Shown here in pieces: positions 1 to 64,000 of a DNA stretch of 64,000 nucleotides. How positions within the stretch are numbered: position 1 is the first letter of the stretch; every line of letters begins with the position of its first letter. The notes beneath the pieces were generated by a model. The model worked only from the letters and a program-made list of their open reading frames with translations. It made no database searches and was not told where the DNA came from. The stretch lies in the NCBI GenBank assembly GCA_046728075.1, contig JBKPDV010000032.1, forward strand, positions 3,790 to 67,789, in the 5' to 3' direction. The stretch is from Acidobacteriota bacterium (GTDB lineage Bacteria; Acidobacteriota; Thermoanaerobaculia; UBA5066; Gp7-AA6). The position numbers and the translations under genes are program-made.

Positions 1-273
1 GACGCGCTCGTGGCCGGACTGCGGGCGGCGGGCTTCGAAATCGAGGCGCCCCGCGCCGCGCTCTATCTCTTTCCCAAGGTCTCCTCGGTGCTCGGTCCGA
101 AATCGGCCGTGGCCGCGCAGCACCTCTTGAACGCAGCGCGCGTCGCCACGGTGCCCGGCGTCGTCTTCGGGCCGGAGGGAGAAGGTCACCTCCGTTTCTC
201 GTTCTCCGTCTCCGAGGACACGATTCGCGGAGGCATCGAAGCGCTGAAGTCGCTCTCCACCGCGACGGTCTAG
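1..273 (+). CDS. Aminotransferase class I/II, C-terminal fragment (5' end lies outside the window)
   Basis: The frame is open from nt 1. The C-terminal sequence ...ATVPGVVFGPEGEGHLRFSFSVSEDTIRGGIEALKSL is typical of the C-terminal small domain of PLP-dependent Asp/LL-DAP-type aminotransferases. Confidence 0.6.
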   Translation, partial: DALVAGLRAAGFEIEAPRAALYLFPKVSSVLGPKSAVAAQHLLNAARVATVPGVVFGPEGEGHLRFSFSVSEDTIRGGIEALKSLSTATV

Positions 274-283
274 CGGTTCCCGG

Positions 284-2233
284 TCACGGAACCGAGCGCA
301 CTGCCACCCGGCCCGCTCCCCACTCCGCGGCGTAGACCTCGCTTTCGGCGGGCGGGGCGCCGCGCGGCGCGAGAGTGACCACGGCGCAGGGCGCGAAGCC
401 AGCGAATGGCGGCTCGAGAGCCTTCGGCGCCGACTTGTTCGTCACGTGGACGTGCTCGATCCGGATCTGTGCGCCGGAGATGCCAGCCTCGCGGAGGCTG
501 ACCCAGATCAGGTGCTCGGGATCGTCCGGCCCCATCTCGAGTCCTATTCGCCGGCACTGTTTCGCCGCGACCGCACGCGCCGCGCCGATCAACGGCTCGC
601 GCAGCCCCGGTGAGGCGGCGAAGCTCTGAAGCAGGCGCGGCGCCGACAGGACGCTGTCGGGCCCGAGGAGGGGCCGTGTCGCGTTGACCAGTGCCCACGG
701 CGCGGCGCAGAGCAGAAGCAACGCGGCAATCGCGATCCCGCCGCGCCAGTGCCCGAGAACGACTCCCGCAAACGGAGCGGCGAGAAGAAGAAACGGCAGC
801 TCCAAGCGGGCGCCCCAGGGCTGCCACTTGAGCAGCAGGCTGAAGAGAAGAAAGCCTGCCGCGACGAGTGCGAGAAAGCCCCAGAGCCGGTGCGACTCCG
901 GAAAAGACCGCCGCACGGCGAGAACACCCGCGCACGCCGCGCAAAGGAGGAGATGGAGCGGATTACCCGCCGCATTGTCGAGGAACGCAGCGTAGATCGA
1001 CTCATCGGCATCGGCGATCTGCGCTCCCTCGAGCCGGGCCGGGACGTGAAACTGCGCTCCCCTCCAGGTGGACCGCGGATCGTTGGCCGAGAGGCCAATC
1101 GCCCGATGCAGGGCGAGAACCGCCGCCTCGACGCGGGCGTTCCACGAGGGAAACGGCGTCAAAAGCTGCAGGGAGATGTTTCGCGCGACGTTGGAGAGTG
1201 TGAGACCGGGAGAAAAGGCCTCGTTGACGGTCCCGTGCTCTCCGCCGAGGGGCGTGCCGAAGAGAGAGAGATTTCGCGTCATGTAGCCGGCGTTGACCGC
1301 GAGCGCGAGAAGGGCGGCGGCGGCGAGGCCTCTCGCGCCCCGCGCTCGATTTCGGAAGACGGCGGCGGCGAGAACGAGACCGAAGGGAAAGGCGACCGTG
1401 AGAGCGGTGGCCTTCGTCAGGACGGCGAGCCCGAGGCTTCCTCCCGCCAGCAGCCATCCGGACAGGTTCATCTCTCCCGCCCACACGCGCAGCGCGAAGT
1501 GGGCAAAAACGAGCAGCCAGAACGAAACGACCAGGTCGTTCTGTGTGCTCGAAGCTTGCAGGATGGCCATCGGGAGAGTTGCCGCAAAAACCGCCGCGAC
1601 GCCCTGCCCGAGCCGGCTCGCCCCAAGGTCCTTCGCGAGAAGGGACGCGGCGATCGCCGCTCCCAGCCACGCGAACGTCTGGAGGAAGTTGATCCCGCGG
1701 TCGGATCCGCTCAAGAGCTCGATCTGCGCGGCCAGGAGCTCGGCTCCCGGCGCGAGCGTGAGCTGCCGGAGCACGTGAGTCGGGTAGTGCGACAGGCTCC
1801 CGTTCTGGATCCAATGCGAGATCCGCGGCAGGTGATACGTCATCGAGTCCCAGGCGTTGGGAGCCGCCGCGCCCGCCGTCAGCGCGACGGCGACGAGGAG
1901 AAGCGCCAGCCCCACGAGAAGCCCAATCTCCCGTTTCGACGGCCGAAGAAGCGACGAAGCCTCGCTCGGCGCCGGCGTGCTCGATCCACGCTTCTTCCTC
2001 CAGGCGCTCGCCGCGAGAACGGCCGTCAAGAGCAGCCACGCTCCGATGACCACGGGCCGATTGAAGAGCCGCGCGAGGCTGGAGAGCTCGGCGACCGCCG
2101 TCGCGAAGAGGCCGGCCAGGACTGCCGCCGCCAGGAGAGCTTCCCGACGGCTCGGAGACTGCACTGCCGGTTCTCTCGTTGCTAAAAGGCGGGCGCCCAG
2201 AATCACGCAAAGAAGGGGAAGCAGCGCCGCCAA
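284..2233 (-). CDS. GT-C fold membrane glycosyltransferase (ArnT/PMT-like, GT39/GT83-type)
   Basis: 649 aa with many TM helices. The first periplasmic loop carries an N-terminal 'WDSMTYHLPRISHWIQNGS' motif resembling the DE/Y...W loop of ArnT/PMT-family enzymes. Confidence 0.55.
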   Translation of the reverse strand: MAALLPLLCVILGARLLATREPAVQSPSRREALLAAAVLAGLFATAVAELSSLARLFNRPVVIGAWLLLTAVLAASAWRKKRGSSTPAPSEASSLLRPSKREIGLLVGLALLLVAVALTAGAAAPNAWDSMTYHLPRISHWIQNGSLSHYPTHVLRQLTLAPGAELLAAQIELLSGSDRGINFLQTFAWLGAAIAASLLAKDLGASRLGQGVAAVFAATLPMAILQASSTQNDLVVSFWLLVFAHFALRVWAGEMNLSGWLLAGGSLGLAVLTKATALTVAFPFGLVLAAAVFRNRARGARGLAAAALLALAVNAGYMTRNLSLFGTPLGGEHGTVNEAFSPGLTLSNVARNISLQLLTPFPSWNARVEAAVLALHRAIGLSANDPRSTWRGAQFHVPARLEGAQIADADESIYAAFLDNAAGNPLHLLLCAACAGVLAVRRSFPESHRLWGFLALVAAGFLLFSLLLKWQPWGARLELPFLLLAAPFAGVVLGHWRGGIAIAALLLLCAAPWALVNATRPLLGPDSVLSAPRLLQSFAASPGLREPLIGAARAVAAKQCRRIGLEMGPDDPEHLIWVSLREAGISGAQIRIEHVHVTNKSAPKALEPPFAGFAPCAVVTLAPRGAPPAESEVYAAEWGAGRVAVRSVP

Positions 2234-2241
2234 AGAGATAC

Positions 2242-3012
2242 CTATCGCCGGTACGCTTCCGGCCGCCGGTCCTCCAGCGCCGGAAAGCGCGCGCGCAGCT
2301 TCGCGACTTTGTCCGGCTCGACCTCGGCGACGAGAATCCGCTCCCGCTCGTCTCCCTCGGCCAGCGTCTCACCCAGAGGCGAAATCGCGGCCGAATCGCC
2401 CACGTAATGGAGCCCGTCGCCCTCTCCGACGCGGTTGACGCCGGCGACGTATGCCTGGTTCTCGATGGCGCGCGCCCGCAGGAGCGTCTTCCAGTGCTCG
2501 CGCCGCAGCTCCGGCCAGTTGGCGACGACGACATAGAGATCCGTCTCCGAGGCGGCCGCGCGGAAGGGCTCGGGGAAACGCAGGTCGTAGCAGACGAAGG
2601 GGGTGACGCGTACGCCGTCGATCGGGACAGTTACGACGCGATCCCCCGGCGCGTAGTGGAGATGCTCGCCTCCATAGGAGAAGGGGTGGATCTTCGCGTA
2701 GCGCGCGACGCTGCCGTCCGGAGAGACCACAAGCGCCATATTGTGAGGCCGAGTGTCAGACGTTTCGGGGATGCTCGCGACGATCCAGAGTCCAAGCTCC
2801 TTCGCCGCCCCGCGGAGAAAAGTCTCGGAAGGGCCGCCCGGAGGCTCGGCGACGCGCGCGGCATCCATCGAGAAACCGGTCGAGAACATCTCGGGAAGAA
2901 TCGCAAGTCGAGCTCCCCGTTTTGCGGCCTGCTCGAGCAGGCGCCGGGCGCGCCGGTGGTTTTCGGCGACGTCCTCCCACGCGAGGTCCATCTGCAGGAG
3001 CGCTATTCGCAC
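2242..3012 (-). CDS. Carbon-nitrogen hydrolase family protein (omega-amidase / YafV-Nit2-like)
   Basis: CN-hydrolase signatures are present: VRIALLQ..., AILPEMF, the catalytic-Cys context 'VCYDLRFPE', and AIENQAYVAGVNRVG. The track ORF extends to 3447, but that extension is arginine-rich junk overlapping the upstream aminotransferase. I call the start at GTG 3012, which has a GAGG 5 nt upstream and gives 256 aa, a typical CN-hydrolase size. Confidence 0.75.
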   Translation of the reverse strand: MRIALLQMDLAWEDVAENHRRARRLLEQAAKRGARLAILPEMFSTGFSMDAARVAEPPGGPSETFLRGAAKELGLWIVASIPETSDTRPHNMALVVSPDGSVARYAKIHPFSYGGEHLHYAPGDRVVTVPIDGVRVTPFVCYDLRFPEPFRAAASETDLYVVVANWPELRREHWKTLLRARAIENQAYVAGVNRVGEGDGLHYVGDSAAISPLGETLAEGDERERILVAEVEPDKVAKLRARFPALEDRRPEAYRR

Positions 3013-4157
3013 AGGCGCCTCAATCTCGCAACCGCGGTCTCGAGCGTCGAGTCTTTCTTGCAGAACGCAAAGCGCGCGTAACTCTTCCCGCGCTCGGGAT
3101 GCTCGTAGAAGACCGAGGGGGGAATCGCCGCGACGCCGATCTGCTCGATCAGCCTCCGGCAGAACGCGACGTCGTCGTCGAAGCCCAGAGGGCGGAAGTC
3201 CGCGCAGACGTAGTAAGTCCCGGCGGGCGAGCTCACTCGGAAGCCGATCGCGGCAAGCTCCTGAACCAGGTAGTCGCGCTTGCCCTGATAGGAGTCGCGC
3301 AGCAGGCGGTAGTACTCCGAGCCGGTCGAGAGCGCCACGGCGGCGCCGTGCTGCAGAGGAGTGGCCGTCGCGAAGGTGACGAACTGATGCGCGGCCCGGA
3401 CCGCGGCGGAGAGAGGCGCGGGCGCCGCCGCCCAGCCGATCTTCCACCCCGTCAGCGAGAACGTCTTTCCAAACGACGAGATCGTGATCGTCCTTTCCCG
3501 CATTCCGGTAAGGGTCGCCATCGGCACGTGATGCCCGTCGTAAACGATGTGCTCGTAGACCTCGTCGGTCAGGCAGAGGGCGTCCTCTTCGCGGCAGATT
3601 CCGGCGATCGTCTCGAGCTCGCCGCCGGAGAAGACCTTGCCCGTTGGATTGTGGGGGCTGTTCACCAGGATCGCGCGCGCTCCCTGCGCGGCTCGCCGCA
3701 GCCCTTCGACGTCAAAGCTCCAGTCCGGCGCCTCGAGCGTGACAAACCGCGGGATGGCGCCTGCCATCGCGACGGCGGCGCGGTAGGAGTCGTAGTACGG
3801 CTCGAAGAGAACCACCGCGTCGCCCGGCTCACAGATTCCCTGCAGCGCCGAAAAGATCGCCTCGGTCGCGCCGGAGGTGACGGTGATCTCCGTGTCCGGA
3901 TCGTAATCGAGCTCATAGTCGCGCCGGTACTTGGCCGAGAGCACGCGGGCGAGCTCGGGTGTGCCGCTCATCCGCGCGTACTGTCCGTGGCCCTCGCGAA
4001 TCGCCCGGATCGCGGCGTCCTTCGCGAACTCGGGCCCGTCGAAGTCCGGAAAACCCTGCGCCAGGTTCACGGCGTCGTGCTGCTGCGCCAGGCGCGTCAT
4101 CTCCGTAAAGATGGTCGTCCCGAAGGGAACGAGGGCGCTTCGAATTGGGGAGCGCAT
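3003..4157 (-). CDS. PLP-dependent aminotransferase, methionine/glutamine aminotransferase (YbdL/KAT-like)
   Basis: 384 aa. It carries the 'NSPHNPTGKV' and 'SFGKTFSLTGWKIGW' (Lys-PLP) motifs of class-I aminotransferases and the overall layout of YbdL/kynurenine aminotransferases. Confidence 0.8.
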   Translation of the reverse strand: MRSPIRSALVPFGTTIFTEMTRLAQQHDAVNLAQGFPDFDGPEFAKDAAIRAIREGHGQYARMSGTPELARVLSAKYRRDYELDYDPDTEITVTSGATEAIFSALQGICEPGDAVVLFEPYYDSYRAAVAMAGAIPRFVTLEAPDWSFDVEGLRRAAQGARAILVNSPHNPTGKVFSGGELETIAGICREEDALCLTDEVYEHIVYDGHHVPMATLTGMRERTITISSFGKTFSLTGWKIGWAAAPAPLSAAVRAAHQFVTFATATPLQHGAAVALSTGSEYYRLLRDSYQGKRDYLVQELAAIGFRVSSPAGTYYVCADFRPLGFDDDVAFCRRLIEQIGVAAIPPSVFYEHPERGKSYARFAFCKKDSTLETAVARLRRLCE

Positions 4158-4162
4158 TGGGA

Positions 4163-4345
4163 GAAAGCTATCAGCTATCAGGTTTGAGCTTTCAGCTATC
4201 AGCTTTCAGCTATCAGCCAGAACCTCAAGTTGCTTGATCGGCGTATTTCGCAGCGTGTGAACTCGCATAAGCTCCGCTTGCCTCGTTTGCTACGAACGAC
4301 CCGAACCCAAGAGCTGAGAGCTGGTAGCTGAAAGCTGAGAGCTAA
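4163..4345. repeat. Low-GC inverted-repeat element (tandem AGCTTTCAGCTATC units opposed by AGCTGAAAGCTGAGAGCT)
   Basis: Positions 4187-4214 hold two tandem copies of the 14-mer agctttcagctatc. Positions 4310-4345 hold the near reverse-complement (tagctgaaagctgagagcta). The arms flank about 95 bp in the divergent aminotransferase/trxB intergenic region. Confidence 0.5.
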
Positions 4346-4350
4346 TCCAA

Positions 4351-5301
4351 ATGCCTTGCAAAAAGATCCATTACCGTGTCGCCATCATCGGCTCGGGGCC
4401 GGCCGGCTGGACCGCCGCCCTCTACGCTTCCCGCGCGGAGCTCGAGCCGGTCGTCTTCGAGGGACCCCAGCCGGGCGGCCAGCTGACGATCACGACCGAG
4501 GTGGAGAACTACCCGGGTTTTGCCAAGGGGATTCAGGGGCCCGAGCTCATGGAAGTTTTTCGCGAGCAGGCCAGGCGGTTCGGCACCGAGGTCGTCCTGG
4601 ATACCGTCATCGACGTGGATTTTTCCGCCCGTCCCTTCCGCATCCAGCTCGACGGGGGCGAGAAGGTGACGGCCGACGCCGTCATCGTTTCCTCCGGAGC
4701 CTCGGCGAAGCTCCTCGGCATCCCCTCCGAGGGCCACTTGATGGGGCACGGGGTTTCCGCCTGCGCGACGTGCGACGCCTTCTTCTTCAAGGGCAAGGAA
4801 GTCGTCGTCGTCGGGGGCGGCGACACTGCCATGGAGGAGGCCACCTTCCTGACGAAGTTCGCCACGAAGGTGACGATCATCCATCGCCGCGAGGAGTTTC
4901 GCGCTTCCAAGATCATGCTCGAGCGCGCCCGCATGAACGCGAAGATCGCCTGGAAGCTGAACGCGACCGTTTCGGAGATTCACGGCGCAGTCGGTAAGGG
5001 AATCCAGGCGGTGTCGCTCCAGGACACGCGCAGCGGCGAGACTTCCCGGCTCGCGACGCAGGGCGTCTTCATCGCGATCGGCCACGAGCCCAACACGAAG
5101 ATTTTCCGGGGCAAGCTCGAGATGAACGACGTGGGCTACATCAAGATCAAGCATCCCTCCACTCAGACGTCGGTCGAAGGCGTCTTCGCCGCGGGCGATG
5201 TGGCCGACCCGACCTACCGTCAAGCCGTCTCCGCCGCCGGCGAAGGCTGCAAGGCCGCGATCGACGCCGAGCGCTGGCTCGCGTCGAAGGGGGTCCATTG
5301 A
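4351..5301 (+). CDS. trxB: Thioredoxin-disulfide reductase
   Basis: The sequence has an FAD GxGxxG motif ([10 protein letters not shown]), the redox CATC motif ([10 protein letters not shown]), an NADPH site ([14 protein letters not shown]), and is 316 aa. Confidence 0.9.
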
Positions 5302-5302
5302 A

Positions 5303-5548
5303 GACGGGGAGCGGGAAGCAGGAAGCGGGAAGCGAGAAACGAAGCTGAGCCCGCAAGATCCACTCGTGCCTGCCAACGAGCCGAACGGCGAACCACAACG
5401 CACATCCTTCTTCTCCAGCCTCGCTTACGTCTTCGGCTTCTTCTTCGCGCTAGCGCTGCTCGCCTGGGTCGGAGCGTGCCTCTTGCGCCATCTTCATTAG
5501 GCGCCGAACGCTACCCGCTCCCCGCTCCCAGCTTCCCGCTTCAAGCCC
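5303..5548. repeat. Imperfect inverted repeat (GGGAGCGGGAAGC-type units) flanking a possible 44-aa hydrophobic peptide ORF (GTG 5366..5500)
   Basis: The left arm at 5305-5338 is ggggagcgggaagcaggaagcgggaagcgag. The right arm at 5513-5545 is its approximate reverse complement (ccgctccccgctcccagcttcccgcttc). The internal frame encodes ...SFFSSLAYVFGFFFALALLAWVGACLLRHLH*. Confidence 0.4.
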
Positions 5549-5602
5549 GCGCCCCGGCCTCTTCTAAACCGTCTCCTCTAAACGCCGTAATACCCTTCGA
5601 AG

Positions 5603-6871
5603 ATGTCGGCCAACGGATGGGATCGCGTCAATCCCTGGCGCGGGTTGCGTGGTTTGCCGCGGCAGGTCTGGGTGCTCTCTTTGGCGACGCTCGTCAACAA
5701 GGCGGGCTCGATGGTGCTCGCCTTTCTCGTCCTCTACCTGACCCGGCAGCTTCGCTTTTCCGACGGCGCGGCGGCCAACGTGCTCCTCCTCTACGGAGCG
5801 GCTGCTCTCGTCGCCGCGCCCGTGGCGGGATTTCTGTGCGACCGCTGGGGGCCGATCCGGATCATGCGTGGATCGATGTTCTTTTCCGGGCTCATCATGC
5901 TGCTCTTCCCCCTGGCCCGCAGCATGACTCTGGTCGTTCTCGCGACCTTGGCTCTCTCGGTGACGGCGGAGGCGTTCCGCCCGGCGAACCTGACGATCTT
6001 CGGGGATCTCGTCCGGCCCGAGCAGCGCAAGGCCGGTTTTGCCTTGAACCGCCTGGCGATCAACCTCGGGATGAGCATCGGGCCGGCGCTGGGAGGATTC
6101 CTCGCGACGATCTCTTTCTTCTGGCTCTTCGTGATCAATGGCGCGACGGCGCTCGCGGCCGGCGTGATTCTCGCGCTCGCCTCCTTCCCGCAGCACCGGC
6201 ATTCCGCGGACGCCGCTGAGCTCGAAGCCGCCGTCTCGCCGCTCGCGCACGCGCCGCGAGGCTACCGGGACCGGCGGCTGATTTTCTTTCTGGCGGGAGT
6301 CCTGCCGGTCGCCATGGTGCTCTTCCAGCACATCGCCAGCATGTCCGTCTACCTCGTGCGGAACCTCCACTTCTCCGTAGCGACCTACGGCCTGCTCTTC
6401 ACGTTGAACTGCCTGCTCATCGTGCTGCTGGAAGTACCGGTCAACGTCGCCACCGCCCATTGGCCGCACCGGCGGACGCTCTCGATTGGTGCGGCCCTGT
6501 TCGGCGTGGGATTCGGAGCGCTCGCGTTTGCGACCAACGTCTGGGCCGTGGCGGCGACGGTCGTGATCTGGACCTTCGGCGAGATGTTCTTCTTCCCGGG
6601 AATGGCGGCTTACCTGACCGATGTCGCGCCGGTGGATCGCCGGGGCGAGTACATGGGCCTTTCTCAGATGGTCATGGGCCTGGCTTTCATGCTCGGGCCC
6701 TGGGGTGGCATGCTGGTGCTCGCGCGGTTCGGCCCAAAGGTCCTCTGGGCCGCAACGTTCGTCGCGGGCCTCGTGGCCGCTGCGATGATGTCGCGCCTCG
6801 GCCAGCCGAGCCACGCCCATGAATCGACCGCGGTTCCCTCTCCGACCTCTGTGACCTCGGCGGAACCCTAA
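5603..6871 (+). CDS. MFS transporter
   Basis: 422 aa with about 12 predicted TM helices. It shows an MFS-like loop 2-3 'DRWGPIRIM' and a duplicated 6-TM architecture. Confidence 0.75.
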   Translation: MSANGWDRVNPWRGLRGLPRQVWVLSLATLVNKAGSMVLAFLVLYLTRQLRFSDGAAANVLLLYGAAALVAAPVAGFLCDRWGPIRIMRGSMFFSGLIMLLFPLARSMTLVVLATLALSVTAEAFRPANLTIFGDLVRPEQRKAGFALNRLAINLGMSIGPALGGFLATISFFWLFVINGATALAAGVILALASFPQHRHSADAAELEAAVSPLAHAPRGYRDRRLIFFLAGVLPVAMVLFQHIASMSVYLVRNLHFSVATYGLLFTLNCLLIVLLEVPVNVATAHWPHRRTLSIGAALFGVGFGALAFATNVWAVAATVVIWTFGEMFFFPGMAAYLTDVAPVDRRGEYMGLSQMVMGLAFMLGPWGGMLVLARFGPKVLWAATFVAGLVAAAMMSRLGQPSHAHESTAVPSPTSVTSAEP

Positions 6872-6951
6872 CGGCGCATCGCCGAGAGATATCCTCGGGA
6901 GACCTTCTCCGCTGACGGGACGGGGGTGAACCGTCTGTCGAAGGGAGTGTC

Positions 6952-8784
6952 ATGCGATCCGTCCGCTTTCGCGGCCTCGTGTTCGGGATGTTGCTGCTCA
7001 CTCCAATCCCTGTCAGCGGCGACTTCCTCGAACAGGTCGGAGACGCGATCCGCGACGGAGCCATCACCCTCCGGCTCGCGCTGACCGCCGGCCGTGTTCC
7101 GACCTCCAAGGGATGGGATCTCGTGGTCGTCGGCGAGCCGGAGGCGAACCTCGAAGCGAAGGCGAAGGATGGGCATCTCGAATCCCTCTCCTTCCGCGTC
7201 CCGGACAACACAGTGATTCTCGTTGGACATGGCCTGCGGCCAGATGTCGTTCTCGAGTCGCTTTCCGCGGACGCGAACGGAAAAATCGTGTCGACGCGAT
7301 TCCATGGCCATGGCCTCGGGCGTCCGATCCTCTGGCTGCTCGGGGGAATCGCCCGGGGTGCGGTCCAAAAGATCCCGCTTCAGACGTCTCTTTCGCAGCT
7401 GGTTCGCGGAAATCTTCTCGCGACGGCGTCCCCGGGACCGGCGGCGGCGGCGCCGAAGAGGCCTCCCCCTTCCGACGCGGCAGCGGCGCCGCCAGGTCCT
7501 CCCGCTCCGTCGTTTCTCGATCTCGTGCGCGAGGCGCGCTTCGACGGGATGACGCTTTCGACGTTCGGGGGACGGCACGTCGACCTCGGCGACTTCCTTT
7601 CGTTCGAGACCGAAGCCGACTCCGGCGCCGGCGCGCCTCTCGAATTGATCTTCGATCGAGGTGCCTTCCGCCCGGGACACGGCGGAAGCCCGTCGCAATA
7701 CGACCTCGACTTCCGCCTGGAAGCGCGCCTGGCGGCCGGACGCTTGCAGTTCGGACAGGACCGGCTCGTCTTTCGGCGGGGCGACCTTCACGGATGCCGG
7801 ATCGAATTACGCCAGGACGCACCGGCCCCTCTCTTCTACCGTGTGGCGGCCGGGCAGCTCGTCCTCGATCTGGCCCGCGGACAGTTTCGATTCCCGGGCG
7901 GGATCGCGCTGGCCGTCGAAGAGGGCTCGCGCGCTTCGGCTGCCGACTTCCGTCTCTCCGAGCGGAACGAGGTCTCGGGCGTCTTCGACGTCGATCTCTC
8001 CGGCCACACGGGGGAGATCCGCCGCGTCGGCAGCCGCGTGGCCCTCGAGTCCGCGACTCTCCGCGGCCGCGGCCTGCGTTTTGACCGCAACCGCGTCACC
8101 GGAAACGTCGACCTCGCGTTCGGGTACCGGCTCTCTCATCTGTTTGTCGTTCACTATCCAGTCGCCGGGCTTGCGCCGCGCCCGGTGCCGCTCGAGTTTT
8201 CCGGTCCGTTGACCGCTCGCCTGTCTCTTGTCGGCGTCGGTCCGGGCGAAGGCTCCGTAACAGGCGACTACTCCTTCAAGATGCCTTGGCCTCCCGTCGA
8301 GAAAGTGGCGCTTGCGGCTTTGACGGCGCGCTGGAGCCAGGACCTGACGCCCGCGCTGCAGAAGGTGCAGTTCGAAGTCGAGGGGACCCGGTTCGGTCCC
8401 TGCGGCGAACATTGCTTCCTCGTCAAGATCCGGCTCCAGGCCCGGAAGGGAAGCCGCCGACACTATCTCTTCCGGGAGAGGTGCGCTCCGGAAGGACAGG
8501 CGGATCTCGAGGTCGACGCGCCGCAGCGCCGATTCGTGCTGCGTCACGTCAAGCTCCGGCCATTGTGCGAGGGCGTTCTCGGATGGTTTGCCAACGTCAT
8601 CGCTCCTCTCCTGACAAAGAGCTACGAAGACATCACGCTCTTTCAACTGCCCGAGGACCTCCCCTTCTCGATCGAATCGGTCGCGAGCGGAGTGGACTGG
8701 ATCGAGATCGGTGGAAAAGTCTCCTGGACCCCGGAGGCGCGCGGAGAAGGCGAAGCCGCCGAAGGCGGCCGTCACCAACCTTGA
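6952..8784 (+). CDS. Hypothetical secreted protein (signal peptide, no recognisable domain)
   Basis: 610 aa with a clean N-terminal signal peptide (MRSVRFRGLVFGMLLLTPIPVSG). Third-position GC is consistent with coding. I recognise no catalytic motif. Confidence 0.5.
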   Translation: MRSVRFRGLVFGMLLLTPIPVSGDFLEQVGDAIRDGAITLRLALTAGRVPTSKGWDLVVVGEPEANLEAKAKDGHLESLSFRVPDNTVILVGHGLRPDVVLESLSADANGKIVSTRFHGHGLGRPILWLLGGIARGAVQKIPLQTSLSQLVRGNLLATASPGPAAAAPKRPPPSDAAAAPPGPPAPSFLDLVREARFDGMTLSTFGGRHVDLGDFLSFETEADSGAGAPLELIFDRGAFRPGHGGSPSQYDLDFRLEARLAAGRLQFGQDRLVFRRGDLHGCRIELRQDAPAPLFYRVAAGQLVLDLARGQFRFPGGIALAVEEGSRASAADFRLSERNEVSGVFDVDLSGHTGEIRRVGSRVALESATLRGRGLRFDRNRVTGNVDLAFGYRLSHLFVVHYPVAGLAPRPVPLEFSGPLTARLSLVGVGPGEGSVTGDYSFKMPWPPVEKVALAALTARWSQDLTPALQKVQFEVEGTRFGPCGEHCFLVKIRLQARKGSRRHYLFRERCAPEGQADLEVDAPQRRFVLRHVKLRPLCEGVLGWFANVIAPLLTKSYEDITLFQLPEDLPFSIESVASGVDWIEIGGKVSWTPEARGEGEAAEGGRHQP

Positions 8785-8907
8785 TCCCGGCGCGCGGCGC
8801 GATCGCCCGAAACGCACGGCTGTGGACGCTCGACACGGAAGACTTCGACGACATCCCGGACCTGGAGGTCTCTGCATCCGGCGCGAACTGACGAAGCGTT
8901 CGCTGCC

Positions 8908-11478
8908 TCAGTTCAGTCCGACACGGCGGCGCATCTCTTTGACCAGCGTGTCGAGGCGGCTTTCGATCTGCCGGAAGCGTGGATCGCTTCGCAAAGAATC
9001 GAGGAGCGGGCTTCGAGTGCCAAGAGGCCAGCCCCGCCAGCCCGCTTCGACAGCCTTCTCGAGCCAGCGGAAGGCCTCGTCCTTCTCTCCCCGCAAGGCA
9101 TGCACACAGGCCGTATCGAACGGCACGCTCCAGTCCTGATTGCCTTCTTCGGCGGCCCGTCGGTCCGTCGCGAGGCTCTCTTCCAGGAGCGCCTCCGCTT
9201 CGCCGCGCCGCCCGGTTCGAAGAAGCAGAAGCGCGAGATAAGTCTCGGCCCCCGCTCCCGAATTCCGAACTCCTTGCCGCACGCCTCGGAAGGTCGGGAG
9301 AAGCTGCTCGAAGAGTTGCTGAGCGCGCAGCGGGTTGCCGGTCACCAGTTCCGTGATCGCTGCGGCATTAAGCGCCGGGGGATCGTTCGGAACAAGCGTC
9401 ACGGCGGTGCGGGCTTGCCGCCGGGCTTCCTCGTCCCGCCGCTGCTGAAGGTAGAAGGAGATCAGGAACCAGTGTCCCTGGCCGAGCTCGGGCTGGAGCT
9501 CCAGACTTCGTTTCAGCCAGGGCTCGGCCTGCCTCGCATCGCCCAGCGCCTCGTAGATGCTGCCGACGATCCCGGACGCGACGCCGCCGGTGGGGTCGAG
9601 CTCGAACCCTCGGAGGCTCCAGCGCAGGGCCTCGTCCAGCCTTCCTATGTTTCGTAGCTCCGCGCCGATGGTGCGTACGGCCATCGCGTAATTCGGGTTG
9701 ATCTCGGCGGCTCTCCGGGTCGCGTCCAGCGATTCCCGGTATTTCCCCTTGACGTTGTAAGCGAGCCCGAGCGCACTGTACCCTTCGGCAAGGTCCGAAT
9801 TGAGAGCGATCGCCTTTCGGCTGACTTCCAGGCTCGTGTCCAGCCAGGATTCCGGGAACCCGAAGCGGTTCACTCGCTGCGCATAGGCGTCTCCCAGCCC
9901 CGCGTAGGCGAGCGCGAACGCCGGGTCCAACTCCAGCGCCTTTAGGAAGAGCTCGATCGCGGCTTCGTTGTCGGCCTTGCGGTAGCGGTTGTAGAGCTCC
10001 CGCCCCTTTAGATACAGATCGTACGCTGCGAGGTTTTGCGTCGGGCTCTGCTCGATCCGCTTCTTCTCCGCCGGGGACAGGGTCGCCTTCAGGGCCGCGG
10101 CGATCCGCTGGGCGACTTCGCTCTGGATCGCGAAGACGTCTTTGATCTCGCGGTCGTAGGTCTCGGCCCAGAGGTGCTCGTCGCTTCGGGCGTCGATGAG
10201 CTGGCTTACGATCCGGACCCGGTTGCCGGCCCGCCGCACGCTCCCCTCGAGAACCGTGACGACGCCGAGCTCCGAGGCGATGGTCTGGATCGGTTTCTGA
10301 CTTCCCTTGTAGCGCATCACGGAGGAGCGTGAGATGACCTTCAGGTCGCGGATCTTCGCGAGCTGGGTCAGGATGTCCTCGGTCATGCCGTCGGCGAAAA
10401 ATGCGTTCTCGGGATCGGGGCTCAGGTTCTGGAAAGGGAGCACGGCGATCGATTTGCGGTCGATCGAGCGCGCGCCCGGCGTCGCGGTCGGCCGAGCCGC
10501 TCTCCGCCAGAGAAGCACCCCACCGATGACGAGGAGGGCGGCCAGGAGGACTCCGATCGACACGAACAGACTCGCCCGCCGCTCGCGAGTTGCCGGGACC
10601 GGCTGCGCTCGGCCGCCAGGCCGTGAGACATCCGAGAGTGCCTCCAGATCGAACGCGATGTCGTGCGCCGAATGAAAGCGCTGCCCGGGCTCCTTTTCGA
10701 GGCAGTGGCGAACGATCCGGTCGAGTCCGGGAGAGATCTGGCGGTCCGCTGCCGGGAGATCCGGCGGATCCTTCGTGAGGATCGCGGAGAGCGTGTCGGC
10801 GGACGACTCCCCCTGGAAGGCGCGCTCGCCCGAGAGCATCTCGTAGAGAACCGCGCCGAAGGAAAAGATGTCCGAGCGGGGATCCGCGGGTTTTCCCCGG
10901 ACCTGTTCGGGAGACATGTAACCCAGGGTCCCCAGGACGACACCGGGTTCGGTCCCGGCCGTAGGCAGATCGCTCTCCGGGATCGTCCTTCCCTCCGGCT
11001 GCGTCAGTTTCGCCAGGCCAAAATCCAGGATCTTTGCGCGGCCGTCCCGAGTGACGAAGATGTTTTCGGGCTTCAGGTCCCGATGCACGATTCCCTTCTC
11101 ATGCGCCGCGGCGAGGCCCCTGGCGACCTGGACGGCGTACTGTGTGGCCTTGCGCGGCGGGAGGGCGCCGCCGGAGAGCCGCTCCCGCAGCGTCTCCCCT
11201 TCGAGCAGCTCCGAGACGACGTAGGGCGCCCCGTCCTGCACACCCGTGTCGTGAATGGCCAGGATATTGGGATGATTGAGGGTTCCCGCGGCCCTGGCCT
11301 CCTGCTCGAAACGGCGCAAACGGTCCGGCTCTTTCGAAAACGACTCGGGAAGAACCTTGACCGCGACCTCGCGTCCCAACCGCGGGTCTCTCGCCCTGTA
11401 GACCTCTCCCATCCCGCCCGCGCCGAGCGCGGAGATGATCTCGTAAGGACCGAGGCGGGTGCCTGCCGCAAACCTCAT
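8908..11478 (-). CDS. Ser/Thr protein kinase with TM segment, TolB_N-like domain and C-terminal TPR repeats
   Basis: The Hanks kinase motifs are present: LGAGGMGEVY, VAVKVLP, HRDLKPEN, DFGLAKL, and GTLGYMSPEQ. A TM helix (LFVSIGVLLAALLVIGGVLLW) follows, then a TolB_N-type 'IAVLPFQNLS...FADGMTEDILTQLAKIRDLKVISR' block, then TPR-like repeats. I take the start at the ATG at 11478 (MRFAAGTRLGPYEI). Confidence 0.85.
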   Translation of the reverse strand: MRFAAGTRLGPYEIISALGAGGMGEVYRARDPRLGREVAVKVLPESFSKEPDRLRRFEQEARAAGTLNHPNILAIHDTGVQDGAPYVVSELLEGETLRERLSGGALPPRKATQYAVQVARGLAAAHEKGIVHRDLKPENIFVTRDGRAKILDFGLAKLTQPEGRTIPESDLPTAGTEPGVVLGTLGYMSPEQVRGKPADPRSDIFSFGAVLYEMLSGERAFQGESSADTLSAILTKDPPDLPAADRQISPGLDRIVRHCLEKEPGQRFHSAHDIAFDLEALSDVSRPGGRAQPVPATRERRASLFVSIGVLLAALLVIGGVLLWRRAARPTATPGARSIDRKSIAVLPFQNLSPDPENAFFADGMTEDILTQLAKIRDLKVISRSSVMRYKGSQKPIQTIASELGVVTVLEGSVRRAGNRVRIVSQLIDARSDEHLWAETYDREIKDVFAIQSEVAQRIAAALKATLSPAEKKRIEQSPTQNLAAYDLYLKGRELYNRYRKADNEAAIELFLKALELDPAFALAYAGLGDAYAQRVNRFGFPESWLDTSLEVSRKAIALNSDLAEGYSALGLAYNVKGKYRESLDATRRAAEINPNYAMAVRTIGAELRNIGRLDEALRWSLRGFELDPTGGVASGIVGSIYEALGDARQAEPWLKRSLELQPELGQGHWFLISFYLQQRRDEEARRQARTAVTLVPNDPPALNAAAITELVTGNPLRAQQLFEQLLPTFRGVRQGVRNSGAGAETYLALLLLRTGRRGEAEALLEESLATDRRAAEEGNQDWSVPFDTACVHALRGEKDEAFRWLEKAVEAGWRGWPLGTRSPLLDSLRSDPRFRQIESRLDTLVKEMRRRVGLN

Positions 11479-11819
11479 GGTTGCCGTGGAGCTGGCGGAC
11501 CGCCCCACCTGCCCTCAGCGAGAGCGATCATCGACAAAAGGAAACCCCGTCGCGCTTATTCTCCCATGGTCCCGACCGAAGGCCATGAAGACTCTAACGT
11601 TTCGCGTCGTTCTCTCGAGGAATTATCGGTAGGACGATGTGGGGAAGGACGCCGGGCGTCATGGTAAACGGCGTTTTCCGCTACGACCCATCGGCGGTTG
11701 TCGTTCAAAGGCTCGCCGGTGTTGGGGCCGACGTCGAAGCGCGGGAAGTTCGAGAAGGAGATGTCCAGGCGGATCCGCCGGAACCCAACGACAGGCTTTC
11801 GAGCGAATCAGGATCGTGG

Positions 11820-14501
11820 TCACTTCTTCAGCTCTGCGGTCCAGTTCAGAATGACCGTCACGGGTGAGGACTCGGCCCCCTCCGTCGGAGTGTTGACGAG
11901 AAAGCGCTTGCCATCGGCCGAAACGGTATAGGGAATTATGGGAGCGCCAAAGACCCGAGGCTCGAAAAGTGGTTGGGGCTGTCCGGCCTGGAAGGTGGAG
12001 TTCGCCTGCACCGAAACAGCCATGAGCTTTCGGTCGGCGGCGATGTAGAAGATCTCCTTTCCATCGCGCCGCCACCGCGGAAAGCTTCCGCCGTCCGTTG
12101 AAACCTGCCATTTGCCGCCCGGATTCGGAAAGGCCTGCACGTACACCTCTCTGCGCCCGGACTCGTTGGAGGAATAGGCCATCCATCGGCCGTCCGGGGA
12201 GAATTGGCCCTGACCTTCGTTGAACTCGGTCCGAAGAAACGGAACCGGTTTGCGATCGCCGAAAAGCGGCAAGACCCAAAGATCCGTTCCCGTCTTCGGA
12301 TCCTGGTCCTCGAAGGCAATGAACCGGCCGTCGGGAGACCAGTCCACGCTGTATTTTGCATTTTCGGATCCGAGCACCAGCTCCTCCCTGCCCGCCCCGG
12401 TCGAGATCTGTTGATACAAGCTGCTCGTGCCGTCTCGATCGGAGGCGAAGACAATTCGATCGCCGTCAGGCGACCAGACGGGAAACGCTTGATTGGACGA
12501 ACCGAATGTCAGTCGCGAGACGGTCGAGCGCGCGAGGTCGACCAGCCAGATATCGTCGGCCCCCGTCTGCGAATCGCGACGTTGCACCGCGACGCGCTTT
12601 CCATCCGGCGAGAGAGTCGGGCGCATGTACAAGCCGGGCCCGGCGGCCGATCCGATCCGGTTTCCCGCTCGATCGAACCAGACGAGCTCGCTCGTCGGCA
12701 GCCCGCCGACGCCTCCACTGCGATAGGCGAGCACGCCGTTGTCCGAGACAGTCAATGTATTCCGCCCGTTGGAGGGGTTGTGCGCCACGTCTTCCGCGAC
12801 GCGGATCGGCTCGCCTGTGAGCCGCAGCCGATTCGGATCGAACCGCTGAGCCATCAAGGTCCCCTGTTGCATGAAGAGGAGATAGCCCGGCGGCGTAAAC
12901 AAGGCCCTCACTTCCGTCTTGAGCACGAGCTTTGCGTCTGGGGAATCGAGCGAACGGACGTAAATGCCGCGGTTCTCCCGTAGGCCGCTCAAGACGAGAT
13001 AGAGGAAGTGGCGGCCGTCAGGCAGGAACTGAGGCCAGTAGTGGGCGGTTTCCCGCCGCCGTCGGTCGAGCGCAGTCAAGCTGGCCGATGGTCCGCCCGT
13101 CGCGGAAACACGAGTCAGCGCACTCTCCCGGTTCGGCGAGAAGACAATGACCCCCTCCCGGCTCCAGGCGCCGCCGTTGCCTGAAGGTGCGTCGCACAAT
13201 GTTTGAGGGGACCCGCCGGAAACGTCGATCCTCCTCAACTTTCCCTGCGCGAAAAAGCCGATGAAACGGCTGTCCGGAGACCAGAAGGGGAAGATGGCGC
13301 CTTCGGTTCCGGCCAGCTTACGCGCGGCGAGCGAATCGAGTGGGCGGATCCAGAGGTGTGTCTTCTGATCCGACGCCGTTGTGGTAAGGACCAAGTAACG
13401 GCCGTCCGGTGACACGGCAACCTGAGGGGCCGATGGCCCAAATGCAATCGTCGTCTCCTCCGGTGGGAAGACGAAGAAACGCATCGGCCGCGCCTCCACG
13501 GTTGTTTGTCGAAAATGAACGACCGCGAAAAAAATCGCGGCAAGCAGACAGACGCCCGCGACCACCCAGGCGACGCGCTCCCGGCTCTTGCGTCGGGCGA
13601 TCACCGGCGCCGGCAGGCCGGCTTGTGATCCTCCCTCGGCGATCCACTTGAGCTCCTCTGCGACGTCGTGGGTAGACTGCCAGCGCGCGTCCGGGTCCTT
13701 CGCGAGGCAGGTCTTGACGACTCGATCGAGGGCCGGAGGGCTCATCGGCTGGAGAGAGGAGATCGGCGGGGGATCCGAGGACATGATGGCGGAGATCAAC
13801 GAGGCCTGGCTCTTACCGCTGAAGGCCTTGTTCCCCGTCGCCATCTCGTAGAGCACCGCCCCCAGCGCGAAGATGTCCGTCCGTGCGTCCGCCTCGCTCC
13901 CCTCCAGCTGCTCGGGAGCCATGTACTGGACGGTGCCGAGAATCGTTCCCTCTCTCGTCAAGGGAGTGCTCCCCGCTGCCGTCGCGAGCGCGGTCAGGCT
14001 CGATTGGTTGGAGACTGGCGCCATCGCCTTCGCGAGGCCGAAGTCGAGAAGCTTGACGCCGGACTTCGTCAGCATGATGTTGCCGGGCTTCAGGTCCCGG
14101 TGGACGATCCCCTGGCGGTGCGCGCGATCGAGCGCGTCGGCAATCTCGATTCCATAACGTAACGTCTGGTCGAGAGGCAGCGGACTCTTCGCAAGACGAC
14201 CGGCCAGCGTCTCTCCCTCTAAATACTCCATGACGAGATACTCGACCCCGTCCTGATTGCCCACGTCATAGAGGGCGCAAATATGCGGGTGAGACAATGC
14301 AGATATTGTTTTCGCCTCCCGCTCGAAGCGCTGGCGGACCTCGGGAGAAGAAGAGAGATGGGAGGGAAGCACCTTGATCGCCACCGTCCTCTCCAGCCGG
14401 GTGTCCCGCGCCTTCCAAACCTCACCCATACCTCCGGCACCGAGGGGCGAGACGATCTCGTAAGGACCCAACCGAGCGCCCGCCGCGATCGTCATCTCCA
14501 C
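11820..14501 (-). CDS. Ser/Thr protein kinase with C-terminal TolB/PD40-like beta-propeller (subfamily A)
   Basis: It carries the kinase motifs GAGGMGEVWKARD, HRDLKPGN and DFGLAKA, then a TM segment and repeated 'SPDGR' PD40-type blades. The 5' 300 nt is near-identical to the genes at 40556 and 43339. Confidence 0.9.
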   Translation of the reverse strand: MEMTIAAGARLGPYEIVSPLGAGGMGEVWKARDTRLERTVAIKVLPSHLSSSPEVRQRFEREAKTISALSHPHICALYDVGNQDGVEYLVMEYLEGETLAGRLAKSPLPLDQTLRYGIEIADALDRAHRQGIVHRDLKPGNIMLTKSGVKLLDFGLAKAMAPVSNQSSLTALATAAGSTPLTREGTILGTVQYMAPEQLEGSEADARTDIFALGAVLYEMATGNKAFSGKSQASLISAIMSSDPPPISSLQPMSPPALDRVVKTCLAKDPDARWQSTHDVAEELKWIAEGGSQAGLPAPVIARRKSRERVAWVVAGVCLLAAIFFAVVHFRQTTVEARPMRFFVFPPEETTIAFGPSAPQVAVSPDGRYLVLTTTASDQKTHLWIRPLDSLAARKLAGTEGAIFPFWSPDSRFIGFFAQGKLRRIDVSGGSPQTLCDAPSGNGGAWSREGVIVFSPNRESALTRVSATGGPSASLTALDRRRRETAHYWPQFLPDGRHFLYLVLSGLRENRGIYVRSLDSPDAKLVLKTEVRALFTPPGYLLFMQQGTLMAQRFDPNRLRLTGEPIRVAEDVAHNPSNGRNTLTVSDNGVLAYRSGGVGGLPTSELVWFDRAGNRIGSAAGPGLYMRPTLSPDGKRVAVQRRDSQTGADDIWLVDLARSTVSRLTFGSSNQAFPVWSPDGDRIVFASDRDGTSSLYQQISTGAGREELVLGSENAKYSVDWSPDGRFIAFEDQDPKTGTDLWVLPLFGDRKPVPFLRTEFNEGQGQFSPDGRWMAYSSNESGRREVYVQAFPNPGGKWQVSTDGGSFPRWRRDGKEIFYIAADRKLMAVSVQANSTFQAGQPQPLFEPRVFGAPIIPYTVSADGKRFLVNTPTEGAESSPVTVILNWTAELKK

Positions 14502-14543
14502 TTCACCCGATCACACGATCGCACGGTTTCCTGATCACGGTTG
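14502..14543 (-). promoter_or_regulatory. Conserved kinase leader ('GATCGGGTGAAGTGGAG' + ATG) between GH127 stop and kinase start
   Basis: The same ATCGGGTGAAGTG(A/G)AG-ATG block precedes the kinases at 43189 and 57070, and a related catcgg(t/g)t repeat precedes the kinase at 46002. It is a 42-nt spacer. Confidence 0.35.
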
Positions 14544-16490
14544 TCACGCGCCGCCTTCCGGACGCACTCTCCAGTACACCGCGTAGCGCTGGCCGAAGAG
14601 TCGATGGAGCGGTATCAGTGAAAGATTCTGCTGTTGTCCCTTCGTGTGAAAGGTCAGCGGCGCGGCGGGATCGGGCTCGATCCAGCCGAGAGAGTTCTTC
14701 GCGTCTGCCCGAATGTCTGCGACCGCGACGGGATCTCCCTTGAGCTCGCAGTCGTAGCCGCCGTAAGTCATCTCTCGGGTCAAGCCCTGCGCGCCCAGGC
14801 GGCCGGCGAGGACGAGAGGCCCGAAGCGGACCGCCTGAAGACCCGCGTCGTCGGGCATGGGCTCGATCGCGAGGCTCATGGGCATCGCGAGCTCCACTTT
14901 GTCTCCCGTCTTCCATTCCCTGTCGATCACGAGGTAGCTCGACGGGCTCGCGAAGGCCGGGAGCCTCGAGCCGTTGACCGCCACCGAGCCGCCACGCGCG
15001 GCCCACCACGGAACGCGAAGCCTGAGTTGCACTGAGACCGGCCGATCGGCCTGGAAGAGAAGAGTCGTACGCGCTTCCTCCGGAAAACGAGTCTCCTGCC
15101 GGAGGCGCAAGCCCTTCTCCGGCCACGTCAGCTCCGAGGCGATCATCTGGTTGACGAAGAGACTCTCGTCGTCGTGGAAATAGATCGAGTCGGCGAGCTT
15201 CGAGAATTCCTCGACACCCGTCCCCGTGCAGCACCAGAAGGCGTCGAGAGGTCTTCCGTAGAACTTCCAGTATCCCGAGGCCAGCGGGTAGTAGTACATC
15301 CGCGTCCCGTCCTCGGGATTCTGCGTTCCCATCCGGCTATTCCAGAACGTCCGCTCGTAATAGTCGGCGGCTCGGGGATCGCCGCTCCACGCGAGGATAT
15401 GGCGGGTCAGCTTCAGCATGTTGTAGGCGCAGCAACATTCGGCGGTCGAGGACGACAGCTCCGTCGAAAGCACTCCCGGCGGGGTGCGCCAGCCTTCGCC
15501 GTTCGAGGTGTTGCCGGTGCAGTAGCTGCGCTCGGACACGACCTCGCGCCAGAAGTACTCGGCGATGTCGCGGTAACGCTTGTCCCCCGTCAGCTCGTAG
15601 CGGCGGGCGGCGCCGATGACCTTCGGGATCTGGGTGTTGACGTGCAGGCCCTTGAGCTCATCGCGCCGCGCGGCGAGCGGCTCGAAGAACGCGGGATGAT
15701 CGAACCGGTGAGCGAGGTGGAGGTACTCCTCCTTGCCCGTCAGCGCGAACAGATCGTAAAGCGCCTCGTTCATGCCGCCGAACTCGACCGTCAGGATGCG
15801 GTCCATCTGGGCGTCGGAGAGACCCTTGGTCCAGGTGCGCACCCAGCCCGCGATTCCCTCGGCCGTCTGGAGCGCCTCGGCGTCGCCGCAATGGCGAAAG
15901 ACTTCCAGGTGCCCCGCGAGGATCTTGTGGAGTGTGTAGAAAGGAGCCCAGACCTTGGCGCCGCGGCGAAGACGATCGAAGAGCTCCTCGGGGAACGCGG
16001 AGAGGTAGCCCGTCCCCGAGGCCTTCTGGCACTTCGCGAGCTCGGCGACCATGGTGCTCGCCCTCGACCGGAAGACCTCCTCACCGGTGCTGGCGTAAGA
16101 GAGCGCGCAGGCCGACAGGTAATGCCCGGTGAAGTGGCCCCGCAGCTCGCAGTCCGGCTTTTCCCAACCGCCCACCGGCTGCGCCGTCGAAGGCAGGCCG
16201 GCGTTGACGCGAAACGTATGGAGCAATCGGTCCTCAGGCAATGAGAGCAGGTACTGCTGGTTGCGCGTTTGAACGTCGCGCACGGGTCCGGGCAGGAGTC
16301 GTGTTCGCTCCAAAGGAAACGGCGGACAGGGTCCATCGAAGAGCGTTCGCGCTTCGCGCGATAGAGCCGCTGTCGAGGCCTTCGCGGACTTGCCGGCGGC
16401 CAGGGCTGCCAGCGCGCAAGCGGCCGAGCCGAGAAAGCCGCGGCGCGTCCAGGAGCGAGACTCGAAAGGGCCGCCTGCCGGGATCGCCAC
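14544..16490 (-). CDS. Glycoside hydrolase family 127-like (DUF1680, beta-L-arabinofuranosidase-like) with Tat signal
   Basis: 648 aa. It has a twin-arginine signal (TRRGFLGSAACALAALAAG), and its size and Cys/His-rich core (HFTGHYLSACAL..., CCAYNMLKL, WCCTGTG) are consistent with GH127. Confidence 0.6.
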   Translation of the reverse strand: MAIPAGGPFESRSWTRRGFLGSAACALAALAAGKSAKASTAALSREARTLFDGPCPPFPLERTRLLPGPVRDVQTRNQQYLLSLPEDRLLHTFRVNAGLPSTAQPVGGWEKPDCELRGHFTGHYLSACALSYASTGEEVFRSRASTMVAELAKCQKASGTGYLSAFPEELFDRLRRGAKVWAPFYTLHKILAGHLEVFRHCGDAEALQTAEGIAGWVRTWTKGLSDAQMDRILTVEFGGMNEALYDLFALTGKEEYLHLAHRFDHPAFFEPLAARRDELKGLHVNTQIPKVIGAARRYELTGDKRYRDIAEYFWREVVSERSYCTGNTSNGEGWRTPPGVLSTELSSSTAECCCAYNMLKLTRHILAWSGDPRAADYYERTFWNSRMGTQNPEDGTRMYYYPLASGYWKFYGRPLDAFWCCTGTGVEEFSKLADSIYFHDDESLFVNQMIASELTWPEKGLRLRQETRFPEEARTTLLFQADRPVSVQLRLRVPWWAARGGSVAVNGSRLPAFASPSSYLVIDREWKTGDKVELAMPMSLAIEPMPDDAGLQAVRFGPLVLAGRLGAQGLTREMTYGGYDCELKGDPVAVADIRADAKNSLGWIEPDPAAPLTFHTKGQQQNLSLIPLHRLFGQRYAVYWRVRPEGGA

Positions 16491-16510
16491 GCCAGTTCTC
16501 GAAGACCCTT

Positions 16511-18127
16511 TTATCGCAGGGCGGAGGCGACTCGCTGCTCGACCTCGCGCCGTTCGGGCAGGTCCGGATCCGCTTTGTTCCAGTTTTTCGCTAGATCGGA
16601 ATAGGCCTCCCGCGCCGCGGCGGCGTCGCCGGACTGCGAGGCGGATCGGGCGAGGCCCAGCAGCGACAGCGACCGGCCGGGGGTCTTGGCGAGCGCTGTC
16701 TCGAACTCCTTTCGAGAGTCGGCGAAGCGCTTTGCTCCGAGCAACAGCTCGCCGGCGAACTCGTGAGCCGGCTTGACGACGGCCGGCGGGCCGAAGTCGA
16801 AGGTGAGCGCATCCTCGGCGGCGGTCGCCTCGCGCGCGAGAGCCAGGGCGCGCTCCGTCTCCCCTTTCGCGGAGAGAATGGCGGCTTCGAGCTCTTTTGC
16901 CATGACCACGTCGCTCCCACTCGATCGGTGTCGCATGTACGACATTCGCGTAGAATCGTGCCCCGCTTCCGCATTGGCCTTCACAGTCGCCTGGAGATCG
17001 GCGAGAGCGTTCTCCGCCGCCGGCCGGTCGCGACGCGCGAGCGCTCGCGTGCCTTCGACATAAAGCGTCAGACCCTTCTGCGCCAAGTCACCGGCGTCGA
17101 CCGGCGAGCTCGAATCGAAGGCGTTCCATTGGCGCGTCTCGATGAGATAGGCCGCGCGCATCATCGCCAGATGAGAGCGGGCGGTCGTCGACTTCGAGGC
17201 CGCGGCGTCCCTTTCCATCAGACCGAGATCACGGCGGGCCTCGGCGTAGCGCCCCAGCTCCATGTTCGCGTACTCCAGCCAAAAGAGAGCGTGGTAGCTG
17301 TGATCGTCCGGACCGAGTTTCTTGCGCTCGGCGCGGTCGACCGACGCCTTCCAGGCCGCTTCGTTGGATGTCGCAGCCTCATTCCACATGCCGGACGCGA
17401 AGAAGATGTGCGACGGCATGTGCAGCGCATGGCCTGCGGCCGGCGCGATCTTCGCGTAGACACGCGCGACTCGCATTCCGAGCGGAGCATGCACGGGATC
17501 GTCGTAGCAGTGGATCAGGTAGTGAACGGCGCCCGGATGAAGCGAGTTCTTCGCGAAGACCTCCTCGGCGATGGCCGCCGCTTTCATAAAGGTCGCGTAG
17601 TCCCGCTTTCCCTCGGTCGTACCCAGAAGCGAGAGCGCATAGAAAGCCGCGGCGTCGAGATCTTGAGGGAATTTCTCATGGAGACGCTTCATCGCGTCGG
17701 CGTAGGCGAGGTCGCGATCCGCCTTTTCTCCTTCGGCGTAGAGCGCCTCGACGGCGTCGAGATATCCCTTCTCCCGATCCGTCGGAGCCTTCGCGCGCCG
17801 CGCCTCGGGCGTCGGACCGAGCCGCTTCAGGGCTTCGATCGCCGCCTCGCGATTCCGTTCCATCCAGAGCGGATGGTTGTGCGTCATGGCCTCGCCCCAG
17901 TACGCCATGGCAAAGGCCGGCTCGATCTTCTGGGCTGCTCGGAACTCGTCCGCCGCATCGTCGAACTCGAAGCTGTGGAGCAGGAGCGCCCCCCGCAGGA
18001 AATGCTTCTGCGCCTCCGCCGAGCCCGACGTCGGAAAGTCGATGCGTCCGAGGTCGCCGCTCTGCGCGGCGAGAAGGGGTCCGAAGAGAAAAGTAATCAG
18101 GAAGGAAAGCAACCGAGCGGTTCGCAT
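16511..18127 (-). CDS. Secreted TPR-like repeat protein (hypothetical)
   Basis: The start is at 'MRTARLLSFLITFLFGPLLAAQS' (signal peptide). The 5' extension of the track ORF to 18610 is Arg-rich junk. The body is helical repeats and 538 aa. Confidence 0.5.
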   Translation of the reverse strand: MRTARLLSFLITFLFGPLLAAQSGDLGRIDFPTSGSAEAQKHFLRGALLLHSFEFDDAADEFRAAQKIEPAFAMAYWGEAMTHNHPLWMERNREAAIEALKRLGPTPEARRAKAPTDREKGYLDAVEALYAEGEKADRDLAYADAMKRLHEKFPQDLDAAAFYALSLLGTTEGKRDYATFMKAAAIAEEVFAKNSLHPGAVHYLIHCYDDPVHAPLGMRVARVYAKIAPAAGHALHMPSHIFFASGMWNEAATSNEAAWKASVDRAERKKLGPDDHSYHALFWLEYANMELGRYAEARRDLGLMERDAAASKSTTARSHLAMMRAAYLIETRQWNAFDSSSPVDAGDLAQKGLTLYVEGTRALARRDRPAAENALADLQATVKANAEAGHDSTRMSYMRHRSSGSDVVMAKELEAAILSAKGETERALALAREATAAEDALTFDFGPPAVVKPAHEFAGELLLGAKRFADSRKEFETALAKTPGRSLSLLGLARSASQSGDAAAAREAYSDLAKNWNKADPDLPERREVEQRVASALR

Positions 18128-18150
18128 GCGTCCAATATACTTCCGCCGTT

Positions 18151-21100
18151 CTAGTTCGCGCCGTCTTCGTCCGGCTCCTCCGGCTTTTCGCTCCGCGGAG
18201 CAGGTGGCTCCTTCACGGTCATGACCGCGAACCCTTTCGCCTTCGAGGTTTCGTTGAACGCCGGGATCGTCTTTCCGTACAGCTCGTCGAAGTCTCGGCG
18301 GACTTCGGCGAATTGCTTGCCGAGCAGCTCGTAGACCTCGCGCTCGGCCTGGGTTGGCGGGAAGTCCGCGTTTCCGGACACGTCGCCGCCGCCCGTCTCG
18401 GACTCGGCGAGCAGCCACACGAGCTTCAGGTAGAGCTCGAGCGGCCCGCGGAAGGATTTCAGGTCCGCCTCGGCGAGTGTGGGTTGGAGCAGCCGGTCCT
18501 CGACCGATCGGATCTTCTTCTCGAGCTCGTCCGCGCCCGTCATCCCGGAAGGAGGGGCCTTGGCGGCGCGGAGCATCTTCCTGTAGCCCTCCAGCTGCAA
18601 GCGCGTCCACTCCAGCTGGTTGATCATCCCCGCCGCGGCGTCGACGTCGCGCGCGAGCGCGCGCGAGAACTTCGCGGAAGCCTCCACGTCCGCCTCGGTG
18701 CCGGCAGAGTTCGGGTCCTTGCGCACGACGAGCTTCTGAGTCTCTTCCTTACCATCAACAGCGAGTTTGATCGTATAGGTGCCAGGCGGGACGAGCGGCC
18801 CGCGTTTGGGCGCGTCGATGCCGTAATAGTAGACGCCGCGCCTGTCCTTGCCGCGGAAACGCTTCTCCTCCCAGATGTGGGGATTGCCGGTCGGAGTCGT
18901 CCGGATACGGACTTCCTCCGTCGGCTCGTAGCGCAGGTCCCACGCGACGCGGTTGAAGCCGGCCTTCGCGGCGCCGGGAATCGTGCGGACCTTCTCCCCT
19001 GCCTCGTTCCAGATCGTGACTTCGATCGGGCTCTTCTTCGGAGATTCCGCGTTCTCGCTTTCCGGCGTTCCCTCCGACGACGGCTCTGGTTTCTTTGCCT
19101 CATCGACGCGCTTCGCCGCTTGCTTCAACCAATAGTTGATCGTGGCGCCATAGGCGGGGTTGCGCCCACCCGCGACACCGGCGGGCGCGAGATTCGGCCG
19201 GGAGACCGAGCGGAAGCGGTACGCGGGCCTCGGCTCGAAGAGATGGAACGCCTGTCCGCGGATCGAATCGGTTACCTGCTCGACCGGGGTCAGGTCATCC
19301 AGGATGAAGAACCCGCGGCCGTAAGTCCCGACGACAAGGTCGTGGAAGTGCGGCTGCACGGTCAGCCAGTAGACGGGCGCGTGAGGGAGCTTGGATTGGA
19401 GCGGCTCCCAATGACCGCCGTCGTCGAAGGAGACATAGAGGGCGTTCTCCGTGCCGGCGTAGAGAAGCCCCTTGCGGAACGGATCCTCGCGGACGACGTG
19501 CGTATAGGAGAGCGGGCCCTTCGGAATGTTGCCGGAGATCGACTTCCAGGTCTTCCCGTAATCGGTCGTCTTGTAGAGATGGGGATCGAAGCCGTTCACT
19601 TGATGGAAGTCGAACGCGACGTAGCAGGTACCGCCGTCGAAGGGAGACGGGTCGACGCTCCCCACCGTTCCCTTCGGCGGAAGGCCCGGAATGCCCGGCG
19701 TGACGTTGGACCAGTGCGCGCCGCCGTCCCTCGTGACCTGCACGAGGCCGTCGTTGGTGCCGGCCCAGATGACCCCCTTCTCCTTGGGCGACTCGGCGAT
19801 CGAGTAGACGACGCCCGCGTACTCTACGGAGAGGTTATCGACCGTCAACCCTCCTGAGTCGCCCATCATCGATTTGTCCTGCGTGGTCAGGTCCGGACTG
19901 ATGGTCTTCCACGTCTGGCCGCCGTCGGAGGTTGCGTGGACGTACTGGCTGCCGGCGTAGACGGTGTTGTGGTCGTGAGGCGAGATCGCGATCGGATATG
20001 TCCAGTTCATCCTAAGCTTGATCTGTCCCGCGTTGGCGCCCATCGTTCGCTCGGGCCAGATAGAGACGGTGCGGGTCTGGCCGGTCTTCGCATCGAAGCG
20101 CTCGAGCACGCCCGCGTAGCAGCCGCCCCACACGATGTTCGGGTCGACAGGATCCGGCGTGGCCCATCCCGTCTCGCAGCCGGCGGTGGAAGTCCAAACC
20201 GATGAGGGAATGCCGAACGCTCCCGGCAGGTGGCTCGGACCGCGCATCGAGCCGTCGTCCTGCATCTGCCCGTAGACGAAGTACGGGATCCGGTTGTCGG
20301 TCGTGACGTGGTACATCTGCCCGATCGGCAGCCGGACGGAGCTCCACTCGCGCCCGCGTGTCGTCGTCAGCATCACGCCGCCGTCGTTGCCGATCATCAT
20401 CCGGGAAGGCTGCCGGGGGTCCGCCCACATGTCGTGGTTGTCGCCGCCCCAGCGGATCTGTTCCGAAGTCTCCCCGCCGTCGTACGTGACCCCCATCTGG
20501 TTGGAGGGGAAGTAGACCTCGTTGGCGTTGTCGGGTGTGACGAGCATGCGCGTGTAGTAGTGAGGACGCTCGTTCAACAGCCGGCTGTCGCTGGCCTTCT
20601 TCCAGTGCTCCCCGCCGTCGTCGGAGCGCCACAGCGAGCCGCGGTCTCCCGTCTCGATCAGCGCGTAAACGCGGTCCGAGTTGGAAGGCGCGACGGCAAC
20701 TGCGATCTTTCCGATCGGCGCCTCGGGCAAGCCGTGGACCGTGATGCGTTTCCAGGTGCTGCCGCCGTCCTTCGAGACGAAGACCCCGCTGCCTGGCCCG
20801 CCGCTCTTGCGCCCCCAGGTCTTGATGTCGATCTGCCACATGCCGGCAAAGAGAATTCTCGGGTTCGACGGATCCATGGAGAGGTCCGAGGCTCCCGTGT
20901 TCTCGTCGACGAAGAGGACTCGGTCCCAGGTTTTCCCGCCGTCGGTCGTGCGGTAGACGCCGCGCTCGGGCTGCGGCCCGTAGCAGGTGCCGAGCGCCGC
21001 GGCGAATACAATATTTGCATTGTGAGGATCGATCGCGATCCGGCCGATGCGGCCGGTTTTCGCGAGCCCCATGTTCTTCCAGGTCTTGCCGGCGTCGGTC

Positions 21101-21537
21101 GACTTGTAGATGCCGTCGCCCAAGGAGACGTTGCTGCGGATGAACGTCTCCCCGGTCCCGACCCAGATCACGTTCGGATCGGAGGGCGCGATCGCGATCG
21201 AGCCGATCGACTGCGCCGGCTGGTCGTCGAAGACCGCTTTCCAGTGGATGCCTCCGTCCGTCGTCTTCCAGACGCCTCCCGAGGACGCGCCCGCATAGGC
21301 GACGTTGGAATCCCCGGGGACTCCGACCACCGCCGCCACGCGGTTGCCCGGAGGACCGATGAAGCGGTACTGCAAGCCGGCGTACGGATCGGGAGCGGCC
21401 GGGGCCGACGGCGCGCTCGCCGGGACCTGCGGCGATTTCGGCTTCTTTGCCGCTTCCGGAGCGGCTCCCATCGCGAGCCCCGGCAAGAGCATCGCCGCCG
21501 CGAGGCGCAAGAAACTCGAGGTGGATCCTCTTTTCAT
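18151..21537 (-). CDS. BNR/Asp-box repeat protein, sortilin/VPS10-like (GH74-like beta-propellers)
   Basis: 1128 aa with a signal peptide. It has at least 10 Asp-box repeats (WKTTDGGIHW, YKSTDAGKTW, YRTTDGGKTW, SKDGGSTW, SDDGGEHW, TSDGGQTW, TRDGGAHW, KTTDYGKTW, SFDDGGHW). Confidence 0.75.
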   Translation of the reverse strand: MKRGSTSSFLRLAAAMLLPGLAMGAAPEAAKKPKSPQVPASAPSAPAAPDPYAGLQYRFIGPPGNRVAAVVGVPGDSNVAYAGASSGGVWKTTDGGIHWKAVFDDQPAQSIGSIAIAPSDPNVIWVGTGETFIRSNVSLGDGIYKSTDAGKTWKNMGLAKTGRIGRIAIDPHNANIVFAAALGTCYGPQPERGVYRTTDGGKTWDRVLFVDENTGASDLSMDPSNPRILFAGMWQIDIKTWGRKSGGPGSGVFVSKDGGSTWKRITVHGLPEAPIGKIAVAVAPSNSDRVYALIETGDRGSLWRSDDGGEHWKKASDSRLLNERPHYYTRMLVTPDNANEVYFPSNQMGVTYDGGETSEQIRWGGDNHDMWADPRQPSRMMIGNDGGVMLTTTRGREWSSVRLPIGQMYHVTTDNRIPYFVYGQMQDDGSMRGPSHLPGAFGIPSSVWTSTAGCETGWATPDPVDPNIVWGGCYAGVLERFDAKTGQTRTVSIWPERTMGANAGQIKLRMNWTYPIAISPHDHNTVYAGSQYVHATSDGGQTWKTISPDLTTQDKSMMGDSGGLTVDNLSVEYAGVVYSIAESPKEKGVIWAGTNDGLVQVTRDGGAHWSNVTPGIPGLPPKGTVGSVDPSPFDGGTCYVAFDFHQVNGFDPHLYKTTDYGKTWKSISGNIPKGPLSYTHVVREDPFRKGLLYAGTENALYVSFDDGGHWEPLQSKLPHAPVYWLTVQPHFHDLVVGTYGRGFFILDDLTPVEQVTDSIRGQAFHLFEPRPAYRFRSVSRPNLAPAGVAGGRNPAYGATINYWLKQAAKRVDEAKKPEPSSEGTPESENAESPKKSPIEVTIWNEAGEKVRTIPGAAKAGFNRVAWDLRYEPTEEVRIRTTPTGNPHIWEEKRFRGKDRRGVYYYGIDAPKRGPLVPPGTYTIKLAVDGKEETQKLVVRKDPNSAGTEADVEASAKFSRALARDVDAAAGMINQLEWTRLQLEGYRKMLRAAKAPPSGMTGADELEKKIRSVEDRLLQPTLAEADLKSFRGPLELYLKLVWLLAESETGGGDVSGNADFPPTQAEREVYELLGKQFAEVRRDFDELYGKTIPAFNETSKAKGFAVMTVKEPPAPRSEKPEEPDEDGAN

Positions 21538-21547
21538 GGGTCCTCCG

Positions 21548-23335
21548 TTAGCCGGCCGCTTTGCGCGCGCGGATGTACGCGTCGATCCGCGCCTCGAGAA
21601 TCGGCAGCGTCACAGTGCCGCCGGAGAGCACGCGGTCGTGGAACTCCCGCACGTCGAACCGCGGCCCCAGGGCCTCTTCGGCCCTGCGGCGAAGTTCGCG
21701 AATCTTCAGCTCCCCGATCTTGTACGCGAGCGCCTGACCCGGCCACGCGATGTAGCGATCGGTCTCGGTCGTGCACTCGTGCAGGGAAAGCGCCGTGTTG
21801 GCGGCGAGGTATTCGATCGCCTGCTGCCGCGTCCAGCCCTTCGCGTGCAGGCCCGTGTCCACCACGAGCCGGCAGGCGCGCCACATCTCGTACGTCAGGC
21901 GCCCGAAGTTGCTGTAGGGGTCGGTGTAGAGGCCCATTTCCAGGCCGAGATGCTCCGAGTACAGGCCCCAGCCCTCGCCGAAAGTGTCGATGTAGAGGAA
22001 GCGACGGAACTTCGGCAGATCGGAAAGCTCCTTGGCGAGCGCGATCTGAAGATGGTGCCCCGGCACGGCCTCGTGCAGGGTCAGGGACTCCTGCACATAG
22101 AGCGGACGGGTCTCGAGAGCGTACGTATTGACCCAGTAGATCCCCGCGCGCTTGCTGTCGGGCGGTGCCGGAACATACCGCCCTCCGGTGTACTTGGGCG
22201 CGATCTCCGCGGGAACCGGCTCGACGCCGTACGGCTGGCGCGGCAGCCGGCCGAAGAGAGACGGAAGCTTGCCGTCGATTTTCTTGGCGATCCAGGCGGC
22301 CTGCTTCAAGAGTTCCTCGGGCGTCTTCGCGTAGAAGCGCGGATCGGTGCGCAGGAACTTCAGGAAGTCCGCGAAGCTTCCCGAGAAACCGGTCTGCCGG
22401 ATCACGTCTTCCATCTCCGTGCGGATGCGGCGGACTTCTTCCAAACCGAGAGCGTGGATCTGCTCCGCTGTCCGGTCGAGCGTCGTGAAATGCCGGATGA
22501 GGTACGCGTAGTAGTCCCGGCCGCCTTCCAGATCCGACGCGCCGACTGTCTTACGCGCGCGCGGCATGTACTCGCGGGTCATGAACTCGAGAAACATCCG
22601 ATAGCCGGGCACGATTTGTTCTCGGATCGCCTTCTCCCCCTCGGCCCGGAGGCGCGCGCGGTCGCCTTCGATCACTCCGGCCGGAAACAACGCGAACGGC
22701 GCGTAGAAACGGCTTAGCTTGGGATCGGCGACGACGTGAGCGGCGATGGTTCCCTCGTAGCCCTCGAGGACAACCCGCGGCAGAGTCCAGCCTGTCGCGA
22801 GTCCCTCGCGCAGCAGCTCGACGTTCTGGCGCGCGTACTCGGGAAAGGCCTGAAGGCGGGCGATGTAGTTCTCGTAGTCGCGCGTCGTCGCGAGAGGGAC
22901 GTCCTGAGGAAGCTGCGCGAATTCGATGTGAAAGCCGCTGTCCGAGTTGATCGGGAAACGGTAGCCGTGGAGCTCGAAGGCCCGGATGGCGTCGTCGAGC
23001 TCCCGGCGAAGAAGCTCGCGGCTCTCGCGAGCGGTCTCTTCGAGCGCGGCCGGATCGATGGCGAGGAGGCGGTCTCGAAATCGCCGGCGGGCCTCCACCC
23101 GCCGAGCCTCGTCCCCAACCCGTACCGAAGGAAGTTTGTCGTCCCATCGGTGCTCTCCGACCGCGGTCGCGACGAGCGGGTTCTCCGAGAGCTCAAACTC
23201 CCATTCCTCGTCGAAGAGCGCGTGAAGCTGCGTGCGCGCGTCCTTCGGGTCTCCCTTCGTTTCTTTCGGCGCCCCTGCGAGCGGCACCAGAGCGATCACG
23301 GCGATCAGCGCGCAGAGAAGTCCGTCCGCCAGCAC
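21548..23335 (-). CDS. DUF885 family protein (secreted/lipoprotein-like)
   Basis: 595 aa. It has an N-terminal hydrophobic segment and a DUF885-type 'LHEAVPGHHLQ' motif with metallopeptidase-like HExxH context. Confidence 0.7.
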   Translation of the reverse strand: MLADGLLCALIAVIALVPLAGAPKETKGDPKDARTQLHALFDEEWEFELSENPLVATAVGEHRWDDKLPSVRVGDEARRVEARRRFRDRLLAIDPAALEETARESRELLRRELDDAIRAFELHGYRFPINSDSGFHIEFAQLPQDVPLATTRDYENYIARLQAFPEYARQNVELLREGLATGWTLPRVVLEGYEGTIAAHVVADPKLSRFYAPFALFPAGVIEGDRARLRAEGEKAIREQIVPGYRMFLEFMTREYMPRARKTVGASDLEGGRDYYAYLIRHFTTLDRTAEQIHALGLEEVRRIRTEMEDVIRQTGFSGSFADFLKFLRTDPRFYAKTPEELLKQAAWIAKKIDGKLPSLFGRLPRQPYGVEPVPAEIAPKYTGGRYVPAPPDSKRAGIYWVNTYALETRPLYVQESLTLHEAVPGHHLQIALAKELSDLPKFRRFLYIDTFGEGWGLYSEHLGLEMGLYTDPYSNFGRLTYEMWRACRLVVDTGLHAKGWTRQQAIEYLAANTALSLHECTTETDRYIAWPGQALAYKIGELKIRELRRRAEEALGPRFDVREFHDRVLSGGTVTLPILEARIDAYIRARKAAG

Positions 23336-23434
23336 GTCATCCCTCCTTGTTTGTGCGGGGCGATGATACCGAAGGCCGCGTTTTTTCTGGGCGGGGCCCG
23401 AAGGGGGCCGCGCCCAGGACGATGAGCGCGGAGC

Positions 23435-26191
23435 TCAGTCCTCGCGAAGGGCTTGCATCGGATCCAGCGTCGCGGCCCGATGGGCCGGAAGGAAGCTCGC
23501 GGCCGCGGCAATGCCGGCGAGGCTGACGACGGCAATCCCCATCGTCATCGGGTCGCTCGGCGTCAGCCCGAAGAGCAGCGTTCGAGCCGCGCTTCCCGCC
23601 AGAAGGGCAAGGCCGGTCCCGAGCGCCAGGCCGATGCCGAGCAGCGTCCCCGCCTCTCTCAAGATCAGGGCCAGCACATCGCGCCGGCTCGCGCCCAACG
23701 CCATGCGGACTCCGATCTCGTTGCGGCGCCGGACCACCATGTAGGAAATCACCCCGTACAGGCCGATCGTAGCCAGCAGCGCCGCGAGAAATCCGAAGAA
23801 TCCGGACAGCGTCGCCATCAACCGTTCGCGCAGGAGACTCTCCCGAATCGTGGTTTCGAACACTCGGAAGTTCAGCACGAGCGCAGGGCTCGTCTCCGCC
23901 GCGACCTGCTTCACCGACGCCACAAGGCCTGAGATCGGCCCGTCGGTTCGCAAGAGAACATGAAGGGAGGCCTCGGGGCGGTCGTCCTGAGCCTGGGCGA
24001 GGAAGACGATCGGCGAGAATCCTTCGCGCAGATCTCCGTATTTCGTGTCTTTGACGAGGCCGACGATTTGATAAACACGGTCGGGACGTCCTTCCTGCTG
24101 AGCCACACCGAGCGACCGTCCGATGGGATTGCCGGCGTCCAGAAACTTCCGCGCGAACGTCTGCGTCACGACGGCGACGGGCGGAGACGAGGTCGTGTCT
24201 CCATCGCCGAAATCTCGTCCCGCCAGAAGCGGAGTTCCCAGAGTACGGAAATAGCCCGGCGTCACGCGGTTGAAGTTGGCGATCTTGCGTTGGACGGAAG
24301 ACCCGGGAATACTGACGTTGTCGTTCCAGCCATTGCCGCTGACCGGGACGATCCGAGCATCAGCCGCGGAGAGGACCCCCGGGATCGCCCGCAGGCGCTC
24401 CAACAGCGCCTTTTTGTAGGACGTGCGCCGCTCGATCGGAACCTTCAACGGCGAGAGATCGATCTCGCTGACGAGAACCTGCTTTCGTTGAAAGCCCGTA
24501 TCGATCGTCTGGAGATTCCGGAGGGTCCGCACGAAGAGCAACGCGCCGACGAGCAGCATCAGCGAGAGCGCGACCTGGGAGACCACGAGAGCGCGGCGCA
24601 CTCCGAGCCGCTGGCGGCCGGCCGTCAGACTGCGGCCGCTCGACTTCATGGCTTCTCCGGGAGAAGTCCGCGCCGCCTGGAGCGCAGGCGCCAGGCCGAA
24701 GACCACGCACGTCAACGTGGCCAGCGCGGTGGTGAAAGCCAGGACTCGCCAGTCCGGCGTCAGATCGAGGGACCAGCGGCTCCCCTGCGTGCCCAGGAAC
24801 GAGACGAGCCCGCGGCTCAGGGCCTGCGCCAGCGCGGCGCCGAAAACCGCGCCGGCGGCTGCCAGCAAGAGGCTCTCCGCAAGCAGCTGCCGGATCAACC
24901 GGCCGCGCGAGGCGCCCAGAGCGAGGCGCACCGCCATCTCTCGCTGCCGAACGGTCGCGCGGGCCACGATCAGATTGGCGAGGTTCGCGCAGGCAATCAT
25001 CAGGACCAACCCGGAAGTCGCCAGCAGCAGCCAGAGTGGAGACTCATATCGGCGGCGCAGCGAAGAGACACCGGAGGCTGCGGGAAGCGCCTCCAGTCGG
25101 AATCCCAGGTAGCGTTTTGCGTCGACGGCGTCGTACTGGGAGGGCAGCGTGGTCTCGAAGACTCCGCGAGCGATCGTGGCCAGCTGAGCGGACGCCCTCT
25201 CGACCGTCCAACCGGGCTGGAGTCGCCCGATCGCGGCGAGCCACCACTGCTGCCGATCCTCGATTCGCGGCTTCTCCTGGGTGACGAGCGGCTCCGCACA
25301 CAGAGGCAGAGCCGCGTCGAAGCCTCGTCCGACTTCCACTCCGAAGAAGCTTCGTGGGGTCACGCCCACGATCTCGAAAGGATGCCCCTCCAGAGTGATC
25401 GTCCGGCCGAGAGCGGAGGAGCGGCCGCCGAACTCGCGTTGCCAATAAGAATCGCTGAGCACGATGCCCGGCGACCCGCAGCCGCGCCGGTCGTCCGCCG
25501 CTGAGAGCAGACGTCCGATCCGGGGCTGCAGCCCCAGGGTCGAAAAGAAACTGCCGCTGACCCACAGCACGTCCACGTACCGCGCCTCTCCGCCCGGGCT
25601 CGAGTTCAACTGCTCCGAGCCCCAGGCCGCCATGCTCGAGAACGCGCGCTGCTGGTCCCGGATCTGTTCCCAGAGAGCGAAGGTCAACTGAGGGTTGCGC
25701 CCAGTAAAGCTGCCGGTTCGGCCGAACGTGTTGTCCTCGACTCGGACGGAAGCGAGCTCGAGCGGGCGGGCGACGGGCAGCAGCCGCAAACGAACGGCGT
25801 CGAGCAGCTGGAAGATCGCTGTATTAGCTCCGATGCCCAGGGCAAGCGAGAGGATTGCCACGACCGCGAATCCGGGATCGAGCCGGAGCAAACGCGCCCC
25901 GTGGCGCAGATCTTTCGCGAAGGCCCCGAGCCAGCCGGCCGAGCCTTCGCGGGCCGCCGTCTCCCTCCGCCGCGCGAGCTCCAGGGACTTTAGCTCCCGC
26001 CCCAATCCGCGGTCGCTGACCTCTTCGATCACGGACCGATAGGCCTTCTCTCCATCGGCCCCGCCGGCCAGGAGCTCCTCGTACCGATCGCTCAAGTGCT
26101 GAGCGAGCTCGTCGACGATCGCCGCTTCGCGCGCCGGCGGCAGCCCGAGGCTCTCGACGAGCTTACGGACCTCGGATGGCCAATCAGGCAT
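23435..26191 (-). CDS. ABC transporter permease, ADOP family (MacB/FtsX-like, duplicated)
   Basis: 918 aa. It has an N-terminal 'permease prefix' (MPDWPSEVRKLVESLGLPPAREAAIVDELAQHLSDRYEEL) and two FtsX-like 4-TM blocks separated by large periplasmic domains. It overlaps the PadR gene by 8 nt. Confidence 0.75.
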   Translation of the reverse strand: MPDWPSEVRKLVESLGLPPAREAAIVDELAQHLSDRYEELLAGGADGEKAYRSVIEEVSDRGLGRELKSLELARRRETAAREGSAGWLGAFAKDLRHGARLLRLDPGFAVVAILSLALGIGANTAIFQLLDAVRLRLLPVARPLELASVRVEDNTFGRTGSFTGRNPQLTFALWEQIRDQQRAFSSMAAWGSEQLNSSPGGEARYVDVLWVSGSFFSTLGLQPRIGRLLSAADDRRGCGSPGIVLSDSYWQREFGGRSSALGRTITLEGHPFEIVGVTPRSFFGVEVGRGFDAALPLCAEPLVTQEKPRIEDRQQWWLAAIGRLQPGWTVERASAQLATIARGVFETTLPSQYDAVDAKRYLGFRLEALPAASGVSSLRRRYESPLWLLLATSGLVLMIACANLANLIVARATVRQREMAVRLALGASRGRLIRQLLAESLLLAAAGAVFGAALAQALSRGLVSFLGTQGSRWSLDLTPDWRVLAFTTALATLTCVVFGLAPALQAARTSPGEAMKSSGRSLTAGRQRLGVRRALVVSQVALSLMLLVGALLFVRTLRNLQTIDTGFQRKQVLVSEIDLSPLKVPIERRTSYKKALLERLRAIPGVLSAADARIVPVSGNGWNDNVSIPGSSVQRKIANFNRVTPGYFRTLGTPLLAGRDFGDGDTTSSPPVAVVTQTFARKFLDAGNPIGRSLGVAQQEGRPDRVYQIVGLVKDTKYGDLREGFSPIVFLAQAQDDRPEASLHVLLRTDGPISGLVASVKQVAAETSPALVLNFRVFETTIRESLLRERLMATLSGFFGFLAALLATIGLYGVISYMVVRRRNEIGVRMALGASRRDVLALILREAGTLLGIGLALGTGLALLAGSAARTLLFGLTPSDPMTMGIAVVSLAGIAAAASFLPAHRAATLDPMQALRED

Positions 26192-26537
26192 TTTCTGCGG
26201 CCGTAATCTGCCGGATCGCCTTCACGAAGTCGCGCCACATGCTTCGCCGCTCGCGCAGAGTCTTCCGTCCGCTGGCGGTCAGCCGGTAGTAGCGCCGCCG
26301 GCGCTGGTCCGCCTTTTCGACCCAGCGCCCCTCGACGAAGCCGCGCTCCTCCAGCCGGTAGAGCAGGGGGTAGAGGGATGCCACGTTGAAACGGACCACT
26401 CCGCCCGAGCGCGCCTCGATGAGCTTGGCGATCTCGTAGCCGTGACGCGGTCGGCGCTCGACCAAAGAGAGGATCAGCATCTCAGCGCTCCCCTTTTTCA
26501 TCTCGCGATCGAACAGCTTCGCCGTAATATGTCGCAT
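26184..26537 (-). CDS. PadR family transcriptional regulator
   Basis: 117 aa. It has a winged-helix 'LILSLVERRPRHGYEIAKLIEARSGGVVRFNVASLYPLLYRLEERGFVEGRWV' block. Pairing with an ADOP permease is a canonical arrangement. Confidence 0.85.
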   Translation of the reverse strand: MRHITAKLFDREMKKGSAEMLILSLVERRPRHGYEIAKLIEARSGGVVRFNVASLYPLLYRLEERGFVEGRWVEKADQRRRRYYRLTASGRKTLRERRSMWRDFVKAIRQITAAENA

Positions 26538-26547
26538 AACAACATAT
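26527..26547. promoter_or_regulatory. AT-rich palindrome ATATGT-N9-ACATAT overlapping the PadR start codon (candidate autoregulatory operator), followed by TACGTA
   Basis: The sequence is atatgtcgcataacaacatat(ctacgtaa). It is a low-GC island in a 68% GC genome, centred on the ATG at 26537. Confidence 0.35.
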
Positions 26548-26598
26548 CTACGTAACAGCTATCGCCGGCGGTGTCAAGCGGGGTGAGCTGAGGCGGCC

Positions 26599-27405
26599 CT
26601 ATGGGCGGGATGTCGGGGAGGGCGGGCGGGCCTGGTCCGGACAGGCCAGATCGATGTGCCACACCGGCCCGCCAAAAAAGAGCGGACCTTCCGCTTTGAT
26701 AAAGGTCGGAGCCTCGCCGGTGAGAATCCAGACATAGGTCACGGGAGGCTTCTTGCCGAGCAGCGTGGCGAGCACGCCCTTGATGCCGCCGATCTCGATC
26801 CGCGAGGCGTAGCGAATCGATTTGTGCGTCGAGCTCCCGAGGGTCACGCGATCCTCGCCGGCCGCCGAGAGAACGAGCTTGACGAGAAGCGGCTTGGGCG
26901 TCGCAGCGACCATCGAGAGCGTGGCCCCAGGGGGCTCGGGACCGATGTTTTTCAGAAGCGTGAACATCAATCCGTTTGCCACGTCGGTCGGCAGCTCCAT
27001 CCGGTCCTGATCGAGCTTTTCTTTCCCGTCGTCCGTCCGGCTCTTGACCGTGACGAGACCGGTGGTTGCGTCGATCGAGGTCTCGATCGGATGGGGGAAG
27101 CTGGGACCCTTCTGGACGAGATGGTCGCTGATCAGCCGGAACCGTTCTTTCTGCGAGAACACCACGGTCTCGTCGTGGATCGAGCCATCTTTGAAGTGGA
27201 AGACCACGCGGGTCGTGACCCGGTCGCCCCGCGAGGTCTGAATCAGGTCTCCATCCGCCAGGGCGGCGCCGTCCTGCGCGCGCAAGACCAGAAAGCCGCG
27301 AGCCACCCCTTCCGCGTGGCGGACAGGCACCTGCTCGGCGCAGAGAGCGCCTGCCGGAAGCAGGCCAGCCAGGATGAAGAAAATCTGAAGAAAACGCCGC
27401 TCCAT
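26599..27405 (-). CDS. Hypothetical secreted protein
   Basis: The start is at MERRFLQIFFILAGLLPAGALCA (signal peptide), with an AAAGG 8 nt upstream. There is no recognisable domain. Confidence 0.4.
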   Translation of the reverse strand: MERRFLQIFFILAGLLPAGALCAEQVPVRHAEGVARGFLVLRAQDGAALADGDLIQTSRGDRVTTRVVFHFKDGSIHDETVVFSQKERFRLISDHLVQKGPSFPHPIETSIDATTGLVTVKSRTDDGKEKLDQDRMELPTDVANGLMFTLLKNIGPEPPGATLSMVAATPKPLLVKLVLSAAGEDRVTLGSSTHKSIRYASRIEIGGIKGVLATLLGKKPPVTYVWILTGEAPTFIKAEGPLFFGGPVWHIDLACPDQARPPSPTSRP

Positions 27406-27589
27406 CAGCACCTTTCTCAGAGGTCGAGAGAGCAATTGCCGTACCCGGCTCCCTTGTTCACCATCGCGCCCCGATCAGGGAAGAATCCGACTGGAATCGG
27501 GGCGCCGACGGCCGAATCGCCCAAAACACTAGGCCCGCGCACACGTATGGGAACGGAGGAACGCACGTTCTTCCAAACTGGAGGTAAGA

Positions 27590-28738
27590 ATGAGAGTCTT
27601 CTTGCGGACATCGATTCCGGCTTTCGTCCTTCTGCTGGGAGCTTCCGTCACCGCGTTCGCGGCGCAGGGCCTCACGTTTCCGCCGAGCGGCGACAATCCC
27701 CGGTCCACGGTCACTCAGGCGATTGGACCCGTCAAGGTCACGATCGACTACTCCAGCCCCCGGGTCGTCCGCGGTCCCAACGACCGCCGCGGAAAGATCT
27801 GGGGCGAACTGGTTCCCTGGGGGATGTCCGATCTCGGCTTCAACGGCTGCTCGAGCTGCCCGTGGCGCGCCGGCGCGAACGAAAACACGACGTTCACCGT
27901 CACCAACGACGTCAAGGTGCAGGGACAGCCGCTGCCGGCCGGAACATACGGCCTTCACATGATCCCCGGCGAGAACGAGTGGACAGTCATCTTCTCCAAG
28001 AACGCCGAGTCCTGGGGCAGCTTCTGGTACGACCCCAAGCAGGACTTCTTGCGCGTCAAGACCAAGGCGGGCAAGAGCGACTACCACGAGTGGCTCACCT
28101 ACGAGTTCACCGAACGGGAGCCGGAGAAGGCCACGGTCGCTCTCGAGTGGGAAAACCTTCAGATTCCGATCTCCATCGCGGTCGAGAACGCGACGCAGCT
28201 GTGGGTGGACAACATGCGGCACGACCTGCAGGGATTCGCGGGATTTTCGTGGCAGAACTGGCAGCAGGCCGCCGCCTTCTGCGCCCAGAAGAAGACGAAC
28301 CTGCCCGAGGCCTTGAAGTGGGCCGAGAGGGCCGTTTCGGATCCGACCTGGTCGGGCGGTTCGGAGAATTTCGTGACGCTCTCGACGCTCTCACGTTTGC
28401 AGTCGATGAACGGCCGCGAACAGGAAGCTGCGAAAACGTTCGACAAGGCGATCAACCATCCCACAGCCACCGCGATTCAGATCCACCTCGCGGCGCGCCA
28501 GCTCATGACCGATGGAAAGAAGCAGGAAGCGTTCAAGCTCTTTCAGTTGAACGCCAAGAGGTACCCGAACCAGTGGCCGGTTCACGTCGGCCTGATGCGC
28601 GGCTACGCGGCGATGGGCGATAAGAAGAAGGCGCTGGAAGAGGCGAAGCTCGCTTTGCCGCAGGCGCCGGACGCGGGTAACAAGAAGAACCTCGAGGGCC
28701 TGATCAAGCAGCTCGAGGAAGGCAAAGAGATCAACTAA
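27590..28738 (+). CDS. Secreted protein with DUF2911-like N-domain and C-terminal TPR-like helical region
   Basis: It has a signal peptide (MRVFLRTSIPAFVLLLGASVTAFA), a GGAGG RBS, 382 aa, and a C-terminal KKALEEAKLAL helical repeat. Confidence 0.5.
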   Translation: MRVFLRTSIPAFVLLLGASVTAFAAQGLTFPPSGDNPRSTVTQAIGPVKVTIDYSSPRVVRGPNDRRGKIWGELVPWGMSDLGFNGCSSCPWRAGANENTTFTVTNDVKVQGQPLPAGTYGLHMIPGENEWTVIFSKNAESWGSFWYDPKQDFLRVKTKAGKSDYHEWLTYEFTEREPEKATVALEWENLQIPISIAVENATQLWVDNMRHDLQGFAGFSWQNWQQAAAFCAQKKTNLPEALKWAERAVSDPTWSGGSENFVTLSTLSRLQSMNGREQEAAKTFDKAINHPTATAIQIHLAARQLMTDGKKQEAFKLFQLNAKRYPNQWPVHVGLMRGYAAMGDKKKALEEAKLALPQAPDAGNKKNLEGLIKQLEEGKEIN

Positions 28739-28745
28739 CCAGAAG

Positions 28746-28840
28746 CCTCTGTCAACCCGAGCGAAGCGTGGTATCTGCTCCGGTCTCATGGACCTCTCGG
28801 GCAGATCCCTCATCGCTTCGCTTCTCGGGTGACACAGAGG
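28746..28840 (+). terminator. Long imperfect stem-loop downstream of the 27590 gene
   Basis: The left arm cctctgtcaacccgagcgaagcg (28746-28768) pairs with the right arm cgcttcgcttctcgggtgacacagagg (28814-28840). There is no U-tract, which is common in high-GC genomes. Confidence 0.35.
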
Positions 28841-28853
28841 ACAAAATCAGCTG

Positions 28854-30176
28854 ATGCCTGTCCTTTCTCTCTGGATTCTCCTGCTCGGCCTCCAGGCGCC
28901 GGACCCTGAGTCGGCGGCAAGGACCAACGCTTCACTGATCAAGGAGGCCCGGGAGGCCCACAACCGCGGCGAGAAGGAAACCTTCCTCGCCCTCTACGAG
29001 GAGCTCGCGCGACGCCGCCCCGGAGAGATTTTCACTCTCTACAACCTCGCCTGCGGCCAGGCCTTGAACGGCCAGACCGAAGCGGCGCTTTCGGCCCTCG
29101 ATCAGATCCTGACTCTCCGGGTGGCGACCAATCTCGACCTCGACAAGGACTTCGAATCGATTCGCGCGACGAAGGGGTACCGGAGCGTGCTCGACCGTAT
29201 GAACGCGTTTCGCAAGGAACGGGTCTCCTCAGGCGCGACGCGGGCGTTCGCGATTCCCGAAAAAGGATTCATTGCCGAAGGCGTCGCCTATGACCCCGTG
29301 ACCAGGGCTTTCTTCGTGTCGAGCATTCGGCACCGAAAAATCGTCCGGATCGATCGCAGCGGGAAGATCACCGACTTCGTCACCGCCGGACGCGACGGCC
29401 TTCGGAGCGCCCTCGGAATGTGCATCGATCCGAAGCGGCGCACGCTCTGGGTCGCGAGCCAGGCGATCCCGTCGATGGATGGCTATCAAAAGGATCAGCC
29501 CCTGGCCGCGGCCGTCTTCGAGTACGACGTCGACTCCGGGCGCCTGCGCAAGGAGCACGTTCCTCAGGCGGAGGGCGAGCCCGCTGGCTTCGACGATCTC
29601 ACGGTCGCGCCCGACGGAACCGTCTTCGTCAACGACGCCGCAAGTCCGCGCATCTGGAAGATTTCCCCCGGCGGTTCGCTCGAGGTCTTTCTCGTCTCGG
29701 ACGTGATGGGCGGCACGCAGGGGCTGGCTGTCTCGGGCGACGGAAAGAACCTCTACGCCTCCGATTACCGCGGCCTCTTCGCCGTCGACATCGCGAGCAA
29801 ACGCGTGACTCCGATTCTGGTGCCGCCGGACCTCGCATTGACCGGAATCGACGGTCTCGTCCTGACCGGCAGAAGCCTGATCGCGATCCAGAACGGGATC
29901 ATTCCGCACCGCGTCATCCGGCTCGACCTGGCGCCCGACGGCGTGGCGATCTCGAAGTCCCGTATCCTCGAGATGAATCATCCGGACTTCGATGAGCCGA
30001 CCCTGGGGACGGTCGTCGACGGCGTCCTCTACTTCTCCGCGGACAGCCAGGGCCAGAAGTTCCTGAACGAAAAGAAGCCGATCAGTCAGGAAAAAATGCG
30101 GGAGACCGTGATCCTGAAACTCTCTCTGTCGCCGGACCCGACTTTGAGTAAGCCCGGCGATCAGCCGCGAAAGTAG
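28854..30176 (+). CDS. TPR + SMP-30/gluconolactonase/LRE-like beta-propeller protein (secreted)
   Basis: It has a signal peptide, an N-terminal TPR-like helices block (LYNLACGQALNGQTEAALSALDQIL), and a C-terminal SMP-30/LRE-like propeller (GMCIDPKRRTLWVASQ, DLTVAPDGTVFVNDAASPRIWK, GLAVSGDGKNLYASD). Confidence 0.55.
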   Translation: MPVLSLWILLLGLQAPDPESAARTNASLIKEAREAHNRGEKETFLALYEELARRRPGEIFTLYNLACGQALNGQTEAALSALDQILTLRVATNLDLDKDFESIRATKGYRSVLDRMNAFRKERVSSGATRAFAIPEKGFIAEGVAYDPVTRAFFVSSIRHRKIVRIDRSGKITDFVTAGRDGLRSALGMCIDPKRRTLWVASQAIPSMDGYQKDQPLAAAVFEYDVDSGRLRKEHVPQAEGEPAGFDDLTVAPDGTVFVNDAASPRIWKISPGGSLEVFLVSDVMGGTQGLAVSGDGKNLYASDYRGLFAVDIASKRVTPILVPPDLALTGIDGLVLTGRSLIAIQNGIIPHRVIRLDLAPDGVAISKSRILEMNHPDFDEPTLGTVVDGVLYFSADSQGQKFLNEKKPISQEKMRETVILKLSLSPDPTLSKPGDQPRK

Positions 30177-30937
30177 CGACCCGGCGTCGTGCCGAGCTCC
30201 CGCTTGAACATGGCGACGAAAGCGCTCGGGCTGTCGTAACCCAGATCGAGCGCGACGCGTGTAACCGACCGGCCAGTGGCCAGGCCCCGCAGCGCGTGGA
30301 TCAGGCGAAGCCTCTGGCGCCAGCGTCCGAGTGTCAGGTGCGTTTCCGCCCGGAAGAGCCGTTCGAGCGTCCGACGGCTGGTGCCCACGTCCCGGGCGAA
30401 GGCCGTGAGCTTGCGCACCACTCCCGGATGACGTTCGAGCAGCCCGGCGACAGTGCGGGCGCGAGGGTCCCGCGGCATCGGCAGCTGGAGCGGAACCGCC
30501 GGCAGCGCTTCTAATTGATCGAGCAGGATGCGCGCAAGGCGCGCCTCATTCGGCACCCTCCGGTGCAAGAGACCGAGCCGGATTGTGTGAAGGATAAGCT
30601 CGCGCAGAAGCGGCGGAACGTTGACGGCGCGGCACTCCGTGGGCAGCTTGTGCGAGAGTTCCGCGGCGAAATACAACGACCGCACTGTCACTCGCCCCGA
30701 CATCTCTTCCCAGTGCTCCACTCCGGCCGGAACCCAGACCGCGCGGTCGGGCGGCACGACCCAGGTGCCTTGCGACGTGTGGACGCTCATCACGCCGTCC
30801 GAGGCGTAGACGAGTTGATTCCAGTCGTGACTGTGCGGAGGGATCGACGCGCCCGGCGAGTGCGTCGTGGCCCAGGTTCGCACGATGAGGCCGTCGGCGT
30901 CCGGTTGCCGCGAGCGCGATTGTCGTTTTCTCGACAT
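30161..30937 (-). CDS. AraC family transcriptional regulator with N-terminal cupin domain
   Basis: Cupin 'HSHDWNQLVYASDGVMSVH...VWVPAGVEH' is followed by a C-terminal AraC HTH (TVAGLLERHPGV...VALDLGYDSPSAFVAMFKRELGTTPGRY). The start is at MSRKRQSRS (30937). Confidence 0.75.
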   Translation of the reverse strand: MSRKRQSRSRQPDADGLIVRTWATTHSPGASIPPHSHDWNQLVYASDGVMSVHTSQGTWVVPPDRAVWVPAGVEHWEEMSGRVTVRSLYFAAELSHKLPTECRAVNVPPLLRELILHTIRLGLLHRRVPNEARLARILLDQLEALPAVPLQLPMPRDPRARTVAGLLERHPGVVRKLTAFARDVGTSRRTLERLFRAETHLTLGRWRQRLRLIHALRGLATGRSVTRVALDLGYDSPSAFVAMFKRELGTTPGRYFRG

Positions 30938-31020
30938 AGATTGGCAATCTATCGCAAAGCTGCCGAGGGGTTGACCGGCTACGATCCTACCCGGACGCGC
31001 ACGCACCGGGAGGAAAGACG

Positions 31021-31404
31021 ATGTCAAACAACATTCAGCATTTCGCGATCAACGCCGATGATCTCGGCCGGGCGCGCCGCTTCTACGAGAAGGTCTTTTC
31101 CTGGAAGTTCAGCCCCTGGGGCCCGCCGGACTTCTTCCTGATCGACACGGGCGACGAGAAGGATCCCGGAGTGAAGGGCGCGCTCCAGAAACGGCGGGAG
31201 CTCGTGCCGGGCACAAAGATGATCGGCTACGAATGCTCGATCTCCGTTACCAACGTCGACAAGGTGGCCGCCGCGGTCAAGGCGAACGGCGGAAAGATCC
31301 TCATGGAGAGAACGACGATCCGGACGGTCGGCCACCTGATCTTCTTCGAAGACCCGGAGGGCAACGTCGCCGGAGCGATGCAGTACGACCCGAATGCGGA
31401 GTGA
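31021..31404 (+). CDS. VOC/glyoxalase family protein
   Basis: 127 aa. It has HFAINADDLGRARRFYEKVF and a GHLIFFEDPEGNV betaalphabetabetabeta module. Confidence 0.7.
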   Translation: MSNNIQHFAINADDLGRARRFYEKVFSWKFSPWGPPDFFLIDTGDEKDPGVKGALQKRRELVPGTKMIGYECSISVTNVDKVAAAVKANGGKILMERTTIRTVGHLIFFEDPEGNVAGAMQYDPNAE

Positions 31405-31434
31405 CCGCGCACCAAAGAGAAGACGGAGATCACT

Positions 31435-31812
31435 ATGCTCAATTCATTCAAGCTGATCGCATTTCTTCCCACGACGGATTACAAGCGAGCGCGAAGCTTC
31501 TACGAGGGGCTCCTCGGCCTCGAGTACGTCAGTGAGGATCAGTTCGCCCTGGTTTTGAGGTCCGGAGGAAACATGATCCGTGTCGGAAAATTCGAGTCGC
31601 TTACCCCGGCCAAGAACACGATCCTGGGATGGGAGGTCTCCGAAATCGAGAAAGTCGTCGCTGCTCTCCAATCGAAGGGAGTCGCGTTCGAAAAGTATCC
31701 CTGGGTCGAAGATCCCCTCGGGCTCGGAATCTGGACCGCACCCAACGGCGACAAGGTGGCCTGGTTCAAGGACCCGGACGGGAACATCCTTTCCGTCTCC
31801 GAGCACAATTAG
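31435..31812 (+). CDS. VOC/glyoxalase family protein
   Basis: 125 aa. It has ARSFYEGLLGL and a KDPDGNILSV glyoxalase-fold signature. Confidence 0.7.
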   Translation: MLNSFKLIAFLPTTDYKRARSFYEGLLGLEYVSEDQFALVLRSGGNMIRVGKFESLTPAKNTILGWEVSEIEKVVAALQSKGVAFEKYPWVEDPLGLGIWTAPNGDKVAWFKDPDGNILSVSEHN

Positions 31813-31832
31813 CGGTCTGGCATCTTACGAAA

Positions 31833-34406
31833 TCACTTCAGCCCGTCGGCCACGAAGAGGTCGCCGAGCACGCGGCGGTAGGAGTACGCGTAGGATTTTC
31901 CGTCGGGAGTGATCATGATCGGCCAGACTCCGAGGATGCCGGCCGGATCGGGCGGCAGGATTTCTTTCCAGGGAGCTCGCTTTCCCGTCACGACGTCGAT
32001 TGTGGAGATCCGAGCCGGCATCTCCGACGGCTTCCAGCAATAGAGCGAGCGGCTGTCCGGTGTCCAGCGAATCGGAGACTCGTCGGGCTCGAAGCCGGGA
32101 ATCGGCCTGGGCTCTCCGGGCTCGACGGAATAGATCGCGATACGGCGGTCCGGACCCGTCGCGGCGATGGAGCGCCCGTCGGGTGAAATCGGGAAGTAGC
32201 CGAAGGCCGTCACGCCCTCCGGGCTGATGGCGCGGGGCTTTCCACCGGAGACTTCCTGGACGAAGAGGCGCGGCCCTCTACCCGGCTCGTTCGCCGTCGC
32301 CAGAAGCCGACGGCCATCGGGAAAGAATCTTGCCCACAGATAGTTCAGGCCCGGCTTGCCGAGCGGACGGGGAGTGGATGGACCGGTTGGCAAAAGGATC
32401 AGCTCGTCGCTCTTGGGGAAGGACGTCGTCACAGCCCAGCGGCCATCGTGAGAGAGATCGTAGGAGGCTCCCTCACCCAAAAGGGCCGGCGGCGAGCCAT
32501 CGCTCGGGCGCAGATAAATCGGGTAGCCTTTGGAGCCTGCGATCGCGCCCTGCTCGTCGAAGAGAATCTGTTTCCCATCGTCCGAGAGTCCCGTAGGAAA
32601 GGACCAATCGAGCCATGTCAGATTGCGTTCGCGGGCCATCCCCGCGACGACTGCTACGATCTCTCGGCGTTGGGCACGACGGTCGAACAACATCCGGCCG
32701 TCCCGCGAGACGTCCATGAGCGCCCACGCGCCGGGAAAGTTCGCGGTTCGACGCTCCTGCCCCGAGAGCGTGACGGTGCGCAAGACATTGCCCCAGTTGG
32801 ACCAGATTTCGTTCCCCTTGGGAGACCAGGCGAGCGAGATCGTCGGAGTCAGATCCGTGAGAGTCTTTTTCCGGCCGTCAAGCTCGACAACAGAAATTCT
32901 GCCGAGGCTGTCGCCTCGCGATGGGTGGTCGATGAATGCGATCCGGCGGCCGTCCGGTGAAACGCGGGCATTGCTGATCCAGCCCCCGGTTTCGTAGAGC
33001 ACCTTGCCGATCGGAAACTCGAGCCGCCGCCTGTCGCCGAACTCGCGCACCACGGCGAGCTCTTTGCCGTCCGGGGACCAGTCGGCATCCTGGACGTCTT
33101 CGAGCAACTGGCGAGGAGCGCCGCCGGCGAGCGGGACTCGCGCGAGCGTTCCCCGCATCTCCCAGCCGATGACGTATCGAGGGTTTTCCAGGATCGCGAG
33201 CTCGCCCGCCGAGGAGACCCCGAGCAGGTTGGATGGAGGAAGACCGAGCGAGCGGGACTCGGGACTCCCGGGCCGAGCGGTGAAGATCTCGGAAGGATTT
33301 CCCTCCCACGCCGCGCCATAGGCAATCGACTGGCCGTCTGGTGTGAATCGCGCGTTCAAGATCATCCCTCGGCGAAACGTGAGTCGCTGAAAGGTCGGAT
33401 TCGCCGCCCCGGATCGACCGAGGAATCTTCCGGCGAGGAAACCGGCCGCGAGCAGAGCCGCCCCCGCGAGAACTCCTGCCAGAAGAGTTCGCCGGCGCCG
33501 TCCTGCCAAGACCTGTGCTTGGACTGGCTCCGAAATCGAGGTTTCGGAGAGGTGCTCGCGGATGTTGCGCAGATCCCGCGCCAGATCCCGCGTTGAGGCG
33601 TACCGCTCCTCGGGATCCTTGGCCAGACATCGTTCCACGATCCAGCGCAGGGGCGCCGGCGCCCTCGGGTTCACGCGCTCGACGGGCTCCGGCTCCTCGC
33701 GGATGATCGCCGAGAGCGTCTCGACACCGGTCGCCTTCTGAAAGGGGCGCTTGCCAGTCGCCATTTCATAGAGGATCGAACCAAAAGAGAACTGGTCCGA
33801 ATGGAAGTCGACGGGACTGCCGCTCGCCTGCTCCGGCGACATGTAGCCGACGGTCCCCATCACGGTGCCGGGAGCGGTCGGCGAGGCGACGGCCGTCGGG
33901 AGCGCCGAATTCTGCTCGGGAAGAGTCTCTGTCAGCTTGGCCAGACCGAAGTCGAGAATCTTGACGAATCCGTCCTGCGAGATCATCACGTTCTCGGGCT
34001 TCAAATCGCGGTGAACGATTCCGGCGGAATGAGCCTTGGCGAGCCCTTCGGCAATGCCCACGGCGACATCCAGGAGCTTTCGGATCGCGAGAGGCTCGGC
34101 CGCGATGAGCTCGCGCAATGTCCGGCCTTCCACGTGTTCCATTGCGAGATACGTGGTCTCGTCCGCGGAACCGACGTCGTAAACCGTGATGATGTTGGGA
34201 TGGTTCAACGCCGATGCGGCGCGCGCCTCCTGCTCGAAACGCTGCCGGCGGGAGGCGTCCGAGGAGATGGCCGCGGGAAGTACCTTCAGAGCGACTTCCC
34301 GCCCGAGCCGAGTGTCCCGCGCCCGCCATACCTCTCCCATTCCTCCCGCCCCGAGAGGAGAGAGGATCTCGTAGGGCCCGAGGCGACTTCCTGCGGCAAT
34401 CGGCAT
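31833..34406 (-). CDS. Ser/Thr protein kinase with TolB/PD40-like beta-propeller (subfamily B)
   Basis: The start is at MPIAAGSRLGPYEILSPLGAGGMGEVWRARD (ATG 34406). It carries HRDLKPENV, DFGLAKLTE, a TM helix and PD40 blades. The track ORF to 35786 is an antisense-of-xylG artefact. Confidence 0.9.
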   Translation of the reverse strand: MPIAAGSRLGPYEILSPLGAGGMGEVWRARDTRLGREVALKVLPAAISSDASRRQRFEQEARAASALNHPNIITVYDVGSADETTYLAMEHVEGRTLRELIAAEPLAIRKLLDVAVGIAEGLAKAHSAGIVHRDLKPENVMISQDGFVKILDFGLAKLTETLPEQNSALPTAVASPTAPGTVMGTVGYMSPEQASGSPVDFHSDQFSFGSILYEMATGKRPFQKATGVETLSAIIREEPEPVERVNPRAPAPLRWIVERCLAKDPEERYASTRDLARDLRNIREHLSETSISEPVQAQVLAGRRRRTLLAGVLAGAALLAAGFLAGRFLGRSGAANPTFQRLTFRRGMILNARFTPDGQSIAYGAAWEGNPSEIFTARPGSPESRSLGLPPSNLLGVSSAGELAILENPRYVIGWEMRGTLARVPLAGGAPRQLLEDVQDADWSPDGKELAVVREFGDRRRLEFPIGKVLYETGGWISNARVSPDGRRIAFIDHPSRGDSLGRISVVELDGRKKTLTDLTPTISLAWSPKGNEIWSNWGNVLRTVTLSGQERRTANFPGAWALMDVSRDGRMLFDRRAQRREIVAVVAGMARERNLTWLDWSFPTGLSDDGKQILFDEQGAIAGSKGYPIYLRPSDGSPPALLGEGASYDLSHDGRWAVTTSFPKSDELILLPTGPSTPRPLGKPGLNYLWARFFPDGRRLLATANEPGRGPRLFVQEVSGGKPRAISPEGVTAFGYFPISPDGRSIAATGPDRRIAIYSVEPGEPRPIPGFEPDESPIRWTPDSRSLYCWKPSEMPARISTIDVVTGKRAPWKEILPPDPAGILGVWPIMITPDGKSYAYSYRRVLGDLFVADGLK

Positions 34407-34451
34407 GGCGTCGATCCGACGGAATCTCTCGAAAGGATATAACCGCCGACA

Positions 34452-35969
34452 GTGCCTCTTCTGAAGCTCGATTCGATCACCAAGGACTTCCCGGGCGTTC
34501 GCGCGCTCGACCGGGTTTCGCTGGATCTCGAGAAGGGGGAAGTCCACGCGCTCGTGGGCGAGAACGGCGCCGGCAAGAGCACGCTGATCAAGATCCTCTC
34601 CGGCTTCTATCCGTACGGTTCTTATGGCGGTGAGATCCTCCTGCGTGACGCCCCCGCGCGTTTTCCGGAAATGCGCGCCGCGGAGCGCGAGGGAATCGCG
34701 GTGATCGCGCAAGAGCTCGCGCTTGTGCCTGAAATGACCGTGGCGGAAAACCTGATGCTCGGGCGCGAGCCGACCACTCGTGGGCTGATTCGTTGGGAAC
34801 GCTTGCGCTCGGCCTCGCGTGAAGCGCTCGCTCGAGTCGGCTCGGACCTCGATTGCGATATTCCTGTTCGAGCTCTCGGCGTCGGGCAGCAGCAGATCGT
34901 CGAGATCGCCAAGGCGCTCGACAAGCAATCGGAGATCCTGATTCTGGACGAACCGACCGCCGCTCTCCCCGAGTCGGACACGCGCAGGCTGCTCGACCTC
35001 GTGCGGGACCTTCGCAGCCGCGGAGTGGCTTCGATCTACGTGAGCCACCGCCTCGAGGAAGTCTTCGCGATCGCGGATCGGATCTCGGTCCTGCGCGATG
35101 GCCGCTCCGTCGCAACCGCGCCGGTGCGCGACTGGACACCGGGACGCGTGATCGCGGCCATGGTCGGACGCGAGCTCGAAGCGCTTTCGGCCAGGCCGTC
35201 CTTTTCGCCGGGTGACGTCGCTCTGTCGATCGAAGGGTGGCAGGTGGAAGACCCGGTCAATCCCGGACGTCTCGTGTTGGACGGAATCTCTCTGACAGTC
35301 CGCGCGGGTGAGATCGTCGGAGTCGCCGGCTTGATGGGCTCGGGGCGAAGCGCGTTGGTCAGCTCTCTCTTCGGCCTCGCGCGCGGCCGCGTCGGCGGAG
35401 AACTCAGGATTCGTGGCCGGACGCAAGAGGCTCCCTTTCGTCACCCCGCCGAAGCGATCCGAGCGGGTCTCGCGCTCGTCTCGGAGGATCGCACGCGGTC
35501 CGGCCTCGTGCCCGAGGCTTCTGTCCTGGAGAACATGACGCTTCCGACTCTCGATCGCTTCCGTCGCAGTGGATTCCTGGACGACGCGGCGCGAGCGCGT
35601 TCCGCGCGGGAGCAGATCGAGACGCTCGCGATCAAGACTCCTTCTGCCGCGGCTCGCGTCAGTCAGCTCTCTGGAGGAACCCAGCAGAAGGTTGTCCTCG
35701 GCAAGTGGCTGCTCGCCAAACCGCGCATCCTGCTCCTGGACGAACCGACCCGGGGAATCGATGTGGGCACGAAGGCGGAGATCCACCGGCTCGTCGGGCG
35801 TCTCGCCTCGGAAGGAGTCGCGATCCTTCTCGTTTCATCCGATCTGCCCGAGCTGTTGAGCCTTTCGCACCGTGTGGTTGTGCTCTGCCAGGGACGGCCC
35901 GCCGCGAGCCTCTCCTCGGCCGACGCGACGCCGGAGGCCGTGATGTCGGCGGCGACTGGAGGTCTGTGA
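34452..35969 (+). CDS. xylG: Xylose ABC transporter ATP-binding protein (two ABC domains)
   Basis: It starts with GTG. It has GENGAGKST Walker A, LGVGQQQIVEIAKAL, a second Walker A 'GLMGSGRS', and LSGGTQQKVVLGKWL. It shows strong colinear similarity to E. coli XylG (GIYPHGSYEGEI vs GFYPYGSYGGEI). Confidence 0.85.
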   Translation: MPLLKLDSITKDFPGVRALDRVSLDLEKGEVHALVGENGAGKSTLIKILSGFYPYGSYGGEILLRDAPARFPEMRAAEREGIAVIAQELALVPEMTVAENLMLGREPTTRGLIRWERLRSASREALARVGSDLDCDIPVRALGVGQQQIVEIAKALDKQSEILILDEPTAALPESDTRRLLDLVRDLRSRGVASIYVSHRLEEVFAIADRISVLRDGRSVATAPVRDWTPGRVIAAMVGRELEALSARPSFSPGDVALSIEGWQVEDPVNPGRLVLDGISLTVRAGEIVGVAGLMGSGRSALVSSLFGLARGRVGGELRIRGRTQEAPFRHPAEAIRAGLALVSEDRTRSGLVPEASVLENMTLPTLDRFRRSGFLDDAARARSAREQIETLAIKTPSAAARVSQLSGGTQQKVVLGKWLLAKPRILLLDEPTRGIDVGTKAEIHRLVGRLASEGVAILLVSSDLPELLSLSHRVVVLCQGRPAASLSSADATPEAVMSAATGGL

Positions 35970-37063
35970 GCACGACTCGACGAACGAGGCTGCCGGCGTG
36001 GCGCGCGCTGACCCTCGTCGCGGCGCTCGCCGTGATCTGGATCGTGTTCTTCGCGGCGACCCACGGAACCTTCGCGAGCCCTCGTAACCTCGCCCTCCTC
36101 GCCCGCCAGATGTCGGTGACTTCTCTTCTGGCCGTCGGGATGGTGCTCGTGATCGTGACCCGCGAAATCGACCTTTCGGTGGGAGCGATGGCGGGACTCC
36201 TCGGAGGCATCGCTGCGATCGCGTTCGAGAAAGCGGGGTGGCCGCTGGGGCTCGCCTTTCTCGGCGCTGTGTCTCTTGGAGCTCTTCTCGGTTTTCTCCA
36301 GGGCTCGCTCGTGGCCTGGCTGCGGGTTCCTTCGTTCATCGTGACGCTGGGCGGGATGCTCCTGTTCCAGGGGGCTCTGCTCGGAGCGACGGGCGGGATC
36401 TCCATCTCTCCGGGCCGGCCCTTTCTTTTCATCGGCCAGGCCTACGTCCCTCGGCCGTTCGGCTGGGCCATTGCGGCGCTCTTCACCGCCGGGTTGCTCG
36501 CCGCAGCCGCTCGAGGGAGCGGCTCGACTCGCTGGAAGTGGCTCGGCCTCGCTGTCCTACCGATTCTCTTCACAACAGTCATGAACGCCTACGAGGGCAT
36601 TCCACTGCCGGTCCTGCTCGTCCTGCTGGTCGCCTCAGCGCTTTGGATTGTGACGCGGCACACTCCGTTCGGCAGGCGGCTCTATGCGATCGGCGGCAAC
36701 CGCGAAGCGGCTCTCTACTCCGGAGTCCGGATCGAGCGTCACGTGGCCGGCGTCTTTCTTTTGATGGGGCTACTCAGCGGAGCGGCTGGCATCGTACTGA
36801 CAGCGAGAGTCGGCTCGGCAACCTCCGACGCGGGCCGCTTGATGGAGCTCGACGCGATCGCGGCAGCGGTCATCGGCGGGACTTCGCTCCTGGGCGGACG
36901 CGGCACCGTCTGGGGCGCGCTCCTTGGCGCCTTGATCATGGCGTCTCTGGATAACGGGATGAGCCTCTTGAACACTGAGCCGTTCTGGCAGCCGATCCTG
37001 AAGGGAACGATCCTCGTCGCCGCCGTCGCCGCTGATATGGCCAGTCGCCGGGAGCAGGCGTGA
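35966..37063 (+). CDS. xylH: Xylose ABC transporter permease
   Basis: The GTG start overlaps the xylG stop (GTGA). The RbsC/XylH signature is 'FGRRLYAIGGNREAALYSGVRIER ... ELDAIAAAVIGGTSLLGG'. The upstream 88 codons of the track ORF are antisense junk. Confidence 0.8.
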   Translation: MSTTRRTRLPAWRALTLVAALAVIWIVFFAATHGTFASPRNLALLARQMSVTSLLAVGMVLVIVTREIDLSVGAMAGLLGGIAAIAFEKAGWPLGLAFLGAVSLGALLGFLQGSLVAWLRVPSFIVTLGGMLLFQGALLGATGGISISPGRPFLFIGQAYVPRPFGWAIAALFTAGLLAAAARGSGSTRWKWLGLAVLPILFTTVMNAYEGIPLPVLLVLLVASALWIVTRHTPFGRRLYAIGGNREAALYSGVRIERHVAGVFLLMGLLSGAAGIVLTARVGSATSDAGRLMELDAIAAAVIGGTSLLGGRGTVWGALLGALIMASLDNGMSLLNTEPFWQPILKGTILVAAVAADMASRREQA

Positions 37064-37108
37064 ACGGCTTGCTCGACCTCGGCGCGTGACGTAGGCTGCG
37101 CGCCGATC

Positions 37109-38176
37109 ATGCGCGCTCCCGCGAAAGCGGTCCTTCTTCTGGTTCTATCGGTTGCGGCGGGATGCTCACGGCGATCCACGGAGAACGCGGGAACGCCGCC
37201 CGCCGGCGGCAGGAAGATCCGCATCGGATTCTCGATGGACACGCTCAAGGAGGAGCGCTGGCATCGCGATCGGGACCTGCTCGTCAAGCGCGCGGGCGAG
37301 CTGGGCGCGGAAGTCCTGGTTCAGGCCGCCAACGGAAACGACGCGCTCCAGAACTCTCAGGCGGAGAACATGCTCACTCAGGGTGTCGACGTCCTGTTAG
37401 TCGCCCCCCACAACGGGAAGAGCGCCGCGGTGATCGTGGAAGCAGCGCACAAGGCCGGAGTCCCGGTGATCGCCTACGACCGGTTGATCAACGACGCGGA
37501 CGTGGACCTTTATCTCTCATTCGACAACGAGCGGGTCGGGCAGATGCAGGCTGAGTACCTCGTCCAACGCCGGCCGAAGGGCAGCTATGTCGTGATCGGT
37601 GGAGCGCCGACCGACAACAACGCGCACCTCTACCACAAGGGACAGATGAACGTGCTCGAGCCGTTGGTGAAGCGCGGCGAGATCCGCATCGTCGCCGACC
37701 AGTGGGCGCGCGACTGGCTCGCTGTCGAGGCGCTGAAGATCATGGAGAACGCCCTGACGCGGACGGCCAACCGGGTCGACGCGGTCGTCGCGGCCAACGA
37801 CGGTGTGGCAGGCGGCGCGATCCAGGCGTTATCCGAGCAGAATCTGGCGGGAAAGACACTGGTCTCCGGCCAGGACGCGGAGCTCTCGGCCTGCCAGAGA
37901 ATCGCGGCCGGGACCCAGGGCATGACCGTTTACAAGCCGATCCAGCGGCTCGCCTACAAGGCCGCCGAAGTCGCGGTGAAGCTCGCGCGCAAGCAGCCGC
38001 ACGGCGAGTCGACGCGTGGCGTTCCTAACGGCAAGCTCGATGTGCCGAGCATCCTGCTCGAGCCAATCGCCGTGGATAAAGACAACCTCGTCTCGACCGT
38101 CATCGCCGATGGCTACCAGAAGGCCGAAGATGTCTACCGCGGTCTCCCCCGCGAGCAGTCGCCCAGAAAACCGTGA
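37109..38176 (+). CDS. xylF: D-xylose ABC transporter substrate-binding protein
   Basis: It has a lipoprotein-type signal (LSVAAGCS). The mature protein aligns end-to-end with E. coli XylF (KIGxxMDxLxxERWxRDRDxxVKxAxxLGAxVxVQxANGN...DAVVAxNDxxAGGAIQALSxQxLxGK...SGQDAxLxxxxRIAAGTQxMTVYKPI). Confidence 0.85.
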   Translation: MRAPAKAVLLLVLSVAAGCSRRSTENAGTPPAGGRKIRIGFSMDTLKEERWHRDRDLLVKRAGELGAEVLVQAANGNDALQNSQAENMLTQGVDVLLVAPHNGKSAAVIVEAAHKAGVPVIAYDRLINDADVDLYLSFDNERVGQMQAEYLVQRRPKGSYVVIGGAPTDNNAHLYHKGQMNVLEPLVKRGEIRIVADQWARDWLAVEALKIMENALTRTANRVDAVVAANDGVAGGAIQALSEQNLAGKTLVSGQDAELSACQRIAAGTQGMTVYKPIQRLAYKAAEVAVKLARKQPHGESTRGVPNGKLDVPSILLEPIAVDKDNLVSTVIADGYQKAEDVYRGLPREQSPRKP

Positions 38177-38192
38177 CGGCCAGATCCCAGGG

Positions 38193-40514
38193 ATGAGCGC
38201 GCCCCGCGGGTTACGCCGCTTCGGGCCCGCCATCCTCTTCGCGCTTCTCGTCGTCCTGGTCTACTCCGACGTCGTCTTCCAGCGCCGGAACTTCGGCGGG
38301 CGAGACCTGCTCGCTTACAACCTCCCGATGGAAAAGGTGACTCACGACGCCTATGCCCACGGCGAGTTGCCTGTCTGGAATCCGTTTGTCTCCGGCGGCC
38401 GTCCGCACCTTCCCAATCCCAACGCGGGAGCTCTCTACCCGTTGCGGATTCTCCTGTCTCCGTTTTCTTTCCCCGTCGCGATGAGGATCTTTCCGCTGCT
38501 CCATTGGGCCCTGGCGGGAATCGGCGTCCTGGCTCTCCTCCGCTCTTTCGAGCTCTCACGAGAGGCCGCCTGGGTCGGTGCGGTGACCTATACGTTCTCC
38601 GGCGTCGTCGTCTCCTACGTCTTTTACACGCACATCCTGGCCGGAATGGCTCTCTTCCCTTGGATCCTCTGGATCGTCGCCGACCGGCACCTGCGCCCCC
38701 TCCCCCGGTATGCGGCTCTCTCGTTCGTCCTTGCCCTGGACCTGCTCGCAGCCGACGTTTTCACAGTCGGGCTGGCGATTCTCTGCTCCTTGCTCTGGAT
38801 CGTTCTCGAGGAAGATGCGTCGCGCAGGTGGAGGGCCGTCGGCTCGCTCTTCGCGGCGTTCGGCCTGGCTTGTCTGGCGGCGGCTCCGCAGATTGCCGCG
38901 ACGGCCCTGTGGGTCGGGGACACGAATCGCGCCGTCCGCGGCATCCGATTGGGCTCGGCGTTTCTGTTTTCGATTCCGTGGCCCCGCCTCTTCGAGCTCG
39001 TCGTCCCGTTTCCTTTCGGCGCGAACTGGTCGGCAGAGGACGCTCGAGTCTGGGGATGGCATCTCTTCCACGACAGGATGACGGGTCTCTTCAATTCCCT
39101 GTACGCGGGGGCGCTCGCCGTCATCGCCCTCTCTTCCTGGCGGCGACTCGACGGCCGAGGCTCGCGTTTCGCACGAAGCCTGTTTCTCACCGGCCTGATT
39201 CTGACGATACCGCCAAGCCTGATGCCGGCGAGCTGGGCGGACGCGCAATCGCCCCTGCCCCTGCGCAATCCCGAGAAGTTCGCCCTCGCGCTCGTTCTGG
39301 CTCTGGCACTTCTTTCGGGGCTCTTCTTCGACAGGCTGCGGCGCTCATCCGCGACAGTCCCTCGCTGGCCTCTCGCCGTGGCCGCGGTCCTCGCCGGACT
39401 CGCCGGCGCCGCCGCCCTCTACCCGGGTTACGCGGGTCGCGTGGCGGCGCTGCTCCTGGGCGACCGCCGCTTCTGGCGAATCGCCGCCCAGGAGATTCCC
39501 AGGGCTCTGACGGAAGGGGGACTTCTCTGGATCACGACCGTGATCGCACTTGCGGGGTCGGGGGCTGCCAGCCGGTGGCGAAGGGCGGGCTCCCTTCTCC
39601 TCCTGACTTTCGTTCCAATCGCGGCCAATCGCAAAATCGCGCAGACTTTCCGGGAAGAAGAGATCTTTGCGCCGACCGCGTTCGCTCATCAGCTCGCACG
39701 CTGGGATCCCCAGGGCGAGTACCGGACGCTCTCTCATCCCGGCGTCTCCCGTCTTGCGCGGCTCATTTCCAGCTCGGATCCGGGCCTCATCGAGATCGAT
39801 CGCCGGAGCTGGGACGAGCAGGAGCACGTTCTCTGGAAGCGCGGAGCCGTTCTCACGCCGGACTTCGACGTCGGAGACTTTCTCCGGATGGAAGGTCTCC
39901 GGCGCTGGCTGAGTTATCCGGCAAACTCGCCAGCGCGCTCCGCTCTCTTCGAAAGTCTTTCGCTTCGGTGGGGCATCCGGTTCCGGGACCAGTCCCCGCA
40001 GGAAGGCTTTCATCCGATCAAAGGGGACTCGATTCAGTTCTGGGATCAGCAGGAAAAAGCCTTCCCGAGCATCCGCCTCGCTGAGAAATACCGCGAAGCG
40101 AACGGGCCCGTGAACGCGCTTCAATCCATGGGAGCGCTCGAGCCAGGCGAGATCGTGATCGAGACGGGAGCTTCGCGACGAGGCGTCAGCCCGCCCGGGC
40201 GAATTCGCGTGCTGAAGAGCAAGGCGAACCGCCTGCAGATCCGCGTGGCCTCACCCGAGGCGGCATGGCTCTTCGTTCTGCGCGGGTTCTGGCGCCACCG
40301 GACCGTACTCCTCGACGGCGCGCCGGTAGAGACGGTTCCGGCTCAGCTCGCGTTCACCGCGCTGCGGGTTCCTCCCGGAGAGCACCAAGTGGACTGGCGG
40401 GAGCGCGTTCCGGGAGCCGGGTTCTCGATGTGGGGACCCCTTTTGTTCCTGCTCTCCATCGGTTGGCTCCTCTTCCGGATCCGCCTGGAGAGACGCGCCC
40501 GTAGCGCTTCGTGA
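38193..40514 (+). CDS. YfhO-like polytopic membrane protein (putative GT-C-type glycosyltransferase)
   Basis: The start is at MSAPRGLRRFGPAILFALLVVLV. It has about 14 TM helices in the N-terminal 500 aa and a soluble C-terminal domain. Its topology and N-terminal loop resemble the YfhO family. Confidence 0.5.
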   Translation: MSAPRGLRRFGPAILFALLVVLVYSDVVFQRRNFGGRDLLAYNLPMEKVTHDAYAHGELPVWNPFVSGGRPHLPNPNAGALYPLRILLSPFSFPVAMRIFPLLHWALAGIGVLALLRSFELSREAAWVGAVTYTFSGVVVSYVFYTHILAGMALFPWILWIVADRHLRPLPRYAALSFVLALDLLAADVFTVGLAILCSLLWIVLEEDASRRWRAVGSLFAAFGLACLAAAPQIAATALWVGDTNRAVRGIRLGSAFLFSIPWPRLFELVVPFPFGANWSAEDARVWGWHLFHDRMTGLFNSLYAGALAVIALSSWRRLDGRGSRFARSLFLTGLILTIPPSLMPASWADAQSPLPLRNPEKFALALVLALALLSGLFFDRLRRSSATVPRWPLAVAAVLAGLAGAAALYPGYAGRVAALLLGDRRFWRIAAQEIPRALTEGGLLWITTVIALAGSGAASRWRRAGSLLLLTFVPIAANRKIAQTFREEEIFAPTAFAHQLARWDPQGEYRTLSHPGVSRLARLISSSDPGLIEIDRRSWDEQEHVLWKRGAVLTPDFDVGDFLRMEGLRRWLSYPANSPARSALFESLSLRWGIRFRDQSPQEGFHPIKGDSIQFWDQQEKAFPSIRLAEKYREANGPVNALQSMGALEPGEIVIETGASRRGVSPPGRIRVLKSKANRLQIRVASPEAAWLFVLRGFWRHRTVLLDGAPVETVPAQLAFTALRVPPGEHQVDWRERVPGAGFSMWGPLLFLLSIGWLLFRIRLERRARSAS

Positions 40515-40555
40515 CGAGGGGCTCGGGACGATCCTTCGTTTTCGCTGAGCGCGCC

Positions 40556-43189
40556 TCATTTCCCTTTCTCGGGGGCCCATCCGACGACGACGGTGATCGG
40601 AAGGGCCGCGTCCTCGGGTCGGCGTGAGTTGACGACGAAGCGCTGGCCATCGGGCACCACGTCATAGTGGTTGCGGGTCTCGACCGTCGGAAAGATCCGC
40701 GTCTGGAAGAGGGCTCGCGGCGGGGAAGCTTCGAACGACGGATCGTTTCGAATTTCGACGGACATGATCTTGCGGTCCGGAGAGACATAGAACATCTCTT
40801 TGCCATCCCCGCGCCATCGCGGTTGCGTTCCGCCTCCAGCGGAAATCTGCCGGCGATCTTCCAACCCCGGAAAAGCTCGGACGTAGACCTCGCGGGCTCC
40901 CGATTCTTCCGACTCGTAGGCGAGCCAGTGTCCGTCCGGCGAGAAGCGCGCTCCCATCTCGTTGAACGGATCCTTCAAGAGTGGCCGGTTCGAGCCGGTT
41001 TGCAGGTCCCGCAGACCCACATCGAAGTGGAACGTGGGCCAATCCACCGTTTCATAGACGAGGTATCGGCCATCTCGAGACACGTCATCGAGGGGCCAGA
41101 AAGCGGGAAACCGAAACAACAACTTCTCTTTCTCCGCCGCGGCGGCATCCCGCACGTAGACTTCTCCCGTCGGATAGACCGAGTAGAGGATCCTTCGACC
41201 GTCTGGCATCCAGAGCGGCGAAGCGTCGGCCAGCGCGTTCTCGAAGGAGAAACGGGCGAAGCTTCCGCGCTCGAGGTCGATCAGCCAGATCGCGGATCCG
41301 CGCTCGTCGTTCCGCGCGACGGCAACCCGGCGTCCGTCGGGCGAGACCGCCGGCTCGTAGAACGCACCGGACGGACCGAGGGCGCGGATTTCCCGCCCCG
41401 CCCGATCGTAAAGGAGCAGCCGCGTCTGGCTCAAGCCGCCTGTCTGATAGGCGAGAACGCCGTTGGAAGAGGCGGTGAAGGCAGTCGCGAGCGTGGAAAT
41501 GCCGTCCCACCAGACGTCCCCGACGAGGGGAACCGCGTCCCCGGTCACGCGAAGGCCCTTAGGATCGAACGGCTGCGCAACCAGTCGGTCGCCCGTCCGA
41601 AAGAGCACGTGACCCGGAGGTGAATAGATCGCGCCAGAATCCGCGACCGCAATGCGCCGTAATTCCTTGGAGTCGAGAGACGCGGCGGAGATCCCGGTCG
41701 CGCTTCCCGTGCCGGCGATCGACAGATACAGGAAGTGGCGCCCGTCGGGAAGAAAACTCGGCCAGCGGAAGCTTTCGCCGCTCCGCGAGGCCAGGTGAGT
41801 GATCCGGCGAGACTCTCCCCCTGCCTCCGAGACGAACCGGATCTGCCCGCCCGTCTCCGTCGAAAAAACGATCGTGCCGGTCGAACCCCACGATCCTCCC
41901 CGCGGGCCGGTCGCGTCGCAAAGAATCTGCGGCGAACCACCGGAGACGTCGATTCGCTTGAGTTTCCCCTGCGCAAAGAAGCCGACCGCGTGCCCGTCGG
42001 GAGACCAGAACGGATAAGCCGCTCCCTCCGTTGCCGGCAGAGGCTGCGCTTGCGTCGAATCGAGCCGGCGCAGGTAGAGAAGATCCCGGCCGTCGGTCTC
42101 GGTCGCCACGAAAGCCAGCGTCCGCCCATCGGGCGAAAGGGCGAGCATTCCCTGGAGAGCCGCGCCGGCGGGTGGAAGAATCGTGAACTGGAGCTTTCCG
42201 AGAGAGAGACTTTGCGGCTGGTTCGACCGGGAGAAGAGAAGGCCGCCGACCACCAGAAGCAAGGCCGCCGCGACGATCCAGCCGGCCAAACCACGAGGCG
42301 CGCGCCGAACCGCCTCGGTACTGGGACCACCCCTGACGATCTCCTCGAGCTCGAGCGCGACATCCCGGGCGCTCTGCCACCGGCGCTCGGGGTCCTTGGC
42401 GAGACACCTCCGAACCGTGTGTTCGAGCGCCGGAGGATTCACCGGTTGGATGGCGGTGATCGACGCCGGCTCCTCCTTCATGATCGAGGAGATCAACGAG
42501 GCCTGGCTCGAGCCGGAAAATGCTTTCCGGCCCGTCGCCATCTCGTAGAGCGTCGCGCCGAAGGCGAAGATGTCGGTGCGAGCATCAGCGGGCTTGGCTT
42601 CCAACTGCTCCGGCGCCATGTACTGCAGCGTGCCCAGGATCGCTCCCTCTTGCGTCAGCGCTCGCTCGGTCGGCAAAGAAGTCACGCTCGTCGAGCCGGC
42701 CGGCGCGCTCACGGCGCGGGCCAGGCCGAAGTCGAGCAGCTTGACGCCCGACTTGGTCAACATGACGTTGCCGGGCTTCAAGTCCCGGTGCACGATGCCC
42801 TGCCGGTGCGCCACGTCCAGAGCGTCGGCGATCTCGATCCCGTATCGAAGCGTCTGCTCGAGCGGCAGCGCCCCTTTCATCAGTCGGTCCGCGAGCGTCT
42901 CCCCCTCCAGATATTCCATGACCAGATACTCGACGCCGTCCTGGTTGCCCACGTCGTAGAGGGCGCATATGTGAGGGTGTGACAATGCAGATATTGTTTT
43001 CGCCTCACGCTCGAAGCGCTGGCGAACTTCCGGCGAAGAAGAAAGATGCTGCGGCAGCACCTTGACGGCGACCGTCCGGTCGAGCCGCGTGTCTCGCGCC
43101 CGATAGACCTCCCCCATTCCGCCGGCGCCCAGCGGGGAGACGACTTCGTAGGGACCTAACAGGCTTCCAGCCGCAATCGTCATCTTCAC
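40556..43189 (-). CDS. Ser/Thr protein kinase with TolB/PD40-like beta-propeller (subfamily A)
   Basis: MKMTIAAGSLLGPYEVVSPLGAGGMGEVYRARD. Its first about 900 nt is highly similar to the 43339 and 11820 genes. It is a tandem paralog of the upstream gene. Confidence 0.9.
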   Translation of the reverse strand: MKMTIAAGSLLGPYEVVSPLGAGGMGEVYRARDTRLDRTVAVKVLPQHLSSSPEVRQRFEREAKTISALSHPHICALYDVGNQDGVEYLVMEYLEGETLADRLMKGALPLEQTLRYGIEIADALDVAHRQGIVHRDLKPGNVMLTKSGVKLLDFGLARAVSAPAGSTSVTSLPTERALTQEGAILGTLQYMAPEQLEAKPADARTDIFAFGATLYEMATGRKAFSGSSQASLISSIMKEEPASITAIQPVNPPALEHTVRRCLAKDPERRWQSARDVALELEEIVRGGPSTEAVRRAPRGLAGWIVAAALLLVVGGLLFSRSNQPQSLSLGKLQFTILPPAGAALQGMLALSPDGRTLAFVATETDGRDLLYLRRLDSTQAQPLPATEGAAYPFWSPDGHAVGFFAQGKLKRIDVSGGSPQILCDATGPRGGSWGSTGTIVFSTETGGQIRFVSEAGGESRRITHLASRSGESFRWPSFLPDGRHFLYLSIAGTGSATGISAASLDSKELRRIAVADSGAIYSPPGHVLFRTGDRLVAQPFDPKGLRVTGDAVPLVGDVWWDGISTLATAFTASSNGVLAYQTGGLSQTRLLLYDRAGREIRALGPSGAFYEPAVSPDGRRVAVARNDERGSAIWLIDLERGSFARFSFENALADASPLWMPDGRRILYSVYPTGEVYVRDAAAAEKEKLLFRFPAFWPLDDVSRDGRYLVYETVDWPTFHFDVGLRDLQTGSNRPLLKDPFNEMGARFSPDGHWLAYESEESGAREVYVRAFPGLEDRRQISAGGGTQPRWRGDGKEMFYVSPDRKIMSVEIRNDPSFEASPPRALFQTRIFPTVETRNHYDVVPDGQRFVVNSRRPEDAALPITVVVGWAPEKGK

Positions 43190-43198
43190 TTCACCCGA

Positions 43199-43303
43199 TT
43201 ACACGATCACCCGATGCGCGAAAGCACCGATTTCCCCCATGCCGCCAGCACTACGTGGAGAGAAAACCTCATAAGGTTCTAACCGGCTCCCGGCGGAGAT
43301 CAC
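43199..43303 (-). pseudogene. 34-codon in-frame remnant of a kinase N-terminus (GTG...TAA) between two kinase paralogs
   Basis: It translates to V I S A G S R L E P Y E V F S P R S A G G M G E I G A F A H R V I V *. It matches the kinase N-terminus 'TISAGSRLGPYEVLS.LGAGGMGE' and then runs into the conserved leader. Confidence 0.5.
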
Positions 43304-43338
43304 AAATCACCAATCACAAATAACAAATCCTTCGAGCG

Positions 43339-46002
43339 CTATCCGGCCTTCTTCAACAGAGCCGTCCAGTTTGAGACGACGACCGCGCCGTCCTCTCCGG
43401 CATCCGGAACTCGTCGGATCACCAGAAAGCGCTGGCCGTCCGGAGAAACGTCGTACGGGTGGCGAGAGAATTGGATCTCTCCCATCAGGCCGAGCTTCAG
43501 TAAGAACAGAGGCTGGGGTTGCGAGATCTCCAAACGGCCGCCGGCCAGCTGAATGGTGACGGAGTTGAGCGTCCCATCCCTGGCGGCGTAGAAAACTTCG
43601 GAGCCGTTTCGATTCCAGACCGGCATTTGCCCTCCTCCGATGGAGACCTGCCGCTTCGGGCCGCCGGAGAGAGACTGCACGTAGACCTCTCTCTGCCCCG
43701 ATTCCGTCGAGTCGAAGGCGGTCGACCGGCCGTCGGGAGAGATCTCGGGATGCTCCTCGGTAAACCGGGAGTCCCCGCTCAGCCGAACGGGATCGCCCGG
43801 CTTCGACAGAGAAACCAGAACGCGAGCGTGGTGATCTCCTTCCGGCACGTCGACGAGCAGCTGGCCCCCGTCCGGCAACACGGTCGGCAGGATTTTGTCT
43901 TGCTTCGTTCGAGCCAGGATCTTTTCGGCGCCGCCGCTCGCCGGGCGCTCGTAGAGATCGTAGAAGCCGGCGTGATCGGAGACATAAACCAGTCGTTCCC
44001 CGTCCGGGAACCACGCGGGATCGAACTCGTCGGTGCGCTCGGCCGTGATCCGAGAGCCCGTCCCGCGAGACGCATCGAGCACCCAGACATCTGTGTTCTG
44101 ACCGTGCGACGGATCCCGCAACGCCACAGCCACCTTTCCGCCGTCCGGCGAGATTCGAACGTCTTCGTATCCTCCGATTTCTCCGAGAACGCCGAGTTCC
44201 TTTCCCTTCCGATCCACCCAGACGAGTCGTCGCCTCAAGAACCACGGAAGATAGGCCAGGCGATTCCCTGCCGCCGAGAGCGACAGCAGGTTGTCTTCGG
44301 TCGAATAGCGAACCTGCTCGAGCACTGGAACGGGATTTCCGAGGAGCCGGAGACGTCGCGGATCAAAACTCCAGGCGAACAGGGCGTTGTCGCGAGCGAA
44401 GAGCAGATAGCCCGGATCCGCGAAGACGGCGGCCGAGTCGGCATGGAAGAGCCGGCGGACTTCCTTCGAATCGAGCGAGGCGAGGCAGACGGAGGTCTTT
44501 TCCGGATCGACATCTCGCGCCACGAAGAGGAAGTGCCGATCATCCGGAAGGAAACTCGGATGGAAATGGGCCTCTCCGCGGGCTGAATCGGGCGCCGTGA
44601 CCGGCCGAGGAGTGCCCCCGATGGCGGGAACGGCCACGATCGGAGCGCCAAATTCCGAGGTGAAGAGGATGGTGCCCTGACGACTCCATGCGCCGGAAAA
44701 TGCTCCTCCGGCCTCGCAGATCGTCTCGACAGGACCTCCTTCCGCGCTCACGCGCTTCAACTTCCCTTCCGAGAAGAAAGCTATCTCGCGGCTGTCGGGG
44801 GACCAAAACATGCCGTGCGCCTCCTCGGTGCCCCGCACCCGGCGCATCTCCAGGCTGTCCAGGGAGCGCACCGCGACCGAGAATCGTCCTCCCTCGTCCT
44901 GGAGAAGGAAGGCGATCCTCCGCCCATCCGGAGAGAGTTTGAGCAATGGCAGGAAGCCCTGGCCGGCGGGGACCGGGATCGAAAAGCGGGTCAGCTCCGC
45001 GGGCACCGCAGAGCGGCGAAGGAGCAGGGCAGACAGAGCGGCGAGGATTGCGGCGAGAGCCGCGAGGGCCCAGGCGAGTCGTTCCCGACGCGCACGGTGA
45101 GCGGCCGAGAGGGAAGCGATCCCAGCTCCGCCTGACGCCTCTCCCTCCGCGGTCCATTTCAGCTCCTTGGCGACGTCAGCGGCACTCTGCCAGCGATCCT
45201 CCGGATCCTTTTCGAGGCACGTTTTCACCACGCGGTCGAGCGTCGGCGGCGTCATCGGCCGGAGCTGCGAGATCGGCGGCGGATCGTTCTGCATGATCGC
45301 GGCGATCAGCGATGCCCGGCTCGCTCCGGGAAAAGCCTTTCTTCCTGTCGCCATCTCGTAGAGCACCGCGCCCAAGGCAAAGATGTCGGTGCGCGCGTCG
45401 GCTTGCCTCCCCTCGAGCTGCTCGGGCGCCATGTACTGCACTGTGCCGAGGATCGTGCCTTGTTCGGTCAAGGGCGTCGTCTTCGTCGGCAGCGCCGACG
45501 AAGACCCCGGCTCTTCCGCTGGAGAAGGAGCCAGCCGCGCGAGCCCAAAGTCCAGGAGCTTCACGCCCGACTTCGTCAGCATGACGTTGCCGGGCTTTAA
45601 GTCCCGATGGACGATGCCCTGGCGGTGCGCGCGGTCCAACGCGTCCGCGATCTCGATCCCGTATCGCAACGTCGCCTCGAGCGGCAGCGCCCCTTTCATC
45701 AGCCGATCCGCGAGAGTCTCCCCCTCCAGGTACTCCATGACCAGGTACTCGACCCCGTCCTGGTTGCCGACGTCGTAGAGCGCGCAGATGTGGGGATGGG
45801 ACAATGCAGATATTGTTCTTGCCTCCCGCTCGAAGCGCTGGCGAACTTCCGCCGAAGAAGAAAGATGCTGCGGCAGCACCTTAATGGCCACCGTCCGCCC
45901 GAGCCGCGTGTCCAGAGCCTTCCACACCTCCCCCATGCCTCCTGCTCCGAGGGCCGAGAGAACTTCGTAAGGCCCCAGCCGGCTCCCTGCCGAGATCGTC
46001 AC
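43339..46002 (-). CDS. Ser/Thr protein kinase with TolB/PD40-like beta-propeller (subfamily A)
   Basis: The start is probably the GTG at 46002 (V/MTISAGSRLGPYEVLSALGAGGMGEVWKALD), analogous to MTIATGS/MTIAAGS in the paralogs. It has the kinase motifs and PD40 blades. Confidence 0.85.
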   Translation of the reverse strand: MTISAGSRLGPYEVLSALGAGGMGEVWKALDTRLGRTVAIKVLPQHLSSSAEVRQRFEREARTISALSHPHICALYDVGNQDGVEYLVMEYLEGETLADRLMKGALPLEATLRYGIEIADALDRAHRQGIVHRDLKPGNVMLTKSGVKLLDFGLARLAPSPAEEPGSSSALPTKTTPLTEQGTILGTVQYMAPEQLEGRQADARTDIFALGAVLYEMATGRKAFPGASRASLIAAIMQNDPPPISQLRPMTPPTLDRVVKTCLEKDPEDRWQSAADVAKELKWTAEGEASGGAGIASLSAAHRARRERLAWALAALAAILAALSALLLRRSAVPAELTRFSIPVPAGQGFLPLLKLSPDGRRIAFLLQDEGGRFSVAVRSLDSLEMRRVRGTEEAHGMFWSPDSREIAFFSEGKLKRVSAEGGPVETICEAGGAFSGAWSRQGTILFTSEFGAPIVAVPAIGGTPRPVTAPDSARGEAHFHPSFLPDDRHFLFVARDVDPEKTSVCLASLDSKEVRRLFHADSAAVFADPGYLLFARDNALFAWSFDPRRLRLLGNPVPVLEQVRYSTEDNLLSLSAAGNRLAYLPWFLRRRLVWVDRKGKELGVLGEIGGYEDVRISPDGGKVAVALRDPSHGQNTDVWVLDASRGTGSRITAERTDEFDPAWFPDGERLVYVSDHAGFYDLYERPASGGAEKILARTKQDKILPTVLPDGGQLLVDVPEGDHHARVLVSLSKPGDPVRLSGDSRFTEEHPEISPDGRSTAFDSTESGQREVYVQSLSGGPKRQVSIGGGQMPVWNRNGSEVFYAARDGTLNSVTIQLAGGRLEISQPQPLFLLKLGLMGEIQFSRHPYDVSPDGQRFLVIRRVPDAGEDGAVVVSNWTALLKKAG

Positions 46003-46087
46003 ATCGCCTCGCTCATTGAACCGATGAATCGATGGATGGATGAACCGATCACACCATCGCAACCGGTTCGATGATTCCAGATGGCGT

Positions 46088-46117
46088 TTGACACAAATTC
46101 CAACGAGGGCCTAGTAT
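46088..46117 (+). promoter_or_regulatory. Sigma70-like promoter (TTGACA-18-TAGTAT) for the 46218 gene
   Basis: The -35 is ttgaca at 46088-46093, with an 18-nt spacer and tagtat at 46112-46117. A GGAGGG SD sits 7 nt before the ATG at 46218. Confidence 0.35.
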
Positions 46118-46217
46118 CTCAGCCCTTGCGCTCAAGCGGCGCGAACCGTTGTGTCGGCCGATTTGGTCAGAGCGGCGAAAGGCTCTCGTGGAAAAGCCAG
46201 AACAGGAGGGTAAACGA

Positions 46218-47072
46218 ATGAGAACCCCGAAGCGGAGTTGGAGTGCCTTAGTTCCGGTGCTCGGGTTGCTTGGTGCTTGGACGTTGCCGGCGAACATCGC
46301 GCGTGCCGGCGATGCCTGCGCCGCGCTGGGCCTGGGCAATACAGGCGCGATCCAGACGGCCTTGACCACGGCACTCAAGAGCGCGGCGCCGAACAAGGCT
46401 GCCAATGGAGGACTGGGCAATCAGATGTGGGCGACGGTCGTCGACCAGGATGGAAAGGTCTGCGCCGTCACGTTTACCGGCGCCACCAGAATCAGCCAAT
46501 GGCCGGGGAGCCGGGTGATCTCGGCACAAAAAGCCAATACAGCGGCAGCGTTCAATCTCCCGGCCGGTACTGGCGGCACGGTGGACGCGTTGTCCACGGC
46601 GAATCTCTGGACCCAGGTGCAACCCGGCGGGAGCCTCTTCGGGCTGCAATTCAGCAATCCCGTCGATCCGGCGGTCGCCTACGGCAACAGCGGAAATGCG
46701 GGCGGAGACGCTTCGAAGTACGGAACCGCGCAGGATCCGCTGGTCGGCCAATTCGTGGGCGGCGTGAATGTCTTCGGAGGCGGCCTCGCGCTCTATGACG
46801 CGAGCGGCAAGAAAGTGGGGGCCGTCGGTGTGAGTGGCGATACTTCGTGTGCCGACCACAACATCGCCTGGCGGACACGCCACGCGCTGGGGCTCGATCG
46901 CCTGACAACTGCCGGGGTCAGAGGGCTAAGCGCCGCGCCGAGGCAGGACAACATCATCTATGACCTCAACCCTCTCGACAAACATCACGCGGTGGACAAC
47001 AGCAAGAGTGGATTCGGTCATCCTCTTTGCGGGTTCGGGGAAGAGGCCGCCGTGCTGCCGCCCACCCAGTAG
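46218..47072 (+). CDS. Secreted GlcG/HbpS-like (DUF336) protein
   Basis: The start is at MRTPKRSWSALVPVLGLLGAWTLPANIARA (signal peptide). The DUF336-like core is 'SAQKANTAAAF...GGLALYDASGKKVGAVGVSG'. Confidence 0.5.
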   Translation: MRTPKRSWSALVPVLGLLGAWTLPANIARAGDACAALGLGNTGAIQTALTTALKSAAPNKAANGGLGNQMWATVVDQDGKVCAVTFTGATRISQWPGSRVISAQKANTAAAFNLPAGTGGTVDALSTANLWTQVQPGGSLFGLQFSNPVDPAVAYGNSGNAGGDASKYGTAQDPLVGQFVGGVNVFGGGLALYDASGKKVGAVGVSGDTSCADHNIAWRTRHALGLDRLTTAGVRGLSAAPRQDNIIYDLNPLDKHHAVDNSKSGFGHPLCGFGEEAAVLPPTQ

Positions 47073-47172
47073 GAGGCGCGAGAACGGAAGGAGAACGGGT
47101 CGGCGCAGCCTGTCCGGGTCCGCAGAGGCGACGGAATCTCGTACGGACCGAGGCGGCCGGCGGCAGAGAGGC

Positions 47173-49716
47173 TCAGCGCAGGCCTTCTACCAGTTCCAGG
47201 CTCGTGAGGATTCGCTGATAGGCGTAGGCGTAGCTGCGGGTGTCGGGCGTCATCACGATGTTGTCGATCGAAACCAGTCCGGAGCGATCCGCGGGCGCGA
47301 TCGTCTTCCAGAGTTCCCGCCGGCCCGTCGCGATATCGATCTTGAAGACCCGGGCGGGCGTCTCGCGACTCGTATACGCATAGAGCGACTCGCCGTCGGC
47401 GCTCCAGAGGATGGGGTTTTCGCGAGCCTCGGCACCGGCAAGCAGGCGCGGCGCACCGCCATCGATCGGGTAGAGCGTGATCTTCCAGTCAGGCGCGCGC
47501 GCGGCGACGAAGTGCCCGTCGGGAGAGATCGCCAGAAATCCGGGCGCCATCCCCTCGGGAGAAATGGGCCGCGCTTGCCCCCCGTCGAGATTCTGCACGT
47601 AAAGACGCAGCGAACCCGTTCCCGCGAATCCCAGAAACACGACACGTTTCCCATCCGGAAGAAGCCGGGCCGAGCCAATCGATGTGATCCCTTTGTGCTC
47701 GAGCGACCTCGGCTGGCCTGAGCCTGTCGGGAGCAACACGAAAGTCTCGGCCAACGTCGAGGTCTGCGAGAGAACCCAGCGTCCGTCGGCGGAAAGGCCG
47801 AGTCCGCCGCCGTCGCCGAGGCGCACCGCGGCGGAACCGTCGGTCGCCCTCAGGTAGATCGAGCCGTTGTTTCCTCCCCCCTCTCCCCACTCGTCGAACA
47901 CGACGGTGCGCCCGTCCTTCGAGATCGCATCGACGTTGGGCCGATCCATCCAGGAAACCTCACGTTCCGCGCTCTCGCCGGCCGGCAGGGCAATCAGGCT
48001 CGAATTCCAGAAGTACTCGTTCATCAAAACCCGGCCGTCTTTCGCGATGTCGTGGAGGTAGAGACCGCCCGCCTCCCGCCGCACGGTCCGCAGGCGACCC
48101 GAAGCCGTGACGGCGTAGACAGCGAACTTCTCGGTACCCTTCTGACCTCCGAACCAGATCTCACTGCCGTCGGGCCGCCAGGCCACGTTCCCGATAGAGC
48201 TCCACCCTTTCGAAACGGTCGTCGCTTTCCCCGACAGATCGACGGTCATGATGGTCCAGTCGTCCAGGCTGAAGGCCAGCCGGTCGCCGCGGGGGGAGAA
48301 GCGCACCGATTCGATCTCTGACGGAGACTCATAGAGGACCTTTCCGATGGGAAATTCGAGGCGGTTGTTTCCGCCGACCTTGTGCACGACGGCGAGCTCG
48401 CGGCCGTCGGGTGACCAGTCCGCCACCGAGACGTTTTCGAGAACTTCGCGCGGCGCTCCTCCCTCGAGCGGCACGCGAGCGAGTGTGCCCGTCGGCGTCC
48501 AGACCGTCTCGCGGCCAATACAGACGGCGAGCTCCCCGGTCGGGGATACGGCCAGAACGCGGGCTTCCGGAAGTTGGAGGCCGCGTGACTCGACGCTGCC
48601 TGCGCGCGTCGCAAAGATCCTTGCCGGCTCTCCTTCCCAGGCGGCCGAATAGACGATCGTCTGCCCGTCGGGAGCGAACCGCGCCGTATAAACCGTACCG
48701 CGCCGGAAGGTCAGGCGCGTGTAGGAGGGCGCCGAGGGCTTCCGTCGCACGATCGCGGTCGTGCTCCATCCGGCGAGGAGACCGAGCCCGAGCAAGGCCG
48801 CTGCCAGCAGCGGCTTGCGCCAGATCTGCCAGGGTGCCGAAGTGGCCTTGATCGCCGTGGCAGCCCCTGAGAAACCGGTCAGCGTCTCCAGGTCGAACGC
48901 GAGGTCGCGGGCGGACTGAAACCGCCGCTCGGGATTCTTCTCGAGGCAGTGACGGACAAGCCGCTCGAGCCCCGGGCTGATGTTCCGGTTGGTGACGGAG
49001 AGTTCGGGCGGATCTTCTTTCAGGATCGCGGCCATGGTCTCACCGGCCGAGTCGCCTTTGAACGGGCGCTGGCCCGAGAGCATCTCGTAGAGGATCACGC
49101 CGAGAGCGAAGATGTCGCTTCGGGCATCGGCTGGCTCGGTCTTGATCTGTTCGGGCGACATGTAGCCGAGCGTTCCCATGACCACGCCCGGCTCGGTAGC
49201 CGTCGGGAGACTGGACGCTCTCCCGGAGCCCTCGGCCTGGGTGAGCTTGGCCAGGCCGAAGTCCAGGATCTTGACGCGTCCCTCTTTCGTCACAAAGACG
49301 TTCTCGGGCTTCAAGTCCCGGTGGACGATTCCTTTCTCGTGAGCGGCGGCCAAGCCATGGGCGATCTGGATCGCATAGTCGACCGCCTTTCGCGGAGAGA
49401 AGCGCCCCCCGGCGAGCTCCTCCCGCAGCGTCTCGCCTTCCAGCAACTCCTGGACGACGTAGGGCGCGCCCTCATGTTGGCCGATGTCGTAAACGATGGT
49501 GACGTTGGGGTGGTTGAGAACCCCGGCCGCGCGGGCTTCCTGCTCGAAGCGCTTCAGCCGGTCCGGGTTCTTCGAGAAGGAGGCGGGCAGGACTTTGATC
49601 GCGACATCGCGGCCGAGCCGGGGATCCCTTGCCCGATACACCTCGCCCATCCCGCCCGCGCCGAGCGGCGCGAGGATTTCGTAGGGACCGAGGCGACTGC
49701 CGCTCGAAAGAGTCAT
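47173..49716 (-). CDS. Ser/Thr protein kinase with TolB/PD40-like beta-propeller (subfamily B)
   Basis: It has MTLSSGSRLGPYEILAPLGAGGMGEVYRARDPRLGRDVAIKVLP, HRDLKPENVFV and DFGLAKLTQ, plus a TM helix and a propeller. Confidence 0.9.
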   Translation of the reverse strand: MTLSSGSRLGPYEILAPLGAGGMGEVYRARDPRLGRDVAIKVLPASFSKNPDRLKRFEQEARAAGVLNHPNVTIVYDIGQHEGAPYVVQELLEGETLREELAGGRFSPRKAVDYAIQIAHGLAAAHEKGIVHRDLKPENVFVTKEGRVKILDFGLAKLTQAEGSGRASSLPTATEPGVVMGTLGYMSPEQIKTEPADARSDIFALGVILYEMLSGQRPFKGDSAGETMAAILKEDPPELSVTNRNISPGLERLVRHCLEKNPERRFQSARDLAFDLETLTGFSGAATAIKATSAPWQIWRKPLLAAALLGLGLLAGWSTTAIVRRKPSAPSYTRLTFRRGTVYTARFAPDGQTIVYSAAWEGEPARIFATRAGSVESRGLQLPEARVLAVSPTGELAVCIGRETVWTPTGTLARVPLEGGAPREVLENVSVADWSPDGRELAVVHKVGGNNRLEFPIGKVLYESPSEIESVRFSPRGDRLAFSLDDWTIMTVDLSGKATTVSKGWSSIGNVAWRPDGSEIWFGGQKGTEKFAVYAVTASGRLRTVRREAGGLYLHDIAKDGRVLMNEYFWNSSLIALPAGESAEREVSWMDRPNVDAISKDGRTVVFDEWGEGGGNNGSIYLRATDGSAAVRLGDGGGLGLSADGRWVLSQTSTLAETFVLLPTGSGQPRSLEHKGITSIGSARLLPDGKRVVFLGFAGTGSLRLYVQNLDGGQARPISPEGMAPGFLAISPDGHFVAARAPDWKITLYPIDGGAPRLLAGAEARENPILWSADGESLYAYTSRETPARVFKIDIATGRRELWKTIAPADRSGLVSIDNIVMTPDTRSYAYAYQRILTSLELVEGLR

Positions 49717-49771
49717 CCTGATTTCAGGAACACGCTTCGGCCAATTCTAGTCGAGCGATTGCGGACGCCAG

Positions 49772-52072
49772 CTACGCCGGAACGATCTTCTCGAGCAGCT
49801 TCGGAAAACGGGGATGCGCTCGCAGCGGATCGAAGGCGGCGCAGGTTCGGAACCACCAGGCGAGCGCGTTTCGCTCGTCGCAGCCGCGCTCCAGGCAGTC
49901 CAACGCCTCGGCCACGTTGCCCAGCGGAATATGGATGAACGCGAGGTGGAAAGGCGCGATGTACGAATCCACCGATCGCCGTTCGAGCTCTCGCAAGAGA
50001 TCGAGCGCTTCCGCCCGGCGTCCCGCCGCGGCGTACACTCCGGCGAGCTGCGCGAGGTAGAACGCCTGCCGCCTCCCGGTCCCTTCGGCCGCCTTTTCCA
50101 TCGAGGCGACCGCCTCCGCGTGTCGGCCGAGAAGCCGGCACGTTAGGCCCAGCCCCCAGGTCGGATAGAAAGCGTTGGGGTCGATGTGGAGCGCGCGGCG
50201 AAACTCCGCGGCGGCTTCCTCCATCCGGCGGGCGCCGAAGAACGCCCAGGCGACGTTGGCCTGCGCGTTGGCCGAGTGCGGCTCGAGATCCGCCGCACGT
50301 CGGGTGAGCTCGAGCGCCTCGTCGAAACGGTCGTTGAACGCGAGATTGAGCCCAAGCCACGAGTATCCGGCGGCGGCCCGGGGCGCCAACTCGATCGCGC
50401 GCCGGAGCTCTCGCTCCAGGCGGCCGAAATCCCAGCCGAAGTAGTGCTCGACCAAACCGAGCGAGACGTGGGCGTCGGCCGATTCGGGGTCGAGCTTGAG
50501 CGCCTTCTCGGCCGCGACGCGCGCCCGCTCGAACGCTTCCCGAGTGGAGATCCCGCCGTAGAAGCCGTAGATGCAGTAGGCGTCGGCCAGCCCCGTGTGC
50601 GCCTCGGCATAGGTCGGATCGATCGCGAGCGCCCGCTCGAATTCTTCGACGGCTTCGGGCGGCTCACGTCGGTTGAAGTGGTAGCGCCCCTTCAAATAGT
50701 GGTTGTACGCCTCGACGTCCGCGGTCCCCCGCGCCGACAGCCGCGCCTCTTCCGCGGGAAGCAACCGGACCTTGAGCGTCTCCGCGATCGCGCGTGCGAT
50801 CTCGTCCTGGACGGCGAAAACGTCTTCCATCTCGCGGTCGAATTTCTCGGACCAGAGGTGATAGCCGTCCGAGACGTCGATCAACTGAGCCGTGACCCGG
50901 AGCTTTCGCCCGGCCTGCCGGACGCTCCCTTCGAGCACGTTGCGGACCCCGAGCGCCGCGCCGATCTGGCGCACGTCTTCGTCGCGCCCCTTGAACGCGA
51001 ACGAAGAGGTGCGGGAAGTGACGCGAAGCGCGCGGATCGCCGAGAGCGCGTTGATGATCTCCTCCGTCATTCCGTCGCTGAAGTACTCGTTCTGCTGGTC
51101 CGGGCTCAAGTTGCGAAAAGGGAGGACCGCGACGGTGGCGGCAGAAGCGGCGGCACCGGAGCCCGGGCTTCCCGCCGGGCGCCCGGTTCCGTCGGAACGC
51201 GCGTGCGAACCCGCGCCGGCCTCGCGTTCCAGGACGCGCAGCGCGAAAGCGAGGTCCCTGGCCGACTGAAACCGCTCCTCGGGTCTCTTCTCGAGACAAT
51301 GGAGCACGAAATCTTCCAGCTCGGGCGCCACGGGTCGGTCCGGCCGAGAAAGGGAGGGAGGAGCATCCCGTATGACGGCGACGAGAGACTCGACGTCGCT
51401 GTCGCGCCGGAACGCGCGTTCGCCGGCCAGCATCTCGTAGAGAATCGCTCCGAAGGAGAAGAGATCGGCCCGGTGATCGGCGGGAGCGCCTCGAGCCTGT
51501 TCGGGAGACATGTAGCCCGCGGTGCCGACGATCCATCCGGGTTGGGTTCCTCCCGCAGTCGGCGCGTTCGCTTCCGTCGGCCCCGAGCCCGCCGGCCCGG
51601 ATGCCTTGGCCAGGCCGAAGTCGAGGATCTTCACCAGACCCTCGCGCGTCACGAAGACGTTCTCGGGCTTCAAGTCGCGGTGGACGATCCCTCTTTCGTG
51701 CGCGGCCACGAGCCCCTGCGCGATCTGCAAGGCGTAGTCGAGCGCCTTTCGCTGAGGGAGGGCAGTCGCGAGCTTCTCGAGCAGCGTCTCCCCCTCGAGA
51801 AGCTCCATGACTGCGTAGACGACGCCGCCGTCCCGGCCGAAATCATGGATCGCCAGGATGTTCGGATGCGAGAGCGCGGCGACCGACTTTGCCTCGCGCT
51901 CGAAACGCAAGAGCGCCTCGGCGTCGCCGGCCAGGTTCTGCGGCAACACCTTGACGGCGACGTATCGATTCAACCTCGTGTCCCGCGCCTTGTACACCTC
52001 TCCCATCCCGCCCGCGCCGAGCGGCGACAGGATTTCGTAGGGACCCAGACGCGAGCCGGCGGAGAGAGCCAT
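49772..52072 (-). CDS. Ser/Thr protein kinase with TolB_N-like domain and C-terminal TPR repeats (subfamily C)
   Basis: It has MALSAGSRLGPYEILSPLGAGGMGEVYKARDTRL, HRDLKPENVFV, 'VAVLPFRNLSPDQQNEYFSDGMTEEIINALSAIRALRVTSR', and then TPR repeats. Confidence 0.9.
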   Translation of the reverse strand: MALSAGSRLGPYEILSPLGAGGMGEVYKARDTRLNRYVAVKVLPQNLAGDAEALLRFEREAKSVAALSHPNILAIHDFGRDGGVVYAVMELLEGETLLEKLATALPQRKALDYALQIAQGLVAAHERGIVHRDLKPENVFVTREGLVKILDFGLAKASGPAGSGPTEANAPTAGGTQPGWIVGTAGYMSPEQARGAPADHRADLFSFGAILYEMLAGERAFRRDSDVESLVAVIRDAPPSLSRPDRPVAPELEDFVLHCLEKRPEERFQSARDLAFALRVLEREAGAGSHARSDGTGRPAGSPGSGAAASAATVAVLPFRNLSPDQQNEYFSDGMTEEIINALSAIRALRVTSRTSSFAFKGRDEDVRQIGAALGVRNVLEGSVRQAGRKLRVTAQLIDVSDGYHLWSEKFDREMEDVFAVQDEIARAIAETLKVRLLPAEEARLSARGTADVEAYNHYLKGRYHFNRREPPEAVEEFERALAIDPTYAEAHTGLADAYCIYGFYGGISTREAFERARVAAEKALKLDPESADAHVSLGLVEHYFGWDFGRLERELRRAIELAPRAAAGYSWLGLNLAFNDRFDEALELTRRAADLEPHSANAQANVAWAFFGARRMEEAAAEFRRALHIDPNAFYPTWGLGLTCRLLGRHAEAVASMEKAAEGTGRRQAFYLAQLAGVYAAAGRRAEALDLLRELERRSVDSYIAPFHLAFIHIPLGNVAEALDCLERGCDERNALAWWFRTCAAFDPLRAHPRFPKLLEKIVPA

Positions 52073-52123
52073 CGGAACTCAGGGATTGTACTGATGGAGC
52101 GGTAAGCGGAGAGTCCCTTCGAA

Positions 52124-53875
52124 CTAGCGGTCTGACGTAAACCCCGGCCCCCGCAAAACGCGGCCCGGGCGGGCGGCGGTGATGCGTCCTTGGTCCACGA
52201 CGAGCTGACCATTGATGGCGACGAAGGGAATGCCTTCGCAGTAATGAGCGGGGTCCGCGTAGGTCGAGCGTTCTCGGACGGTCTCGGGATTGAAAGCGAC
52301 GAGGTCAGCCATCATGCCCGCCTTCAAAATTCCGCGGTCTCGGAGCTTCATACGCGAGGCCGGCAGAGAGGTCATTTTCCGAATAGCCTCCTCGAGCGGC
52401 AGGAGTTTTTCCTCGCGGACGTACTTGCCCAGGATCCGCGCCGTTGTCCCCCACGCGCGGGGGTGAGACTTCTCCTGTGACAGCGGACCGTCGATCGCTC
52501 GCGCGCCCGCGTCGGTGCAGAAGGAGACGTGCGGATGCGCGAGGGCGGCGCGGACGTCCGACTCGCTCGTGATGAACTCGATCTTGCCGGCGTTGGCGTG
52601 ATCGGCGATCACCAAGTCGATCAAGGCGTCGATCGGATGTTTTCGCTCTTCGAGCGCAATCGCGGCCAGCGTCTTGCCCTCGTATTTCTTCCAGCTCGGA
52701 TTGAGAATTTGCACGATCAGGATTCGGGTGGCACGGCCGGCGTTCCAACCCGGATCGCGCCGGAGGAGATCCGACTTTACCCGCGCCCGCGCGGCGGGTT
52801 CCTTGAGCCGCGCGAGAAGCTTTTCGGTGCCTCCTTCCCGAGCCCAGATCGGCAGGCTCGCGTCGAGGCCGTTGGCGCTTGCCGTGTAGGGGTACTGGTC
52901 TGCCCAGATTTCGAGCCCGTCCGCTCGAGCTCTCTCCAGGCGCTTCAAGATGGCGGGCATGTGAACCTTTCGCCCCGCTGTTTTCAGGTGGTAGATCTCC
53001 GCCGGGATCCGAACCTCCCGCGCGATTCGAAAGACCTCGTCGAGGCTCCGGTCGATCCCGTTGCCTTCCGAGCGCTGGTGCGTGATGTAGATGCCACCAT
53101 AGCGGGCAGCCACCCGGGCGAGCGCGAGGATCTCCTCCGTCGACGCGAACCGGTCCGGCACGTACGCGAGCGAGGTCGAGAGACCGAACGCGCCCTCCTC
53201 CATGGCCTGAGCGACCGCGGCCTCCATGGCTTTCAACTCCTCGGATGTTGCGGGCCGGTTGTCTTTCCCGATCACGAGATCCCGCACGCTGCCCGCCCCG
53301 ACGAACGTCCCGAGATTGATGGCAGGATGCGCGCGCTCGAGAGCCTGGAAGTAGCCGGCGAGTGTCGTCCAGTCCGGTGTGACGCCGTAGTGCTCCCAGA
53401 AGTCGCGCCGCTCCGCGATCATCCGCGCATTGACAGGCGCGATGGATGTTCCCTCGCCGGTCAGATCGGTCGTGATGCCCTGAGTGATCTTGCTCGCCGC
53501 CCGGTTGTCGACGAGCAGGAAGTACTCCGACTGCCCGAGCATGTCGATGAACCCCGGACAGACGATGAGCTTGTTCGCGTCGATCCGCCGCTTCGTTTCC
53601 GCATTCGCGAGTTCTCCGACGGCGTCAATTCGGTCTCCGGCGACGCAGACATCGGCGCGAAACGCCGGCGAGCCGGTGCCGTCCACGACGCGGCCTCCGG
53701 CAAAGAGAATGTCGCACCGCGTCGGTTGGGCCTGCGCCGCGAGCCCAGGGATCGAAAGGCAAACAATGGCTATCAGCGCGAGAGACGCTCGCCTCACCGC
53801 GCCCCTTCGACGAGGAAGAGGCACGAAATCATCGCGCTTCAGGAATTCGAGACCTCGGGGCGAGAACCGTAACAA
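52124..53875 (-). CDS. D-aminoacylase / N-acyl-D-amino-acid deacylase family amidohydrolase
   Basis: It has PGFIDMLGQSE, a metal-binding HxH context and an LAYVPDRF...THQRSEG amidohydrolase core. It has a signal-like N-terminus. The true start may be the internal GTG near 53797 (VRRASLALIAIV). Confidence 0.7.
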   Translation of the reverse strand: MLRFSPRGLEFLKRDDFVPLPRRRGAVRRASLALIAIVCLSIPGLAAQAQPTRCDILFAGGRVVDGTGSPAFRADVCVAGDRIDAVGELANAETKRRIDANKLIVCPGFIDMLGQSEYFLLVDNRAASKITQGITTDLTGEGTSIAPVNARMIAERRDFWEHYGVTPDWTTLAGYFQALERAHPAINLGTFVGAGSVRDLVIGKDNRPATSEELKAMEAAVAQAMEEGAFGLSTSLAYVPDRFASTEEILALARVAARYGGIYITHQRSEGNGIDRSLDEVFRIAREVRIPAEIYHLKTAGRKVHMPAILKRLERARADGLEIWADQYPYTASANGLDASLPIWAREGGTEKLLARLKEPAARARVKSDLLRRDPGWNAGRATRILIVQILNPSWKKYEGKTLAAIALEERKHPIDALIDLVIADHANAGKIEFITSESDVRAALAHPHVSFCTDAGARAIDGPLSQEKSHPRAWGTTARILGKYVREEKLLPLEEAIRKMTSLPASRMKLRDRGILKAGMMADLVAFNPETVRERSTYADPAHYCEGIPFVAINGQLVVDQGRITAARPGRVLRGPGFTSDR

Positions 53876-54264
53876 GCGCGGAGAAGCTCACGGCTCTCGA
53901 CATGACGGAGCCGGCGCCGGCCGCCGGTCTCTTCACGGATCACGCGGACCTCCCGGATGCGGGTGGTGAGGACACGATTCCCGAACTCCAGGTGCAGGCC
54001 GCAGGCGGCGACGACGTTGGTGCGGATCACGCTGCCGCCCCAGGTGCATCCCGAGATCGAGATCCGAACCGGCGACAGACCTTGCCGGTCGAACCAACCG
54101 CCGCGGACACTGTAGGTGGCGTCTCCGTGAACGCGGATCGAATAGACGGAGTTCTCCGTGGTCACGAGGACTTCGTCTCCGCTCTTCAAATCCGATTTGC
54201 CGACAGACGAAGCGCGGCGGACCTGCCCGAGGATGGCGTTGACCGTCCGAAAGAACGCGATCAT
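53839..54264 (-). CDS. Hypothetical small protein (141 aa)
   Basis: The frame is open between kinase 54392 and the aminoacylase, starting at MIAFFRTVNAILG. No domain is recognised. It overlaps the annotated aminoacylase start by 37 nt, so it may be spurious. Confidence 0.3.
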   Translation of the reverse strand: MIAFFRTVNAILGQVRRASSVGKSDLKSGDEVLVTTENSVYSIRVHGDATYSVRGGWFDRQGLSPVRISISGCTWGGSVIRTNVVAACGLHLEFGNRVLTTRIREVRVIREETGGRRRLRHVESRELLRACYGSRPEVSNS

Positions 54265-54391
54265 CGGGACCAATTCTCGCTCATTATCCGTTGTCTTTCG
54301 AACTGCGGCGGTGCTCCCGCCCGCCGCTTTCCCGGTTGCCCGACGGGCTGAGGCTGCGAAATGGCTGCCAGGTTCTTTTCGCCATTTGCGT

Positions 54392-57070
54392 TCACTTGAG
54401 GTCTGCCACCCAGATGTCCCCTTCGGTCGCCGTTTCCGTATAGGTGATCCAACGATTGTCCTGGGTGATTCCCAGACTGAGACCGATTCCATAACCCCCG
54501 ATGGAAAAGAGCAGTTGCGACCGCTTCGTCGAAAGATCCACGAGCGAAACCCCACGGGCGTCGCGCACGAGGAGCCGCCGGCTGTCGGCGAGCCAAATAG
54601 GGATTTTCCACAGTCGGCTTGGTCCCGCATCGAGACGCTCGAATCGGTTCTCGGGAATCGAATAGACGACGACGGAATCGACTGAGCCATCCGGGTTCGC
54701 GGCGATGCCCGCGAGCGAGCGGCCGTCGCGGGACCAGGAGAGGGGCCAGAACTGTTGGGGCCCGCCGATCGGCGGCATCGAATGTGCGGGATGCGGGAAA
54801 CCGCCCGATCCTACGTCGATCGAGTACCAGCCGCCGTCTCCGCCGACTGCCTTGGTGACGATCTGCTTTCCGTCGGGCGACCAGACGGGAAAGTTTGCGG
54901 ATCCGGTCACGGCCGCTAGCCGCTCGAGTCCGCTTCCGTCGGGCCGGATCGTCCAGAGCCCATAGGCGCCGCTACGATCCGAGTAGAACGCGATCGTCTT
55001 TCCGTCGGGCGACCAGCTCGGCCCCCGATCCCGAAAGGCATCGTCGGTCAACCGGCGAAACTCCTTTCCATCCATCCGCGATACGAAGAGATCTTCCTGG
55101 CCTCCCGTCTCAATGAAGGCGACCCACTGGCCATCGGGCGAAACCTGATGGTCGCGAATTGGCTGGTTCGTCTTCAAAACGGGAAGAGGAGCTCCGACGA
55201 TCGTGCCTAAAGCGGCATCGAATCCAATCTTCAGGAGCGTCGAGCGCCAGTCGAGGCTGGCAAAGGCGAGCCGTCGCCCGTCGCGCGAGAAGCTCAACTG
55301 TCCGCTCCAGAGCGATGGCGTCGTCATCGGTTCAGGCTCCCCGAGCACGCGTCCGGATCTTTCGTCGATCCGCACGCGCCAGAGGTTCATCGTGCCTCCT
55401 CGATTGCTCGAGAAGTAGAGAAACCTGCCGTCCGGTGACCAGGTCGGGCTCCAGTCGAGGGGCGCATCGTTGGTGATGTCGATGCCCGGGCCGGTCAGCT
55501 CCGAACCGTCGGCGGCAACGGTCCAGAGGTCTCGCTGTCCGGTCGAGCCTCGCAATCCCCAGTAGGCGATCCGGTGGCCGTGCGGAGACCAGCTCGGCTG
55601 CATGCAGTCGCCCGCCCGGGAGACTTCCCGTCGGCGGCCCGTCTCGAGATCGACGGCCCAGAGCCCGCCAACCCGGCTCGCTCGGTCGGTCGGAAAGAAG
55701 AAGGAGCCGCTGGCGACGGCGATCTCGCGTCCGTCGGGCGACCAGGTGGGGTTGTAGCCGAAGTCGGTGACGCGCTTGACGGACTCTCCCGTGGAGCCCA
55801 TGACGAAGATTCCACCGCCGGCTCGCTCCGAGCGAAACGCGATGCGCTCGCCATCCGGAGAAAACACCGGCTGCCAATCGTCAACCGTCGAGTCCGGCGT
55901 GAGCGCAACCGGATTTCGCCCTCCGACTCGAAGCATGTAGAGGCTTTTGCGCCCCGCCTCGTCACGGACATAGACGACGTTCTTTCCATCCGGAGAGAGC
56001 GTCGGCGAGGACTCGACGCCGGGAGCGTCCGTGAGTTGGAGGAACGAGACCGGCCGGGATGCACGCTCGACGGAAGGGTCGCCGATGCGAGTGCGCCGAC
56101 CCGCGACGAATGCGGCCGCTGCTACAGCGGCGATCGCCAGAATCGTCAACGGAACGAGGATGCCGGTTCGGCGCCGCTTCCGCAAAGGCTCGACGGCCGC
56201 GGCCGGGCCGCTCGGCACCGCGCCTCCGATGACTGTTTCGAGGGCGAACGCGAGATCGTGAGCCGTGTCGAACCGCTCCTCCGGCCGTTTCTCGAGACAA
56301 TGGCGGAGAATTCTCTCGATCGGCGCGGCGAATCGGCCCGAAGGCTCCGCCAGCTCCGGCGGATCTTTCTGCGCGATCGCCGCCATCGTCTCGGCCGCCG
56401 ACTCGCCGCGAAAGGCGCGCTCGCCCGTGAGCATCTCGTAGAGAACGCATCCGAGTGAGAAGATGTCCGAGCGCGCGTCGGCGGGCTTGCCTCGAACTTG
56501 TTCAGGCGACATGTAGCCCACAGTCCCCATGACAGTGCCCGGCTCGGTCGAAGCGGCGACGGTCGGTGACTGCGTGTTCTCGAGGTCGCGCGCGACGACC
56601 TTGGCGAGCCCGAAGTCCAGGATCTTCACGCGCCCTTGGAAGGTCACGAAAAGGTTCTCCGGCTTCAGATCGCGATGGACGATTCCCTTCTCGTGCGCCG
56701 CCCCGAGCCCCTGCGCAATCTGCAGCGCGTATTCGAGCGCACGGCGTTGAGGAATCGGCCCCTCGGCCAACCGCTGGCGCAGCGTCTCGCCCGTCAACAG
56801 CTCCGTCGCCGCGTAGGTGATGCCGCCGTCGCTGCCGAGATCGTAGATGCCGAGGATGTTCGGATGCGAGAGCGCGGCGACCGCTTTCGCCTCCCGCTCG
56901 AAGCGCTCGAGGGCCTCGGGATCCGAGGCGAGTTTTTGCGGCAGAACCTTGATCGCAACATCCCGGTCCAGCCGCGTATCGCGGGCTTTGTAGACCTCGC
57001 CCATTCCACCCGCCCCCAGGGACGACAAGATTTCGTAGGGTCCTAAGCGAGTTCCTAGCAAGGCCGCCAT
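54392..57070 (-). CDS. Ser/Thr protein kinase with TolB/PD40-like beta-propeller (subfamily C)
   Basis: It has the ATG at 57070 (MAALLGTRLGPYEILSSLGAGGMGEVYKARDTRLDRDVAIKVLP), HRDLKPENLFV, DFGLAKV and PD40 blades (SPDGK/SPDGR xN). Confidence 0.9.
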   Translation of the reverse strand: MAALLGTRLGPYEILSSLGAGGMGEVYKARDTRLDRDVAIKVLPQKLASDPEALERFEREAKAVAALSHPNILGIYDLGSDGGITYAATELLTGETLRQRLAEGPIPQRRALEYALQIAQGLGAAHEKGIVHRDLKPENLFVTFQGRVKILDFGLAKVVARDLENTQSPTVAASTEPGTVMGTVGYMSPEQVRGKPADARSDIFSLGCVLYEMLTGERAFRGESAAETMAAIAQKDPPELAEPSGRFAAPIERILRHCLEKRPEERFDTAHDLAFALETVIGGAVPSGPAAAVEPLRKRRRTGILVPLTILAIAAVAAAAFVAGRRTRIGDPSVERASRPVSFLQLTDAPGVESSPTLSPDGKNVVYVRDEAGRKSLYMLRVGGRNPVALTPDSTVDDWQPVFSPDGERIAFRSERAGGGIFVMGSTGESVKRVTDFGYNPTWSPDGREIAVASGSFFFPTDRASRVGGLWAVDLETGRRREVSRAGDCMQPSWSPHGHRIAYWGLRGSTGQRDLWTVAADGSELTGPGIDITNDAPLDWSPTWSPDGRFLYFSSNRGGTMNLWRVRIDERSGRVLGEPEPMTTPSLWSGQLSFSRDGRRLAFASLDWRSTLLKIGFDAALGTIVGAPLPVLKTNQPIRDHQVSPDGQWVAFIETGGQEDLFVSRMDGKEFRRLTDDAFRDRGPSWSPDGKTIAFYSDRSGAYGLWTIRPDGSGLERLAAVTGSANFPVWSPDGKQIVTKAVGGDGGWYSIDVGSGGFPHPAHSMPPIGGPQQFWPLSWSRDGRSLAGIAANPDGSVDSVVVYSIPENRFERLDAGPSRLWKIPIWLADSRRLLVRDARGVSLVDLSTKRSQLLFSIGGYGIGLSLGITQDNRWITYTETATEGDIWVADLK

Positions 57071-57072
57071 CT

Positions 57073-57201
57073 TCACTTCACCCGATGAACCGATGATCCA
57101 ATGACCCGATGCGCGAAGCGCCAGACCTCCCCCATTCCTCCGGCGCCGAGCGGCGAGAGGACCTCGTCGGGTCCCAGGCGGGTCCCCGCCGAAAGATTCA
57201 C
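57073..57201 (-). pseudogene. 42-codon kinase N-terminus remnant / uORF linking two kinase genes (GTG overlaps upstream stop as GTGA; its TGA lies 2 nt before the next ATG)
   Basis: It translates to V N L S A G T R L G P D E V L S P L G A G G M G E V W R F A H R V I G S S V H R V K *. It shares the 'FAHRVI' leader-encoded tail with the 43199 fragment. Confidence 0.5.
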
Positions 57202-59894
57202 GGCCTGGATCCGGCGAGATGTTTTCCGAAGTTGAGCAAAACGTCCAAACGAGGCGTCTGGTTCGTCTCCTTCTGGCGGACGAGGACCACGAATTGCTTG
57301 CCGTCGGCGGAGACGTCGTAGATGTCGTTCCACTCGCTCGGTGCCGGCCGATCGATTTTGACGACTCGATGCGGCTCTCCGGGCGTGAAGGTCGGCTCTT
57401 CGCGAATCGGCACGGCAAAGATCTCGTCGTTCCAAACGAAGAAGAGCTCCTTGCCGTCGTGGGACCAGCGCGGCGCGGTGCCGCCCGCTCTGGAGATTTG
57501 CCATCGGCCCGCCAGACTCGGATACGCCTGAACATAAATCTGCGGCCCGGGCTCGTATTCGCCCGTGTAAGCGACCCATCGCCCGTTGGGCGAGATCATG
57601 CCTCGATGCTCGGCGCCGGGCGTCGCGATGAAGCCTCGCGCCTTGCGGTCTCCCGAGAGCGGAATGAGGAAAATGTCGGCGCGACTCGGAAGGCCGCTCA
57701 GAGTCACCAAGAGTGCGGAACCGTCGGGTGCGAAAGAGTCCTCAGTGATCGGTACGCGATAGGGGGACTTCCAGAGCACCTCGGCGGCCGCGCGGCCATC
57801 GGCGCGCTGGCGAAGAACGGCCTCTCCGGTAGGCGGCGAAAAAACGACGCTTTGGCCGTCCGGAGTCCAGCAGGGGGAAAGCGCCTGCCCGGTGGACGTC
57901 AGCTGGAAGTTGCTGGTATGAGCGAGGTCGGCAATCCAGATGTCGCTGCGCGCACCTCCTCCCGGTCCCTCCGCGTACGCCAGTTTCTGACCATCGGGAG
58001 AAAGAGAAAGACCCGTGTAGAGTCCCGGCGGGATTCCCGTCGGCTGGCGCCGGCCGCTGCGATCGATCCAGACGATTTCGTTCGACCCTTGCGCGGAGTA
58101 ACCGACGGCGTACACGAAGACTCCGTTCCTCGAGACGTCGAAGTAGGACACTCCGCTGCGCGGATCGCCGCTGACTCCTTGCAGAACCGGCACTGCCGGG
58201 CCTTGCACCTCGGCTGTCTTCGGATCGAAAGGCGCCGCGAGCACGTCGCCGCGACGAGCCAGGAGGAGACGGTCCGGCTGCGAATAACGAGCGAGGCTCG
58301 CGCCGCGATAGACGCCATGTCTCTTTCCGGTCGCAAGCGACACGGCGTCGATGCGTGAATCATCGTAGTCGCCGGGCTTGTCTTCGGTGCCGACGGTGAA
58401 GAGAACCCACTTGCCCTCGACGACCTCCGGCCACCGGTGACTGCGCTCGCGGGTGGTGGTATCGATCGTCGTCAGCGGACGCGCCTCTCCTCCCGCGGCG
58501 GGAATCCGCAGAATCGGCGAGTTCACCGTCGGAGAGAAAACGATCGACCCGTCTTCTCCCCACGCCGCGCCGCGGCTGCGAGGCACGGATGCCAGGATCA
58601 CCGGAGTGCCGCCCCGGATCGCGGTCTTCTTCAACTTGTCTCCGGCGACGAATGCCAACCACTCGCCGTCGGGAGAAAAGAAGGGGTCGGCTCCCCCCTC
58701 GGTCCCAGGCAATGGCTCCGCCGTTTCCCGTGAGAAATCTCGGACGAAGATGCGGTGCTCCTCTCCGGTCCGACCTCGAAACGCAATCCGCCGGCCGTCC
58801 GGAGAGATCGCCAGGATCTGCACCTGATCCCCGACAGTTGGATCGAGGCTGATGTTTTCCGGCAGAGCAACGGATAGGTGGATCAAGTCCTCGCCGCCGC
58901 CTGGCGAGCGCCTCTGAAGAAGAAGAATCGCGACGAGGGCAATGACGAGAGCGGCGGCGATGATCCACGGAATCCACGTCGCTCGTCTCGATCCCGCTCC
59001 TTTCACCGCCATCTTGGTTTCGGCGGATCGAGCCGGCGCGCGCAGCGACTCTTCGATTTCCAGGCGCGCGTCGGCGATGTCGTGAAGCCGGCTCTTGGGG
59101 TCGCGCTCCAGACATCGGTGGAGCAGACGCCTCACCCCGTCGGGTGTCTCCGACGGGAGCTCGCGGAAATCGATTTCCTGCCTCAGCACCGCGGCAAGCA
59201 CGTCCGAGACCGTCTCTCCCTCGAAGAGCCGACGCCCCGTCAACATCTCCCAAAGAATCACTCCGAAGGCCCAGATGTCGGCGCGCTTGTCCACTGCGCG
59301 GCCGCGAGCCTGCTCGGCGGACATGTAAGCCGCGGTGCCGATCACGATTCCCGCTTGCGTGGCCGCGGCCGTGATCGTGGGCGAAGTCGAGACGTCCGGC
59401 GAGGAACCCTCCTTGACCAGCGCCTTCGCGAGACCGAAATCGAGCACCTTGACCTGACCGTCGGGCGTGAGCTTGACGTTGGCCGGCTTCAAGTCCCGGT
59501 GCACGATTCCACGCTCGTGCGCCGCCTCGAGCGCCTCCGCGATCTGGCGCGCGATGCCGAGAGCCTCTTCGATCGGAAGCGCGCCTTTGGCCAGCCGCTC
59601 CGCGAGGGTCTCGCCTTCGACGAGTTCCAAGACGAGTGTCTCCAGGCCCTCCGACTCCTCCAGGCCGTAGATCGCGGCAATATGAGGGTGATTCAATGAA
59701 GCGAGCAGCTGCGCCTCGCGCCGAAAGCGCGCGAGCCTCTCGGCATCCGCTGCGAACGCCTCGGGGAGCACCTTGATGGCGACGTCCCGGCCGAGCCTCG
59801 GGTCCTTGGCCCGCCACACTTCGCCCATACCGCCTGTGCCGAGCGGGGAAAGGATCTCGTAAGGCCCGAGGCGGGTACCTGGCGAGAGGCTCAT
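57198..59894 (-). CDS. Ser/Thr protein kinase with TolB/PD40-like beta-propeller (subfamily D)
   Basis: It has the ATG at 59894 (MSLSPGTRLGPYEILSPLGTGGMGEVWRAKDPRLGRDVAIKVLP), HRDLKPANVKL and DFGLAKA. Its start overlaps the upstream stop (ATGA). Confidence 0.9.
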   Translation of the reverse strand: MSLSPGTRLGPYEILSPLGTGGMGEVWRAKDPRLGRDVAIKVLPEAFAADAERLARFRREAQLLASLNHPHIAAIYGLEESEGLETLVLELVEGETLAERLAKGALPIEEALGIARQIAEALEAAHERGIVHRDLKPANVKLTPDGQVKVLDFGLAKALVKEGSSPDVSTSPTITAAATQAGIVIGTAAYMSAEQARGRAVDKRADIWAFGVILWEMLTGRRLFEGETVSDVLAAVLRQEIDFRELPSETPDGVRRLLHRCLERDPKSRLHDIADARLEIEESLRAPARSAETKMAVKGAGSRRATWIPWIIAAALVIALVAILLLQRRSPGGGEDLIHLSVALPENISLDPTVGDQVQILAISPDGRRIAFRGRTGEEHRIFVRDFSRETAEPLPGTEGGADPFFSPDGEWLAFVAGDKLKKTAIRGGTPVILASVPRSRGAAWGEDGSIVFSPTVNSPILRIPAAGGEARPLTTIDTTTRERSHRWPEVVEGKWVLFTVGTEDKPGDYDDSRIDAVSLATGKRHGVYRGASLARYSQPDRLLLARRGDVLAAPFDPKTAEVQGPAVPVLQGVSGDPRSGVSYFDVSRNGVFVYAVGYSAQGSNEIVWIDRSGRRQPTGIPPGLYTGLSLSPDGQKLAYAEGPGGGARSDIWIADLAHTSNFQLTSTGQALSPCWTPDGQSVVFSPPTGEAVLRQRADGRAAAEVLWKSPYRVPITEDSFAPDGSALLVTLSGLPSRADIFLIPLSGDRKARGFIATPGAEHRGMISPNGRWVAYTGEYEPGPQIYVQAYPSLAGRWQISRAGGTAPRWSHDGKELFFVWNDEIFAVPIREEPTFTPGEPHRVVKIDRPAPSEWNDIYDVSADGKQFVVLVRQKETNQTPRLDVLLNFGKHLAGSRP

Positions 59895-62512
59895 GGGTTG
59901 GGACCGAAGAGGCGCGACGAGATCGTCGGTTTTCGCCAGGAGCCGAGGTTCTCGACGAGGTACAGCGTGTTCAGGTACTGCTGGCACGAGTAAGCGTAGG
60001 ACTTCCCGTCGGGTGTCATGGCGACGGCGCGCACGGACATGCCTGCGGTGTCGCTCGGGATGAGCTCCTTCCACAGCGTGGCGCGGCCGCTTTCGACATC
60101 GATCTTCTCGACCCTTGCCGGGATCTCGCCCAGTCGGAAAACATAGAAGCCCTTGCCGTCCGCCGCCCACTGAACGGGCACGAAGAGCCCGGCAAGGCCC
60201 GGGACCGGGCGCGGCTGCCCTCCGTCGACGGGGCAGAGCACGATCTGATTCTCGGGCGAGCGAGCAACGACCAGTCGCCCGTCCGGCGAAAGCGCGTTGC
60301 CCCCGGCGACGAGCTCGTACCCTTCCGGAGCCACGCGCCTCGGTTCATGCCCATCCGGATCGACGACGAAGATGCCGGTCTTCCCGCCTTTCGCCTGGCC
60401 CCAGACCAGAACTCTCTTGCCGTCGCGGAACCAGCTCGCCCATCGGATCGTCTCGAAGAATCCGTCGCTCACCGGTCTCGGCCCTCCGGCCGCTGTCGGC
60501 TGCGCCAGGAGCTTTCCCCGTTGGCTCGCAAGCACCCAGGCGCCGTCGGGCGAGAGGCCGTGCGCCGAGCCGTCTCCCAATCGAATCGGAGGCGAGCTGT
60601 CCCCTTTTGCGATCCAAACGCCTTGCGCGCCTTGTGAAAGGACTTCTCGAAAGACGAGCAGCCTGCCGTCTTGCGAGAGGTCGACCAGCCGCAGGTCCAT
60701 TCGGCTCACGAGAGGAGATTCGGTCTTCTGACCCGAGAGCAACCCGCGCGTCCATTCCTGCCAGTCGAAGAGGGTGATCAGGGCCCTCCCGTCCCGGGAG
60801 ACATCGTTGAGATCGGCAGTCAACGGTCCACGTTCGAGGAGGCGCTGCCGGCCCGAGAGATCCGCTGCCATAATCGGCGTCTCCTCCCCTCCCCCGGAGA
60901 TGCTTGCGGGGAACCAGATCTCTTCGCCGTCGGGTGACCACGTGGAAGCCCAGAAGTCGGGGCGAACGGGACCGACCACGGCCTTCCGGCTCTGAGAGTC
61001 AACGACCGACAGCGAGTAACCGTTGAAGGGCAGACCCTCGTAGAAGGCGATCCGATTGCCGCGGGGTGAGACGCGAGCCGACGTAATCCAGGCCGGGCTC
61101 TCATAGGCCAGTCGGCCGGGCGGATACTCCAGCCGCTGCCGCGGTCCGGCTTGCCGGACGACGGCAAGGTCCTTTCCTTCGGGATCCCAATCGGCATACC
61201 GCACTTCACGCAGGACCTCGCGAGGGGATCCGCCGGAAAGCGGCACGAGCGCGAGCGTCCCGCGGCGGAAGTAGAGGTTGTAGTCGATTTTCGGTTCGAG
61301 CAGGATGGCCATCTCACCGCGCGATGAAACCGCGAGAAGCGATGCGCTCGGCAGGGGAAGCGCCGTCGATTCGCGGCCTCCCGGGCGGGTCGAGAAGATC
61401 TTAGACGGCGCCCCGTCCCAGTCGGCGCTGTAGAGAATTGTCTGGCCGTCCGGGGCGAAGCGGGCGTTGCTGATGAAGCCGCGCCGGTAAGTGAGGCGCT
61501 GGTAAGTTGGAGAAAGGCGGCTCCTGCCGCCGGCGAACCAGGACCCTGCGAGAAGTCCGGCCGCGAGCAATGCCAGTCCGGCCGCGACGGCCATTGCCGC
61601 GCGGACCCGACGAGGCGAGTCTGTCGCCGTCACTCGCGCCCCGCCGCTCGTTGTCGGAAGACCCGACAGCGCCTCGATGGCGAAGGCGATGTCGCTCGAG
61701 GACTGGAACCTTCGCTCGGGATTCTTCTCGAGGCAGTGGCGGAGGATGCGCTCGAGGCCCGGGCTGATGTTCTCGTTGGTGACGGAGAGGTCCGGGGGCT
61801 CCTCCCTCAAAATCGCGGCCATCGTCTCGCCGGCCGAATCGGCGTGGAAAGCGCGCTTGCCCGAGAGCATCTCGTAGAAGATCGCTCCGAACGAGAAGAT
61901 GTCGCTCCTCGCGTCGGCCGGCCTGCCCTTGACCTGCTCGGGGGACATGTAGCCGAGCGTGCCCATCACGACGCCGGGCTCGGTTCCGGGCGTGACGGTC
62001 GGAAGGTTCGTCGCGCTGCCGGATTGCCCGACCTGCGTCAGCTTCGCCAATCCGAAGTCGAGGATCTTGACGCGGCCGTCCTTCGTGACGAAGAGGTTCT
62101 CGGGCTTCAAATCCCGATGGACGATTCCCTTGTCATGCGCCGCCGCGAGGCCCTGGGTGATCTGCAGCGCATAGTCGATCGCCTTGCGCGGCGAGAAGCG
62201 GCCTGCCGAAAGCTCCACGCGCAAGGTTTCGCCCTCGAGCAATTCCTGGACGACATAGGGAGCGTTGTCGTGCATCCCGATGTCGTAGACGGCGGTGATG
62301 TTGGGGTGATTGAGCGCGCCCGCCGCCTGGGCCTCCTGCTCGAAGCGCCGGAGACGATCCGGATCCGTCGAGAAGGAGACGGGCAGCACCTTGATCGCAA
62401 CGTCACGCTTCAGCCGCTCATCCCGCGCCCGATACACCTCCCCCATCCCACCTGCGCCCAGGGGACTCAGCACCTCATAAGGCCCAAGACGGCTTCCTGT
62501 CGCGATGGTCAT
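59891..62512 (-). CDS. Ser/Thr protein kinase with TolB/PD40-like beta-propeller (subfamily B)
   Basis: It has MTIATGSRLGPYEVLSPLGAGGMGEVYRARDERLKRDVAIKVLP, HRDLKPENLFV and DFGLAKLTQ. Its ATG overlaps the stop of the upstream gene (ATGA). Confidence 0.9.
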   Translation of the reverse strand: MTIATGSRLGPYEVLSPLGAGGMGEVYRARDERLKRDVAIKVLPVSFSTDPDRLRRFEQEAQAAGALNHPNITAVYDIGMHDNAPYVVQELLEGETLRVELSAGRFSPRKAIDYALQITQGLAAAHDKGIVHRDLKPENLFVTKDGRVKILDFGLAKLTQVGQSGSATNLPTVTPGTEPGVVMGTLGYMSPEQVKGRPADARSDIFSFGAIFYEMLSGKRAFHADSAGETMAAILREEPPDLSVTNENISPGLERILRHCLEKNPERRFQSSSDIAFAIEALSGLPTTSGGARVTATDSPRRVRAAMAVAAGLALLAAGLLAGSWFAGGRSRLSPTYQRLTYRRGFISNARFAPDGQTILYSADWDGAPSKIFSTRPGGRESTALPLPSASLLAVSSRGEMAILLEPKIDYNLYFRRGTLALVPLSGGSPREVLREVRYADWDPEGKDLAVVRQAGPRQRLEYPPGRLAYESPAWITSARVSPRGNRIAFYEGLPFNGYSLSVVDSQSRKAVVGPVRPDFWASTWSPDGEEIWFPASISGGGEETPIMAADLSGRQRLLERGPLTADLNDVSRDGRALITLFDWQEWTRGLLSGQKTESPLVSRMDLRLVDLSQDGRLLVFREVLSQGAQGVWIAKGDSSPPIRLGDGSAHGLSPDGAWVLASQRGKLLAQPTAAGGPRPVSDGFFETIRWASWFRDGKRVLVWGQAKGGKTGIFVVDPDGHEPRRVAPEGYELVAGGNALSPDGRLVVARSPENQIVLCPVDGGQPRPVPGLAGLFVPVQWAADGKGFYVFRLGEIPARVEKIDVESGRATLWKELIPSDTAGMSVRAVAMTPDGKSYAYSCQQYLNTLYLVENLGSWRKPTISSRLFGPNP

Positions 62513-64000
62513 GAGGGTGCCGGGGGATCGGCTTGCGCCGGTGAGGGCACGTCCAGGCCCGCCTTGCGCCAGCCGTCAATCACTCGCGCCACGTACTGCG
62601 GCTCCCACCATTTCTCGATATCGCTGGTTGCGGTAGCGGCGAAGTCGGGCCGCAGTTTTAGCAGATCCCTCAAGGCTTTCTTGGCCGCCTCAACTTCTCC
62701 GAGCTGACCGCAGGCAGCGGCAATCATCGCGAGCGAACCCCAGTGGCCGGGCAGATTGGCTTTGAGCACGAAACTGAGTGCGCCGCGGTCGTCGCCCTGG
62801 CGGTACGCGTTGTAGAGGTCGGCATACCAGTACCATCCGGGATGACTGGGATTGAGCTGCTTGGCGCGCCCCGCCAGCGCGAGGCCACGCTCCCACTCGC
62901 CCGCATAGGTCAGAAGCTCGCCGAGAAAAGCGAGGGAGTTGCCGTCCATGGGGTTGAGTGCAACGGCCCGCTCCGCGGCATTTCGAAAACTCTGGAAATC
63001 CTTCTGGAAGAAGAGCGCCTGTGCCAGGCTGAAATAGGCGAGATGATTGGATGGCCCCGCCTCGACGGCACGCCGTGCGGCGGCTAACCCGCTCGCCAGG
63101 GAGTCCACCCGAAGTTTGAATCCCTGGCCATGATCCTGGACGCACATCAGCGCGAGCATCGCCCAGGCATCGGCAGAGCCCGGTGCCTTCTGCACCGCCA
63201 ACTCCAGGCCAGAACGCGCCGCGGTGAGTTCCTCGGCGGTGACCCGCTCGAAGTAGCCGAAGGACCGCAGCACGGCATCATAGGGGCTTAGCTGCTCGGG
63301 CGCCCGGCTGCGCAACTCCGCGCTCATGCTCCGAGGCAGAATCCCGTGGACGTCCGCCACCGTCGAGACAATCCGCGGAACCAGGTCGTCCTGAAGCTCG
63401 AACACCGCTTCCGGGCTGAAGGCGCGCTCGTAGTTCTCGGCCCAGAGATGGGCACCGGAAACGGCATCCACGAGCTGCACCCCCAGGCGCAGCTTCGTCC
63501 CGGCCTGCCGCAAGCTGCCTTCCATCACGTAGCGCGCGCCGAGTTCCTTGCCGATCGCCCGCACGTCCCCCGACTCGCTGGAATACTTCGCAGTCGAACC
63601 CCGGGCAATCACTCGGAGGTACGAAAAGCGCGACAGGCCAGTGACGATTTCTTCGGATAGGCCATCTGCCAGTCCTTTCAGCTCCGCGTTTGCGCCCGCG
63701 ACGTTGAATGGCAGCACCGCGACCCAGAATCCCTCGTCGGCGCGAACCGCTCCCGAGGCCTCGTGTGAGTAAGGGCCTGCTGGCGCTGGCGCGGCCGCGG
63801 GACCTGCTGCTCCCTCTTCTTCGGCAATCTCCAGTCCCGCCTTGCGGAGACCGTCGATATTGTGTTCGGCGAATGCCAGGTCGTGAAACCATCTCCCAAG
63901 TTCTTCGCGCGCCGTTTTGGCAAAGTCGGGCCGGATCGCAAGCACCTCTTGCAGTGCCTTCCGGGCCTCCTCGCGCATGCCAAGCTGCCCGTAAGCCGCC
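62509..64000 (-). CDS. Kinase-less TolB_N + TPR modular protein, internally duplicated (5' end outside window)
   Basis: It has 'FWVAVLPFNVAGANAELKGLADGLSEEIVTGLSRFSYLRVIARG' followed by TPRs. Residues at the window edge (YGQLGMREEARKALQEVLAIRPDFAKTAREELGRWFHDLAF...) repeat the protein's own C-terminus (CGQLGEVEAAKKALRDLLKLRPDFAATATSDIEKWWEPQYV...). The frame is open to nt 64000. Confidence 0.7.
   Translation of the reverse strand, partial: AAYGQLGMREEARKALQEVLAIRPDFAKTAREELGRWFHDLAFAEHNIDGLRKAGLEIAEEEGAAGPAAAPAPAGPYSHEASGAVRADEGFWVAVLPFNVAGANAELKGLADGLSEEIVTGLSRFSYLRVIARGSTAKYSSESGDVRAIGKELGARYVMEGSLRQAGTKLRLGVQLVDAVSGAHLWAENYERAFSPEAVFELQDDLVPRIVSTVADVHGILPRSMSAELRSRAPEQLSPYDAVLRSFGYFERVTAEELTAARSGLELAVQKAPGSADAWAMLALMCVQDHGQGFKLRVDSLASGLAAARRAVEAGPSNHLAYFSLAQALFFQKDFQSFRNAAERAVALNPMDGNSLAFLGELLTYAGEWERGLALAGRAKQLNPSHPGWYWYADLYNAYRQGDDRGALSFVLKANLPGHWGSLAMIAAACGQLGEVEAAKKALRDLLKLRPDFAATATSDIEKWWEPQYVARVIDGWRKAGLDVPSPAQADPPAPS

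What the first reader, a model, noticed from the sequence alone, without database searches (positions are those of the whole stretch)
54392..64000. Translationally coupled operon: kinase-less TolB_N/TPR sensor module, then three receptor kinases from different subfamilies
All four genes are on the minus strand. The sensor-module gene's TGA overlaps the kinase-6 ATG (ATGA at 62509-62512). Kinase-6's TGA overlaps the kinase-5 ATG (ATGA at 59891-59894). Kinase-5's TGA then overlaps the GTG of a 42-codon kinase-N-terminus-like uORF, whose own stop lies 2 nt before the kinase-4 ATG. Three eSTKs with different kinase-domain subtypes but similar PD40 ectodomains would be made stoichiometrically with a kinase-less ectodomain paralog. 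That suggests a heteromeric receptor or decoy arrangement, which as far as I know is not a described signalling architecture.
Basis: partly seen in the sequence, partly recalled or inferred. Interest (0 to 1): 0.7.

Follow-up and report, generated by a model that had tools for sequence, protein, structure and literature searches.

The report
Coupled tandem array of receptor kinases
This is part of a fast-changing tandem array of serine/threonine receptor-kinase genes in an acidobacterial (Thermoanaerobaculia-like) genome, and both odd features are ordinary: the "kinase-less sensor" is the tail of a giant gene cut by the window edge, and the small upstream ORF is the leftover 5' end of an earlier kinase gene.

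Summary
Co-transcription and translational coupling are plausible.

The central claim fails. The "sensor-module gene" has no in-frame stop before the window edge. A 94.5%-identical metagenome contig carries the frame on into the TPR tail of a preceding module. Among relatives whose 5' end is visible, this ~485-aa module was never seen as a stand-alone gene with an intact 5' end. It is one of 1-6 tandem modules behind a head domain: kinase in 47 of 69, otherwise cyclase or TIR, or the ORF is split. These proteins have no transmembrane helix, so the module is cytoplasmic and is not a PD40-ectodomain paralog.

K4, K5 and K6 are three divergent classes (kinase domains 49-62% identical, ectodomains 24-29%). 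The window holds ten such kinases.

The four-gene order is kept only in the 94.5% relative. K5 orthologs are always followed by a kinase, but of varying type.

The uORF is a fossil kinase 5' end fused to a repeated leader. A second copy lies at 43199-43303.

Verdict: an ordinary paralog array. The relic/leader unit is a minor curiosity.

The parts
62509..64000 (-). 3' end (last ~485-aa TolB_N-like + TPR module) of a larger multi-module gene that runs off the window. Its TGA overlaps the K6 ATG.
   Evidence: The frame is open to the window edge. L082 continues it upstream. Homologs are 2-6-module proteins with a kinase, cyclase or TIR head and no TM helix. Pfam finds TPR hits, with TolB_N sub-threshold. 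The AF2 model has pLDDT 81.8 and shows a small beta/alpha subdomain plus a TPR solenoid.
59891..62512 (-). K6: Hanks-type Ser/Thr kinase, one TM helix (~res 305-328), propeller-type ectodomain of the Kc/Kf class
   Evidence: Pkinase 178.6 bits, PD40 20.8 bits. VAIK/HRDLKPEN/DFG motifs are intact. TM segment. Ectodomain is 41-42% identical to Kc and Kf. The ATG lies 5 codons before the motif.
57198..59894 (-). K5: Hanks-type kinase, TM helix, PD40 propeller ectodomain of the Kb/Kd class; an outlier kinase domain
   Evidence: Pkinase 171 bits, PD40 81.8 bits. Kinase domain is 46-53% identical to all the other window kinases. Orthologs at 71-77% identity occur in many metagenomes.
57073..57201 (-). 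42-codon uORF: a fossil 5' end of a kinase gene (28 kinase-like codons, with the Tyr of the RLGPYE motif, present in all ten window kinases, replaced by Asp), reading on into the leader. Its GTG overlaps the K5 TGA.
   Evidence: In L084, L085 and L091 the same GTGA is the true start of an intact downstream kinase.
57071..57117 (-). Leader TTCGCGCATCGGGTCATTGGATCATCGGTTCATCGGGTGAAGTGAAG directly before the K4 ATG. It is a degenerate GGGTGATC-type repeat with stops in more than one frame and a moderately SD-like 3' end.
   Evidence: The motif occurs 4 times in the window against 0.26 expected, always just upstream of a kinase ATG. Alignment and nhmmer. Anti-SD duplex -8.4 kcal/mol against a background of -5.5 +/- 2.9. 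No stable RNA structure and no Rfam hit.
54392..57070 (-). K4: Hanks-type kinase, TM helix, strong PD40 propeller ectodomain of its own class
   Evidence: Pkinase 177 bits, PD40 156.9 bits. 68% identical over full length to the kinases that follow K5 orthologs in L084 and L085.
43184..43303 (-). Second copy of the relic + leader unit, upstream of kinase Kd (40556-43183): VISAGSRLEPYEVFSPRSAGGMGEIGAFAHRVIV* followed by the leader
   Evidence: (nhmmer E=1.9e-17).
14496..14535 (-). Leader-only copy upstream of kinase Kb (ATG 14495)

Best explanation
The region is one stretch of a lineage-specific tandem array of paralogous Hanks-type Ser/Thr kinase genes. The window holds ten in 64 kb, and the genome is acidobacterial, probably Thermoanaerobaculia-like.

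Gene by gene:
- The first ORF is the last module of a giant soluble protein whose 5' part lies beyond the window. It most likely has an N-terminal kinase head followed by several ~485-aa TolB_N-like/TPR modules.
- K6, K5 and K4 are single-pass receptor kinases with three different propeller ectodomain classes.

Likely expression (inferred, not shown):
- The genes are probably co-transcribed.
- K6 and K5 lack an SD-like site and begin inside the preceding stop (ATGA). They are probably translated by termination-reinitiation.
- K4 has its own leader with an SD-like end.

The 42-codon ORF is the fossil 5' end of the kinase gene that was once coupled to K5 through the same GTGA. It was left behind when the downstream gene's 5' region was rearranged or replaced among paralogs. 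It may still be translated and hand ribosomes on to K4.

Array composition turns over quickly by duplication, insertion, deletion and domain shuffling. Nothing indicates an obligate four-protein receptor or a decoy.
For: - Ten kinases with intact catalytic motifs, all starting 5 codons before G-x-RLGPYE.
- The ORF is open at the window edge and continues in L082.
- Of 69 homologous loci with a visible 5' end, 47 have a kinase head in the same ORF. Eight checked others have Guanylate_cyc and one has TIR_2. Several more are frameshift-split with a kinase ORF just upstream.
- The three closest relatives whose ORF 5' end is complete (L001, L002, L004; 77-83% identity) are Thermoanaerobaculia with kinase heads. 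L003 (78%) also shows a kinase domain, but its ORF is cut at the contig end.
- The giants have no TM helix.
- Identity between K4, K5 and K6: kinase domains 49-62%, ectodomains 24-29%. Kinase-domain and ectodomain groupings disagree, which implies shuffling.
- Junction series after K5 orthologs: GTGA straight into an intact K4 ortholog (L084); GTGA into a TPR kinase, then ATGA into a K4 ortholog (L085); GTGA into a Kf/K6-type kinase (L091); GTGA, a decayed relic ORF, then ATGA into a Kd-type kinase (L083); leader only, then a Kd-type kinase (L088).
- A second relic + leader copy lies at 43199-43303, homologous through the junction.
- Anchor genes are conserved while the kinases between them differ: in L092 the giant is 76% and the amidohydrolase 81% identical, with VapBC, other kinases and Aldedh in between.
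- No promoter-like site and no junction terminator. SD analysis.
- Kinase paralog expansion in an acidobacterium is documented (PMC3174227).
- Overlaps of -4 nt are the commonest spacing and give termination-reinitiation coupling (PMC6728339, PMC10666635).
Against: - The N-terminus of the giant gene in this genome was not seen. L082 adds only 120 nt, so a kinase head is inferred from relatives and not shown.
- Every K5 ortholog examined is followed by another kinase (8 of 8 contexts, 5 of them by a 4-nt overlap). Some functional pairing is therefore not excluded.
- There are no expression data. The sigma-70 and terminator scans are crude and may not suit this phylum.
- How the relic + leader unit arose (gene conversion, local duplication or deletion) is not resolved.
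Confidence: 0.75

Rival explanations
1. A kinase-less TolB_N/TPR sensor or decoy is made in fixed stoichiometry with three receptor kinases, and together they form a heteromeric receptor, which would be a new signalling architecture.
For: The 4-nt overlaps are real. Overlapping pairs are enriched for heteromeric-complex subunits in general (PMC10666635). The junctions are kept in the 94.5% relative L082.
Against: - The ORF is truncated by the window, and its homologs carry kinase, cyclase or TIR heads.
- The module proteins have no TM helix or signal sequence, so they sit on the opposite side of the membrane from the PD40 ectodomains.
- The fold is unrelated to PD40.
- Only 1 of 67 informative giant-gene loci is followed by a kinase with a 4-nt overlap, and that kinase is a different type.
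- In L092 a VapBC pair sits between the giant gene and the next kinase.
Confidence: 0.04
2. A looser functional module. K5-type kinases work as a pair with whichever receptor kinase is encoded immediately downstream, for example by heterodimerisation or cross-phosphorylation. Tight translational coupling serves co-assembly, and the partner is swappable.
For: All 8 K5-ortholog contexts plus the window have a kinase directly downstream. Five of the 8 use a 4-nt overlap, and two more use a relic ORF or a leader. The GTGA at the K5 stop is kept in L083, L084, L085, L088 and L091 as well as the window. Cross-phosphorylation between bacterial kinases is known in other species (PMC4166321, abstract only).
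Against: These genomes are so dense in kinases that a kinase neighbour is expected often (ten in this 64-kb window). The partner type varies (K4, TPR, Kf/K6, Kc and Kd types). L086 has a 298-nt gap and L090 a 21-nt gap. There is no experimental evidence.
Confidence: 0.15
3. The 42-codon ORF is kept by selection as a relay uORF. Ribosomes ending K5 reinitiate at the overlapping GTG, translate the relic, stop 2 nt before the K4 ATG and reinitiate. This restores the K5-to-K4 coupling that a 128-nt gap would otherwise abolish. It is compatible with the best explanation as an add-on.
For: The GTGA is the ancestral functional start (L084, L085). The ORF stays open to 2 nt before the ATG. In L083 a decayed relic ORF is overlapped at both ends, by GTGA and by ATGA. 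Gaps of about 20 nt nearly abolish reinitiation (PMC10666635).
Against: At 65% GC about 68% of random 15-codon stretches stay open (my estimate), so an open frame is weak evidence. The peptide is decaying (Tyr to Asp in RLGPYE; the L009 and L083 copies are degenerate). The second copy at 43303 starts 34 nt after the upstream stop and ends 15 nt before the ATG, so it does not form a tight relay. K4 has its own SD-like leader. JGI's gene caller did not call it.
Confidence: 0.25
4. The overlaps are annotation artefacts from wrongly chosen start codons.
For: Automatic gene calls on the identical JGI contig start K5 and K4 at an internal Met 22 codons downstream.
Against: Those internal starts would delete the conserved strand and Gly-loop. 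All ten window kinases, and 57 of the 83 kinase ORFs found by the motif scan across the window and the 82 loci held at that point, have a start codon (ATG, GTG or TTG) exactly 5 codons before the motif. The junctions are identical in L082.
Confidence: 0.03

Closest known systems
Paralog expansion of Ser/Thr protein kinases in large acidobacterial genomes (Ca. Solibacter usitatus Ellin6076; PMC3174227)
   Same: Many divergent kinase paralogs, generally below 50% identity over full length in Solibacter, under purifying selection. They are read as expanded environmental sensing.
   Different: This genome is a Thermoanaerobaculia-like lineage. The paralogs sit in dense co-directional arrays with 4-nt overlaps. 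That paper does not describe relic 5' ends or leaders.
Receptor-type Hanks kinases with a beta-propeller sensor domain (e.g. M. tuberculosis PknD with an NHL propeller; from my own knowledge, not checked here)
   Same: N-terminal cytoplasmic kinase, a single TM helix and an extracytoplasmic propeller domain.
   Different: The propellers here are PD40/TolB/Tricorn-type and about 540 aa long, probably two propellers. Ligands are unknown.
Overlapping ATGA/GTGA gene pairs translated by termination-reinitiation (PMC6728339, PMC10666635)
   Same: Stop/start overlaps of -4 nt between co-directional genes, and no SD-like sequence in front of K6 and K5.
   Different: The partners here are paralogous signalling kinases, not known complex subunits. 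One junction carries a fossil ORF between the two genes.
Head + [TolB_N-like/TPR] signalling proteins annotated 'TolB-like protein' or 'adenylate cyclase' (class III cyclase-TolB_N-TPR, kinase-TolB_N-TPR)
   Same: The module in the window is 65-83% identical to modules of such proteins. They have a cytoplasmic head followed by an alpha/beta subdomain and a TPR solenoid.
   Different: The relatives here carry 2-6 tandem copies of the whole ~485-aa module (1500-2900 aa proteins). I found no description of this in the papers searched. The head of the window's copy was not seen.

Membership tests
Hanks-type (eukaryotic-like) Ser/Thr protein kinase | Pkinase domain above Pfam gathering score, with catalytic Lys (VAIK), HRDLKPxN loop and DFG | tested here: met
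   K4, K5 and K6 score 177, 171 and 178.6 bits against a 31.7 cut-off. All ten window kinases have the motifs.
Receptor-type (single-pass transmembrane) kinase | One hydrophobic TM helix between the kinase domain and the C-terminal domain | tested here: met
   20-residue uncharged hydrophobic segments at ~302-328 in K4, K5 and K6. Topology itself was not tested.
PD40 / TolB-type beta-propeller ectodomain | PD40 repeats above Pfam gathering score (20.9 bits) | tested here: met
   K4 scores 156.9 bits and K5 81.8 bits. K6 scores only 20.8 bits, which is marginal, but its ectodomain is 41-42% identical to Kc and Kf, which score 40.5 and 35.7 bits.
TolB_N-like domain (PF04052) in the upstream module | Match to TolB_N above gathering score (22.4 bits), or a clear fold match | tested here: inconclusive
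   There is no in-frame stop up to the window edge. L082 continues the frame into a preceding module. Relatives have kinase, cyclase or TIR heads.
Translationally coupled operon (termination-reinitiation) | Co-directional genes with a -4/-1 overlap or a spacer of at most a few nt | tested here: met
   Giant/K6 -4, K6/K5 -4, K5/uORF -4, uORF/K4 +2. The direct K5-to-K4 distance is 127 nt.
Translationally coupled operon (termination-reinitiation) | A single transcript, and downstream translation that depends on upstream translation | not testable with these tools
   Only consensus scans were possible: 0 promoter-like sites, and 11 terminator-like sites against 7.0 +/- 2.7 expected, none in a junction.
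Conserved gene cluster encoding a complex | The same gene order kept across diverged relatives | tested here: not met
   The order is kept only in L082 (94.5% nt). K5 orthologs at 71-77% identity have varying neighbours. Only 1 of 67 giant-gene loci is followed by a kinase at -4. L092 keeps the anchor genes but has different kinases between them.

The most novel reading that the evidence does not exclude
Kinase genes in these arrays behave as swappable cassettes that are exchanged at the conserved 5' end. Each swap leaves a fossil start-to-Gly-loop ORF, which, together with a GGGTGATC-repeat leader, is kept as a relay that preserves ribosome hand-over. On this reading, K5-type kinases would always be co-translated with a variable partner kinase, giving a combinatorial hetero-kinase sensing system.
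Probability: 0.12. Interest if true: 0.55.

Novelty: new member of a known kind. Interest (0 to 1): 0.25.

Why it matters
As proposed, a kinase-less decoy made in fixed ratio with three receptor kinases would have been a new bacterial signalling architecture. The evidence does not support that.

What remains is a clear example of how very large bacterial kinomes are organised and remodelled:
- dense co-directional arrays with 4-nt overlaps
- rapid turnover of members between conserved anchor genes
- shuffling between kinase domains and sensor domains
- fossil 5' ends that record past replacements

This is useful background for annotating soil Acidobacteriota. Gene callers mis-start these kinases and split the giant genes. 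It also gives a small, testable case for whether a relic ORF can relay translational coupling.

Tried and rejected
- **Exact-sequence look-ups of K6 and K5.** They found nothing because public gene calls start at an internal Met. The identical K5 turned up through a homology search as P0001, but its contig has no retrievable DNA.
- **Reaching past the window edge.** An exact-DNA metagenome scan gave L082, which adds only 120 nt, and L081. L081 shares only the junction region; its protein ends one module earlier. The homology search with the module returned mostly fragments on short contigs. P0136 lies at a contig end. The head domain of this genome's giant gene therefore remains unseen.
- **K4 as a frameshifted or programmed-frameshift gene with the uORF as its true N-terminus.** Rejected. 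K4 has its own canonical ATG-x4-G-x-RLGPYE start and is full length. The relic is separated from it by leader sequence containing stop codons.
- **The 1047-aa ORF 54392-57535 as the real K4.** Rejected. It overlaps 338 nt of K5 in another frame and has no homology upstream of 57070.
- **A structured RNA or known RNA family in the K5-K4 spacer.** Folding z-scores were +0.32 and +1.10, and there was no Rfam hit.
- **Promoter and terminator scan.** Uninformative beyond 'nothing at the junctions'. One weak hairpin plus T-run at 57261-57245 lies inside conserved K5 coding sequence.
- **Regex search for more relics.** It found only the window copy and a truncated kinase in L063. nhmmer found the second window copy and two leader-only copies.

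Full report
**1. Observation**

The minus strand of 54392-64000 carries four long ORFs and one short one. I read the junctions directly.
- The upstream ORF ends ...CCC TCA TGA, and its TGA overlaps the K6 ATG (ATGA, 62509-62512).
- K6 ends ...AAC CCA TGA, overlapping the K5 ATG (ATGA, 59891-59894).
- The K5 TGA (57198-57200) is overlapped by a GTG at 57201. That GTG opens a 42-codon ORF, VNLSAGTRLGPDEVLSPLGAGGMGEVWRFAHRVIGSSVHRVK*. Its TGA (57073-57075) is followed by AG and then the K4 ATG at 57070.

The starts are well founded. All ten kinase genes in the window have a start codon exactly five codons before the conserved G-x-RLGPYE motif, and the GTG of the short ORF has the same spacing. 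The longer ORFs listed for K4 (to 57535) and K5 (to 60170) are high-GC read-through. The coordinates and overlaps are therefore confirmed.

**2. The 'kinase-less sensor module' is a window-edge artefact**

The frame of 62509-63978 has no stop up to base 63999, so the ATG at 63978 is an internal Met. The ~60 residues that follow it (MREEARKALQEVLAIRPDFAKTAREELGRW...GLRKAGLEI) repeat the module's own C-terminal tail (EVEAAKKALRDLLKLRPDFAAT...GWRKAGLDV).

A metagenome contig, L082, is 94.5% identical to window 64000-59762. It continues the frame 40 codons further into TPR sequence of a preceding module (GWYWFANFNDAYRRRDYRGAL...).

I fetched 80 GTDB loci that encode the module at 63-83% identity.
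- The module is one of usually 2-6 tandem ~485-aa units in proteins of about 1000-2900 aa.
- Of 69 loci with a visible 5' end, 47 have a Pkinase head in the same ORF.
- Among the rest, eight that I checked have a class III cyclase head and one has a TIR head. Several are frameshift-split, with a kinase-bearing ORF just upstream.
- The three closest relatives with a complete ORF 5' end (L001, L002, L004; Thermoanaerobaculia MAGs, 77-83% identity) have kinase heads. L003 (78%) also shows a kinase domain, but its ORF is cut at the contig end.
- None of the seven giants I scanned has a TM helix. The first module follows the kinase domain after about 30 residues.

**3. The three kinases**

K4, K5 and K6 have intact catalytic motifs and one TM helix each.
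- Kinase domains are 49-62% identical to each other.
- Ectodomains are only 24-29% identical, over partial lengths.
- Each ectodomain belongs to a different class shared with other kinases in the window: K6 with Kc and Kf (41-42%), K5 with Kb and Kd (34-36%), and K4 alone.
- Kinase-domain and ectodomain groupings disagree. For example, the TPR kinase Ka has a kinase domain 70% identical to K6. That implies domain shuffling.

'Different subfamilies' is right. 'Similar PD40 ectodomains' holds only at the fold level.

**4. Operon and coupling**
- No sigma-70-like site was found in 53800-64000.
- Terminator-like hits number 11 against 7.0 +/- 2.7 expected, and none lies in a junction.
- K6, K5 and the relic GTG have weaker-than-average complementarity to a generic anti-SD tail (-3.5 to -4.1 kcal/mol; background -5.5 +/- 2.9). 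K4 has -8.4.

With 4-nt overlaps, termination-reinitiation is the expected mechanism for K6 and K5 (PMC6728339, PMC10666635). This is inferred, not shown. The same papers show that -4 is by far the commonest spacing of co-directional genes, so the overlaps alone are not unusual.

**5. Synteny**

The giant/K6/K5 junctions are kept in L082 (94.5% nt). Beyond that the order dissolves.
- Among 67 informative giant-gene loci, 11 have a same-strand kinase downstream, 5 have one within 500 nt, and 1 (L037) has a 4-nt overlap. In L037 the downstream kinases are a K5-like kinase and a third type, not K6.
- K5 orthologs at 71-77% identity have varying upstream neighbours: a HATPase gene, PIN toxins, other kinases.
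- Their downstream gene is always a kinase, but of varying type:

| Locus | Junction after the K5 ortholog | Downstream kinase |
|---|---|---|
| L084 | GTGA | K4 ortholog (68%) |
| L085 | GTGA | TPR kinase, then ATGA into a K4 ortholog |
| L091 | GTGA | Kf/K6-type |
| L089 | ATGA | kinase (cut by the contig end) |
| L090 | 21-nt gap | Kc-type |
| L083 | GTGA, 35-codon decayed relic ORF, ATGA | Kd-type |
| L088 | leader only | Kd-type |
| L086 | 298-nt gap | Kf-type |

- L092 keeps both anchor genes (giant 76%, amidohydrolase 81%). Between them it has VapBC, a Kf-like kinase, a TPR kinase and an aldehyde dehydrogenase.

Only the K5-K4 adjacency recurs.

**6. The uORF**

Its first 28 codons are a kinase 5' end, with start-x4-GTRLGP. 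The Tyr of the RLGPYE motif, present in all ten window kinases, is replaced by Asp. Its GTGA is the same junction that starts intact kinases in L084, L085 and L091.

After GGMGEVW it runs into TTCGCGCATCGGGTCATTGGATCATCGGTTCATCGGGTGAAGTGAAG-ATG. The 3' half of this leader occurs directly before three of the ten window kinase starts: 4 motif matches against 0.26 expected, all just upstream of an ATG. It also occurs in L088.

A second complete relic + leader unit lies upstream of Kd (43303-43184: VISAGSRLEPYEVFSPRSAGGMGEIGAFAHRVIV*). It is homologous through the relic/leader junction. A decayed copy precedes the giant kinase in L009.

Kd and K4 are not close paralogs, so the unit has spread, or been copied by mis-registered gene conversion, independently of the gene body. 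The K4 5' codons (TTA GGA CCC TAC GAA) resemble those of Kd. I could not resolve the exact route.

There is no unusual RNA fold and no Rfam family. The simplest reading is a fossil of gene replacement. It may still relay ribosomes from K5 to K4, since its stop lies 2 nt before the ATG, but the open frame is weak evidence at 65% GC and the peptide is decaying.

**7. Comparison and verdict**

This is a member of a known kind: expanded, divergent Ser/Thr kinase paralogs in soil Acidobacteriota (PMC3174227), arranged as overlapping co-directional genes (PMC6728339, PMC10666635). A recent atlas of bacterial kinases notes TPR as the one accessory domain that recurs across kinase families, but does not mention these architectures (10.1101/2025.01.12.632604).

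The heteromeric-receptor or decoy architecture is not supported. Three points deserve modest interest:
- the relic + leader unit
- the constant presence of a kinase after K5-type genes
- the multi-module giants with swappable heads

Noticed in passing
L001-L080 (e.g. L001:3797-9865, L038:5531-14134, L005:5777-11446, L062:9491-11191): The ~485-aa TolB_N-like/TPR module is 63-83% identical across Acidobacteriota, Verrucomicrobiota and a betaproteobacterial MAG. It occurs as 1-6 tandem copies behind interchangeable heads (Pkinase, Guanylate_cyc, TIR_2), with no TM helix. I found no description of these giant multi-module proteins in the papers searched.
   Followed up: partly
window 43184-43303 (-): A second kinase-5'-end relic ORF plus leader sits upstream of kinase Kd. 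It is homologous to the K4 uORF unit through the junction, although Kd and K4 are distant paralogs.
   Followed up: yes
window 57078-57094, 43191-43215, 14503-14519 (-); L088:3101-3149: A GGGTGATC-like repeat leader ending ATCGGGTGAAGTG(A/G)AG lies directly before kinase ATGs. GGTGATC is complementary to the conserved 16S 3' tail (my own knowledge), so it may act as an extended SD or standby site. The repeat also places TGA stops in several frames.
   Followed up: partly
whole window (8908-62512): There are ten Hanks-type kinase genes in 64 kb, all on the minus strand: seven with propeller ectodomains, two with TPR, plus the giant at the edge. Kinase-domain and ectodomain similarity groupings are incongruent, which suggests domain shuffling.
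   Followed up: partly
L082:4281-4409: In the 94.5% relative, the K5 ortholog starts like K5 (MSLSPGTRLGPYEIL) and then switches to sequence 94% identical to the K6 5' region, right at the contig end. This is either an assembly chimera at a shared k-mer or gene conversion between neighbours.
   Followed up: no
L081:3-1841: A related contig shares the module-junction sequence, but its protein stops where the window's continues into another module. Module number varies between close relatives.
   Followed up: partly
L083:9324-9985, L089:6349-6977, L092:1976-2541: Toxin-antitoxin pairs (FitA-like/PIN, VapB/PIN) are inserted inside kinase arrays of relatives, directly upstream of kinase genes.
   Followed up: no
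L083:15443-18775, L088:5804-9124, L089:2952-6302, L090:760-4107: Large BNR/Sortilin-Vps10 propeller proteins (~1100 aa) recur next to the kinases in relatives. In L083 and L088 they overlap the preceding kinase gene by 4 nt.
   Followed up: no
window 53839-54264 (-): A 141-aa ORF lies 127 nt downstream of K4. JGI called it as a gene on the identical contig. It has no Pfam family on record and was not analysed further.
   Followed up: no
window 34407-35834 (-): The ORF containing kinase Kc stays open for ~480 codons upstream of its canonical ATG (34406), and a 509-aa plus-strand ORF (34443-35969) overlaps that stretch. I did not determine which of these, if either, is coding.
   Followed up: no

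Follow-up and report, generated by a model that had tools for sequence, protein, structure and literature searches.

Comparison with related loci makes it quite probable that the two short ORFs F57 and F43, each of which precedes a full-length Ser/Thr kinase gene in the 64,000-nucleotide stretch of Acidobacteriota DNA analyzed here (the window), are the orphaned original 5' ends of kinase genes, separated from the rest of these genes by recombination among paralogs. As judged from sequence alignments, such stubs are positionally homologous to intact gene starts, are associated with a conserved leader that supplies the start of the following kinase gene, and are decaying.

Results

Kinase genes and stub ORFs of the window

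The window has a G+C content of 65% and carries ten full-length Ser/Thr kinase paralogs, in which Pkinase is combined with a PD40 beta-propeller or with TPR repeats (Table 1). The ATG of the K59 gene overlaps the stop codon of the preceding kinase gene, 59891-62512 (K62), by 4 nt, and the GTG of F57 overlaps the TGA of K59 in the same manner (GTGA). Between K57 and K43, the kinases that follow F57 and F43, identity is 51% within the kinase domain and 21% outside it, with 76% between the N-termini flanking the leader; for K57 and the kinase of the related locus L005, the corresponding values in and outside the kinase domain are 65% and 27%. Scans for sigma70 promoters and terminators around F57 and F43 gave nothing convincing.

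The translations of F57 and F43 correspond to the N-terminal ~26 residues of the neighboring Ser/Thr kinases, up to and including the glycine loop (G-loop), and both frames run on into a common junction and leader before their stop codons, which lie 2 nt (F57) and 15 nt (F43) from the real ATG. At the DNA level, a 78-nt nhmmer profile of the starts of the full kinases matched F57 with E=2.9e-15 and F43 with E=8.1e-09, and an analogous profile of the next 150 nt of these kinases detected no post-G-loop homology adjoining either stub, so that the resemblance is far above chance and breaks off at the G-loop. The earlier note, which was made from the letters of the window alone, had described two GTG frames with a kinase N-terminus ahead of full kinases, entering a common leader and stopping 2-15 nt before the real ATG, and this description was confirmed.

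Table 1 Features of the window (positions counted from the first letter of the 64,000-nt stretch)
Feature	Position	Strand	Description or basis
F57 ORF	57201..57073	minus	GTG start, 42 codons, TGA; reads VNLSAGTRLGPDEVLSPLGAGGMGEVWRFAHRVIGSSVHRVK up to the stop
F57 stub, probable orphaned kinase 5' end, codons 1-27 through the G-loop	57121..57201	minus	nhmmer; comparison with L036/L037
F57/K57 junction (TGGCGC-TTCGCGCA) and leader	57071..57120	minus	units CATCGGGT/CATTGGAT/CATCGGTT/CATCGGGT, then GAAGTGAAG
K57, full-length Ser/Thr kinase, Pkinase + PD40 beta-propeller	54392..57070	minus	starts at the ATG of the leader
K59, full-length kinase upstream of F57	57198..59894	minus	stop codon overlaps the F57 start
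F43 ORF	43303..43199	minus	GTG start, 34 codons, TAA; reads VISAGSRLEPYEVFSPRSAGGMGEIGAFAHRVIV up to the stop
F43 stub, probable kinase 5' end, more decayed than F57	43226..43303	minus	alignment, nhmmer
F43/K43 junction (GGTGCT-TTCGCGCA) and leader	43184..43225	minus	units CATCGGGT/GATCGTGT/AATCGGGT, then GAAGTGAAG
K43, full-length kinase, Pkinase + PD40, downstream of F43	40556..43183	minus	
AT-rich degenerate repeat GATTTGTTATTTGTGATTGGTGATTT	43304-43338	minus	read from the sequence, between the K45 stop and F43
F47, third, shorter kinase 5' stub, ~18 codons	47123-47175	minus	nhmmer DNA profile
Same leader without stub	14496..14543	minus	upstream of kinase 11820-14495 (K14), after a GH127 gene
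Diverged octamer-type leader without stub	46003..46060	minus	GATCGGTT/CATCCATC/CATCGATT/CATCGGTT, upstream of kinase 43339-46002 (K45)
Full kinases, first five	8908-11478, 11820-14495, 31833-34406, 40556-43183, 43339-46002		listed coordinates
Full kinases, last five	47173-49716, 49772-52072, 54392-57070, 57198-59894, 59891-62512		listed coordinates

The kinase-like parts of F57 and F43 are 66% identical to each other, and counted from the real ATG, F57 is in frame 2 and F43 in frame 0. F43 begins 33 nt from the K45 stop codon and carries changes at invariant positions (G10E, G19S, and V26I) and, besides these, L18R and W/Y27G. The stretch between the K45 stop and F43 is AT-rich, which is unusual for this window, and the degenerate repeat in it looks like a decayed octamer leader of the F43 stub. 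The start of the third stub, F47, has decayed to CTG, overlapping the TGA of the kinase gene 47173-49716; F47 reads LSLSAAGRLGPYEIPSPL..., ends short of the G-loop, and has no leader behind it. After F47, a plus-strand gene (~46218-47072) with a canonical AGGAGGG Shine-Dalgarno (SD) sequence interrupts the kinase array. The earlier note had overlooked F47, together with the GTGA overlap, the differing frames, and the stub-free leader at 11820-14495.

With 42 and 34 amino acids and subdomain I only, the two stub ORFs do not qualify as Hanks-type kinases (Pfam PF00069), for which a complete catalytic domain comprises the G-loop, the VAIK lysine, the HRD catalytic loop, and DFG; the full-length genes flanking the stubs do. 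Two further assignments were rejected. A stub is not a recent duplicate of its own downstream N-terminus, as the two are 69-76% identical, like any pair of paralogs. A 3' remainder of a split kinase beyond K57 or K43 was unsupported as well, and a plus-strand ORF follows K43. Two genes follow K57 in the JGI calls, the first without a Pfam match and the second running off the contig end.

It should also be mentioned that public annotation has placed the starts of the JGI 3300041966 proteins P0001, a 100% identical match, and P0121, and that of the L038 gene 12855, at the Met inside GGMGEV, so that 22 N-terminal codons are lost (870 instead of 892 aa and 876 instead of 898 aa); genes with a 4-nt overlap or with a stub ahead of them are affected in this way.

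Leader and junction

The leader is ~50 nt long and is composed of 8-nt SD-like units (S-ATCGG-K-T; two to five per leader across loci), ending in GAAGTGAAG-ATG. The units carry TGA in rotating frames, and the K57 leader holds both GGGTGA, the putative SD sequence, and the TGA that closes the stub ORF just before the ATG. The junction 14-mer TTCGCGCATCGGGT is identical in all 14 positions between F57/K57 (57104-57117) and F43/K43 (43209-43222), both on the minus strand, and the leader-end 19-mer ATCGGGTGAAGTGAAGATG is identical in 19 of 19 positions between K57 and K43, with 0 such matches expected in shuffles; the 14-mer is also nearly identical in three of the related loci described below (L005, group B, and L032). 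Since the leader is identical in 33 of 33 positions and the coding DNA on either side in 66-76%, neutral debris is an inadequate explanation for the leader, which is under constraint or has been recently homogenized. The motif ATCGGKTSA occurs nine times in the window against 1.3 expected, with eight of the nine occurrences inside four kinase leaders, and octamer clusters in related sequence (about 300 kb) were found only upstream of kinases and in a single orientation.

Pairing energies were computed with the standard bacterial 16S 3' tail, which may differ from that of this organism, and on this assumption, GGGUGA, located 6-7 nt before AUG, pairs at -8.4 kcal/mol, and the full unit GGGUGAUC pairs at -11.1, compared to -13.1 for AGGAGGUG. 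From these energies, the leader looks like a ribosome-binding region made of SD-like repeats. No match to the stub/leader region was obtained in Rfam at the gathering threshold (one chance-level match on the opposite strand under permissive settings), and RNA folding of stub plus leader was no better than that of shuffles (z +0.5, +0.2, -0.3, +1.2). Breakpoints cluster right after GARGTC, and kinase codons 27-29 (TAT CGG GCG) correspond to one leader unit, which suggests microhomology at the breakpoints.

Related loci outside the window

Searching a metagenome contig collection for the exact junction pattern (G-loop codons + N4-7 + TTCGCGCA) gave 0 matches. The 19-mer, searched in one genome per species, gave 20 matches, among which only L005 and L011 are credible homologues; L013 is uncertain, L017 lies (by eye) in an HPRT-like coding sequence, and the rest look like chance. 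L005, an Acidobacteriota MAG, has the same order as the window, that is, leader, stub, junction, leader, and full kinase, with a junction 1 nt shorter and the frame for the FAHRVI tail of the stub lost. The L005 stub lies 95 nt from a non-kinase gene; matching the consensus perfectly and having a leader and an ATG of its own, it is either young or maintained. At L011:3320-3405 (Acidobacteriales MAG JAICWB010000182.1), ATCGGGTGAAGTGAAGATG is situated in the rpsL-rpsG spacer with inverted ATCGGGTS arrays on either side, and judging from this locus, the kinase leader may represent one half of a palindrome of the REP/MITE type.

When the leader end followed by kinase N-terminal codons was used as the pattern, 12 metagenome contigs with three locus types were obtained. 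In group A, the stub starts with an ATG overlapping the TGA of a PIN-type toxin gene, and GAGGTC runs directly into the octamers; in group B, it starts with a GTG overlapping the TGA of a different PIN gene, and its junction, TGCGCTTCGCG, is 1 nt shorter than that of the window; in group C, the leader is present without a stub, as it is at L032. L038:12689-12780 contains a 13-codon stub (VTRRSRLGPYD) overlapping the stop codon of a K59 orthologue and followed later by a full kinase; the spacer after this stub is homologous to the leader variant of L032 (GATCCGCCTTCGCC..AAGGCT..), and the stop of the stub ORF overlaps the real ATG. The JGI contig 3300041966 has a 193-nt spacing identical to that of the window. 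Further copies, which the earlier note had proposed to look for, are F47 in the window and the stubs at L005, in groups A and B, and at L038. Leaderless stubs of other lengths, with frameshifts or stops, are located at L023:15355-15570 and L030:893-1283, in addition to F47. That of L023 (GCA_039933215.1) is a ~70-codon kinase pseudogene in which the frame is shifted and invariant residues are degenerate; it overlaps the upstream kinase by GTGA, and the next gene is small and unrelated.

Group A comprises two haplotypes of one kinase (L024, L026, L029, and L030 vs L028, L034, and L035). Among the seven group A contigs reaching past the breakpoint, four have a 275-nt frameshifting deletion beginning right after the G-loop codons of the main kinase, and in the group A kinase copy of L035, a frameshift and an inversion reveal a rearrangement farther downstream. 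PIN-toxin/antitoxin pairs interleave with kinase genes and fragments (L030:9-688 and 1324-2036; L038:9324-9985; L033/L035), and the kinase starts overlap PIN stop codons in several relatives.

Intact counterparts of the stubs

The stubs are truncated and homologous to the 5' part of functional family members, and relatives carry an intact gene at the homologous position, L036 and L037 for F57 and L035 for the group B stub of L033; this comparison covers F57 and the group B module. Over 487 nt of the antitoxin/PIN genes, the distal part of L035 shows 93% identity to the group B locus of L033, of which it is an allele. The TGA of the L035 PIN gene overlaps the GTG of an uninterrupted kinase, the start of which is 97% identical to the first 75 nt of the L033 stub, and both differences between the two strike invariant residues (RLGPYE to RLSLYE). 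Right after GGGATGGGGGAG, L033 has an extra 130-nt block consisting of the junction, four octamers, GAAGTGAAG, ATG, and codons 1-25. Beyond this block, a 60-nt patch is only 70% identical to L035, with all 18 differences synonymous, and the identity is then ~91%; this is the signature of a paralog-copied tract, and the patch looks like one acquired from another paralog.

In L036 and L037, the orthologues of K59 (76-77% aa) are directly followed by an intact kinase with a GTGA overlap. F57 agrees with the starts of these kinases in 58-60 of 81 nt and with the N-terminus of K57 in 52 of 81, which points to F57 as the original start of a gene once coupled to K59 and subsequently orphaned. In similarity to L021k/L023, F57 and the K57 N-terminus are equal (47-48 vs 45-47 of 63 nt). 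The orthologues of K57 itself in L021, L022, L023, L036, and L037 (84/74, 78/70, ~69%) have neither stub nor leader. Another product of recombination is apparent in the hybrid kinase L036:5141-7804: compared with L037:3624-8656, it has the N-terminus of the L037 TPR-kinase (67/81) and the body of the third L037 kinase (91% aa), so an unequal crossover at the G-loop segment, around GEVYRARD, has deleted a whole paralog. The earlier note had offered, as its second choice, that the short frames are footprints of unequal crossing-over at the segment coding for GAGGMGEV, and the pairs L036/L037 and L035/L033 support this idea.

Association of stubs with the leader and decay of stubs

Of the 43 distinct full-length kinase starts for which the upstream sequence was long enough, eight bear the leader; a stub is located directly upstream of five of these eight and of 0/35 leaderless starts (p=6e-5), although this association is inflated by the ascertainment of some loci via the leader pattern. 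Distant paralogs carry an identical junction and leader, and K57 orthologues carry neither, so that the stub and leader module is not inherited with the gene behind it and has moved among paralogs and genomes.

Deviations at 15 family-invariant positions were found in 9 of 75 cases in the leader-associated stubs vs 15 of 630 in the full genes (odds ratio 5.6, p=4e-4; a conservative count with register shifts excluded), which corresponds to relaxed selective constraint. Moreover, the group A stub contains an internal +1/-1 frameshift pair (GPLRDLVPLG), a 3-nt indel distinguishes near-identical group A strains, and L029 has a frame-changing deletion of 53 nt. The frame of the stub ORF relative to the real ATG is 2 in F57, 0 in F43, and 1 in L005 and groups A and B. 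In all 8 stub variants, including the one with the 53-nt deletion, the distance from the stop to the real ATG is between -4 and +15 nt, and this termination is automatic, because GGGTGATC units with a period of 8 and GGGTGAAGTGAAG place TGA in successive frames. Synonymous changes dominate between F57 and the L005 stub, as would be expected if each stub had been cut from a different functional gene. Neither the peptide nor the frame of the stubs thus appears to be selected, and the stubs are decaying.

Discussion

Proposed origin of the stubs

Kinase paralogs of these Acidobacteriota lie in tandem arrays, frequently with 4-nt stop/start overlaps. The best-conserved DNA of the family is its first ~80 nt (MxxxxGxRLGPYE...GAGGMGEV), which would offer a patch of homology that can be carried from gene to gene. 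By recombination at this patch or immediately behind it, a gene would come to be divided after its first 26 codons by a ~130-nt module, in which the junction is followed by 8-nt units (two to five), GAAGTGAAG, ATG, and a second set of codons 1-26. The underlying event may have been an insertion or a deletion, and two routes can be envisaged: partial tandem duplication of the leader and codons 1-26, with presumed later spread by gene conversion among paralogs, or unequal crossover with a gene already carrying the module. The kinase would then be made from the ATG of the module, with GGGTGA 6-7 nt upstream as the likely ribosome-binding site, and the stub would be left where it was, starting at the stop codon of the upstream gene, and be translated incidentally at most. 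The stub differs from case to case, as if crossovers or conversion tracts ended within codons 1-26.

A bolder version of this scheme, which we consider unlikely, would make the ~130-nt unit a self-propagating 5'-replacement cassette, spread by gene conversion and acting as a natural bicistronic coupler. Bordered on the left by the own codons 1-26 of any kinase and on the right by kinase sequence, such a cassette would be copied into other paralogs; it would split its target yet keep it expressed, the stub ending in the leader and the ribosomes restarting at the cassette ATG.

Alternative explanations

Some role in translation has to be weighed against the reading of the stubs as gene remnants. 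The open stub could act, irrespective of its peptide, as a relay that passes ribosomes from the upstream stop to the real ATG; termination-reinitiation would then replace the ancestral 4-nt overlap, as in a bicistronic leader cistron with an internal SD. This is mechanistically plausible, since the stubs end near the ATG and several of them (F57, groups A and B, and L038) start on the upstream stop codon (GTGA/ATGA). The predicted SD pairing of GGGUGA falls inside the stub ORF, and no sigma70-like promoter was predicted between the upstream gene and the stub. Translational coupling works best when stop and start codons are close together (PMC12548453), and the gaps found here are 2 nt for F57, 15 nt for F43, and -4 to +7 nt elsewhere. 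However, a near-ATG stop that arises from TGA in successive frames needs no selection, the same leader occurs without a stub at K14, L032, and K45, the F43 and L005 stubs are too far from the preceding genes (33 and 95 nt) to be coupled upstream, and orthologues manage without stubs, so that we regard the relay as unlikely. In such a peptide-independent form, the coupling device suggested by the earlier note would accord with the position of the ORF ends, which follows automatically from the TGA of the leader units. As for a regulatory uORF or leader peptide, the amino acids of which would matter as a G-loop mimic or through the FAHRVI tail, the open frames of both window copies with GGMGE kept and the mostly synonymous differences between F57 and the L005 stub can be cited in its favor, and the earlier note had deduced selection from the retention of the frame in two copies diverged at the DNA level. 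This conclusion was not upheld: the tail is in a different frame in L005 and group B and is not conserved, the frameshift pair and the strain indels of group A as well as the 5.6-fold excess of changes at invariant residues indicate decay, the K57 orthologues are stub-free, and attenuator or riboswitch features were not found (z -0.3 to +1.2, no Rfam match). A selected peptide is, on this evidence, very improbable.

The remaining alternatives concern the leader and the integrity of the sequences. If the leader were a small mobile element or REP/MITE-like palindrome, or half of one, bearing an outward ribosome-binding site and ATG and splitting the gene on arrival, then the discrete common junction in four unrelated kinase contexts, the stronger conservation of the leader than of the coding DNA alongside, and the 19-mer between inverted arrays in the rpsL-rpsG spacer of L011 would all be accounted for. 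Yet L011 is the single non-kinase example found and the only palindromic case, octamer clusters in the about 300 kb occur only upstream of kinases and in one orientation, the kinase loci have no terminal inverted repeats or target-site duplications, and insertion alone would give no second copy of codons 1-26, all of which makes this origin quite unlikely. The repeat units also invite the idea of a phase-variable contingency locus, in which gain or loss of an 8-nt unit would toggle between a stop of the stub ORF and an in-frame fusion to the kinase; the unit number does vary by locus (2-5), and each unit shifts the frame (8 mod 3 = 2), with frame 0 giving a fusion if no stop intervenes. It can hardly be correct, given that unit number and leader length are constant in eight group A and three group B contigs from different samples, that the units are imperfect repeats, and that F43, the sole case in frame 0, has a TAA. 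Chimeric assembly at the conserved G-loop k-mer is the most improbable explanation of all, with scarcely any weight: metagenome assemblers can mis-join paralogs, and the L036 hybrid and the second group A haplotype are conceivable joins, but the stub-leader junction does not lie at a common k-mer, and the structures recur in independent samples and assemblies (three group B contigs, eight group A contigs, and JGI 3300041966).

Implications and comparison with known systems

As matters stand, the stubs are an instructive but ordinary product of paralog recombination. They show that the very large kinase arrays of soil Acidobacteriota are still reshuffling, with the G-loop-coding 5' segment as the recombination handle at which paralogs are created, deleted, and hybridized. 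For annotation, kinase-like mini-ORFs in such arrays should be read as gene remnants, and attention should be paid to public gene calls, which often start these kinases 22 codons late. If both gene-conversion spread and termination-reinitiation were true, the module would be an unusual family-specific expression device, and the cassette would be a selfish or domesticated element driven by gene conversion within one protein family.

The stubs resemble the gene remnants of tandem arrays in their truncated conserved 5' end, in the break at the edge of the most conserved DNA, in the intact gene at the same position in relatives, and in their relaxed constraint. Unlike such remnants, most of them are tied to one leader, which supplies a ribosome-binding site, an ATG, and replacement codons, so that the interrupted kinase gene would stay functional, and one and the same junction is seen in distant paralogs and across genomes. 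With coupled cistrons and bicistronic (BCD) leaders, they share the short ORF, the SD sequence in its 3' end, and the stop codon a few nucleotides from the main start, and the overlap of the stub start with the stop of the preceding gene is that of cistrons coupled by 4-nt overlaps; the difference is that a dedicated leader cistron is replaced here by a gene fragment in decay. The short G+C-rich units, with a palindromic version in L011, are reminiscent of REP, BOX, and Correia-type repeats, which can carry or alter expression signals, but the array at the kinase loci is unidirectional, occurs only upstream of kinase paralogs, and has neither terminal inverted repeats nor target-site duplications.

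Large acidobacterial genomes, for example, that of Candidatus Solibacter usitatus, contain expanded Ser/Thr kinase families (PMC3174227), and the kinases of the window are like the Solibacter ones in the fusion of Pkinase to PD40/TolB-like beta-propellers or TPR and in the many paralogs. The work on Solibacter deals with ancient whole-gene duplication and divergence, and stubs, leaders, and 5'-end recombination are not described there (PMC3174227). Expansion of the kinase family and gene remnants left by unequal crossover or gene conversion are already known, and what is somewhat new is the binding of such remnants, in distant paralogs and genomes, to a specific conserved leader of SD-like repeats that brings replacement codons with it.
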